Of a DNA stretch of 64,000 nucleotides, positions 1 through 64,000 are shown in pieces. Made by a program: the position numbers and the translations under genes. Origin of the DNA: Macrostomum lignano (Eukaryota). The notes below the pieces were generated by a model. It was not told where the DNA came from. It did not search any database and saw only the letters and a list, made by a program, of their open reading frames with translations. How positions within the stretch are numbered: position 1 is the stretch's first letter; the number at the start of each line of letters is the position of its first letter. The DNA lies in contig NIVC01001454.1 of the NCBI GenBank assembly GCA_002269645.1, positions 1-64,000 on the forward strand. Direction: 5' to 3'.

Positions 1-14726: not shown

Positions 14727-17700
14727 ATGAATTCAAGTTTTCCTCTCTGTGCTACTCCTATCTGGGTATGTCTATTGTTGCTTTCTGTATCATATAAGCA
14801 ATCAATGATTAATACACTCTAAATGTATTGATTTCTTTTTAAATAAAAAATTTCTAGGATGCGGCAACCACATGGCACACAATGCAACCAGACCTTACTG
14901 CCTGTTTCTACTATGTTATAATGCCACTTGGTCTAATTGGCTATTGTCTGCTGATGTTCATTCCAACTCTGGCATTTCTCATTTCAACTCTGATGCAGAC
15001 ACAAGTGCGTCAGCGAGACAGGGTGCAACAGGTCAACTGGGTCATGCTGACCAGGCTGGTGGGTGGCTACTAATTGGTGCACTTTTGCTGTGTACTTTTC
15101 GGATTGTGACAGTCCATTAGCTAAATATATGACAAGTCTAGTTGTCAGCCCACGACTGGGCTGACTGACTGGCTGACCAGCTGACAATTCTAGTTGTAAG
15201 CTGACTGACTGACTGACTGACTAGCTGACAAGTCTAGTTGTTGACTGACTGACTGACCAGCTGAAAAGTCGAGTTGTAGGCTGACTGACTGGCTGACCAG
15301 CTGACAAGTCTAGTTGTAGACTGACTGACTGACTGACCAACTGACAAGTCTAGTTGTAGACTGACTGACTCACTGACCAACTGACAAGTCTAGTTGTAGA
15401 CTGACTGACTCACTGACCAACTGACAAGTCTAGTTGTAGACTGACTGACTGACTGACCAACTGACAAGTCTAGTTGTAGACTGACTGACTGACTGACCAA
15501 CTGACAAGTCTAGTTGTAGGCTGACTGACTCACTGACAAGTCTAGTTGTAGGCTGACTGACTCACTGACAAGTCTAGTTGTATACTGACTGACTGACCAA
15601 CTGACAAGTCTAGTTGTAGACTGACTGACTCACTGACCAACTGACAAGTCTAGTTGTAGGCTGACTGACTCACTGACCAACTGACAAGTCTAGTTGTAGG
15701 CTGACTGACTCACTGACCAACTGACAAGTCTAGTTGTAGACTGACTGACTCACTGACCAACTGACAAGTCTAGTTGTAGGCTGACTGACTCACTGACCAA
15801 CTGACAAGTCTAGTTGTAGGCTGACTGACTCACTGACCAACTGACAAGTCTAGTTGTAGACTGACTGACTCACTGACCAACTGACAAGTCTAGTTGTAGG
15901 CTGACTGACTCACTGACCAACTGACAAGTCTAGTTGTAGGCTGACTGACTCACTGACCAATTGACAAGTCTAGTTGTAGGCTGACTGACAAATTGACAAG
16001 TCTACTTGTAGACTGACTGACTGACCATTAGATCCGTTATAAACTTTAGTTGCCATGCGCAAATGATTTAGCGTATGCAAGCAGTTGCCTAGCACTCAAT
16101 AACCGATGCCCCACCCAGATCGATAATGCCAATTCCTTCTCCGTGTTTGCAGCTCATTCCGATTCTATTCAGCCTCGTCACCCTGCTAGACTTCGTCACC
16201 TCGATTATGCTGACAAACCGAGATTTGGAATTGCGCCTGCACCCTGGCTTTCTGTTTATTGCAATGGTAACATATTTTAGTTTTATTATTTTTTGGTTCG
16301 CGACTGACTTTCTCACTGTGTCTGTCTGTCGGCTACAGTTTCTGTTAAGTGTATTTTAGCCAAGTTATTGTAGCTTAAATTCATCAGGAAAAGGCTACAT
16401 TAAAGTTTGCACGCTTTCGATAGATAACTACGTATCCAGGCTTGATGCAATGATATTGTACTCATTTTCATTTTGTGGCTATAATGCTGACGATTCACGC
16501 ACATACATTTAGCCCTAATTCAAATTTAAATATAATTCGCATCCCACACCCCACATTTCCCACATCACATTCTCCACAAACTGTATTTCCTACACTCCAT
16601 ATTATCTACATTCCACATTCCCCACACTCCATATTTCCGACACACCATATTTCCCACACACCATGTTCCCCACACTCCATATTCCCCACACTCCATGTTC
16701 CCCACACTCCATGTTCCCCACACTCCATATTCCCCACACTCCATATTCCCCACACTCCATGTTCCCCACACTCCATGTTCCCCACACTCCATGTTCCCCA
16801 CACTCCATGTTACCCACACTCCATGTTCCCCACACTCCATATTCTCCGCACCATGTTCCCCACACTCCATATTCCCGACACTCCATATTCTCCGCACCAT
16901 GTTCCCCACACTCCATATTCCCGACACTCCATATTCTCCGCACCATGTTCCCCACACTCCACATTCCCGACACTCCATATTCTCCGCACCATGTTCCCCA
17001 CACTCCATGTTCCCCACACTCCAGTTTCTCCACACTCCATGTTCCCCACACTCCATATTCTCCACACACCATGTTCCCCACACTCCATATTCTCCACACT
17101 CCATGTTCCCTACACTCCATATTCCCCGCACCATGTTCCCCACACTCCATATTCTCCACACTCCATGTTCCCCACACACCATATTCCTACACTCCATATT
17201 CCGCACACTTCACATTCCCCACACTCTAGATTCCCCACATGCCACATTCCCTACATTCCACATTCTCCACATTCCACATTCCAAATTCCCTACATTCCAC
17301 ATTCTCTACATTCCACATTCCCTACATTCCACATTCCCCGCGCTCCACAATCCCCACATTCCACATTTCCCACATTCCACATTCCCACACTTTCACTGCA
17401 CTGAACAAATGAAATCCTTTCTAAAGCACTAAACAATACAGGGGATTTATAATGCTACACAAATCGTCTCCCATGCAATGCAGGTCTCAGTTTGCTGCGT
17501 TCACGCCTTGGAGATCAGGAAGCAGCGAGCCACCTCGGGCGCTACTTTTCTATACTGGCTACTGGCTCTGACCCATTTCTGTCTGGCTCTGCAATCTGAG
17601 TCTCGAACTAAAGCTGTGAGTGAGGAGCAGCAGATCCAAATAGTTTTTTTGCATTTATCATAACTGTGTTTTAATTCCCCTAAAATATCCTGTCTATTCT

Positions 17701-20700
17701 TGCTAGAAAATCGTTGCAAACAATTTACTTGCAAACGTCGCCTGGCAAATGTCTAGCTGGCAAATGTCTAGCTGGCAAACGTCAGCTGGCAAATGTCTAG
17801 CTGACAAACGTCGGCTGGCAAATGTCTAGCTGACAAACGTCGGCTGGCAAATGTCTAGCTGGCAAACGTCGGCTGACAAACGTCTAGCTGGCAAACGTCA
17901 GCTGGCAAATGTCTAGCTGACAAACGTCGGCTGGCAAATGTCTAGCTGACAAACGTCGGCTGGCAAATGTCTAGCTGGCAAACGTCAGCTGGCAAATGTC
18001 TAGCTGGCAAATGTCAAGCTGGCAAACGTTTTTAAGAGTCGCAGACAATAAAACGCTTTAAAGTGACTGTTAGGCGACTTTTTTGGCGACGTGTACCGTG
18101 ACATCTCGTAGTTTTAGAGTCACTGCTTCCCTATTTTACCTGTGTTACCTACAACGACTATGGGGCGCTTTTTGGCCTAGCTAAAAACCGTTGTCATCGA
18201 GATTATTATTCTTTATTAATCTACCTACCACCCCACCCCTCTCTCACCATTGAACATCCCGCAGCTGTACAACGGGTGGCCGCAAAAGTTCGGCCTATTG
18301 ATAGCCTACACAGTGCTATCGGCCACTGGCTTAGTGGCTGCATCGGCATCCGGTCTGAGACCTGCGACAGCAACTGCTGGTCATCAGCAGGAGCAGACAG
18401 CCTTGGCCGCCTGTCCAGAGAAAACGGCAAACTATCTATCCCGCCTATCGTTCTGGTGGATAACGCCTCTAATCCTTAGCGGCTACCGGTCGCCGCTGAC
18501 CTACGCTTCCCTATTCCAGTTGAACGCTCGAGACGATTGCGTCAATCTGTTTCCCAGATTTAAACGGGCCTGGAATGCCTACGTCTGTGCCACCAATCGG
18601 GCGTCGGGATCTGAAACTGCCGGCGAAGCTAACGGTAGCGGAGTTTTAGTAGATGGACAACGACGACAGCAACGCATTCGCGGTTTGCGCTTCCGAAATC
18701 GGCTGATCTCGGAGGATGGCAGCGCTGTTAGTATGAAATCGGTTGAGCCTGCGGCTGAGCAGTGCAATGACGAGCCGAAGGACGATACTAAACTGTGCCC
18801 GGCTCAGGAGGAGCAGGCCGCTATGGTTAGTGCCTGTCAATAAACTACAGGAACAGGAATATACCAGTACAGTCAGGTCCAACAGGGATAGGCAGGTCTA
18901 ACAGGTATTCAACAGAGATAGACAGGTCCAACAGGGATAGACAAGTCTAACAGGTATTCAACAGAGATAGACAGGTCTAACAGGTATTCAACAGGGATAG
19001 ACAGGTCCAACAGGGATAGACAAGTCTAACAGGTATTCAACAGAGATAGACAGGTCTAACAGGTATTCAACAGGGATAGACAGGTCCAACAGGGATAGAC
19101 AGGTCTCACAGGTATTCAACAGAGATAGACAGGTCCAACAGGGATAGACAGGTCTAACAGGTATTCAACAGAGATAGACAGGTCTAACAGGGATAGACAA
19201 GTCTAACAGGTATTCAACAGAGATAGACAGGTCCAACAGGGATAGACAAGTCTAACAGGTATTCAACAGAGATAGACAGGTCTAACAGGTATTCAACAGG
19301 GATAGACAGGTCCAACAGGGATAGACAGGTCTCACAGGTATTCAACAGAGATAGACAGGTCCAACAGGGATAGACAGGTCTAACAGGTATTCAACAGAGA
19401 TAGACAGGTCTAACAGGTATTCAACAGAGATAGACAGGTCCAACAGGGATAGACAAGTCTAACAGGTATTCAACAGAGATAGACAGGTCTAACAGGTATT
19501 CAACAGGGATAGACAGGTCCAACAGGGATAGACAGGTCTCACAGGTATTCAACAGAGAGACAGGTCCAACAGGGATAGACAGGTCTAACAGGTATTCAAC
19601 AGAGATAGACAGGTCCAACAGGAATAGACAGGTCTAACAGGGATAGACAGGTCCAACAGGGATAGACAGGTCCAACAGGGATAGACAGGTCCAACAGGGA
19701 TAGACAGGTCCATCTGGTATTCAACATGTATAGACAGACAGGGATAGACAGGGATTGGGATAGACATGCCCAACAGGGATTCAACAGGGATGCACAGTCA
19801 GGTACAACAGGGATGGACAGTCAGGTACAACAGGGATGGACAGTCAGGTACAACAGGGATGGACAGTCAGGTACAACAGGGATGGACAGTCAGGTACAAC
19901 AGGGATGCAGGGATGGACAGTCAGGTACAACAGGGATGCAGGGATGGACAGTCAGGTACAACAGGGATGGACAGTCAGGTACAACAGGGATGGACAGTCA
20001 GGTACAACAGAGATGGACAGTCAGGTACAACAGGGATGGACAGTCAGGTACAACAGGGATGGACAGTCAGGTACAACAGGGATAGACAGGTCTCACAGGT
20101 ATTCAACAGAGAGACAGGTCCAACAGGGATAGACAGGTCTAACAGGTATTCAACAGAGATAGACAGGTCCAACAGGAATAGACAGGTCTAACAGGGATAG
20201 ACAGGTCCAACAGGGATAGACAGGTCCAACAGGGATAGACAGGTCCAACAGGGATAGACAGGTCCAACAGGGATAGACAGGTCCATCTGGTATTCAACAT
20301 GTATAGACAGACAGGGATAGACAGGGATTGGGATAGACATGCCCAACAGGGATTCAACAGGGATGCACAGTCAGGTACAACAGGGATGGACAGTCAGGTA
20401 CAACAGGGATGGACAGTCAGGTACAACAGGGATGGACAGTCAGGTACAACAGGGATGGACAGTCAGGTACAACAGGGATGGACAGTCAGGTACAACAGGG
20501 ATGGACAGTCAGGTACAACAGGGATGGACAGTCAGGTACAACAGGGATGGACAGTCAGGTACAACAGGGATGGACAGTCAGGTACAACAGGGATGGACAG
20601 TCAGGTACAACAGGGATGGACAGTCAGGTACAACAGAGATGGACAGTCAGGTACAACAGGGATGGACAGTCAGGTACAACAGGGATGGACAGTCAGGTAC

Positions 20701-21769
20701 AACAGGGATGGACAGTCAGGTACAACAGGGATGGACAGTCAGGTACAACAGGGATGGACAGTCAGGTACAACAGGGATGGACAGTCAGGTACAACAGGGA
20801 TGGACAGTCAGGTACAACAGGAATAGACAGTCAGGTACACCATACGAGTAGATGTAGATTAGAGCGGGAACAAAGACTTGAGGATTGGAGGCAGACACGA
20901 AGAGCTAATTGAGCAACAAGTACAACGCATGTACCCCCCCTTTTTTATGCCGCAGGCGGACCGGTTCAACCCAATCGTACTCAAAGTACTATTCCGAATG
21001 TTTGCACCTTCGATTCTGCTAAGCGTGTCCTTGAAATTATTCTACGACCTGTTGAACTTTTCCGGCACACTCATATTGAAGGCCATACTGAAATATTTGC
21101 AATCCGGTGCTGTGTACGAATGGCGCGGCTATTTCTATGTTGGCCTGATATTCCTAGCTGGTCTAGTTCAGACAGCCATCCTGCATCAGTACTTTCACAT
21201 CGTATTCGTGCTGGGCATGCAGATTCGAACTAGTTTAGTGTGCGCCGTGTATAACAAATCATTGAAACTGTCTAATCAGGCTAGAAAAACAACTACAACT
21301 GGTTCTATTGTCAATCTAATGTCGGTTGATTCGTTCAAATTTCAAGAGCTGATGTCCTATATTAACATATTGTGGTCAGGCCCGCTGCAGATTGTTATCT
21401 GTTTAGTGCTGCTCTACCAAGAGCTGGGTCCGTCTATCTTTGCTGGCGTAGCCGTGCTCATTATACTGATCCCAATTAACGGCGTCCTGGCCAAGTATAT
21501 GAAACAGTTTCAAGTGGAACAGATGGAGCTCAAGGATACGAGGATTAAAATGATAAGCGAAATACTGGCCGGTATTCGAGTTATTAAACTGTACGCCTGG
21601 GAGCTGGCGTTTGCTCAACAGGTAAGGGGGGTAAGTGGCTGCGGATAGACAGACAGGCAGACTTACAGACACACAGACAGACAGAGACAGACAGACAGAT
21701 CAGACAGATCAGACACACAGACAGATCAGACAGACAGACAGATCAGACAGACAGACACACAGACAGATC

Positions 21770-21808
<39 letters not shown>

Positions 21809-21962
21809 TCAGACAGATCAGACACACAGACAGATCAGACAGATCAGACAGATCAGACACACAGACAGATCAGACAGACAGACACACAGACAGATCAGAC
21901 AGACAGACAGACAGACAGATCAGACAGACAGACACACAGACAGATCAGACAGACAGACAGGC

Positions 21963-21993
<31 letters not shown>

Positions 21994-24900
21994 TCAGACA
22001 GATCAGACACACAGACAGATCAGACAGATCAGACAGATCAGACACACAGACAGATCAGACAGACAGACACACAGACAGATCAGACAGACAGACACACAGA
22101 CAGATCAGACACACAGACAGATCAGACAGACAGACAGACAGATCAGACACACAGACAGATCAGACAGACAGACACACAGAGCACAGACAGATCAGACAGA
22201 CAGACAGATCAGACAGACAGACACACAGACAGATCAGACAGACAGACAGGCAGACAGACAGACAGACGGGCACTAAGACGGACAGGCAGACAGACAGACA
22301 GACAGACAGACAGATCAGACAGATCAGACACACAGACAGATCAGACAGATCAGACAGATCAGACACACAGACAGATCAGACAGACAGACAGACACACAGA
22401 CAGATCAGACACACAGACAGATCAGACAGACAGACAGATCAGACACACAGACAGATCAGACAGACAGACACACAGACAGATCAGACAGACAGACACTAAG
22501 ACAGACAGGCAGACAGGCAGACAGACAGACAGACAGACAGGCAGGCAGACAGACAGACAGACAGACAGACAGGCTGACAGACAGACAGACAGACAGATAG
22601 GACACAGGCGTACAGCACACATGCAGGCAGAAAGAAGAACAGAAAACAGCAGACAGACAGCGGACAGAACAAGATATATCAGGTCAGTCTGACAATAAAG
22701 GTAGCTCGTATAACTGATAGCAGCAGGTGCAGCAGCCTAAACCGTCCTCAGCACTACGCCCCCCCCTACCTACTCGCAGGTCAGCGCCACTCGCAAAAAA
22801 GAAATCGCCGTGATGCGTCGTTCGGCCTTCCTTAATGCCGGTATCTCGTTTGCCTGGAGCTGCACCCCTGTGCTGGTGTCTCTGGCTACGTTCTCGGTGT
22901 ACACACTCAGTTCGCCGGATAACATCCTCGACGCTGAGAAGTGCTTCGTATCTATATCGCTATTTAATCTGTTGCGTTTTCCTTTGGCTATACTGCCTAT
23001 GGTGGCTAATTCTACTGTGGAATGCACCGTGTCTTTGAAGAGGCTGACCAACTTTTTAACGTTGGACGAGCTTGATAAGTGAGTTTGCGTGACTGAGTGA
23101 GGGGTGAGATAGTGACTGAGATAGGAGTGAGATAGTGATTGAGTTAGTGGTGAGATAGTGACTGAGTTAGGGGTGAGATAGTGACTGAGTTAGGGGTGAG
23201 ATAGTGACTGAGTTAGGGGTGAGATAGTGACTGAGTTAGGGGTGAGATAGTGACTGAGTTAGGGGTGAGATAGTGACTGAGTTTAGGGTGAGATAGTGAC
23301 TGAGTTAGGGGTGAGATAGTGACTGAGTTAGGGGTGAGATAGTGACTGAGTTAGGGGTGAGATAGTGACTGAGTTAGGGGTGAGATAGTGACTGAGTTAG
23401 GGGTGAGGTAGTGACTGAGTTAGGGGTGAGGTAGTGACTGAGTTAGGGGTGAGACAGTGACTGAGTTAGGGGTGAGATAGTGACTGAGTTAGGGGTGAGG
23501 TAGTGACTGAGTTAGGGGTGAGATAGTGACTGAGTTAGGGGTGAGATAGTGACTGAGTTAGAGGTGAGATAGTGACTGAGTTAGGGGTGAGATAGTGACT
23601 GAGTTAGGGGTGAGGTAGTGACTGAGTTAGGGGTGAGATATATAGTGATTGAGTTTAGGGTGAGATAGTGACTGAGTTAGCGATGAGATAGTGACTGAGT
23701 TAGGGGTGAGATAGTGACTGAGTTAGGGGTGAGATAGTGACTGAGTTAGGGGTGAGATAGTGACTGAGTTAGCAACCACTTTCGTTGGTACAATGCAAAT
23801 GCGGGGTGACGCAGTGATTTGAGCGACTTCTTCAAAATGAGATGATTTATTGATTCACCAAATTTTCACCCTTACGCAGACGAGCTGTGAAGCGCCGACC
23901 GGAGCAGAAAGCCGCTCTTCGAATCGAGTCAGGCAAATTCAGCTGGGATGGGCCGAGCGGAGCGCCAACTCTCTCTGACGTCAATCTGGAGATTGAAGAC
24001 GGCTCGCTTATTGCCATTGTTGGCACAGTTGGTGCCGGCAAAAGCTCGCTGTTAAATGCGCTGCTAGGCTACATAACAAAGCTGGATGGCACAGTGTTGA
24101 TTAAAGGCTCGCTAGCCTACTTCAGCCAGGAGCCGTTCATACAGAACCTGAGCCTGCGCGATAATGTACTGTTTAATTCGCCGATGCACGAGAATCTATA
24201 TCGTCAAGTGATTGACTGCTGCGCTTTGGAACGGGATCTGGAGATTCTGCAGGCCGGTGATATGACTGAGATTGGCGAGAAGGGTATTACCCTGTCCGGT
24301 GGGCAGAAGGCTCGCGTGTCTCTGGCTAGGTAAAAAGAAAATCATGCTAAAAATGTTTTAAATTGCTGTACTTTTAGTAGGCTAATTGATGTTTACAAGT
24401 ATTTTTATTTCCGTCAACTACTTATAGTAGGCTAATTGATTATCAGAAGTGTATTCATGTAGGTAAACTACGACTACTTTTAGTAGGCTATTTGATATTT
24501 TGTTGAAATAATCAAGCAAACTACTTAAAGTAAACTACGAATATAAGCTTTTTTGGTGTATTCAAGCAAACTACTTGCAGTAGACTATAAGGTTTTTATT
24601 GAAATAATTAAGCAAACTACTTTAGTAAATAAATCGATTTTTATTGGTATATACGAGTCAACTACTTGTAAGTAGAATAAAAGGCTTTTTTTAATATTCA
24701 AGCAAACTACTTATAGTAGGCTATAAGGTTTTATAGAACTATTTTATAAAACTTTCTATCCCTACATCACATTTCTATTAACAAAGAGCCTGCTACGCTG
24801 ACAAAGACATCTACCTGTTGGACGACCCATTATCAGCCGTTGACGTACACGTTGGCAAGCACATATTCGAACGCGTCATCAGCTCAGAGACCGGCCTATT

Positions 24901-26393
24901 GAGCCGTAAGACTCGCGTCCTAGTAACGCACTCATTGACCTATCTGCCCAGGGTGGATCGGATTGTTGTCCTGAACGACGGCCGGGTGTCCGAGATTGGC
25001 ACGTTTCGCGAATTAGTCAAAGCCGACGGACCATTTGCCAAGCTGATTAGTGAGTTCTTGGCCAGTCACAGTCACCATGCTCACGCCACTACAAATTACT
25101 CAGCCACCGCTGTCCCCGACTCAACCAACGCTGAACCGAGCGCTGCTCCGCCAGTTGAAGATGTCGACACTGTGCTCAATATATTGGACGAAATTCAGAA
25201 AGAAGAAATGGAAAAAGAGGGAGCTGTAGAAGAAAGCAAAGATGAAGCTGTTGCTGGCGTTGACAATGCCGATTCTCTGGCTGCGGCCGCTCTGAATAGT
25301 GTTCAGCTACTGCCAGATGATGTCGCCGCTAATGAGACCGACGCCGCCAAGGCGCCTCTGCTAGCTACTAGCGTCGGTAGTAGCAATGGTCCAATTGCTG
25401 ATAAGACTGCAGGTTTGTAGTGCTGATAGGGATGGCAGCGACTGGGTGTGGCACCGGGGAGAAAAACAAGAGACTGGGTGTGGCACCGGGGGGGGTGCGC
25501 GCCAGAGACTGAGTGTGGCACCGGAGAGAAACACACCAGAGACTGGGTGTGGCACCGGGGGGGGGACGCCAGAGACTGAGTGTGGCACCGGGGAGAAACA
25601 CACCAGAGACTGGGTGTGGCACCGGGGGGGACGCCAGAGACTGAGTGTGGCACCGGGGAGAAACACACACGAGACTGGGTGTGGCACCGGGGGGGGGCGC
25701 CAGAGACTGGGTGTGGCACCGGGTGGGGGACGCCAGAGACTGGGTGTGGCACCGGGGGGGGGGCGCCAGAGACTGGGTGTGGTACCGGGGGGGGCGCCAG
25801 AGACTGGGTGTGGTACCGGGGGGGGGGCGCCAGAGACTGGGTGTGGCACCAGGGGGGGGCGCCAGAGACTGGGTGTGGCACCGGGGGGGGGGGCGCCAGA
25901 GACTGGGTGTGGCACCCATGGAAAAATTGAGGTCGAAGCAAGCAATACTAAGGCCAGTTGACACCCTGCTAACCGAATTTACAGACGCCAGTAAGAAGAA
26001 TCTCGAAGGCGCCCCCGCTGCGAACGCGCTATTCAGAACCACAGACGAGGAGAAATCTAAAACTGGCCGGGTGAACTGGCGTGTCTATCTGACTTATTTC
26101 CGCGCTGTTGGACTGCTCTTCTGCCTGGGCGTTGTCATCACCTACATTCTCGCTCACGGCCTGTCCCTGGGCTCCAACTTCTGGCTGGTGGACTGGACTG
26201 ACGACGCCAGGCGGATTGCGCAATTCAATGGAAGCAGCAGTCGCGGCGGCGGAGTCAACGGCACAACAGTTGCGCCGCCGGCTGAGAGCTGGAGCCGGCC
26301 GCAGCGGATTGGCATTCTGGCTGCGTTTGGCTTGCTGCAAGGTGAGCCAGCTCTGGGGCTGAGTCTGACCGATGGCGTAGATAGATAGGTAGG

Positions 26394-26440
<47 letters not shown>

Positions 26441-26499
26441 GTAGATGGATAGATTGATAGATAGATAGGTAGATGGATAGATGGATAGATGGATAGATG

Positions 26500-26545
<46 letters not shown>

Positions 26546-26546
26546 T

Positions 26547-26584
<38 letters not shown>

Positions 26585-26601
26585 CAGATAGATAGATAGA
26601 C

Positions 26602-26651
<50 letters not shown>

Positions 26652-26685
26652 ATGATTGATAGATAGATAGATAGATAGGTAGATG

Positions 26686-26755
<70 letters not shown>

Positions 26756-26793
26756 CAGATAGGTAGATGGATAGATGGATAGATGGATAGATG

Positions 26794-26831
<38 letters not shown>

Positions 26832-26832
26832 T

Positions 26833-26874
<42 letters not shown>

Positions 26875-26960
26875 CAGATAGATAGATAGATAGATAGATA
26901 GGTAGATGGATAGATTGATAGATAGATAGGTAGATGGATAGATGGATAGATGGATAGATG

Positions 26961-26998
<38 letters not shown>

Positions 26999-26999
26999 T

Positions 27000-27037
<38 letters not shown>

Positions 27038-27038
27038 T

Positions 27039-27076
<38 letters not shown>

Positions 27077-27093
27077 CAGATAGATAGATAGAC

Positions 27094-27155
<62 letters not shown>

Positions 27156-27189
27156 ATGATTGATAGATAGATAGATAGATAGGTAGATG

Positions 27190-27259
<70 letters not shown>

Positions 27260-27324
27260 CAGATAGGTAGATGGATAGATGGATAGATGGATAGATGGAT
27301 AGATAGACAGATAGATAGATAGAC

Positions 27325-27386
<62 letters not shown>

Positions 27387-27417
27387 ATGATTGATAGATA
27401 GATAGATTGATAGATAG

Positions 27418-27494
<77 letters not shown>

Positions 27495-30400
27495 GGTGGG
27501 TAGATTGGTAGCTAGGTAGGTAGCTGGATAAGTTGATTGATTGAGTGATTGATTGATAGACACAGATACATAAGCAAAGTTTCAAGACCTTTTAACTGCT
27601 CTATACATATATATTGTTTTTCTAAGCAAGCGTTTGTTTCTAATGATCATAAAAAGTAGATTCATTTATTTAATAAAGCATTACATCGGTACTACTACAC
27701 TGTTACCGTGTAGAATGTGTCAGCTTTTGTATCATAGAGCTCAGTGCCCAGCCAATGCCATAACCGTACCAATGCACTATACATGAACAGGCTTTGCCGA
27801 ATGCATTGGGGCCGTACAGTGCGCCTTCAGCGCCACCCTGGCATCTGTGCACCTGCACCAAAACCTGCTCAATTCGTTGCTAAGCTGGCCAGCTTTGCGT
27901 TTCTCTGCCAGCATTTTGAGTGGCCCAATCATAACCAGATTCAGTGCAGATCTAGACGAAGTAGATCTTGTACTGCCATTCACTTTGAGATCTCTGGCTA
28001 ACAGCCTGATTCAGTTGGTTGGCATTGGCATTGTCATTGCCACTTTATTCTACCTGCCAGCCCTAGCCGTTTGTCTTTCAGTAGCTGTGTTCTATTATTT
28101 CATACAAGTGAGTATTTATTTATGCCAAGGTCCTGCACGCGTGATCAGAGAGTGCCAAACAAGTAGCCAGATTATATTATATAACCTAAAATCAATTGCA
28201 ATTTTAATAATGACTTTGCGCTAATCAACAAAGTTAACGGGGTGTCTTGTTCTCTACATGCATTTGTCGTTTGTAATACTTTGTGTGTGTATTTTCTAGG
28301 CAAAAGTCTGTTGACTCTGTCTACTTACGAGTATATAAGTTATTTGAAAGTATGTAATTTAAAAAAATGCAAGATGCAATATTTTCTCATCTGCTTAAGC
28401 TACCCTAATTTTCGATGATAATGTAAAATTTCGCATGTAAATGTTTGGTTTAGAACGCGTGTACTTTGCTACGGGTATGCTTTGGTACGTGTGTACTTTG
28501 GTATATCTGTTGTTTAGTTCTAAACCAACGTATAGTACATGTACTTTAGTACATGCACCTTAATTTGTATGTACTTTGGTACGTATGTGCTTCAATTCGT
28601 ATGTATTTTATTACGCATTTACTTTAGTACGTATGTACTTAATTACGCGTGTACTTTAGTACGTATGTACTTTAGTACGTATGTACTTTAGTACGTATGT
28701 ACTTTAGTACGTATGTACTTTAGTACGTATGTACTTTAGTACGTATGTACTTTAGTACGTATGTACTTTAGTACGTATGTACTTTCGTACCCATGTACTT
28801 TAGTGTGTTTGTATATTTAGGTAGGTAATAACTGTTACGAGTATTGATAGATGTCCCTGTGAGGTTCAAAAACCCTAAACTAGCCTACTTGTAAGTAGAA
28901 TAATCGGAGCATAAAAAAATATGCTGTTGCAGCCAGTCACGCAGCCGTCGGTATGCTTGGCATTTGGCTGTGCGCCACACACGCATCTCGTCAACTGCAC
29001 TCTGATCTGTTGCGCTCGCTGTTACGCCAGCCTGTTCACGCGCACGAATTACGCGCCTGCGGCAGGACTATTAACGTATTCTCTGGCGACGTGTCTCGCC
29101 TAGACATTGCCATGCCGCGTCGATGGAAATGGGTTGTACAGAGCTGCTTCTGGGTTGCGGAAAATTTTGTCGGTTTAACGACCGTGTCGGCGCTGAGATT
29201 GTCGCCGGCTCTGCTGCCGATCGGTCTTGCCTTGTGCGCACCTTTCTGCCTTGTACAGGTGGCCGGGGTAGAGCGCATAACAATTGCATAGCAGCATCCC
29301 ATGGATTATAGTTGCTATATTGAAGCTGCGCAACAGCAGTGCTAATTGATTTTGATTCTGATTTTCTAGCTAAAGCGCTGAAAAGGGGTATTTTTTCCAG
29401 TACTAAAACGCAAAACGCATTTTTTCATAGTTGGTTATCGCTTATCTTAAAAATAGTGCAGAGTAATCTCAGACCTACAAATATAGCTGTTCTTCAGGTT
29501 GGGCCTCTATCCTTCAAATTTGATCTCTATTCTTCAGATTTGATCTCTATCCTTCAGCTTTGATCTCTATCCTTCACATTTGATCTCTATCCTTCAAATT
29601 TGATCTCTATCCTTCAGCTTTGATCTCTATCCTTCACATTTGATCTCTATCCTTCAAATTTGATCTCTATCCTTCAAATTTGATCTCTATCCTTCAGGTT
29701 TGATCTCTATCCTTCACATTTGATCTCTATCCTTCAAATTTGATCTCTATCCTTCAGGTTTGATCTCTATCCTTCAGATTGGATCTCTATCCTTCAAATT
29801 TGATCTCTATTCTTCAGTTTGACCTCCCTCCATCCTTCAGGTAGGACCTCTATCCTTCAGGTTGGACCTCTATCCTTCAGATTGGATCTCTATCCTTCAG
29901 ATTTGATCTTTATTCTTCAGGTTTGATCTCTATCCTTCAGATTGGATCTCTATCCTTCAAATTTGATCTCTATCCTTCAGGTTTGATCTCTATCCTTCAG
30001 GTTTGATCTCTATCCTTCAGATTGGATCTCTATCCTTCAGATTTGATCTCTATCCTTCAGGTTTGATCTCTATCCTTCAGGTTGGGCCTCTATCCTTCAG
30101 GTCGGACCTCTATCCTTCAGGTCGGACCTCTATCCTTCAGGTTGGGCCTCTATCCTTCAGGTCGGACCTCTATCCTTCAGGTCGGACCTCTATCCTTCAG
30201 GTTGGGCCTCTATCCTTCAGGTCGGACCTCTATCCTTCAGGTTGGGCCTCTATCCTTCAGGTCGGACCTCTATCCTTCAGGTTGGGCCTCTATCCTTCAG
30301 GTTGGACCTCTATCCTTCAGGTTGGACCTCTATCCTTCAGATTTGATCTCTATCCTTCAGGTTTGATCTCTATCCTTCAGGTTGGGCCTCTATCCTTCAG

Positions 30401-33400
30401 GTCGGACCTCTATCCTTCAGGTCGGACCTCTATCCTTCAGGTTGGGCCTCTATCCTTCAGGTCGGACATCTATCCTTCAGGTTGGGCCTCTATCCTTCAG
30501 GTCGGACCTCTATCCTTTAGGTTGGGCCTCTATCCTTCAGGTCGGACCTCTATCCTTCAGGTTGGGCCTCTATCCTTCAGGTCGGACCTCTATCCTTTAG
30601 GTTGGGCCTCTATCCTTCAGGTCGGACCTCTATCCTTCAGGTTGGGCCTCTATCCTTCAGGTCGGACCTGTAGCCGTTTTTAGGTTTCACTTTTATCCTT
30701 CAGTTTTAAAAAATAAAAAAATGGAAATTAATTTGTGAAAAATAATAACATCACGCAGCTTTTTGGTTAGCAATGTTTTTCGCCTATTCTAAATTCGATT
30801 CCAAGCAATTGCTAAATTAACGAATACGCTCGTAAATTCGAAGTGATTACAAAAGCGCAATACACGCCAATGCAAACCACCCGCCCAAACAAAACGCAGC
30901 GCTAGCGATCTTCTGGGGCGCATTTATTTCTTCGATCGCCTGTCTGAGAGCGTCCCGCCTATTGCACAACAACCTGTTGAACCGGGTGTTAGCCTGCATG
31001 CTAACATTCTTCGAATCGACCCCGCTGGGCCGCATCGTGAATCGATTTAGCAGCGACGTGAATTGCGTCGATCGCGATTTGGCCGAGAAGTGGCGCACCA
31101 TGCTTCGTATTGCCTTCTGGCTATTGGAGGCTCTTATTGCCGTGTCCTTCGCGTTGCCATGGTTTCTAGTGGCTCTAATTGGCATTGCCGCAATGTTCCA
31201 TGGCGTTCAGGTCTTTATTTATACTTTTAGTTGGTTTTGCGTGGTGTCGTGTTTTTGTCTCTTAACTCTTGTTGTGCACTGGTAATTATGGAAGACAAAA
31301 CGCAAATGCATGCGGGGTACACGCGCACCCCGTTGCTTTCACCAGCTAATTCATATTAAAAATCAATAATTTTGCTTAACCTTGCAATATAAACAATATA
31401 ACCTCTTATGTTGCTTGCCTTAGTTATTGATTGTTGTGGCTTTTTGTGTTTTTAATTTTGTGTATAGTAATGCAATTTTTTTTTGCTTGGTACACAGATT
31501 TTATATTACGAGCGTATTGTTATATACTTTGCCAATGCGTAACCTTTACTCTTCAGTTAGCTTATTTTATGTACTTTATTACACGTACTTTAGTACGCAT
31601 GTACTTTAGTACGCATGTACTTTAGTACGCATGTACTGTAGTACGCATGTACTTTAGTACGCATGTACTTTAGTACGCATGTACTTTAGTACGCATGTAC
31701 TTTAGTACGCATGTACTTTAGTACGCATGTACTTTAGTACGCATGTACTTTAGTACGCATGTACTTTAGTACGCATGTACTTTAGTACGTATGTACTTTA
31801 GTACGCATGTACTTTAAAGTTTGATATTATTTCGTTATTTTCTGAAGTATTTCTCTGGCCTACCTTTCTTCCGCTCCCATCCGACTATCCAGCCATAGCC
31901 GTTCTCATGTCGCAGTTTCTAACAGCCGTCGGCGGCACCCGCGCCTCCGTTGCCCTTTACTGGGGCCTGCTGGCCAACCTACTAAAATCGCCTGTTGTCG
32001 CTCTTGTATCTCCAGACGATGGCAAAGGCGGCGGACGAACTGTTGGCAGCGAATTCTTGCAGCGCTTTGCCGACGATCTGGCCTCGGTTGATGCCGAGAT
32101 GGCGTTGGCCTGCCGATATCTGATTCAGGCCGCCTGCGGACTGCTGGAACGGGCCGCGGTGCTGTGCCAGCTGGATGTCAGCCTGTTGCTGGCTCTGCTG
32201 GCGGGCATTGCTGCCCTGCTGTTTGTACAGGTGGCCGTGTACCCGCACAGCGTTTTTAGTCCTCCGTAGATTTAATTATCTTGTCTTGTCTGGACAATTT
32301 TATTTATTTTACTATGATGATTAACCACTAATTATTGGATTTTCAGCTACTTTTCTGGTACGTTTCAACTTCAACTGTTTTTTGCGCACTGCATCTGCAA
32401 TCAATCTAGCCTTGATTTTATACCAACTTTTTGTGCTCGTATATATTTTGTTTCTGCTAGAACTCACTTCCCCAGTGTTCTGAATTGCCCGCTGACTCAC
32501 TTCCCCAGAATTCTGAATTCCCCGCTGGCTCACTTCCCCAGTGTTCTGAATTCCCCGCTGGCTCACTTCCCCAGTGTTCTGAATTGCCCGCTGGCTCACT
32601 TCCCCAGAATTCTGAATTCCCCGCTGGCTCACTTCCCCAGTGTTCTGAATTGCCCGCTGGCTCACTTCCCCAGAATTCTGAATTCCCCGCTGGCTCACTT
32701 CCCCAGAATTCTGAATTCCCCGCTGACTCACTTCCCCAGAATTCTGAATTGCCCGCTGGCTCACTTCCCCAGAATTCTGAATTCCCCGCTGGCTCACTTC
32801 CCCAGTGTTCTGAATTGCCCGCTGGCTCACTTCCCCAGTGTTCTGAATTGCCCGCTGACTCACTTCCCCAGAATTCTGAATTGCCCGCTGACTCACTTCC
32901 CCAGTGTTCTGAATTGCCCGCTGACTCACTTCCCCAGTGTTCTGAATTCCCCGCTGGCTCACTTCCCCAGTGTTCTGAATTGCCCGCTGACTCACTTCCC
33001 CAGTGTTCTGAATTGCCCGCTGGCTCACTTCCCCAGTGTTCTGAATTGCCCGCTGGCTCACTTCCCCAGAATTCTGAATTCCCCGCTGACTCACTTCCCC
33101 AGAATTCTGAATTCCCCGCTGGCTCACTTCCCCAGTGTTCTGAATTGCCCGCTGACTCACTTCCCCAGTGTTCTGAATTCCCCGCTGGCTCACTTCCCCA
33201 GAATTCTGAATTCCCCGCTGGCTCACTTCCCCAGTGTTCTGAATTCCCCGCTGACTCACTTCCCCAGAATTCTGAATTCCCCGCTGACTCACTTCCCCAG
33301 AATTCTGAATTCCCCGCTGGCTCACTTCCCCAGAATTCTGAATTGCCCGCTGGCTCACTTCCCCAGTGTTCTGAATTGCCCGCTGGCTCACTTCCCCAGT

Positions 33401-36400
33401 GTTCTGAATTCCCCGCTGGCTCACTTCCCCAGTGTTCTGAATTGCCCGCTGGCTCACTTCCCCAGAATTCTGAATTGCCCGCTGGCTCACTTCCCCAGAA
33501 TTCTGAATTGCCCGCTGGCTCACTTCCCCAGAATTCTGAATTCCCCGCTGACTCACTTCCCCAGAATTCTGAATTGCCCGCTGACTCACTTCCCCAGTGT
33601 TCTGAATTACCTGCTGAATTCCTTAGTCTGAACTCTGTACCAGCTCACCAATTTTTCAGCTCCGCTATCTTGTGTTAATTCCGCCGTCTCAATTCCCTAC
33701 ACTTTGTGTTTTAACTAATAATAGATCGAATGATGCTCTTTTGTTGCTAGGCCATGTTCCCATAGCAACTAACTGAAGCTTGCATGTAGTTGGTTAGACC
33801 ACAGCATTGATAAACAGCATCTGCTTCATCTGTCGCTCCCCAATCGCAGAGAATCTTCATCAGCTCATCCCGGCAGCTGAAGCGGCTGGAATCAACGGCC
33901 AAGTCGCCGATTTTCTCCCACTTCTCCGAGACCCTGTCTGGCGTGACCACTATTCGGGCATTCGAACAGCAATCGAATTTCAAACGAATCTGCAACGATC
34001 GCGTTAATTTTTTCAATCGCTGCTATTATCCGAATATTAGTTCGAATAGGTGGCTGGCCGTCCGGTTGGAGCTGGTTGGCAATCTGATTGTCACATTCAC
34101 CTGTCTGTTTGGCGTGCTGGCCAGGGGCACCGTGTCCCCTGGTCTAGTAGGTCTGGCCGCTATCTATGCGCTCAACGTTACCCAGAGCCTGAATTGGCTG
34201 ATCCGAATGACTTCGGAGTTGGAGACTAATATTGTTGCCGTGGAGAGGTGAGAATTCATTTTTATCTTATCCCATTTCAGGGATCTTAAGCTCCCTGAAT
34301 CCCTATGTGCTTAGGATCCTCATGCTTAGAATTTCCAACCTCTAATCCCCATCTTAAGATCTCATGCTTATAACCCGTGTAGAAGTCAGAGCGAGTGAAT
34401 CCTTGGAAGTAGCGAGTACTTAGCGGGAAAACCACCGATGAAATCAACTTTTTTTACACGGTAGCGCGTTTTTGCCAATTTTGTCACTCGCTATCAAAAA
34501 AACGCGCTGGCTCACGGTCAAATACGCGGTGGTTTTCACGGTGAGAGCTCTCTCGCTGCTTGACTCGATGGACAACTCGCTAGCCGCTTCACTCACTCCC
34601 TCATTCTCTCGCTAATTCTCTCGCTACTGTTACTCGCTCATTCTCTCGCTACTGCTACTCGCTCATTCTCTCGCTACTGTTACTCGCTCATTCTCTCGCT
34701 ACTGTTACTCGCTCATTCTCTCGCTTGTAGTCTCGCTAATTCTGTCGGTGTACAAATAATATATTATATATATTATAATAAATATATAATAATTAAAAAT
34801 ATAATAATAATAAAATTAATATTATAATATTAATCTTAATATTATTCATAATATTATATTATTCATAATATTAATATTATTATTAAAAAAATTAATAATA
34901 TTTTTAATTATTATTAATTATTATTATTATATATATATAATATATATTCGAGCAACAAGCTCGAAGACCAGTCGAAGTCAAACGGTAAGTCACGCGGAGG
35001 CCGATCAGTTACTGCGGCCGTTGTCCGCGGCGACGGCAACGTGGGCTAGACGGTCGGTGCCGGTACCAATTTTTCGGCTTCCGTTATATAGAGAAAGAGC
35101 AAGACAGCAATTATAACTCTCTTAAAACAAAAACTTATAACTCTCTACTTTCTAGCTACTTTAGAAGAATGCATAACTGCGTAGTAGTTTTTGGTTTCGG
35201 TAGTTTGCTATAGTTTTAGTTTTCGAGTAAATGTAAAGTAGTTTTTGTTTTTTTGGCCAAAAAAGTTTTGGCAACTGGTCAACTATGAAAAAACAGTAAC
35301 TGCAAAAAACAACTGAAAATGTTACAATCCTTCAATGTAGTCTCCCCCTCTCTCAATGCACTTTTGGTGCCGCCGAATCCATGCTTCGAATGCGCCATGG
35401 TACTCAGAAGCAGGTATGGCCTTCAGTTCTGAATTGATGCACTTAGCCAGGTCCTGGCATCGGTGAAAATTCCGTTCTGCCAGCCGTTCAGTCAGCTTGG
35501 CGAGCACCCAGAAGTCGCAGGGAGCCAAGTCAGGACTGTAGGGTGGGTGGCGGATGGTCTTGATGTTGTTGGCTGCCAGAAAGTTGGTCGTCAGGGCCGC
35601 TGTGTGACTGGACGCATTGTCATGGTGCAGGTGAACTCGCCCAGCTTGAAGCCGTGAGGGCTGAGTTGCGTGAAGTGACGCCATGACTTGTGGCAGAACC
35701 GTACCGGAGTAGAAGCTGGCGTTCACATTCTGTCCATTAGGCACCATGATGACGGCCACGGGCCCAGATGTGCTGATGAAGATGATGAACATCTCCTTCC
35801 GGGACCGAAAGCTGGACCGCAGGACAGTCGGCCTCGCGTCTCCAGAGCCCACCCAGGCCTTGTTCTTCATCTTCTGGGGCACTTGAAAGTAAAAGAACCA
35901 TTTCTCATCACCTGTAACGACGTCGGAAAGCCTCTGGCAGCCTCCTGGACCGAAGTTGCGCAGGAATTCCTGGCTGCACCGCACCCTCTCCCTCTTCTGC
36001 TCTTCTGTCAGGAGGTGGGGCACCCAGCGGGCGGTGACCTTGCGGAGGCCCAGGTGGCTGTGCAGGATGGTGTGCGCACTGCCATCGGAAATACCGACAG
36101 TCTCGCTAATCACAGCGACGGTAATGTTTGGATCCTCGTCCACCAGAGCCCTGACAGCAGCGATGTTGGCTTCGGTCACAGCTGTGCTGGGTCGTCCAGA
36201 CCGGGGGTCGTCGTTCAAGGAGGCCCGTCTGGCGTTGATGGACTCTATCCACCTGGCGACCGTGCGGTAGGAAGGGGCTTGGTCCCCGACTACCTGGACC
36301 AGGTCTGCATGGATTTTGACCGCGCTTTCTCCGAGTCGTGAGCGCATGAAAACGTAGAATCGCCACTGGTCTGGTTGCACTGGCTCCATTTTTGGCAGAG

Positions 36401-38495
36401 TCTAAAACACCACCTTGCGTTGGCCACGCGCAAGTATAACACATTCGAGGGAAAAAAGTCATACTCTATGGTTAAAACCAATGTCTGCGAATTCGTAAAA
36501 AATTTCAACGCTTTGTGATATGTACTTTTGGAGATATTAGGTCAGTTGCCAAAACTTTTTGAATGCCCCTCGTAGTATACGTTCTGGTGCTTTTCTTTAT
36601 CATTTTTTTCGTACAAATCCTTACAAGGCGCCCCATAAATGTCATCTTTATGAATTTACCGTACAAAGCCGTACAAGAAGGCGCCGTATAATGTCATCTT
36701 CATGAATATCAGTACTATTTCCAGCTTTAAGCCATAAATATACTGTACCGTTTGAACCAATTTAATATACACAAGTAATTAAATGGTGTGCATACTTCAT
36801 ATGAAAAATCGAGCGCCGTTTTGAGCGCGAAACTGCGGCATCCGGTGAGCTAAGCCACTGCATTTCTATTGTATAAGCGCGTCAAGTCTAGAGATGGGAA
36901 ATGAGCGAGAGAATGAGCGAGTAACAGTAGCGAGAGAATGAGCGAGTAGCAGTAGCGAGAGAATGAGCGAGTAACAGTAGCGAGAGAATGAGCGAGTAAC
37001 AGTAGCGAGAGAATGAGCGAGTAACAGTAGCGAGAGAATGAGCGAGTAACAGTAGCGAGAGAATGAGCGAGTAACAGTAGCGAGAGAATGAGCGAGTAAC
37101 AGTAGCGAGAGAATGAGCGAGTAACAGTAGCGAGAGAATGAGCGAGTAACAGTAGCGAGAGAATGAGCGAGTAACAGTAGCGAGAGAATGAGCGAGTGCA
37201 GGGACATAAACTCGGTGTATTTGGCACGCTCTTTGAATTTTTTTTGAGCGCGTTAACTCGCTCTAACTTTTACACGGGAACTCCCCATGATTATAATCCC
37301 TAACTTTAGATCCCATTCTTAGAATACCTATCTTTCGATCCCTTGCTTGCTTAGAATCGTCATGCTTATAACCCTTATCTTTAGATCCCCATTTTTATAA
37401 TCCCCATGCTTGGAATCCCCATCTTTATATCCCCATGATTATAATCCCCAGCTTTAGATCCCCATGCTTATTATCCCCATCTTTGGATCCCCTGCTTAGA
37501 ATCCCCATCTTTAGATCCCTTGCTTAGAATCCCCATCTTTAGATTCTATGCTTAGAATCCCCATCTTTATATCTTCATGCTTGAAATCCCTATCTTTAGA
37601 TTCCCTCTCACTCATAAATGCATGCTAGAAGCCCATCTATGTTGTCCCCATAGTGCAACACACAATCCGCCCGCACTGCAGAATCAAGGAGTACTCCGAG
37701 CTGGAGCAGGAGGCCCCTTGGCAACGGCCAGACGAGCCGCCCCTACCAGACGGCTGGCCCCTGGGCGGCGTCAGCTTTCGCAGCTTCGCCTGTCGCTACC
37801 GAGACGACCTGCCGCCGGCCCTGGCCGACATCAACCTGGAGGTCAGCCCCGGCCAGCGGGTCGGCATCGTGGGTCGCACCGGGTCAGGCAAGAGCACCCT
37901 GACCCTGTCGCTGTTCCGTGTGCTGGAGCCCCGGTCCGGCCAGCTGCTGCTAGACGGCGTTGACGTGACCAAACTCGGCCTGCACACGCTGCGGACTAGG
38001 ATCACCCTGATACCGCAGGACCCCCTGCTGTTCGCCGGCAGTCTGCGCTGGAATCTCGATCCGTTCGATCGGCACACTGACGACGAGGTCTGGTCGGCGT
38101 TGGAGACGGCTCACCTGAAGAGCTGGGCCTCCGGCTTGGAGACCGGGCTGAGCCACCCCATCTCGGAGGGCGGAGCGAACCTGTCGCTTGGCCAGCGCCA
38201 GCTGGTCTGTCTAGCGCGAGCTCTGCTTCGCCGCAGCCGCCTGCTCGTACTGGACGAAGCCACCGCTGCCGTTGACGTTGGCACCGACGCTCTGATTCAG
38301 CGCACGATCAGGGAGAAATTCTCTGACGCCACCTTGATCACTGTGGCTCATCGGCTGAATACGGTGATGGACTACGATAAGATTGTTGTACTAGAGCAAG
38401 GTCGCGTGCTCGAGTCCGGCTCGCCTAGCGAACTGTTGGCTAACAAAACGTCCGTGTTCTACGAGATGGCTCTGCAAGCGGGATTGGCTAAGTGA
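14727..38495 (+). CDS. Long-form ABCC/MRP1-like ABC exporter (TMD0-L0-TMD1-NBD1-TMD2-NBD2), about 1655-1664 aa; join(14727..14765,14858..15058,16153..16266,17484..17615,18265..18825,20956..21621,22780..23078,23880..24329,24787..25412,25985..26341,[one of A-D],33850..34247,37682..38495)
   Basis: All listed introns are GT-AG with matching phases. TMD0 motif [13 protein letters not shown] (MRP1 TWNTSNPDFTKCF); L0 [16 protein letters not shown]; NBD1 [26 protein letters not shown]; NBD2 [26 protein letters not shown]. The exon-10 acceptor (25985) is the least certain; an in-phase alternative AG lies about 27 nt upstream. Confidence 0.95.
15165..16025. repeat. 40-bp minisatellite (CTGACTGACTCACTGACCAACTGACAAGTCTAGTTGTAGR)n, ABCC intron 2
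   Basis: Period 40. Confidence 0.95.
16540..17390. repeat. 16-bp C-rich minisatellite (CCCCACACTCCATRTT)n, ABCC intron 3
   Basis: Direct reading; source of many spurious ORFs. Confidence 0.93.
17745..18028. repeat. 14/15-bp tandem repeat (CTGGCAAATGTCTAG / CTGGCAAACGTCGG), ABCC intron 4
   Basis: Direct reading. Confidence 0.9.
18860..20835. repeat. Compound minisatellite (19-bp ACAGGGATAGACAGGTCCA and 23-bp ACAACAGGGATGGACAGTCAGGT units), ABCC intron 5
   Basis: Direct reading; contains an internal duplication of about 550-570 bp. Confidence 0.93.
21645..22600. repeat. (CAGA)n/(CAGAT) microsatellite, ABCC intron 6
   Basis: Direct reading. Confidence 0.96.
23088..23772. repeat. 23-bp minisatellite (GAGATAGTGACTGAGTTAGGGGT)n, ABCC intron 7
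   Basis: Period 23; one TTAGGG per unit. Confidence 0.95.
25432..25917. repeat. About 30-bp G-tract minisatellite (GCCAGAGACTGGGTGTGGCACCG7-10), ABCC intron 9
   Basis: Direct reading. Confidence 0.92.
26378..27500. repeat. (GATA)n microsatellite with higher-order variant blocks, ABCC intron 10
   Basis: Direct reading. Confidence 0.97.
27791..28107 (+). CDS. ABCC alternative exon A (317 nt)
   Basis: aacag|GC ... CAA|gtgagt; encodes (G)[30 protein letters not shown]...[12 protein letters not shown]...YYFIQ. Confidence 0.88.
28620..28800. repeat. 16-bp array (TTTAGTACGTATGTAC)n, intron A-B
   Basis: About 9 near-perfect copies plus degenerate copies upstream. Confidence 0.93.
28933..29258 (+). 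CDS. ABCC alternative exon B (326 nt)
   Basis: ttgcag|CC ... CAG|gtggcc; encodes (A)[30 protein letters not shown]...[12 protein letters not shown]...FCLVQ. Confidence 0.85.
29495..30668. repeat. 20-bp minisatellite (TCTATCCTTCAGGTYGGRCC and variants), intron B-C
   Basis: Period 20; sequence drifts gradually along the array. Confidence 0.95.
30900..31210 (+). CDS. ABCC alternative exon C (311 nt), closest to canonical MRP1
   Basis: acgcag|CG ... CAG|gtcttt; encodes (A)[26 protein letters not shown]...[22 protein letters not shown]...FHGVQ. Confidence 0.92.
31585..31815. repeat. 16-bp array (TTTAGTACGCATGTAC)n, intron C-D
   Basis: About 14 copies; unit differs by one base from the A-B array. 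Confidence 0.94.
31893..32230 (+). CDS. ABCC alternative exon D (338 nt)
   Basis: atccag|CC ... CAG|gtggcc; encodes (A)[26 protein letters not shown]...[12 protein letters not shown]...LLFVQ. Confidence 0.83.
32461..33612. repeat. 33-bp minisatellite (CCCGCTGRCTCACTTCCCCAGWRTTCTGAATTS)n, intron after exon D
   Basis: Period 33; explains the 11-aa-repeat ORFs on both strands. Confidence 0.95.
35260..36572 (-). mobile_element. Mariner (Tc1/mariner, DD34D) element; right TIR complete, left TIR truncated
   Basis: Right end CAGTTGCCAAAACTTTTTGAATGCCCCTCG followed by TA at 36573-36574. Only the inner 18 bp (AAAAAGTTTTGGCAACTG, 35260-35277) recur inverted at the left. Confidence 0.88.
35322..36389 (-). 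CDS. Intact mariner transposase, 355 aa
   Basis: N-terminal HTH with PRSGRP, WVPHLL linker, TGDEKW, HHDNA and YSPDLAPCD; 34 residues between the second and third catalytic Asp. Confidence 0.96.
   Translation of the reverse strand: MEPVQPDQWRFYVFMRSRLGESAVKIHADLVQVVGDQAPSYRTVARWIESINARRASLNDDPRSGRPSTAVTEANIAAVRALVDEDPNITVAVISETVGISDGSAHTILHSHLGLRKVTARWVPHLLTEEQKRERVRCSQEFLRNFGPGGCQRLSDVVTGDEKWFFYFQVPQKMKNKAWVGSGDARPTVLRSSFRSRKEMFIIFISTSGPVAVIMVPNGQNVNASFYSGTVLPQVMASLHATQPSRLQAGRVHLHHDNASSHTAALTTNFLAANNIKTIRHPPYSPDLAPCDFWVLAKLTERLAERNFHRCQDLAKCINSELKAIPASEYHGAFEAWIRRHQKCIERGGDYIEGL
37283..37600. repeat. Degenerate about 14-bp repeat (CCCCATCTTTAGAT-like), also present left of the TIR element (about 34270-34373)
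   Basis: Same motif on both sides of 34374-37278, so it is the likely insertion target. Confidence 0.7.
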
Positions 38496-39813
38496 TTGTT
38501 TGCATGTAATCCTGACTGTATTACCTGGGAAATGTACTTTTCGAGCTTTTGGGTCGACATGTACTTTTAATATAAATTGACTATATTTACAAAGTGCATC
38601 GTGTACTGTTAGTAGTAAATTACTTATTAGTGAGAATTTTATACAACTAAATCAGTATGTACTTTATGCACTAAGAGTTTGAATTGTAAAGTACACATGT
38701 ACTATTAAATATCGTTACCGTGATAAGAATCGCTAGAGAGTCATTGCAAACAGCTCAATAGGGACTCTAGCGACTGTTGAGTCACGAGGGCATCACGTGA
38801 GCTGCAGAATCGTAAAAGTCAGCCAAGAGCCGTTGTGCTGGCGCTTAACTTCCTACTAACTCAAGTAGACTAAACAGAGCTGTGATAAATGTGAAATGCG
38901 ATTCAAATTCATAAAGTGTTAACAAATATTTGTGTATTAGGTGTTGTTATGCTGTAGTTATATTTTGAATTGTTCAACAACTCTCAAAGCTTGTAGCAAT
39001 CTCGTTCAATTTTGCTTTCAAATAGTACGACTGAGGGACTATGTGGCCATGTGATTCAAAACTCTAAGGATTTGCAGTGAAATGCTGCTACCTACAAGCA
39101 CTAGTTAATTTTTTTGTTAAAACATGCTTTCAACTCCCTTAGTAGTTGTTGTTTTTTTCTCCACAATTTTTTATCCCGTGCAATTTCGATTCTACTAACA
39201 ATTTTGAGAGTGCAATTTCTCAACTGTTTTAACTGCTTCTAATTGCTTAGTTATCATAGTCTGTCATTTTTATGTTGTTCCCTCCCTATACTGGTTTACT
39301 ATTAAAATCCCACACTTTCTACTGGTTCGTTTTGTCTAATAGTAGTAGACGCAGGTGTTTTTTAGTTTATTTTTACTGCCCTGCCTTTAATTATTCAGTT
39401 GTATTTTGGGATCATACACTCGCTTTAACTACTTAGTAACATAGTAGCTTGAGCGAACATTATGCAATAAATAGATAAAAATCGGTCAAAAAAATTTTAC
39501 TCAAGTAAACAGTGTGCTACTTTGCCCATAAAAGTCGAAGGAAACATAAATAAAAGATACAAAAAAAAGTATTCTGGTTCTTTGTTAGTAAAAAGTTGCA
39601 AAAACAGAAACCCGTCACGTTTCTACTTATTAATTTTATTTATTTGCTGGTGTTTTTTAAAACGAGTTTTTTGAATTTATGGTTATTACTAATTGGCTCA
39701 TCTCTTAGGTAGGTGGCTGTACTCTAGTCATCACATATTACTAAAACTCGATTTTTTGAAATTGTTCAACAACTGTAATCAATCTGACGCACTGCGTGTA
39801 ACCTAAAATATAA

Positions 39814-40091
39814 TCAGTCAGTTTTGCCGGAGCCGCCGGTGAAAAAGTACTCAACTATGTCGTCGGGATGGAAGCCTTCGAAGCACAGATTCTTGACGAT
39901 GAAACGGGCGCAGACCTGCCGTTATCGGAGATTAATTGATCATAAATAGTCTTTACTATATTTACTATAGTAAATATAGAAAAAATGAGCTATGTCTAGT
40001 TAGTAGATTTTATTATATCGTATGTAAAGCTGTAAAACTCTATTTATCTATCTGCATCTACGTACATGTCTATCTATCTATCTCACCTGTA

Positions 40092-40132
<41 letters not shown>

Positions 40133-40140
40133 CACCTGTA

Positions 40141-40177
<37 letters not shown>

Positions 40178-40185
40178 CACCTGTA

Positions 40186-40226
<41 letters not shown>

Positions 40227-40263
40227 CACCTGTATATCTATCTATCTATCTATCTCACCTGTA

Positions 40264-40300
<37 letters not shown>

Positions 40301-40308
40301 CACCTGTA

Positions 40309-40349
<41 letters not shown>

Positions 40350-40403
40350 CACCTGTATATCTATCTATCTCACCTGTATATCTATCTATCTATCTCACCT
40401 GTA

Positions 40404-40440
<37 letters not shown>

Positions 40441-40448
40441 CACCTGTA

Positions 40449-40485
<37 letters not shown>

Positions 40486-40576
40486 CACCTGTATATCTAT
40501 CTATCTATCTATCTCACCTGTATATCTATCTATCTATCTATCTCACCTGTATATCTATCTATCTATCTCACCTGTA

Positions 40577-40613
<37 letters not shown>

Positions 40614-40679
40614 CACCTGTATATCTATCTATCTATCTATCTATCTCACCTGTATATCTATCTATCTATCTCACCTGTA

Positions 40680-40712
<33 letters not shown>

Positions 40713-40720
40713 CACCTGTA

Positions 40721-40777
<57 letters not shown>

Positions 40778-40822
40778 CACCTGTATATCTATCTATCTAT
40801 CTATCTATCTATCTCACCTGTA

Positions 40823-40859
<37 letters not shown>

Positions 40860-40929
40860 CACCTGTATATCTATCTATCTATCTATCTATCTATCTCACC
40901 TGTATATCTATCTATCTATCTCACCTGTA

Positions 40930-40966
<37 letters not shown>

Positions 40967-40974
40967 CACCTGTA

Positions 40975-41027
<53 letters not shown>

Positions 41028-42914
41028 CACCTGTATATCTATCTATCTATCTATCTATCTGTGTATCTATCTAATCTATCTACCTGCAGCTGTCGACAGC
41101 TCCCCGCTCATTCACTTACCTGAGTGGCATAGATTTGATGTCGTGATTTTAGCGATCTTCGTCGCTGATCGATCACGTTAGAGCGCTGCGAGATCGTCTC
41201 GTCGTAGGCGCTCAGTATGGGTGACCGACGCTCCGGGACCGACATAAAGCCCAGCGACATCACGTAGCGAAGGAAGCTGCTCTGCATGTGACTGCTTAGC
41301 AGGGAGGCGAATTCGCAGCGTCGTTGCCTGCCTGCAGATGGGTGGAATCGAACATGCACAGATGCACTCCTGCCTCACCCACCTCACTCCTCTGCCTCAC
41401 CCACCCACCACACCCTCTGTCTCACACACCCCACCCCCTGCCTCACCCACCTCACTCCCCTGCCTCACCCACCCACCACACCCTCTGTCTCACACACCCC
41501 ACCCCTGCCTCACCCACCTCCCTCCCCTGTCTCACCCACCTCACTTCCCTGCCTCAACCACCCCACACCCTCTGTCTCACACACCCCACCCCCTGCCTCA
41601 CCCACCTCACTCCCCTGCCTCACCCACCCACCACACCCTCTGTCTCACACACCCCACCCCCTGCCTCACCCACCTCCCTCCCCTGCCTCACCCACCTCAC
41701 TCCCCTGCCTCAACCACCCCACTCCCCTGCCTCACCCACCCCACCCCCTGCCTCACCCACCTCACTCTCCTGTCTCACCCACCCCACTCCCCTGCCTCAC
41801 CCACCCCACCCCCTGCCTCACCCACCCCACCCCCTGCCTCACCCACCGGCCACCCCAACCCCTGCCTCACCCACCTCACTCCCCTGCCTCACCCACCCAC
41901 CACACCCTCTGTCTCACACACCCCACCCCTGCCTCACCCACCTCCCTCCCCTGTCTCACCCACCTCACTCCCCTGCCTCAACCACCCCACTCCCATGCCT
42001 CACCCACCCCACCCCCTGCCTCACCCACCTCACTCTCCTGTCTCACCCACCCCACTCCCCTGCCTCACCCACCCCACCCCCTGCCTCACCCACCCCACCC
42101 CCTGCCTCACCCACCCCACCCCCTGCCTCACCCACCGGCCACCCCAACCCCTGCCTTACCCACCCTACATCCCCTGCCTCACCCACCCCACTCCCCTGCC
42201 TCACCCACCCTACATCCCCTGCCTCACCCACCCCACCCCCTGCCTCACCCACCGGCCACCCCACTCCCCTGCCTCACCCACCCCACCCCCTGCCTCGGCT
42301 CACCCACCAGATAAGTAGGCGATTTGGCTGTCCATCTCGTGGTACATGAGGCGAAAGATGACGTGAAAAATGGGCTCGACCTGGCCGTCAACTAAGTCCT
42401 GCTTGATGCCCAGTCGCTTGTACACCAGGCCAACCAGGGGTACGTTTACAACGTTGACCGCATTGCACATGAAGTACAGGCTCCACTGCATGCACAACAG
42501 GTAGGACAGACACACCTGTGATTGTTTAGAGACAGGTGTTTTGTTAATCACTCGCGACTGTATGACTTTAATTAATTAATGCAATGATGTCGTTAATTAT
42601 TGCTAGTAAATTATGCATGAAACTTGCGTGAAAAGCTGAGCTGTGCTCCTGCATGTTGATCAGGCTGAGAAAGGCTGGTAATGACCTCGTGTGAATTAGC
42701 AGCTGCAGAAACATCATATTGCTGTGCATTTTGAAGCCGAGGCGCTTCACTGCGGTGCGGTGATTTGAGTTATTAATTAGTTTATTGATTGATTGATTGA
42801 ATAATTGATTATTCATCGTTTGACTGATTCATTGATTTATTAATACATTGATTGATTGATTGATCGTATTATTGATTAATTTATTGATTGATTGTTATTT
42901 GATAATTTATCATT

Positions 42915-42954
<40 letters not shown>

Positions 42955-44836
42955 AAATTGATAAATTGATTGATGATTCATGATTTGATTGAGTAATTAA
43001 TTGCTTGACCGATTGATGATGGATTGATTGATTGATTGATGAATTAATTAATTGATTGATTTTATTGATTGATTTATTGATTGATTGATATTTGATAAAT
43101 TATCATTCCATTGATTGATTGATAGATAAATTGAATGATTGATTGATAGATTGATTGATTGATTGATAAATTGATTGATTGATTGATAAATTGATTGATT
43201 GATTGATTATTCATCATTTGCTTGAGTAATTAAATGCTTGACGGATTGATGGATTGATTGATGGATTGATTGATTAATTGATTAATTGATTGATGAATTA
43301 ACTAATTGATTCATTCATTCATGATTTGTGATTTGACTAATTGGTGATTGATGATTCATCATTTGATTGATTGATTGACCAGTCTCACCCAGGAAGTAGG
43401 CCACCATAGTGCTTAAAATCCTGGACAGAATGCTAACCGCAAGGAACAGGAGCACCAGCTTCCAGGACACGTATTTCCACAGGAAGCGATTCTCCACCGA
43501 TCCGAACACGAACCCGATAGACAGCGAGCCGAAAAAGCCAAGCAACTTTGACGTTTTGGCCAGCATTGATTTGTAGGAGATCTTGCTGGCCTCCGACATG
43601 TTGTGAATGCAGAATGTGCTCTGAATGAGCTCGCAGGATATGCTTCTGCCGCGAGGGGGGTGGAGGCAGCTGCGAGTCAGGCTCTGTGCTCGTTCCTCTC
43701 ATACACTTCTCTCACTCTCTCCGTCTCACTCTCTCCCTGTCTCCCTGTCTCCCTGTCTTCCTGTCTCCCTGTCTCACTCTCTCTCTGTCTCACTCTCTCC
43801 CTGTCTCACTCTCTCTCTGTCACACTCGCTCTCTGTCTCACTTTCTCCCTGTCTCACTCTCTCTCTCTGTCACACTCGCTCTCTGTCTCATTGTCTCACT
43901 CTCTCCCTCTCTCATTGTCTCACTCTCTCCCTGTCTCACTCTCTCCCTGTCTCACTCTCTCCCTGTCTCACTCTCTCCCTGTCTCACTCTCTCCCTGTCT
44001 CACTCTCTCCCTGTCTCACTCTCTCCCTGTCTCACTCTCTCCCTGTCTCACTCTCTCCCTGTCTCACTCTCTCCCTGTCTCACTCTCTCCCTGTCTCACT
44101 CTCTCCCTGTCTCACTCTCTCCCTGTCTCACTCTCTCCCTGTCTAACTCTCTCCCTGTCTCACTCTCTCTCTCTCTGTCACACTCGCTCTCTGTCTCACT
44201 CTCTCCCTGTCTCACTCTCTCCCTGTCTCACTCTCTTCCTGTCTCACTCTCTCCCTGTCTCACTCTCTCCCTGTCTCACTCTCCATTTTTCACAACCGAT
44301 GAGCAACGCAGGCACTCACGCAATGATAGGTGACAATCCCATTTTCTGAGCGACAGTGTACGATATGTAGTTGGAGCATGGCAGCACAACCATTTCTTGC
44401 TGCACGTGAAGAAAGCTGGAGTGCTTGGTCACGTAGCTGCTTAACAAGCCAGCCGTCAGGCCCAGCATCACGGAAACCATTGGAACAAACAGAGCTCGTT
44501 TTAGTACGGCAACGGATGTGCTGCCAATGCTCAGATTGGTGTCGTTGCTCAGGTCTACCGCTATTTGTCTGCGATTGTGGGGGCGCGATTGGCTTATTTT
44601 TATCTATTAGATCTGCTGGATGTTCTCCGAGCCGCCATTAGAACCGATCTTTTGTCACTCTTTCTCTCACTCTCTTCCTCGCTCACTCTCTTCCTCTTCC
44701 TCTCACTCTCTCTCACTCTCTTCCTCTCTCACTCTCTCCCTCTTCCTCTCACTCTCTCTTTCACTCCCTCCCTCTCTCACTCTCTCACTCTTTCCCTCTC
44801 TCTCTCTCACTCCCTCCCTCTCTCCCTCTCACTCTT

Positions 44837-44900
<64 letters not shown>

Positions 44901-44917
44901 CTCACTCTCTCACTCTT

Positions 44918-44993
<76 letters not shown>

Positions 44994-47615
44994 ACTCTCT
45001 TCCTCTCTCACTCTCTTCCTCTTCCTCTCACTCTCTATCACTCTCTCTCTTTCACTCCCTCCCTCTCTCACTCTCTCACTCTCTCACTCTCTCTCTCACT
45101 CTCTCCCTCTCTCTCTCTCTCTCTCTCACTCTCTCACTCTCTTCCTCTTCCTCTCACTCTCTATCACTCTCTCTCTCTTTCACTCTCTCCCTCTCTCACT
45201 CTCTCACTCTCTCTCTCTCTCACACTCTCTCCCTCTCTCTCTCTCTCTCTCTTTCACTCTCTTCCTCTCTCACTCTCTTCCTCTTCCTCTCACTCTCTAT
45301 CACTCTCTCTCTCTCTTTCACTCCCTCCCTCTCTCACTCTCTTCCTCTTCCTCTCACTCTCTCACTCTCTCACCTCTCCCTCTCACTCTCTCACTCCCTC
45401 CCTCTCTCACTCTCTCACTCTTTCCCTCTCTCTCTCTCTCTCACTCTCTCACTCTCTCACTCTCTCACCTCTCCCTCTCACTCTTTCACTCTCTCACTCT
45501 TTCCCTCTCTCTCTCACTCTCTCACTCTCTCACTCTCTCACCTCTCCCTCTCACTCTTTCACTCTCTCACTCCCTCCCTCTCTCACTCTCTCACCTCTCC
45601 CTCTCAGTCTTTCACTCCCTCCCTCTCTCGCTCTCTCACTTTCTCCTTCTCCCTCTCCCTCTCCCTCTCAGAAGAGAGGAGATACGAAAGAAGAGAGCTG
45701 AGAAGAGACTCAAGCTTTTTTAGCTGTTGTGAAGTTTTTATGGACCCCAGGGCCGGTTAGAGCGGCTTCTGCCAGCCTCTGGTCCAAAATCAATTTGGCT
45801 GTTTACTCCTATCTCTGTCTCCCTTCGCTGCCTTCTGATTGGCTCTTCAGTCTCGCCTCGCCTTCTTATCAGCATCCAGCTGGCCCCACCCAGTTGATGC
45901 TAAAAATAGAATACGAGCTCAGTGTTACTTGTCCTGTTCTTCTGTACATGACTCAATACTTGTAGCAATTTTTGGCGGTCACCTGAGCTCCAAAGCGTAG
46001 GACATTGACACGAGACCGTAACTGGACAAAAACCCTCTCATCTGACAATTGCCTCGAATCTCGGGGAAGTTATGAACGCACAAGTACGAGTCGACCATGG
46101 CCAAAGAGGAGCCAATATACAGCGCGTACATCACTTGGTGAAAATCGAACTTGGTACTTTTCGTAGATAAGTAACCATTAGATTGGGTGACGACGTAAGC
46201 TGTTAAAGCGTAACGATAAGGTCGTGGAAATAGTCTATGCGATTTCTAGTAAATAAAGCTGAAATTACCCGCAAAGAGGGGCTTTGAGAGGACTACCTTG
46301 TATTTTATATAGCTTTGTGAGCCAGCCATTCACCTGTACGAGTGACCTTGAGCTTTGGGAGCCAGCCTCCTGTGACCTTCAGCTTTGAAAACTTCTACGT
46401 GTGGCCTTGAGTTTCGAGAATCTCTGTGTGACCTTGAGCTTCGAGAATCTCTACGTGTGACCTTGAGCTTCGAGAATCTCTACGTGTGACCTTGAGCTTC
46501 GAGAATCTCTACGTGTGGCCTGGAGTTTCGATAATCTTTACGTATGACCTTGAGCTTCGAAAATCTCTACGTGTGACCTTGAGCTTCGAGAATCTCTACG
46601 TATGACCTTGAGCTTCGAGAATCTCTACGTGTGGCCTGGAGTTTCGATAATCTTTACGTATGACCTTGAGCTTCGAAAATCTCTACGTGTGACCTTGAGC
46701 TTTGAGAATCTCTACGTATGACCTTGAGCTTCGAGAATCTCTACGTGTGACCTTGAGCTTCGAGAATCTCTACGTGTGGCCTGGAGTTTCGATAATCTTT
46801 ACGTATGACCTTGAGCTTCAAAAATCTCTACGTGTGACCTTGAGCTTTGAGAATCTCTACGTATGACCTTGAGCTTCGAGAATCTCTACGTGTGGTCTGG
46901 AGTTTCGAGAATCTCTACGTGTGACCTTGAGCTTCGAGAATCTCTACGTGTGACCTTGAGCTTCGAGAATCTCTACGTGTGATCTTGAGCTTCAAGAATC
47001 TCTACGTGTGACCTTGAGCTTCGAGAATCTCTACGTGTGACCTTGAGCTTCGAGAATCTCTACGTGTGATCTTGAGCTTCAAGAATCTCTACGTGTGATC
47101 TTGAGCTACAAGAATCTCTACTCGAGACCTTTACCTCATAGTTACATAAGACATTGTTAAAATTTGCGACAAGTAACGATCAGAGACTTAATTAGTTATG
47201 CGAGCAACTCACCTAGAACAGATCCAACAATGAGCAAAACGCACAGCGCAGTCTTGAGTATGGCAAAGGTGATGGTCATTCGCAACTGTTTCCTTGTAGA
47301 CTGCACGCACAACTTACTGGCCGGGTACATGATGAGAAACGGCAGTATATTGTTGTCGAAATTGTTCCACGGCAGAAAGAACTGCGCCAAACTCTTCAAT
47401 GATCGGCTGGTGCCAAAGAGCAGGCCGAAGGTCATTCCAATCAAGGAATTGCAGACTGTCTCGTTAAAGAAGACGTACAAACGATTGTTGATGATGCTCA
47501 TGTAGACTATGCCCCATACAAGGAATAGGAATATTACTACTATAGTTGTCTGTATGTCTTCATGATGTGTGAACATGAACGCATAGGACTTGGAGTGATG
47601 CTCAGTCTCACCCAT
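39814..47615 (-). CDS. Divergent SLC9/NHE (CPA1)-fold membrane protein, about 589 aa; complement join(47615..47213,46199..45983,44568..44320,43645..43389,42749..42628,42515..42308,41331..41120,39915..39814)
   Basis: All junctions phase-compatible, one being GC-AG. Gap-free visual alignment to human NHE1 segments: [19 protein letters not shown] (LFGSIISAVDPV..FEEIHIN); [22 protein letters not shown] (AFTSRFT..AYLSAELFHLSGIMA); [12 protein letters not shown] (ANISHKSHTTIK); LSRIL (IARVL); HTRSLPAF (GLRGAIAF); [13 protein letters not shown] (LDHLLTGIEDICG). Confidence 0.85.
40045..41082. repeat. (CTAT)n microsatellite interrupted about 25 times by CTCACCTGTATA, last NHE-like intron
   Basis: Direct reading. 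Confidence 0.96.
41365..42300. repeat. C-rich minisatellite (CCCTGCCTCACCCACC core), NHE-like intron
   Basis: Direct reading. Confidence 0.93.
42770..43380. repeat. Degenerate (ATTG)n microsatellite, NHE-like intron
   Basis: Direct reading. Confidence 0.9.
43705..44283. repeat. 16-bp CT-rich repeat (CTCTCTCCCTGTCTCA)n, NHE-like intron
   Basis: Direct reading. Confidence 0.94.
44655..45670. repeat. (CT)n-rich low-complexity tract, NHE-like intron
   Basis: Direct reading. Confidence 0.95.
46340..47122. repeat. 29-bp minisatellite (GTGTGACCTTGAGCTTCGAGAATCTCTAC)n, NHE-like intron
   Basis: Period 29. Confidence 0.94.
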
Positions 47616-47967
47616 GATGATGTCCGAAGGTCTGGTGAGTTTTCAGTCAAAATTGAAATTAATTATTTAGACAAAAAATCCTAGGCCATGACTTTCACAA
47701 GTTTTCGATATTTCAATAGCCATGGCTTTCACGCTTCTAGAAGTTGCTACAGAAATGGCTTATGAGCGATTTGTCTATGGTAAACCGGCAGCACCCGGTG
47801 CAGATCGGCAGATCCTCTGTGCACTTACTGACCTTTATTACGCCACTGTAAGAAATATAAAAACCATTTAGTCTTTGAGGAATTAGAAATGAAGTGACTT
47901 AAAACAATTCAAATGAAAATAACACTGTAGCTGATAATGAAGTGTCTAGAAGTGACGCTACTAGAGG

Positions 47968-48045
47968 GGAACCGTAGCCTAGTGGTCCAGCGATGATGTC
48001 CCAGTCTGATGTCCCAGCGGCCCAGGCTCGATTCCAAGTGCAGTC
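47968..48045 (+). pseudogene. tRNA-like Pol III relic or SINE head
   Basis: A-box-like TAGCCTAGTGG (47975-47985), B-box-like GGCTCGATTCC (48025-48035) and an internal about 13-nt duplication; no credible full cloverleaf. Confidence 0.4.
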
Positions 48046-49252
48046 ATTAAATATTGGGCCAAATTGGAATCTCGGCTTGGCTCTGCTCGTGCAATTAACG
48101 GCCTTGAGAGCCAACCCCAAAGACACAGTGACGTGTACATGCCTAACGATAATTAAAGTTAGGGCCGCTGTACACTCCTGTGTGAATGAGTGCCTGTGCG
48201 TATGACTGCGGAGGTATCCGCGCGCTTCTGTGCCTGCTCAGGGGAGTCGGCAAAATGGGCAGCAATGCCTCTTGCCGGTTGTGTGACAATGTCGCTTAAA
48301 GTAAAGTAGTACTAGAAGCGACTGGAAATGAAGCGACTGGAAATGAAGCGACTGGAAATGAAGCAACCAACAGAAATAGAAGCAACACAGGAAACTGTCA
48401 AGGAATAGAATGGTGTATTTTTAGTAATGAAATTTTAGTAATGAAATTACTCATTTTTCCTAATGGTTTGATGGCAAGTGTCCATTTGAATAAACATGGC
48501 TTGAGGCAGAAGATTCCAGTATTTTCTAGAATGTCGACGAAGTGGCCGCGTGGTTCTATGGCTTTTACCATAGACAACTAGCAACAATCCTTTCCCGACG
48601 TGCACTTTACGGAATTTATAGTTGAAACTATGCTTTATTAGCCATTATGCACAAAATATGTCTCGAGAAGGCAAATTCTTATGCCTACAAACTAAAGTAA
48701 GGGCCGTGGCTGCATTGTACATGTACTTTTAAGACAAAAAACAATAACGCTGCAAAACTACACATAAAGCTGGCAAACAGACGGACGGAGTTAAGTCTCT
48801 AAAAATAATGAGCGCAACAGCCTATGCATGGCTCCTGACTGTTTTTGAGAAGTCGCTGTGTACAAAAAATTGAGCCTAGGAGAGTTTGAAGACTCATATA
48901 GCATTATAGCGTCGTACTGTGCATTGAATTTCGCTCAAGTTTAAAAAATAAGTCTGCTCTACCCCTGACGAGACAAACAGAAAGACAGAAGAGAGAAGGA
49001 AATAAGGAGACAGAGAGATACTCGCAGAAATAGGCTGAGCAGCAAATAAGATCACATTAAACCGCATACCATTGTAGTGCATTCGTGACGCCAAAACTGA
49101 CTGCCCAGTGCGCTCACAACTATTTATTTTCATTACTTTTTTCAACAGCATTGCGAGAGCATCAGCGATAAAAAAGAAGCCAGAAAAACTCGTTGACAAT
49201 TTTTTGCGAGTCTGCCAGAGCTCACAGCAATAAGCTCCTATTCAACTTGGCA

Positions 49253-52200
49253 ATGCAGCAGCGACCCAATGGGGCCAACCATCTGTCTGTCGCCACTGTG
49301 CCAGAGACGTTCCGCAGGTCGGTCAGATCCAACGCCAGTATCCAGGCCCCGGCGTCAGAGGCTGTAGCGGCTTCCGCTGTCTCGCCAGCGACTGCCAACA
49401 AGCCGAAGTCTTCCAAGGTGGTCCGCATCAACTCTATAGAAAATCCGTTTACTCAGCTGCGCGATCGGCAGGCTCACGATCGAGCGGAGAGCGCGGCAGG
49501 TCGCAGCTCCGAGCATCGGTCGGCATCCTTTGATCAGCTGGCCCTGCTGTACGCCATGGGCCTCACCCTGTTTGGCTTTGTCTTTCCGCTATCAAACTAT
49601 GTCAGCTTGGAGCCCTTCTCAGCTTGGTACCTGGCAGGCTTCTACATCATCTTGTACCTGGTTTCTATCGCCTTTCTCGTCTTCTTTCTTGCCTGGGTAT
49701 TGAGACGACCGCCGCATATTTTGTTCCTATCGGACTCGGAGAGACGGCGCTACCAGCAAGAGCTTGATCAGAATCAGCAGCATCACAATCATCATCGACC
49801 GGGTCCGGTGACTTTTCACGTCGGGATGAATGGGTCTATGGACTCCGACGAAGAGGTCTGTGATCTGATCTGCTCGTAGATTGGTATTAGAACTCGAAGT
49901 CGCAGTTCTGTGGTTACTTAGTTTGTGCTGGGAACTCATGGAGTCGTAGCCCTGTGGTTACTTAGTTTGTGCTGGGAACTCATGGAGTCGTAGCCCTGTG
50001 GTTACTTAGTTTGTGCTGGGAACTCATGGAGTCGTAGCCCTGTGGTTACTTAGTTTGTGCTGGGAACTCATGGAGTCGTAGCCCTGTGGTTACTTAGTTT
50101 GTGCTGGGAACTCATGGAGTCGTAGCCCTGTGGTTACTTACGCACGTAGTCTACGCTAGCAATTCATATTCCTAGTGTGCTTCATACGACGTATATAAAA
50201 TTTTAGGTGTCTTAATATGAGCCACGTCTCCTAAGTAGCTAGTGCCCAGATTCTGAATTCAAAATGTAAAATCTAATTTCATTTTCAGGACAGCGGAAAT
50301 GACAACAAAGCGTTTGAAGCTAACAAGGAGGTAATGAATTTCATTAAGCACTTTTACTCCGGAGTTTATTCGAATCCGGGTTTAATATTATTAACTGTAA
50401 TAAGTCATCGCTTCATCACTCCTAATTAAAATATCCCCCGATTCTAGACCACAAAGGAGTCGACCGCTGCATCATATCTGCCCCCAGCCCCAGTTTCCGG
50501 TGTGGCCTGCATCGAACTGCACGAACCAGGAGCCAGTGAGAGTCCGGAACTGCCTGACAGGTGAAATAATTAAGGCTCATTTTCACGTATATCAGTGAGC
50601 AGAGTTGATTGCCCTCAGAGATTTTAGTTGGCTTAGTGGTACATTTTTTGTAATTGTTATGTCCTGCTTCTTAAGGATAAATCCTTGATGATAGATGCTC
50701 TCATCTGTACTCATCTGATAAGAATCTGTACGCTTGACATCCCAGAATCGCATGATATCCAACTCGGTAATTTGTCAAAGAAGTTTTATTCCTAAACTCT
50801 CTGTTGATAGCTTTCTGTTTTTCTCTTCAAAGCTAGTTCCAAAGCGTGAAGGAATGTAGATTAGGTACATTTTCCGGTATATTTGATCGAGATTAAAGTC
50901 CCTATCTACCAGTCTATCGAAAAAATCCTATTTCCTAGAATCGACTCCATCAGCAACGGCTCGTCCAACCGCAGCAGCACTGTCTTTGACCAGCAGACAA
51001 CGGTGAATTCGGCGTATTCGGACGCAACAACCGCATTCTCGGTCGCTACGGCAGCCGCCGCCGCTCGCCGTCGGCGAAACGGCGCTGCCGGCGGCGCTGG
51101 CCACGGCGGCGGCAGTAGGCGTCGTATGGGCGATCGGATCAACTCGACGCTGCTGCAGAACGCCCGGGAATTTGGCGTCCAAGAGATCCCAGCTTGTTCA
51201 GTGCTGTCGCTGCAGGAGTCGCACTCGCCCTCGTTCTTCCTCCGGGTTGCCTGCTTCATCTTCGGCGCCTTGAAGATGACACACGAGACCCTGATGATTG
51301 TAGACTGCATGGCGGATATCACTGGCCACTGCGCCTACAAGAAGGTCAGCGATTCCGTTGCCAAGGTGCTTCAGTACACGCTCAGCATCATTTTCACCGT
51401 GTTGCAGACCTTCTTTCTCTTTAAATACAGCAAAGTTTCAGTGAACATCTACAGAAATGTAAGTTTACTTAGTGCAGTTTTCTTAGAACAACCTTTCATC
51501 TCTGATTCGTATAAATTTGCTAGAAAAAAACGAATTTCAAACTCCGCCACACACAGCTCTCTGTGCTGGGCTTCATGCACCTGTTAGCTACCAACATGTG
51601 CGTTTGGTTCCAAGCGATCCTGCTGGAAACGAGTCATAGTACAAATAATCATTCGGGTGGCAGCGACCACGGCGACGGAGACCACGGCAGTAGCAGTTAC
51701 AGCAGCAATGATACATACTCGAATGCCAGCACAACTGCACACAGTGTTGGAAGCTCTTGCTCAAAAGACGTCTTCTGGAGGATGGCGCCCTACCTGTTTC
51801 CATTCACTATCGAGTACGCGCTGATGGCGGCGTTCACCTGTTTCACTCTGTATCGAAACGTTAGCAAATTTCTGGACGTCATTCAGTCCAAAGGCTTCAA
51901 CGTGGCCAAGAAGTGTCTGAGAAATCGCAAACGTTCGCAGACTAGCTTCTCCGCCAGCTGCTACAAAACTGACAAAGGCTTCTTCCTTGGCGCTTTTCTG
52001 CTCATTCTGGGCATCGTGTCCGGGATCTACTTCACCGTGTACGTCAACGACAAGCCAGACGATGCCGTTACAAGCCAATTAATCTATCAGATCACAGACC
52101 TGGTACTGCTGACAGTTAATCTAGTGCTGTGCGCCATTGCGAATGCCAAAATGCGCAAGTTGACTCTGCTACAACGGGCTGGCACGGGACCAGACTCCTG

Positions 52201-53428
52201 GCTGCTCGGCATCACCCTCATCGGAGTGCTGGCCTATCAGATGTTTCAATTGTTTGGCGCGTCCGCTGAGCAAGGCGTTTTTATGGCACTGCGAATCATC
52301 GAGGGCCTGCTCTCGATTGGGCAGAGCGTTTTCCAGGTGAGAGTCAGATAAAAAATGAATACTATATATGTCAGTTAGTAGCACTATGCTACTTATAGCT
52401 ATTAGGGCTTCAGGCACTGCCGAAATTCAATTGGCGACAGTTGATGCCCTTTTACTTGTGAATCCCTGGGCTGGCACACACTCACACAGGGTGTTACAGC
52501 GGCCTTGTTCTCATTGAGCATTTCTCGTTCGGCAGTGTACTCAGTCTCTTGGTTGGGACACAGTCTCTTGGTTAGAGACGCTGTCTCATGGTTGTGGGCG
52601 CTGTATCTTGGTTGGGGACGCTGTATCTTGGTTGGGGACGCTGTATCTTGGTTGGGGACGCTGTATCTTGGTTGGGGACGCTGTATCTTGGTTGGGGACG
52701 CTGTATCTTGGTTGGGGACGCTGTATCTTGGTTGGGGACGCTGTATCTTGGTTGGGGACGCTGTATCTTGGTTGGGGACGCTGTATCTTGGTTGGGGACG
52801 CTGTATCTTGGTTGGGGACGCTGTATCTTGGTTGGGGACGCTGTATCTTGGTTGGGGACGCTGTATCTTGGTTGGGGACGCTGTATCTTTTTTTTGGGCG
52901 CTGTATCAAAAATGTCCTGTTGCTGACGCTGTCCCAACATGCCCCATCAATAAAAATCCTGGCTACGCTCCTGCTAGCACCGCGACCGCAAATCTCACTA
53001 ATAATGCGCTCACTGCAATCCTTCTACGCTCATAGGTCTACCTGGTTCTCGACGGTGAAAAGCGTCGCTCTAAAAGTGACGAAGTCATCGAGGAGAAGCC
53101 CGGCCGAGAGATGATTGCCGCCTTACTGCTGGGCAACATCGCCCAGTGGATTGTGTACACGTTGGAGATACGCGAGATCAACAATCTGCCAAACTACAGT
53201 CACGCCTACGTACCAGTCGCGTCGAACATCTTTGCCTACGTGTGCTCGCCGCTGATCATCTTCTTCCGGTTCCATTCGGCCTGCTGTTTCGTGGAAATTT
53301 GGCGAACAGCTTACAAAGGAAGAAAGCGTCGATGTCAGAGTCATCCGGACCTGACCGTGTGCTCAACTGTTCCAGGCAGTGTGAGCGCTCTGCAGGATTC
53401 TTCGACTAAGTCGAACAGTCAGGCTTGA
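49253..53428 (+). CDS. Otopetrin-family proton channel, about 816 aa; join(49253..49855,50289..50330,50448..50560,50939..51458,51557..52336,53036..53428)
   Basis: Family motifs LLYAMGLTLFGFVFPL, GFYIILYLVS, SFFLRVACFIFG, LQTFFLF, GFMHLLATNMCVW, PYLFPFTIEY, KPGREMIAALLLGNIAQW and FFRFHS; all junctions GT-AG and phase-compatible. Confidence 0.93.
49908..50140. repeat. 44-bp tandem repeat, about 5 copies, otopetrin intron 1
   Basis: Period 44 (49921 and 49965); head-to-tail with no spacers. Confidence 0.95.
52595..52890. repeat. 20-bp minisatellite (CTGTATCTTGGTTGGGGACG)n, otopetrin intron 5
   Basis: Period 20, near-perfect copies. Confidence 0.96.
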
Positions 53429-56168
53429 GTACTGTGTACCGAAAGAATCCGTGGGCCTTTAATAAGGCTGCTGTTTTACGTATAAGCAACTTCACAAATG
53501 ATAAACTCTGACAAGTGACAAAGGTGTTACTGACAAGTGCGGAAATTTCAAGCAGACGGCATCCTCCACATAGATGCTTGAGAGTGCACAAAATGACAAC
53601 TGGATTTCGATCGCTTCATAGACATCAATTAATTATGCTTCAAATTTAGTCCCCGAAATGAAAAGCGCAAAACGATGATGTAATCAGTGTAGCCATCTCA
53701 TCAAAAAACATCAAAACACCGGGTCGTTTTTCCTGCTAATTAAAACTCATTGACTGCACGTAGTTATGAATAGTGTTGTTTCTCATACGCATGCAAAGAT
53801 GTTAAAAATTCAGAATGTGTATTTTACTGCAAAGCTCAAACCTATGAAAGTTTTACATTTTACACCAGCCTGATTTTTTAATCGATTTTTTATCCGCCTG
53901 CTAATCTTTTATACATGTATCGGGTTCTCTATTTTTTCAAACTAGTTACTAAGATTATTTTGATATCATTTCCTGCATTCATATACATGTACGTGTGTAA
54001 GAGAACAGATATTGTGAGCTGCTGCATGTACTCGTAAATTGTAGCCAATTACTTTTTTTGTGGTAAATAAAAAATAATTGACAGCTCAAAAAGTCACTGT
54101 CTAAACGCGCGCACAAACCCTATACTTGGCATAATAATTTAATTTTTTGTTGTTTTGTTGCTAAATTTGACTGACGATGTTTTTTACTACGACACGGACA
54201 TGTCTGCAAATGGTTCTATTTAAACAAAATAAGTTTTTAGAAGTTCTCGAAATTATAAAATCTAATAAACTGAACGATTAGTAAGCAGTAAAATTGTAAG
54301 ATACGCATGAGAATTCTTAAAATTTGTCGACTTTGATTTACAAGAATAATGTGGTTGACTAAAAATGCATGGATTTTTATGAAAATGATTTTCTTTGATT
54401 GGTACGTGCTCATAACAGTTACTGATCAAGCGTAATTGATATAGTTAAATATATCGGACGATTTTGTAACATAACTACATTTAATTGGTCGCATAGCTAC
54501 CTTAATTTTTAGGCTTCGGCACGTGATCTGTGTTAGAGTCTGCGTTAGCAACATGCGTGCAACTACAAGATGTAATAAAAAGGGGAATTTTCATAGAATA
54601 CTGACTGATGTTATGGCTACTGCTTCGGCATGTTCAATACAAGCACAGCAACATTCAGAAGAAACTTCAGTGGCTATTATTGAACTACAAGCTGTACAAC
54701 ATGCAATCTTAATACAATAGTAATCAATCTTCATTAGCATGTACATGCAAATATGTGCAGGCCGAAAATTAATATTGACGAACTATCGTCGCGTTTAAAA
54801 TAATTTTTAGTTAGAAACTGTAAAAAGTTCAAGAAGTACATGTACATGTATCTACTCAGCAACATTGAAAAGTCGCCACCATTTGCCTCAGCATGAGCAG
54901 TGTGTCTATTACTGACCTTTCGACCAGCGTCTATCACCTAGCCAACCATTTTGATATAAAAAATTATTGAAAAAACACAATGAAAACCGGGCGGAAGCTT
55001 CAATCCATCCAATCTTCGCCCCGCGCCGCTCTTCCCAATCCCTCCTCACCGAGTTGCGTACCTCACTCAAAAGTCAATTCTGAGCTAGAATTTACTGCGC
55101 ACTCTTAAAGGTGGCGAATTTTTAATGTTGTTGAGTACTATAATAAATATTAAGCTTAATTCAAATAATATTGTTATTATTAATTACTTTTATGAGCAAA
55201 AAGGCGTATGTTTTGTTTAAATTAGGAGTACTTTCATAAGAAACTCCGTGCCAAAAAATCTGATACGTTGCATAGCTAAATTTAGTATAAAAAGCAAATT
55301 AGATTTCGGCAACAATTGGACATGCGATTGATCTGCTTGATTAGCATAGCTGCTTGCCTTTGTTTTTTAAGATTTTGTTATTGTTTACACACGAAAATAA
55401 CAGCTTTAAAGATTAAATGTAGCTTCTGAATGTATATTGACATATAGAAGTGGTTATAAACAGAAAATAAGTGCACCATGTATTTACAGTGCGCAAAAAT
55501 AATGGTCGATGAATCATTATCTGTCCCGCGAAAAAGGGCCCTGCTGGGAGCTAGGAAAGACGTGAATACTGGCGATTGGCTAATGTACATTGGAACGCCT
55601 GAGAGGGGGAAAGCTTATCTTTACAAAACAATGTACATTCCCGAATTCCCGAGCTATCAGCAGCAGTCTTGGGGTTAGATAAAATCTTAAAGCGTACAAA
55701 CCGGCAATGTACTTTTATGTAGTAATTGCCATTCAAATAGGCTAAAAACCTATTATAGGGTTGAAAACCATAGGCTTAGAATGCTTATCTTCTCGATAAC
55801 GTGTCAGTAATCTTCTACTAAAATAGATACTCGTACTCCACCGTCAAGCAGACATTAAGCCATTTCCTTCTAGTAGCTGTGTAAGTAAATTTGTACATTC
55901 GAAAGTCTGCTAGTTTAAAAATAGGAAAGTAAAGTAATGCATCAACATGTACACTCCAAAAGCCGGGTCCAGGTCACGTGCTTCGTTTTAGATAAAAAAG
56001 AACCAATCACGAAGCAAAAACAATTAGAGCCACCCCTAAAACCGTCAATACAAGTATTCTAGGCCTTGTAGAACGTCATTCAGCAATCATTTTGCGATTG
56101 ATTAAAAATAAGTTGAGCATTCTTTTGAAGTCAAACATAATACTCCATCATGCAATGATAAAAGCAGT

Positions 56169-58854
56169 TCAATGGCTTGCTAGTTCGGGCTTTGCTTTTT
56201 TATTATCGGCTGTCAATGCCGCAGCAGCTGCGGCAGCTGCCGAGTCGGCTTCAATGACGCAATCAGCTAATTTCGGATCATTCTGCATCACTGACCTGAG
56301 TAGTCTGTTGAACAGCGACTCCCAGCGACTGTCGCTGCTGTGTTCGTCGCTGTCGGAAGTAACACCGGCTTCAGGATCTGCTGCTGCTGCTGCTGCTGCT
56401 GCTGTCCCTGCTTCCGCGCTCGCTGGTTTCCTGTCCAAGCAGAGCATCTGCGGCGCCGCTGTCACGGCCTTATTCAATAGGCGAGCGCAGTAGGACTCCC
56501 ACACGATTTTGTCCTCAGCCAGGCGGCGAATAATTTGCAGCAGCTCTTTCTTGCTGCGTGAATCGTCTCCGAAGTCATCAACTAGGCGTTGGTGCTCGGC
56601 CTAAGTTTTGTTTGAGAGTTATCATTGTTGTTTGACCTGGTAGCACTGCTCATTTTCTTTACGCACATCTGGTAGAACTGCTCATGCATCTACTCCTTTA
56701 CTCACATCTGATAGCACTACTCATCTACTCCTACTCACACCTGGTAGGCACTGCTCATCTACTCCTACTCACACCTGGTAGGCACTGCTCATCTACTACT
56801 ACTCACACCTGGTAGGCACTGCTCATCTACTACTACTCACACCTGGTAGGCACTGCTCATCTACTACTACTCACACCTGGTAGGCACTGCTCATCTACTA
56901 CTACTCACACCTGGTAGGCACTGCTCATCTACTACTACTCACACCTGATAGCACTGCTCACCTACTCCTACTCACACCTGGTAGGCACTGCTCATCTACT
57001 CCTTTACTCACACCTGATAGCACTGCTCATCTACTCCTACTCACACCTGGTAGGCACTGCTCATCTACTCCTACTCACACCTGGTAGCACTGCTCATCTA
57101 CTCCTTTACTCACACCTGATAGCACTGCTCATCTACTCCTACTCACACCTGGTAGGCACTGCTCATCTACTCCTACTCACACCTGGTAGGCACTGCTCAT
57201 CTACTACTACTCACACCTGGTAACACTGCTCATCTACTCTTTACTCACACCTGGTAGCACTGCTCATCTACTCCTTTACTCACATCACACCTTGGTAACA
57301 CTGCCCCTCTACTCCATTACGCTAGTACCCACACCTAGTAACATTGCATGCTGACCTATTTCTCCACTCACTAACACTGCTCAATGTTACGTTAGTCTCA
57401 TTTAGAATGCACAATTCTTGATTCTCTGAACCGTCGCTCACCTGCAGCTCCTCGAGACTCTCACGCATCGCCAGGGCCTCCCGCTGAGCCCTTTTCGCCT
57501 CTTTTTCAGCGTGCGCCGCCTGCCGTTGCAACTTCAAATTGGCCCTCTTCATCTCCTCCCACTCGTTGAGGCTCTTCTGACCGTCAGCGCGATTCTTACT
57601 GAGCACAACTTTCTCAACGCGAAGCTCGTCAGCTTTGGCGCGGATCTGGGCGATGTCCTGGCGCGATCTGCCCAGCTCTTCCAGCAGTTCGTCGCAGTAA
57701 GCGTTGCACCGGGCCAATTCGTCTTCCTTCTCGTCCAGCTCGGCGTCTTTCTCCTGCAGATCGTCCAGCAGTTTGCTGGTCTCGGCTTCGAATAATTCTA
57801 CCTGCTGTCGAAGTCGGCTGTTCTCGTCTTCGTATTTGTGCAGCTTGTCGGTTAGTTTGAGCATGTACTCAACCTTGATTTGATGGTGGAGTGCTTATTA
57901 AGTTAGTTAATTAGTTTGCACTCTGAGGGCGATGATCAGGACGAAAGCCAAGTCTGCTGTGATGTCAGCATTCTCTGTTCACTGTCAGTATTTTAGTGTC
58001 AGTTGGTGACAGTGTTCTAGTGTCAGTTGGTGTCAGTGTTCTAGTGTCAGTGTTCTAGTGTCAGTTGGTGTCAGTGTTCTAGTGTCAGTGTTCTAGTGTC
58101 AGTTGGTGTCAGTGTTCTAGTGTCAGTGTTCTAGTGTCAGTTGGTGTCAGTGTTCTAGTGTCAGTTGGTGTCAGTGTTCTAGTGTCAGTGTTCTAGTGTC
58201 AGTTGGTGTCAGTGTTCTCTGTTCACTGTGTCAGTAGTGCATTCACACCTCAGCCAGACCTTCAACAAGATCTTCAACCTGAGTCACACGAGCTATCACC
58301 TGTTCTGTCGCCTTATTCGTGGCCACTTGCACTTCCCGCTCCCTTCTATCGAGATCTTTCTGCTTGGCCCTGGTTTCGTGTCCCAGCATCGCCAGACTGT
58401 GCGCCAGCATCTGCCTCCTAGTCTGAACCGACACGCCGCGGCCGTAAGTCAGGCTCTGAGTCATACGTCCGTTCCGCGGAAAATCCGCGGAATTTCCTTC
58501 TTCGTCAACAACTTCGCCGCCGCCATCCTCTCCGTTGGCCTGCTGTCGATGACTAGGCAGACTGTGCGGCTGCGACTGCTGAGTCTGCAGCTGGCCAAAA
58601 TTTGGCGGTTTCGTTGATGTCGGCGACGGGACCTCGCTGATGGATGACATCGCCATGGGGTGGTTGTACAGCTCGGCTCCTGTGGGCTGCTGCTGCTGCT
58701 GCTGCAACACCGAATCTTGCTCTGGCTGGCTCATTGAATAGCCTTGATGATGTGCTCGTTTGAGAAAAGTGTTGTGCGACGTTAGCGACTCGTTTGAGAT
58801 TCCCGAGTCTTCACCGTCCAATTCGATTGCGTGGAACATTGGCTGGTGCGCCAT
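56169..58854 (-). CDS. Rab11-FIP class II (FIP3/4, Nuf)-like coiled-coil protein, about 489 aa; complement join(58854..58249,57873..57442,56600..56169)
   Basis: Phase-0 GT-AG junctions; in-frame TGA directly before the ATG. EQVIARVTQVEDLVE resembles FIP4 TQLVHRVHELEEMVK; long coiled coil; SKKELLQII...WESYCARLLNKAVTAAPQML is in register with the FIP-RBD consensus SRDELMEAI...LQDYIDRIIVAIMETNPSIL. Confidence 0.75.
56695..57310. repeat. 34-bp minisatellite (CTCACACCTGGTAGGCACTGCTCATCTACTMCTA)n, FIP-like intron
   Basis: Period 34 (56768 and 56802). Confidence 0.93.
57995..58218. repeat. Compound GTGTCAGTGTTCTA / GTGTCAGTTG repeat, FIP-like intron
   Basis: Direct reading. Confidence 0.9.
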
Positions 58855-58941
58855 TCAGCGCTGAAATTGGTTGGAAAGAATGCAAAAATTGTTAGTCGGA
58901 GTAGCTTCACCATAAACTCAGAACGAGTCGTGAGGTAATAG

Positions 58942-59692
58942 TCAAGGTGATCTCAGATGACTTGAGGTGTGTGAGTCAAGGTGATCTCAGATGACTTGAG
59001 GTGTGTGAGTCAAGGTGATCTCAGGTGACTTGAGGTGTGTGAGTCAAGGTGATCTCAGGTGACTTGAGGTGTGTGAGTCAGGTGATCTCAGGTGACTTGA
59101 GGTGTGTGAGTCAAGGTGATCTCAGGTGACTTGAGGTGTGTGAGTCAAGGTGATCTCAGATGACTTGAGGTGTGTGAGTCAAGGTGATCTCAGGTGACTT
59201 GAGGTGTGTGAGTCAAGGTGATCTCAGATGACTTGAGGTGTGTGAGTCAAGGTGATCTCAGGTGACTTGAGGTGTGTGAGTCAAGGTGATCTCGAATGGC
59301 TTGAGGTGTGTGAGTCAAGGTGATCTCAGATGACTTGAGGTGTGTGAGTCAAGGTGATCTCATGTGACTTGAGGTGTGTGAGTCAAGGTGATCTCAGATG
59401 ACTTGAGGTGTGTGAGTCAAGGTGATCTCAGGTGACTTGAGGTGTGTGAGTCAAGGTGATCTCAGATGACTTGAGGTGTGTGAGTCAAGGTGATCTCAGG
59501 TGACTTGAGGTGTGTGAGTCAAGGTGATCTCAGATGACTTGAGGTGTGTGAGTCAAGGTGATCTCAGGTGACTTGAGATGTGTGAGTCAAGGTGATCTCA
59601 GGTGACTTGAGGTGTGTGAGTCAAGGTGATCTCAGGTGACTTGAGGTGTGTGAGTCAAGGTGATCTCAGGTGACTTGAGGTGTGTGAGTCAA
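58942..59692. repeat. 34-bp minisatellite (TCAAGGTGATCTCAGRTGACTTGAGGTGTGTGAG)n
   Basis: Period 34 (58981 and 59015). Confidence 0.95.
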
Positions 59693-60357
59693 GGGATATT
59701 CAAGTACCCAAGGTGAATGACTCAAAGGAGATCAAGTGGCAGACAGTAAGAAATTCAACAACACAGCTTTAACACAGGCTTTATAAACAGATATTTACAG
59801 ATATATCCAACGAAATCTGACTAATTTACAAGTCCGAACTAAGCGCACACATTGCCTGACAAGTCTGCTTAAATAAGAGTATATGCTTGTACTAGCATTC
59901 AGCGTTGGCTAAAAGTACAAAATAGACCTTTCGCGCAGTCCGAATCGCCTGTCTTTCATATGCAAACTCTGTGTAAAAAAACCTTTTCAAACCTGTTTCG
60001 GCCGCGCCCAAGGCACAAGCAGCACAATGTTGGCCTGCGCTTCTCTGTGTGTGCTCGGTGTGTAAGAGTTTAGCATGGAGAGATGAGATAAGCGCAAAGA
60101 TAACTAATAATGGATGGCTATACTGGGTCGCTTAAGCAGATTGATGGTCGTAGCAGCCCCCACTCTCTGCTTGCTCTGGCCGAAACACAGAGACAAAAGA
60201 ACTCAAGAAAAACTGTCTTTTAAGGATTTAGCTGCTGCTGCTTTTTCTAGAAAATATTTTATTGTTCATTTTACTCTGCGCTGCGGCAAACGTGTGTTGA
60301 TGGGGTTGACTCAGAATGGGGGGAGCTGTTTATACAAAACCACTCATTCTCGTCATG

Positions 60358-61876
60358 GGAGAGTCAGATAGTCCCAGGGGAGAGGAGAGAGGGTCAGACA
60401 GTCACAGGGAGAGGGTTAGACAGTCACAGGGGAGAGGGTTAGACAGTCACAGGAGAGAGGGTCAGACACTCACTGGGGAGAGAGCCATACAGTCACAGGG
60501 GAGAGAGTCAGAAACTCACTGGGGAGAGGGTCCGACAGTCACAGGGGAGAGAGTTAGACAGTCACAGGGAGAGAGTTAGACAGTCACTGGGGAGAGAGTC
60601 AGACACTCACTGGGGAGAGAGTTAGCAGTCACAGGGAGAGAGTTAGACAGTCACAGGGAGAGAGTTAGACAGTCACAGGGAGAGAGTTAGCAGTCACAGG
60701 GAGAGAGTTAAACAGTCACAGGGGAGAGGGTTAGACAGTTGCAGGGAGAGAGTTAGACAGTCACAGGGAGAGAGTTAGACAGTCACAGGAGAGAGGGTCA
60801 GACACTCACTAGGGAGAGAGCCATACAGTCACAGGGGAGAGAGTCAGAAACTCACTGGGGAGAGGGTCCGACAGTCACAGGGGAGAGAGTTAGCAGTCAC
60901 AGGGAGAGAGTTAGAAAGTCACAGGGAGAGGGTTAGACAGTCACAGGGAGAGAGTCAGACAGTCACAGGGAGAGAGTTAGACAGTCACAGGGGAGAGGGT
61001 TAGACAGTCACAGGGGAGAGGGTTAGACAGTCACAGGGAGAGGGTTAGACAGTCACAGGGAGAGAGTTAGACAGTCACTGGGGAGAGAGTCAGACACTCA
61101 CTGGGGAGAGAGTCAGACACTCACTGGGGAGAGAGTTAGACAGTCACAGGGAGAGAGTTAGACAGTCACAGGGAGAGAGTTAGACAGTCACAGGGAGAGA
61201 GTTAGACAGTCACAGGAGAGAGGGTCAGACAGTCACAGGGGAGAGGGTCAGACAGTCACAGGGGAGAGGGTTAGACAGTCACAGGGGAGAGGGTTAGACA
61301 GTCACAGGGGAGAGGGTCAGACAGTCACAGGGGAGAGGGTCAGACAGTCACAGGGGAGAGGGTCAGACAGTCACAGGGGGACAGGGTCAGACAGTCACAG
61401 GGGAGAGGGTCAGACAGTCACAGGGGACAGGGTCAGACAGTCACAGGGGAGAGGGTCAGACAGTCACAGGGGAGAGGGTCAGACAGTCACAGGGGGACAG
61501 GGTCAGACAGTCACAGGGGAGAGGGTCAGACAGTCACAGGGGAGAGGGTCAGACAGTCACAGGGGAGAGGGTCAGACAGTCACAGGGGAGAGGGTCAGAC
61601 AGTCACAGGGGGACAGGGTCAGACAGTCACAGGGGGACAGGGTCAGACAGTCACAGGGGGACAGGGTCAGACAGTCACAGGGGAGAGGGTCAGACAGTCA
61701 CAGGGGAGAGGGTCAGACAGTCACAGGGGGACAGGGTCAGACAGTCACAGGGGAGAGGGTCAGACAGTCACAGGGGAGAGGGTCAAACAGTCACAGGGGA
61801 GAGGGTCAGACAGTCACAGGGGAGAGGGTCAGACAGTCACAGGGGAGAGGGTCAGACAGTCACAGGGGGACAGGGT
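60358..61876. repeat. 22-23-bp minisatellite (GACAGTCACAGGGGAGAGGGTCA)n
   Basis: Direct reading. Confidence 0.95.
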
Positions 61877-62197
61877 CTATCCGTTTAACTGTTTCTAGTG
61901 AGTGAAAGGTGAACTAAGTCCAGATATTGTGAACTGTCATGTGACCGGGTTCAAGACAAGGACACACAACTTCGGGGCAGAGTCAGATAAATAATTAAAA
62001 GGAGCAGCTTATAATTCAATTAATCAACGAATCAGTTAACATCGAATCGTGAGCGGCTTTAAATTATTTATTTGCGAATCAATTATTTATTACTTTGGAA
62101 GTTCAGAGGGATGTGTGTGACCCATGTAGATTTCTGTGGAGTGGCTGAAGGCCCAAAACAAGAGTTGCCTGGTTTGGCTGACTTCGTCTCGGTAAAG

Positions 62198-63826
62198 GGT
62201 CAGAGAGTCAGAGAGCCAGAGACTCAGAGAGTCAGAGACTCAGAGAGTCAGAGACTCAGAGAGTCAGAGACTCAGAGAGTCAGAGACTCAGAGAGTCAGA
62301 GACTCAGAGAGTCAGAGACTCAGAGAGTCAGAGACTCAGAGAGTCAGAGACTCAGAGAGTCAGAGTCAGAGAGTCAGAGACTCAGAGACTCAGAGAGTTA
62401 GAGAGTCAGAGACTCAGAGAGTCAGAGAGTCAGAGACTCAGAGAGTCAGAGACTCAGAGAGTCAGAGTCAGAGAGTCACAGACTCAGAGACTCAGAGAGT
62501 TAGAGAGTCAGAGACTCAGAGAGTCAGAGACTCAGAGAGTCAGAGACTCAGAGACTCAGAGAGTTAGAGAGTCAGAGACTCAGAGAGTCAGAGAGTCAGA
62601 GACTCAGAGAGTCAGAGTCAGAGAGTCAGAGAGTCAGAGACTCAGAGAGTCAGAAACTCAGAGAGTTAGAGAGTCAGAGACTCAGAGAGTCAGAGAGTCA
62701 GAGACTCAGAGAGTCAGAGTCAGAGAGTCAGAGAGTCAGAGACTCAGAGAGTCAGAGACTCAGAGAGTTAGAGAGTCAGATACTCAGAGAGTCAGAGAGT
62801 CAGAGACTCAGAGAGTCAGAGTCAGAGACTCAGAGAGTCAGAGTCAGAGAGTCAGAGAGTCAGAGAGTCAGAGACTCAGAGAGTCAGAGAGTCAGAGACT
62901 CAGAGAGTCAGAGAGTCAGAGAGTCAGAGATTCAGAGAGCCAGAGACTCAGAGACTCAGAGAGTCAGAGACTCAGAGACTCAGAGAGTTAGAGACTCAGA
63001 GACTCAGAGAGTCAGAGAGTCAGAGACTCAGAGAGTCAGAGAGTCAGAGAGTCAGAGAGTCAGAGAGTCAGAGACTCAGAGAGTCAGAGACTCAGAGACT
63101 CATAGACTCAGAGACTCAGAGAGTCAGAGACTCAGAGACTCAGAGATTCAGAGAGCCAGAGACTCAGAGACTCAGAGAGTCAGAGACTCAGAGACTCAGA
63201 GAGTCAGAGAGTCAGAGACTCAGAGAGTCAGAGACTCAGAGAGTCAGAGAGTCAGAGACTCAGAGACTCAGAGAGTCAGAGAGCCAGATACTCAGAGAGT
63301 CAGAGAGTCAGAAACTCAGAGACTCAGAGAGTCAGAGACTCAGAGACTCAGAGACTCAGAGACTCAGAGAGTCAGAGACTCAGAGACTCAGAGATTCAGA
63401 GAGCCAGAGACTCAGAGACTCAGAGAGTCAGAGACTCAGAGAGTCAGAGACTCAGAGAGTCAGAGACTCAGAGAGTCAGAGACTCAGAGAGTCAGAGACT
63501 CAGAGAGTCAGAGACTCAGAGAGTCAGAGACTCAGAGAGTCAGAGACTCAGAGAGTCAGAGACTCAGAGAGTCAGAGACTCAGAGAGTCAGAGACTCAGA
63601 GAGTCAGAGACTCAGAGAGTCAGAGACTCAGAGAGTCAGAGACTCAGAGAGTCAGAGACTCAGAGAGTCAGAGACTCAGAGAGTCAGAGACTCAGAGAGT
63701 CAGAGACTCAGAGAGTCAGAGACTCAGAGAGTCAGAGACTCAGAGAGTCAGAGACTCAGAGAGTCAGAGACTCAGAGAGTCAGAGACTCAGAGAGTCAGA
63801 GACTCAGAGAGTCAGAAACTCAGAGA
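62198..63826. repeat. (CAGAGAGTCAGAGACT)n 16-bp repeat with 8-bp variants
   Basis: Direct reading. Confidence 0.96.
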
Positions 63827-63879
63827 GGGTCGTGAGCTGTCTCGATGCGCACATGAGCTGAGCTTCATTGATTAGTAAA

Positions 63880-63889
63880 ACTCACCTGC
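63880..63889 (-). other. Consensus 5' splice site CAG|GTGAGT; candidate donor of a non-coding first exon of the FIP-like gene (acceptor at 58861/58860)
   Basis: Perfect donor consensus on the minus strand; an acceptor ccaatttcag lies 6 nt upstream of the FIP-like ATG. Confidence 0.35.
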
Positions 63890-64000
63890 AGTATTGTACT
63901 CGTCCAAGCCAACGGAACTCAAGGCAAAGCTGAGAAAAGCAGTCTAAATTATATAATCGATCCGTAAAAGCTGTTCAAAATTAAACACCAAAGACGAAGA

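What the first reader, a model, noticed from the sequence alone, without database searches (positions are those of the whole stretch)
27791..32230. Four-way mutually exclusive exon cassette diversifying TMD2 of an MRP1-type ABCC exporter
Seen: between constitutive exon 10 (ends phase 1 at 26341) and exon 12 (starts phase 0 at 33850, [15 protein letters not shown]) lie four homologous exons: A 317, B 326, C 311 and D 338 nt. All are AG/GT-bounded, stop-free and of length 3n+2. All have exactly 18 residues from the split codon through the conserved AS motif (the same spacing as human MRP1), all keep L..LL..L, F..D....D and a basic residue 8 positions later, and all end in Gln. Including none or two shifts the frame, so one exon per functional mRNA is enforced. 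The four peptides are highly diverged yet structurally conserved, which argues for selection rather than decay. Established: Drosophila MRP1 has mutually exclusive exon clusters, one in the C-terminal membrane domain. Inference: a comparable, possibly convergent isoform system in a non-insect, giving four transporter isoforms from one gene.
Basis: partly seen in the sequence, partly recalled or inferred. Interest (0 to 1): 0.92.

Follow-up and report, generated by a model that had tools for sequence, protein, structure and literature searches.

The report
Four alternative exons in flatworm MRP1
A flatworm (Macrostomum lignano-type) MRP1/ABCC1 drug-pump gene carries four tandem, very diverged copies of one membrane-domain exon, built so that only one can be used per mRNA; this kind of exon array is already known in MRP genes of insects, nematodes and other phyla.

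Summary
Four homologous exons lie between 26341 and 33850: A 27791-28107, B 28933-29258, C 30900-31210 and D 31893-32230. All are AG/GT-bounded, open, and 3n+2 long. Each is a significant homologue of the same ABCC segment (family HMM: C 102, A 62, B 48, D 26 bits; shuffles at most 11). Only single-exon inclusion gives a full open reading frame; 0, 2, 3 or 4 exons give a premature stop.

The gene is an intact MRP1-type transporter, and the nearest database protein is from Macrostomum lignano. The mutually exclusive exon (MXE) reading is the best explanation, but it rests on sequence logic alone; I could reach no transcript data. C is canonical. A, B and D have lost near-invariant coupling-helix residues.

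Novelty is modest. C. elegans mrp-1 has four such exons and insect MRP has 7-8, and these overlap the same protein segment with different exon boundaries. Yue et al. 2017 reported independent MRP exon duplications across phyla.

New here is one strong intronic inverted repeat (28229-28271 / 31300-31340), which is a candidate RNA pairing.

Verdict: a new member of a known kind, of moderate-to-low interest.

The parts
25985..26341 (+). Its 3' end at 26341 is in phase 1. The acceptor at 25985 is inferred.
   Evidence: ORF and homology to ABCC2/MRP1. Donor CAAG|gtgagc. Acceptor chosen by phase from the upstream donor.
27791..28107 (+). Variable exon A (317 nt, 106 aa including the split codon). 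It has the strongest donor of the four (GTGAGT).
   Evidence: Family HMM 62.3 bits (40). Pfam ABC_membrane 29.3 bits (27). tblastn hit from P0002 at 2e-12 (29).
28933..29258 (+). Variable exon B (326 nt, 109 aa). Donor GTGGCC. Five extra residues in the TM14-TM15 part.
   Evidence: Family HMM 48.3 bits (40). Pfam 32.2 bits (27).
30900..31210 (+). Variable exon C (311 nt, 104 aa), the canonical version ([18 protein letters not shown]). It is present in the database model P0001.
   Evidence: Family HMM 102.2 bits (40). Gap-free alignment to ABCC2 1036-1139 (26).
31893..32230 (+). Variable exon D (338 nt, 113 aa), the most diverged. It has a 9-residue insertion in the coupling-helix loop. Donor GTGGCC.
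   Evidence: Family HMM 26.0 bits against a shuffle maximum of 4.6 (40). No Pfam hit (27). Part of it is included in P0001 (9).
33850..34247 (+).
37682..38495 (+). Last exon (NBD2 and the stop codon).
28229..28271 (+). Intronic element 'downA', about 120 nt downstream of exon A. It is one arm of a long-range inverted repeat.
   Evidence: (I4).
31300..31340 (+). Intronic element 'X', about 90 nt downstream of exon C. It is complementary to downA and, more weakly, to the 5' splice-site region of exon D. It is a candidate docking-type element.
   Evidence: Duplex with downA -45.5 kcal/mol, reached by 0 of 1000 shuffles. The linked construct folds at -46.2, z -8.4. The motif occurs only twice in 64 kb, on opposite strands.
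32229..32256 (+). Exon D donor region, complementary to X. The support is marginal.
   Evidence: Duplex -33.1 kcal/mol, reached by 9 of 1000 shuffles (48, 49). The repeat finder pair I19 (31).
28449..28813 (+). 16-mer tandem array (GTACTTTAGTACGTAT)n, ending about 120 nt upstream of exon B.
   Evidence: Predicted long hairpin, -123 kcal/mol, z -11.5 (70).
31565..31817 (+). Second copy of the same 16-mer array, ending about 76 nt upstream of exon D.
   Evidence: Predicted hairpin, -106 kcal/mol, z -6.9 (71).

Best explanation
This is a tandem-duplicated, mutually exclusive alternative-exon cluster ('exon 11a-d') in the MRP1/ABCC1-type gene of Macrostomum lignano or a very close relative.

Each exon encodes the same module of TMD2: the cytoplasmic end of TM13, the intracellular loop with the coupling-helix motif, TM14, and the start of TM15. 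This corresponds to about human MRP1 residues 1027-1130.

Shown:
- There are four homologous, open, splice-site-bounded exons.
- Entry is in phase 1, exit is in phase 0, and the 3n+2 length means only one-exon mRNAs keep the reading frame.
- The rest of the gene is intact.

Inferred:
- One exon is spliced in per mRNA. Mis-spliced products (0, 2, 3 or 4 exons) carry premature stops upstream of the last junction and would be removed by nonsense-mediated decay.
- C gives the canonical transporter.
- A, B and D give isoforms with an altered TMD2-NBD coupling loop and an altered TM14. The change includes the position of the MRP1 H-pocket residue M1093, which is S, W, T and Y in A, B, C and D.
- The duplications arose within the flatworm lineage, independently of the insect and nematode MRP clusters.
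- Exon choice may be helped by long-range RNA pairing between element X (downstream of C) and downA (downstream of A), and perhaps the donor of D. This step is the least secure (about 0.3).
For: Exon anatomy and motifs.

Homology of each exon to the ABCC segment. Exactly four copies.

Only single inclusion is in frame.

Against neutral decay:
- The open-frame probabilities of 0.015, 0.0625 and 0.024 multiply to about 2e-5 (42).
- All length differences are multiples of 3, and the alignment stays in one frame from end to end at only 24-30% identity (6, 30).
- The exons are GC-rich islands (0.49-0.61) in introns of 0.31-0.50 (42).
- The family-wide residues G44, F50, D53 and D58 are kept in all four (69).
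- The hydropathy pattern is kept (76).

In-lineage origin:
- Glu at C-position 77 is shared by B, C and D. Thr at position 16 is shared by A, B and D. Neither residue occurs in any of the 105 other ABCC sequences (69).
- Exon boundaries differ from the Anopheles cluster (7 exons of 186 nt, C-positions 13-74) and the Oesophagostomum cluster (156-nt exons, C-positions 53-104) (59, 36).

Gene identity: the best solved-structure matches are MRP1 (2e-200 for L0-TMD1-NBD1) and ABCC2/MRP1 for TMD2 (46, 26).

Precedent: C. elegans mrp-1 13A-D (PMC4165533); insect MRP (8 exons) and independent duplications across phyla (PMC6071210, PMC7434440, PMC9741552).

RNA pairing.
Against: - There is no transcript evidence. 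The protein collections hold nothing with A or B and no correctly spliced 10-C-12 product. The only locus-derived protein, P0001, is a model that fuses C with part of D.
- A, B and D have lost near-invariant residues: FFD, TP, and N of NRFS. D also carries a 9-residue insertion in the coupling loop (41, 76). All seven Anopheles variants keep that motif (59). The isoforms could therefore be impaired.
- The donors of B, C and D are weak (GTGGCC, GTCTTT) (44).
- No closer relative of exon A exists among 1.84 billion representative proteins. Apart from one partial match (52% over residues 47-105, P0204), the best matches are about 31-46% identical, the same as generic ABCC (79).
- RNA pairing: only X-downA is robust. 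X-B is not significant. GC-rich exon D gives gapped duplexes of similar energy elsewhere (51). Conservation could not be tested.
Confidence: 0.7

Rival explanations
1. Only exon C is used. A, B and D are relics of old exon duplications (pseudo-exons) that are skipped, or included only as noise.
For: C is by far the most canonical (102 bits against 62, 48 and 26). C is the exon found in the database model. A, B and D have lost near-invariant coupling-helix residues. B and D have weak donors. No A-, B- or D-containing protein exists in the collections.
Against: At 24-30% identity, neutral sequence should have stops and frameshifts. All three are open (joint chance about 2e-5). They stay in one frame with only 3n indels. 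They keep AG/GT at phase-preserving positions, the hydropathy pattern and the invariant residues G44, F50, D53 and D58. A has the best donor of the cluster. The absence of transcripts is uninformative, because constitutive junctions are absent from the collections too.
Confidence: 0.2
2. Variants are co-included in frame through alternative splice sites, as in database model P0001 (C plus a 336-nt version of D, 31916-32251). This would give a longer TMD2 with an extra helical hairpin rather than mutually exclusive isoforms.
For: P0001 has exactly this structure. The internal acceptor (tcgcag|TTT) and the downstream donor (CACAGC|gt) exist in the window.
Against: This is what an ab initio predictor produces when it tries to keep an ORF across tandem homologous exons. 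P0001 also carries frame-patching in exon 10 (one search compared). The homologous boundaries (AS at residues 18-19, terminal Gln) favour the full exons (6). A duplicated coupling loop has no precedent in ABCC proteins.
Confidence: 0.05
3. It is an assembly artefact: exons from separate gene copies or haplotypes were collapsed or interleaved into one locus.
For: M. lignano-type genomes are repeat-rich and partly duplicated (my own knowledge). Every intron here carries a tandem array.
Against: The four exons are only 24-30% identical, so they are not haplotypes or recent paralogues. They sit in the same orientation in one intron-sized interval. No other exon of the gene is duplicated. C, D and exon 12 occur in the same order in an independent database model.
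Confidence: 0.02

Closest known systems
C. elegans mrp-1 exons 13A-13D (four mutually exclusive exons; Kuroyanagi et al. 2014, PMC4165533); the same type is seen in Oesophagostomum dentatum (locus L001)
   Same: MRP1-type gene. Four tandem homologous exons. They encode TM14-TM15 of TMD2. The 3' boundary is the same intron position, immediately before R(I/F)(F/Y)..SRQLKRLES.
   Different: The nematode exons are 156 nt (3n), equal in length and 50-60% identical. They cover only the C-terminal half of the flatworm exon (C-positions 53-104). The flatworm exons are 311-338 nt, 3n+2, unequal in length and 24-30% identical, and they also include the coupling-helix loop. In the nematode the frame does not enforce exclusivity; here it does.
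Insect MRP (Drosophila Mrp, 8-exon cluster per PMC6071210; Anopheles sinensis locus L002 with 7 copies)
   Same: A tandem array of alternative exons in TMD2 of the MRP1 orthologue, covering the AS..LH..LL...FFD.TP.GR..NRFS.D..D loop.
   Different: The insect exons are 186 nt (3n) and span C-positions 13-74 with different boundaries on both sides. All copies keep the coupling-helix motif, whereas flatworm A, B and D do not. Competing RNA structures are documented for insects (PMC6071210, citing Yue et al. 2017). Here there is only one strong candidate pairing.
Independent MRP exon duplications across metazoan phyla (Yue et al. 2017, RNA Biol 14:1399; not held, known through PMC6071210 and PMC7434440 and from my memory of its abstract, which lists Platyhelminthes)
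   Same: The same gene family, the same phenomenon and the same proposed convergent origin.
   Different: I could not check whether this species or this cluster was in that survey. The 3n+2 frame lock, the unequal lengths and the extreme divergence may be particular to this case.
Frame-dependent MXE pairs backed by NMD (for example the 3n+1 and 3n+2 ME exons of C. elegans listed in PMC4165533)
   Same: Exon lengths that are not multiples of 3 make double inclusion or double skipping out of frame, so surveillance removes errors.
   Different: Those are mostly two-exon clusters. Here four exons share the property, and even four-fold inclusion hits a stop.

Membership tests
MRP1/ABCC1-type long ABCC transporter | TMD1-NBD1-TMD2-NBD2 core, with best similarity to MRP1/ABCC1-3 | tested here: met
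   PDB phmmer: MRP1 at 2e-200 for L0-TMD1-NBD1. ABCC2 at 4e-75 and MRP1 at 2e-71 for TMD2. NBD2 exon at 37682-38495.
MRP1/ABCC1-type long ABCC transporter | N-terminal TMD0 plus the L0 linker | tested here: inconclusive
   The L0 motif [18 protein letters not shown] aligns to MRP1 (domain 1). Candidate TMD0 ORFs at 14.86-17.66 kb resemble MRP1 TMD0 by eye only. No significant hit and no full exon model.
Tandem-duplicated mutually exclusive exon cluster | Two or more homologous exons in tandem, in the same orientation, between constitutive exons | tested here: met
Tandem-duplicated mutually exclusive exon cluster | Each variant alone preserves the reading frame with the same splice phases | tested here: met
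   A, B, C or D alone gives a full ORF. All other combinations give a premature stop.
Tequally-named cluster row placeholder | placeholder | not tested
   placeholder
Tandem-duplicated mutually exclusive exon cluster | Variants maintained by purifying selection | tested here: inconclusive
   Indirect support only: open frames (42), 3n indels (6), retained invariant residues (69), hydropathy (76). No orthologue or homeolog was available for dN/dS. Some invariant residues are lost (41).
Docking-site/selector competing RNA pairing (Dscam exon 6, 14-3-3zeta, insect MRP type) | One docking sequence complementary to a selector next to every variable exon | tested here: inconclusive
   X (31300-31340) pairs strongly with downA (reached by 0 of 1000 shuffles) and marginally with the D donor (9 of 1000). 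Pairing with B is not significant (106 of 1000). C has no selector because it hosts X.
Docking-site/selector competing RNA pairing (Dscam exon 6, 14-3-3zeta, insect MRP type) | Pairings conserved or covarying in related species, and required for exon choice | not testable with these tools
   No related Macrostomum genomic sequence is reachable, and no experiments are possible.
Same duplication event as the insect or nematode MRP clusters (orthologous cluster) | Shared exon boundaries and phases with those clusters | tested here: not met
   Flatworm exon covers C-positions 1-104 (phase 1 to 0). Anopheles covers 13-74 (186 nt). Oesophagostomum and C. elegans cover 53-104 (156 nt). Only the 3' intron position is shared with nematodes. 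Residues shared by three of the four flatworm exons occur in none of 105 other sequences (69).

The most novel reading that the evidence does not exclude
This is an independently evolved flatworm MXE cluster that differs from the insect and nematode MRP clusters in three ways. It swaps the whole TM13-end/coupling-helix/TM14/TM15-start module. It tolerates rewriting of the otherwise near-invariant FFD.TP.GRI.NRFS coupling motif in three of four variants, which would give isoforms with different TMD-NBD coupling as well as different substrate contacts. Its exon choice is steered by a docking-like element inside the cluster (X, downstream of C) that competes between a selector downstream of A and the donor of D.
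Probability: 0.3. Interest if true: 0.5.

Novelty: new member of a known kind. Interest (0 to 1): 0.33.

Why it matters
If all four exons are used, one gene gives four MRP1 isoforms. They would differ in the loop that couples the membrane domain to the ATPase domains and in a helix lining the substrate cavity. That is a compact way to widen detoxification or signalling-lipid export in a free-living flatworm that is a genetic model with transgenesis.

It would add a platyhelminth data point to the repeated, independent invention of exon arrays in the same segment of MRP genes. It would also offer a natural test of how much variation the ABC coupling helix tolerates.

On the practical side, the public gene model for this locus (P0001) is wrong in the typical way for MXE arrays. 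The Anopheles sinensis cluster is likewise split into three 'genes'.

This does not open a new question; the phenomenon is established.

Tried and rejected
- Transcript or isoform evidence through the protein collections. The query 10-C-12 and the query A+B+D returned only P0001. An exact look-up of P0001 found no contig. An exhaustive phmmer search with exon A against 1.84 billion representatives found only generic ABCC-level matches (about 31-46% identity, plus one 52% partial match). Its two top E-values (P0121, P0155) are spurious repeat proteins. Absence is therefore uninformative.
- Yue et al. 2017 could not be read. Searches for a platyhelminth or Macrostomum MXE report found nothing.
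- A conserved-column enrichment test was considered as proof of selection on A, B and D, then judged confounded, because the ancestor and C are themselves biased to the consensus. It is reported only descriptively.
- A docking-selector scan of all introns found that the best third-best energy (-21.8) is no better than the shuffle extreme (-21.1), so there is no hub pairing with three or more introns. The extension X2 (31341-31380) with the region downstream of B was not significant. A global duplex scan shows GC-rich exon D giving energies similar to X-downA, so energy alone is not proof.
- A two-step [A-B] to [C-D] duplication was suggested by the shared intron layout (inverted-repeat arm, 16-mer array, GTGGCCG donor). 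The exon identities do not support it; they are star-like around C.
- There is no second duplicated exon elsewhere in the gene.
- There are no Rfam families in the window.
- Structure prediction was not run. With a canonical family alignment it would impose the canonical fold and would not test function.


Full report
**Source and gene.** The window is eukaryotic, and nearly every intron carries a tandem array. The best database match to the spliced peptide exon10-C-exon12 is P0001, a UniRef protein of Macrostomum lignano (Platyhelminthes, Macrostomorpha). P0001 is identical to the window over exon C, most of exon D and exon 12.

The gene runs on the + strand from about 14.9 kb to the stop at 38495. 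Its L0-TMD1-NBD1 part matches solved MRP1 structures at 2e-200. The TMD2 part matches ABCC2 and MRP1 at 1e-75 to 1e-71. NBD2 is a single last exon, 37682-38495. The gene is an intact MRP1/ABCC1-type gene.

**Check of the observation.**
- Exon 10 ends at 26341 in phase 1.
- The exons are A 27791-28107 (317 nt), B 28933-29258 (326), C 30900-31210 (311) and D 31893-32230 (338).
- Each is bounded by AG and GT, open in the required frame and 3n+2 long.
- Exon 12 starts at 33850 in phase 0.
- All four peptides have AS at residues 18-19, L..LL..L, F..D....D, a basic residue eight positions later, and a final Gln.

The four are only 24-30% identical to each other, but each is a significant homologue of the same ABCC segment.
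- Against an HMM made from 105 ABCC proteins of other animals they score 102 (C), 62 (A), 48 (B) and 26 bits (D). The best of 500 shuffles per exon was 11.
- A, B and C pass Pfam ABC_membrane alone; D does not.
- A three-frame HMM scan of 14-39 kb finds these four copies and nothing else.
- No other exon of the gene is duplicated.

**Frame logic.** I built all 16 inclusion patterns. Only the four single-exon mRNAs give a full ORF. Skipping all four, any pair, any triple, and all four together each give a premature stop upstream of the last exon junction. Four-fold inclusion also fails, although its total length is in frame.

**Are A, B and D live exons or relics?** No transcript-derived protein from this locus exists in the collections I could search. 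That is true even for constitutive junctions, so absence says nothing.

The argument is therefore indirect:
- Divergence this large under neutrality should have produced stops and frameshifts. In dinucleotide shuffles the frame stays open with probability 0.015 (A), 0.0625 (B) and 0.024 (D).
- All length differences are multiples of three, and the alignment stays in one frame end to end.
- AG/GT sites sit at phase-preserving positions.
- The exons are GC-rich islands in AT-richer introns.
- The hydrophobic / loop / hydrophobic pattern matches the family consensus.
- The residues that are 94-100% conserved in the family (G44, F50, D53, D58) are kept in all four.

Two observations point the other way:
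- A, B and D have lost several near-invariant residues of the loop motif FFD.TP.GRI.NRFS, and D has a nine-residue insertion there.
- The donors of B, C and D are weak.

I put about 0.7 on a working MXE cluster with at least two used variants, and about 0.2 on 'only C is used'.

**What the exon encodes.** The isoform-C peptide aligns to human MRP1 (8vt4_A) as query 3-337 against residues 950-1263. In the printed ABCC2 alignment there are no gaps after the exon 10 insertion, so I assume the same for MRP1. On that basis the variable exon corresponds to about MRP1 1027-1130. This covers the end of TM13, the first intracellular loop of TMD2 with its coupling helix, TM14, and the start of TM15.

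- The invariant second Asp of F..D....D maps to D1084, and the basic residue to K1092. These residue identities are from my own knowledge of MRP1 mutagenesis.
- The next residue is M1093 (bovine M1092), the only leukotriene-C4 'H-pocket' contact in this segment (PMC8267652). It is S, W, T and Y in A, B, C and D.
- The variants would therefore change both NBD coupling and one cavity-lining position. This is inference.

**Comparison with known clusters.**
- C. elegans mrp-1 has four ME exons, 13A-D, of 156 nt each (PMC4165533).
- The Oesophagostomum protein P0012 and its locus L001 show the same 52-residue unit in tandem. It ends right before [15 protein letters not shown], which is the flatworm exon's 3' boundary, but it covers only C-positions 53-104.
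- In Anopheles sinensis (L002) I count seven tandem 186-nt exons covering C-positions 13-74. These correspond to the Drosophila MRP cluster of eight (PMC6071210), and all keep the coupling motif.

The flatworm exon spans both regions and has different boundaries and phase. In addition, three of the four flatworm exons share residues found in none of 105 other ABCC sequences: Glu at position 77 in B, C and D, and Thr at position 16 in A, B and D. This points to duplication within the flatworm lineage.

That agrees with Yue et al. [quoted passage not shown] From memory, their abstract lists Platyhelminthes, but I could not open the paper. The finding is therefore a new member of a known kind at most.

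**RNA structure.** I looked for docking/selector pairings.
- One pair stands out. A 43-nt element 120 nt downstream of A (28229-28271) and a 41-nt element 90 nt downstream of C (31300-31340) form an almost continuous duplex of -45.5 kcal/mol, which 0 of 1000 shuffles reached. An artificially linked construct folds at -46.2 kcal/mol, z -8.4.
- Its core motif AACGGGGTG-N-CATGCATTTG occurs only twice in the 64 kb, on opposite strands.
- Several differences between the arms are U-G wobbles on the sense strand (sense -45.6 against antisense -39.3 kcal/mol).
- The same element X is also complementary to the donor region of D (-33.1; 9 of 1000 shuffles). It is not significantly complementary to B.
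- A multi-partner scan gave nothing beyond chance. GC-rich exon D yields gapped duplexes of similar energy.

I therefore report one solid inverted repeat that would loop out exons B and C, and one marginal pairing that would mask the D donor. Their role in exon choice is a hypothesis (about 0.3).

**Other features of the cluster.** Introns A-B and C-D share a layout: an inverted-repeat arm, then a 16-mer array (GTACTTTAGTACGYAT)n found nowhere else in the window, then an exon whose donor reads TTGTACAG|GTGGCCG in both B and D. Both arrays are predicted to fold into long hairpins. Exon identities do not support a simple [A-B] to [C-D] duplication, so this layout is unexplained.

**Annotation artefacts.**
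- P0001 joins C to an internal acceptor of D (31916) and reads through the D donor to 32251 (VAVYPHS). This keeps an ORF across two homologous exons, which is the usual ab initio error on MXE arrays.
- In Anopheles sinensis the cluster is split among three gene calls.

**Verdict.** The claim of a surprising, first non-insect case is not supported. Interest is about 0.33.

Noticed in passing
window 28449-28813 and 31565-31817: A 16-mer tandem array (GTACTTTAGTACGYAT)n occurs only in introns A-B and C-D within the 64 kb. Both copies are on the same strand and end 120 and 76 nt upstream of exons B and D. Both are predicted to fold into long hairpins (z -11.5 and -6.9). Each unit contains GTATGT and TTTAG, which resemble splice sites.
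   Followed up: partly
window 29251-29265 and 32223-32237: Exons B and D share an identical 15-nt stretch, TTGTACAG|GTGGCCG, across the 5' splice site, although the exons are only 24% identical at the protein level.
   Followed up: partly
window 17000-45700: Essentially every intron of the ABCC gene holds a large tandem array: (TAGA)n of 1.1 kb at 26378-27494, a 20-mer at 29492-30669, a 33-mer at 32463-33616, (AGAC)n at 21647-22597, a 23-mer at 23089-23772, and others. The 33/65-mer array at 25429-25916 is open in the exon 10 frame but is most likely intronic.
   Followed up: partly
window 35322-36389 (- strand), inside the intron between exon 12 and the last exon: An intact 355-aa ORF with Mos1-type HTH_48, HTH_32 and DDE_3 domains. 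This is a mariner/Tc1-like transposase, antisense to the ABCC gene.
   Followed up: partly
P0001 (UniRef, Macrostomum lignano) compared with window 26240-26341 and 30900-32251: The public protein model fuses exon C with a 336-nt version of exon D through alternative sites. It also has a frame-patched stretch in exon 10 ([14 protein letters not shown] instead of [21 protein letters not shown]). This suggests indels in the source assembly, or a near-identical second copy.
   Followed up: partly
L002 (Anopheles sinensis KE525319.1) 1600-8100: Seven tandem 186-nt MRP variable exons are split among three separate gene calls (1-1822, 2420-5739, 6001-9430). This is a misannotation of the insect MXE cluster.
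   Followed up: partly
window 3642-5945 (+) and 50865-52348 (+): The neighbouring genes are a single 768-codon ORF with an MFS_1 domain upstream, and an otopetrin-family gene (two ORF segments) downstream of the ABCC gene.
   Followed up: partly
one search hits P0121 and P0155: The two best E-values of the exhaustive search with exon A are long repeat proteins with 15 and 5 weak stretches. They are not ABC transporters, so their scores are additive artefacts.
   Followed up: yes

Follow-up and report, generated by a model that had tools for sequence, protein, structure and literature searches.

Can a member of the Na+/H+ exchanger (NHE) family lose the residues that handle its ions and still be kept by its host? 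NHEs are obligately dimeric, elevator-type transporters, and a natural scaffold without the ion site could reveal what in the fold is important for reasons other than transport. We examined this question in a window of 64 kb of Macrostomum lignano DNA, positions 1-64,000 of the forward strand of contig NIVC01001454.1 (assembly GCA_002269645.1). An original prediction had described here an intact gene for an NHE-fold protein without the ion-binding motif.

Results

The NHE-like gene lies on the minus strand at 47615-39814. Rebuilt from the raw sequence, its model is complete and free of stops, as predicted: eight exons join into a coding sequence of 1770 nt (589 codons, 0 internal stops), and its translation agrees at every residue with GenBank PAA67789.1 (BOX15_Mlig008458g2, Macrostomum lignano). 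Exon 1 (47213-47615, ATG at 47615) encodes residues 1-134 with TM1-TM4, exon 2 (45983-46199) residues 135-207 with TM5-TM6, exon 3 (44320-44568) residues 207-290 with TM7-TM9, and exon 4 (43389-43645) residues 290-376 with TM9-TM11. Exon 5 (42628-42749) carries residues 376-416 and TM12 including its unwound stretch, exon 6 (42308-42515) residues 417-486 with TM13 and a juxtamembrane helix, exon 7 (41120-41331) residues 486-556, cytoplasmic helices modelled at low confidence, and exon 8 (39814-39915) residues 557-589 with the TGA stop (39816-39814). Two overlapping AATAAA matches on the same strand (39635-39644), 170-174 nt past the stop, are candidate polyadenylation signals by consensus. Six introns are GT-AG; intron 5, which follows exon 5, is GC-AG (donor gcaagt) and measures 112 nt, a length shared by both homeologous copies. 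Tandem-repeat arrays fill six of the seven introns (between 40069 and 47121), a different array in each (TCTA, a 22-mer, ATTG, a 16-mer, CT-rich and a 29-mer), leaving scant unique sequence for hidden exons. Intron lengths vary among the genomic copies of the gene.

Direct searches with the 589-aa protein were largely silent. The Na_H_Exchanger model proposed as a check (Pfam PF00999) did not detect it even at E <= 1 or 10, a PDB sequence search returned no NHE, and a word-indexed protein search returned only the protein itself. Since the Pfam and PDB sequence searches were empty, homology was established by exhaustive phmmer and by profiles. Library-wide phmmer gave 46 matches (best non-self E 1.5e-11), and all 40 of the 40 scanned against Pfam were PF00999. 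A profile built independently from 24 mollusc and arthropod NHEs matched the flatworm protein at 40 bits (E 7.5e-15), hhalign to canonical NHEs gave 97.7% (E 1.8e-12), and BLASTP against a cephalopod-type NHE gave 1e-18. The nearest sequences are mollusc NHE1/beta-like proteins; identity to plasma-membrane-type NHEs is about 19-25% in these comparisons and 15-21% per NHE in MAFFT alignments, with collinearity across all 13 helices. The UniRef label of one 99.7%-identical copy, despite the silent Pfam model, reads 'Na_H_Exchanger domain-containing protein'. By these comparisons of sequence the flatworm protein is an NHE homologue, with a significant relationship over the transmembrane domain. 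The core alignment to NHE1, announced as gapless, is so for about residues 154-350 and fails beyond them. The UniRef name of a shorter product hints at an RGS-like tail, which is not supported: there was no Pfam match at E <= 10 and no PDB match, and BLASTP gave E 0.79 against an RGS4 domain.

Matches to the NHE HMM are spread unevenly over the gene. Exon 3 is the best-conserved portion (53 bits, E 2e-15), followed by exon 4 (35 bits) and exon 1 (29 bits). Exon 2 alone, which holds the degenerate motif, scores only 3.6 bits, and its assignment follows from the collinear order that it forms with exons 1, 3 and 4, all of which match significantly. This low score would speak for an ordinary Na+/H+ exchanger whose motif is missing through a gene-model or assembly artefact. 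Against this stands the annotation of the 589-aa product from transcripts in three separate contigs; annotation in M. lignano was made only from RNA-seq transcripts (PMC5730564). A six-frame NHE HMM scan of the whole 64-kb window matched only exons 1, 3 and 4 and found no other NHE-like open segment in any frame, so that no exon with GESLLND, the alternative that the original prediction had put forward against itself, came to light. Furthermore, the lost residues lie in exons 1, 2, 3 and 4, and one wrong exon is therefore not enough as an explanation. The artefact reading is largely refuted, and we consider it hardly credible.

We examined the ion site by transferring residue numbers from human NHE1 to the flatworm protein through NHE profile alignments. 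In these alignments VFGESLLNDAV pairs with residues 192-202, beginning at L192 (45997-46029, minus strand). E262 becomes Y195 (a gap instead in hhalign), S263 becomes G196, N266 becomes S199, and D267 is M200 in every alignment (Met codon 46005-46003), in agreement with the predicted Tyr, Ser and Met at E262, N266 and D267. In the CPA motif as defined by Masrati et al. the Asp at position 7 is the ion and proton carrier and the Asn at position 6 marks electroneutral exchangers (PMC6181914); both are absent, and positions 5, 6 and 7 (E, N, D) read Y, S, M. D267 and S263 were named as key for Na+/H+ binding in the NHE1 structure paper (PMC8190280). The CPA1 marker pair E262-R425 (positions 5 and 8, a salt bridge) is replaced by Tyr195 with either V360 or R365, as the R425 position in exon 4 depends on the alignment: it falls on V360 along the gapless HMMER path and on R365 in BLASTP and hhalign, where five residues are inserted.

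The changes extend well beyond the motif. E346 is Q281 (exon 3) and E391 is G326 (exon 4), as proposed, the latter position being K323 in one alternative local alignment and acidic in none. In exon 1, D172 is Y97, F162 is D87, P168 is likewise changed, and a PP pair reads PF (P92-F93). Three of the five acidic residues of the NHE1 cytoplasmic funnel are gone; those still facing the presumed funnel are E52 (the kept E131 equivalent, exon 1), D171 and the new D87, and with these three a relocated cation site is conceivable. D238 in TM5 is kept as D171 (exon 2, codon 46092-46090) and R458 in TM12 as R397 (exon 5), two residues that neutralise the half-helix dipoles of the NHE fold (PMC10620092). 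The claim that D238, R458 and R425 all remain thus holds for the first two and is not secure for R425. Together these assignments indicate that the canonical cation/proton site has been lost and that Na+/H+ exchange is probably absent. An NHE homologue without D267 and S263 supports the proposal of a non-exchanging NHE-fold protein.

To locate the erosion we compared positions that are at least 90% conserved in canonical NHEs, using an independently chosen NHE set, since homologues picked by similarity to the query bias the result. The transport core keeps 11/67 of these positions, the dimerisation domain 22/47 (Fisher p 0.0007). Erosion is strongest in TM6 and TM12 and weakest in TM7-9. Other kept features are a TKHSS stretch in TM7, an NxS-K stretch ahead of TM10 and a PLV where TM13 ends. 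TM1 and TM10, the dimer-interface helices, are not especially well kept, so retained dimerisation is something that we infer. An AlphaFold2 model with an NHE alignment as input (pLDDT 76) displays an NhaA-type fold of 13 TM helices in which TM5 and TM12 unwind and cross (breaks at 168-171 and 395-398), and the top Foldseek matches of this alignment-based model are human NHE1 (target-normalised TM-scores 0.85-0.86). The proposed structural comparison with NHE1 thus gave the expected match when NHEs were supplied as input, and a single-sequence control against circularity was uninformative (pLDDT 38).

Could the protein still be a transporter with altered chemistry, the elevator fold kept and the site remodelled for another substrate or a relocated carboxylate? 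Such a site would be lined by M200, Y195, S199, Y97, D87, D171, E52 and Q281. The hallmarks of the fold (TM5/TM12 predicted as broken, D171, R397) are kept, E52 and D171 remain, and the new acidic D87 sits at the F162 position, which in NHE1 lines the outward-facing cation/inhibitor site (PMC8190280). About 6% of CPA sequences have no Asp at motif position 7 (PMC6181914), and an environmental family with an invariant GY for ND is well conserved (members 44-81% identical to a reference member). In contrast, conservation is what one would expect of an elevator core that still works, and here its signature residues are the ones retained at 11/67; erosion peaks in TM6 and TM12, the helices at the heart of the mechanism, and both site-shaping partners have changed (E262 to Tyr, S263 to Gly). 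We regard altered chemistry as unlikely, and purifying selection on the gene, described below, fits transport equally.

Three near-identical genomic copies on separate contigs are all intact, each with a 589-aa product of identical type annotated from transcripts. Codon changes among them are 8 synonymous and 3 non-synonymous, giving pN/pS of 0.08-0.18 in the two informative pairs (binomial p 0.0005-0.003), an estimate based on only 11 changed codons in polyploid copies of very recent origin. Divergence between copies is 0.2-0.5% in coding sequence versus 1-3.5% in the flanks (four 200-nt comparisons); the 200-nt gene flanks were used, the ungapped intron-flank comparison being confounded by repeat-length indels. 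The ratio is thus far from the value near 1 that would have spoken against a maintained gene, and the suggestion that the gene is kept intact is supported by the three copies and their synonymous excess.

Word-indexed and exhaustive phmmer protein searches found no orthologue outside M. lignano, and the Logan part of the protein collection held no transcript-derived copy. The ids Mlig008458 and Mlig009223 were absent from the searchable literature and from the searchable supplementary tables of M. lignano papers. The missing Logan copy and the missing table entries suggest that expression may be low. A peptide from an older assembly carries a frameshift in a stretch of five T that immediately precedes the motif; given the homopolymer position and the age of the assembly, this is probably a sequencing error and not a real allele.

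These observations raise the possibility of a duplicate drifting to loss, with low transcription and function gone or going, whose intact look would reflect nothing more than the very recent origin of the polyploid copies. The extreme divergence (no Pfam match), the lack of an orthologue in the protein searches, the older frameshift and the absence from searchable expression tables would all fit, and with copies that differ by only 0.2-0.5%, intactness across them is weak evidence. However, at about 20% identity the protein has kept 13 collinear hydrophobic helices with roughly one indel of 4-5 residues and an open frame of 589 codons over 8 exons, a combination that would require long-term constraint. 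The synonymous excess is significant, erosion is specific to one domain rather than uniform, and the frameshift reads as an error of the older assembly. Drift to loss appears improbable.

Discussion

The explanation we favour, with about even confidence, is that of a maintained NHE-fold protein which has lost the canonical ion site and is retained for a task in which the fold, not transport, is required. On this view a plasma-membrane-type Na+/H+ exchanger (SLC9A, CPA1) gave rise, within a restricted lineage, to a very divergent protein that retained the 13-helix NhaA-type architecture. Met, Gly, Ser and Tyr have replaced, in this order, the TM6 Asp and Ser that ligate the ion, the ND-motif Asn and the buried TM6 Glu, and canonical Na+/H+ exchange would no longer be performed. 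The most likely role of the protein would be protein-protein contact, in which either its TM7-10 scaffold forms homo- or heterodimers or its short helical tail binds partners, a non-exchange role perhaps akin to that discussed for mammalian SLC9C1. The data do not discriminate among the functions named in the original prediction (pseudo-exchanger, scaffold, sensor, transporter of other chemistry).

A bolder reading is doubtful. The protein may be a dedicated 'dead' protomer or auxiliary subunit that uses the conserved TM7-10 scaffold to pair with canonical NHEs or another membrane partner, whose activity or trafficking it would tune, or the relocated carboxylate D87 and the Met/Tyr pocket may carry a non-canonical substrate. 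We know of no earlier pseudo-exchanger regulator among NHEs, and a 'dead' protomer, if confirmed, would be the first in the family. Macrostomum lignano is a standard stem-cell and regeneration model. With this standing, published transgenesis (PMC5730564) makes the idea testable in the animal itself. The value of the case is limited in that the gene so far seems confined to one lineage and the ND motif has been lost in other cases before.

Compared with plasma-membrane NHEs (SLC9A1-5 and invertebrate 'NHE beta-like', CPA1, PF00999), the flatworm protein shares 13 collinear TM helices, the Asp of TM5 and the Arg of TM12, and the TKHSS, NxS-K and PLV stretches; the fold predicted from the NHE alignment is closest to human NHE1 and NHE3. 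It differs from them in having no PF00999 match, 15-21% identity, Y/S/M for E/N/D, changes at S263, D172, E346, E391, F162 and P168, and a cytoplasmic tail of ~139 aa without the long regulatory C-terminus. The environmental 'GY' NHE-like proteins, known from metatranscriptome contigs, are likewise PF00999 homologues, with an invariant Gly-Tyr for ND, Tyr at the D172 position and the TM5 Asp and TM12 Arg kept; unlike the flatworm protein they match Pfam and retain residues equivalent to R425 and E391. Membership of this family was considered and rejected (hhalign E 3e-9, versus E 1.8e-12 to canonical NHEs). Yeast Snf3/Rgt2 and Ssy1 are non-transporting transporter homologues that serve as sensors. 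Their folds are unrelated (MFS, APC) and the flatworm protein has no known signalling tail or partner; what would be shared is the concept of a transporter fold kept for signalling or regulation after transport is lost.

As a candidate pseudo-transporter the flatworm protein takes its place alongside the debated case of mammalian SLC9C1, the sperm NHE, which also has the NHE fold with a replaced ND motif. The change of ND to TS in SLC9C1 was taken by the authors as a clue to an acquired different function, and the mouse protein displays no exchange in heterologous systems, yet is needed for sperm function (PMC6052114). SLC9C1 carries voltage-sensor and cyclic-nucleotide-binding domains, whereas the flatworm protein has neither and is nearer to SLC9A-type NHEs. 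Loss of the ND motif is already known from SLC9C1, whose core is far less eroded than that of the flatworm protein.

Structure and annotation of the NHE-like gene

We rebuilt the NHE-like gene from six-frame translations of the minus strand together with splice-site inspection. The locus has a eukaryotic layout of short exons and tandem-repeat-rich introns, with exons 1 to 8 at 47615-47213, 46199-45983, 44568-44320, 43645-43389, 42749-42628, 42515-42308, 41331-41120 and 39915-39814. Summed, they give a coding sequence of 1770 nt (589 codons) whose sole stop is terminal, as in the original prediction, and the product matches GenBank PAA67789.1 letter for letter (100% identity; 'hypothetical protein BOX15_Mlig008458g2', Macrostomum lignano). 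Two more 589-residue copies, with 1 and 2 residue differences respectively, lie on other contigs. Six introns are GT-AG; intron 5 (42516-42627) is GC-AG with a perfect consensus donor, gcaagt, and the reading frame requires it. Because the Mlig_3_7 annotation was derived from RNA-seq only (transcripts from StringTie/TACO, a transcriptome assembled de novo, and evidence from poly(A) and trans-splicing; PMC5730564), the exon structure, GC-AG junction included, has transcript support. AATAAA occurs twice, 170-174 nt 3' of the stop codon. That the protein's missing ND motif is an artefact of modelling is scarcely credible.

Two other UniRef products come from this gene. An older-assembly peptide (P0004, A0A1I8G9J3) carries a frame shift at a T5 homopolymer directly preceding the degenerate motif (window ~46030-46040), probably a sequencing or assembly indel, the alternative being a real frameshifted allele. 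The other (P0005, A0A1I8IR32; 263 residues) is named 'RGS domain-containing protein', and Pfam, PDB and BLAST found no RGS similarity that would indicate an RGS-like tail in it or in the NHE-like protein; its internal skip inside exon 3, the one checked, lacks a canonical GT donor.

The original prediction was to fall if an alternative exon carried a GESLLND-type motif. A six-frame NHE-profile scan of the entire 64-kb window found no such exon, nor any other NHE-like exon above noise; it matched exons 3, 4 and 1 only, with exon 2 at 3.6 bits. The changed ion-site residues are spread over four exons. Introns 1-4, 6 and 7 are each almost wholly filled by a separate tandem array (40069-47121), the arrays being TCTA with a 45-bp higher-order unit, a C-rich 22-mer, ATTG, the 16-mer TCTCACTCTCTCCCTG, a CT-rich repeat and a 29-mer. 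Intron lengths vary widely across the three gene copies (intron 7 has 1204, 371 and 578 nt), with intron 5 constant at 112 nt, including at L001 and L002, the homeologous loci carrying the other copies.

Homology to NHEs and predicted fold

A word-indexed protein search returned only the query itself, no NHE was among its matches to PDB sequences, and Pfam PF00999 gave no match at E <= 1. Exhaustive phmmer yielded 46 matches at E <= 1e-3 among 1.84 billion cluster representatives, and all 40 of those scanned are PF00999 proteins. With a same-gene fragment set aside, the best (E 1.5e-11, 24% identity) is P0006, a member of the cephalopod NHE1/'NHE-beta-like' group with 63% identity to Octopus sinensis NHE1; BLASTP aligns it with the NHE-like protein over 328 residues (1e-18). 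A profile of the 40 matches, picked by similarity to the query, scores 137 bits, and a profile of 24 mollusc, brachiopod, annelid and arthropod NHEs, taken as relatives of P0006, scores 40 bits (E 7.5e-15 for a single comparison). The predicted family membership is thus recovered by an independent NHE profile but not by Pfam Na_H_Exchanger. hhalign against NHEs gives a probability of 97.7% (E 1.8e-12), and all 13 helices are collinear with those of NHEs, with essentially one length difference of 4-5 residues. On these alignments, homology to NHEs can be regarded as established.

Given the NHE alignment, on which the model depends, AlphaFold2 returned pLDDT 76, pTM 0.73 and a model whose helices break at 168-171 and 395-398, the sites of TM5/TM12 unwinding in NHEs; a control run on the sequence alone (pLDDT 38) was uninformative. 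Foldseek placed human NHE1 and NHE3 on top, NHE1 reaching target-normalised TM-scores of 0.85-0.86. The fold is probably that of NHEs, as originally predicted, on an argument that is in part circular.

Loss of the ion site

Residue roles were taken from the NHE1-CHP1 structure (PMC8190280), the SLC9C1 structure (PMC10620092) and a CPA motif paper (PMC6181914). D267 of human NHE1, an ion and proton ligand that is 'strictly conserved' and Asp in 94% of CPAs, corresponds to M200; the ion ligand S263 is G196, the ND-motif Asn N266 is S199, and the buried E262, which forms a salt bridge with R425, is Y195. Among acidic residues of the funnel, D172 is Y97 and E391 is G326 (K323 in one local alignment), while E131 is kept as E52. 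At the outward site, the Glu E346 is Q281 and the Phe F162 is D87. F93 replaces P168, the second Pro in the PP pair by which the TM3 bulge is stabilised. D238 and R458, which neutralise half-helix dipoles, are kept as D171 and R397. R425 is ambiguous, falling on V360 by a gapless HMMER path or on R365 by BLASTP and hhalign with a 5-residue insertion, and local profile scores for the two placements are close (18.6 vs 20.5). The changes first proposed at E262, N266, D267, E346 and E391 and the retention of D238 and R458 therefore stand, retention of R425 depends on the alignment, and the loss extends beyond the residues first listed. CPA motif positions 1-4, in unwound TM5, read MVDS vs AVDP in human NHE1 (clade motif PTDP; PMC6181914), and E-N-D-R, further along the motif, is here Y-S-M-(R or V).

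Canonical Na+/H+ exchange is very unlikely, because D267N by itself abolishes NHE1 activity (PMC8190280) and the flatworm protein lacks the Asp, the Ser that ligates the ion with it, and the Glu that supports them. The retained fold hallmarks, and the new acidic D87 at the F162 position beside E52 and D171, speak for a remodelled transporter, which we consider possible but well short of likely.

Erosion and probable maintenance

In NHE1, TM1-3 and TM7-10 form the dimerisation domain and TM4-6 and TM11-13 the core, or transport, domain (PMC8190280). Compared with an independently chosen NHE set, the NHE-like protein is 17.8% identical across the core and 23.5% identical across the dimerisation domain; the corresponding values among canonical NHEs are 60% and 57%. 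Relative to this norm, erosion is greatest in TM6 and TM12 and least in TM7-9, and of the positions with 90% or higher conservation across canonical NHEs, 11/67 survive in the core vs 22/47 in the dimerisation domain (p 0.0007, Fisher's test). Since the core is the conserved part of working NHEs, the inverted pattern fits a relaxed or redirected transport constraint with continuing constraint on the scaffold.

All eight exons are open in all three copies, which differ by 8 single-base changes that are synonymous and 3 codon changes that are not (S8L, L134I, G586T), none of the latter within conserved helices. pN/pS is 0.08 and 0.18 in the two copy pairs whose synonymous changes suffice for the estimate, and the synonymous excess has a binomial probability of 0.0005-0.003 under neutrality, on small counts. 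Between copies the coding sequence differs by 0.2-0.5% vs 1-3.5% in four 200-nt comparisons up- and downstream of the gene; changes are few because the copies date from recent polyploidisation, and the support for the predicted intactness and selection is confined to such copies. The gene has diverged to ~20% identity with NHEs and still has its 589-codon frame over eight exons, its 13 hydrophobic helices and an almost gap-free collinear alignment, which may be taken as a separate argument for maintenance. No closer relative was found in a 15-billion-protein collection. A duplicate drifting towards loss seems to us improbable. Best supported, at about even odds, is a maintained NHE fold that no longer exchanges and whose function would run through the scaffold or a short helical tail.

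Neighbouring genes

An otopetrin (proton channel) gene lies at 50883-52351 (plus strand), ~3.3 kb upstream and divergent, and one is also called upstream of the L002 copy (L002 230-2652); the adjacency of two proton-handling families may be coincidence. A large ABCC-type ABC transporter gene (~18250-38495, plus strand; ABC_membrane 20878-21648, ABC_tran 37653-38495) runs towards the NHE-like gene's 3' end in convergent orientation, ~1.3 kb away, an arrangement repeated in L001 and L002. An intact 355-residue Tc1/mariner-type transposase ORF (35322-36389, minus strand; DDE_3 and Mos1-like HTH domains) apparently sits within an intron of the ABC gene. An uninterrupted 748-residue MFS_1 ORF (3702-5948, plus strand; E 1e-39) is an intronless transporter gene, unusual next to intron-rich neighbours. 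A 422-residue ORF at 32321-33589 (minus strand), with Curlin_rpt and Apolipoprotein matches, is most likely a translated low-complexity repeat and not a gene.

Comparison with other ND-less proteins

The NHE-like gene was already in GenBank as a hypothetical protein, with one copy auto-named 'Na_H_Exchanger domain-containing', and our literature search found no paper mentioning it. NHE-fold proteins without ND are already known. Position-7 Asp is absent from 6% of CPA sequences (PMC6181914), and one protein of our collection (P0013) has NG at the ND position. A conserved environmental family found here (A3; P0043, P0036, P0178-P0196) comprises ~20 members of PF00999 on metatranscriptome contigs. 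Its ND motif is invariably Gly-Tyr and its E262 usually Ala, with D238, R425, R458 and E391 kept; it is apparently another maintained ND-less lineage. Mammalian SLC9C1 has TS in place of ND, its exchange is undemonstrated in heterologous systems, and it is essential for sperm function (PMC6052114), a precedent for the best-supported reading of the flatworm protein, that of a maintained non-exchanger. The flatworm protein is more extreme than these precedents, because its entire core signature is eroded.
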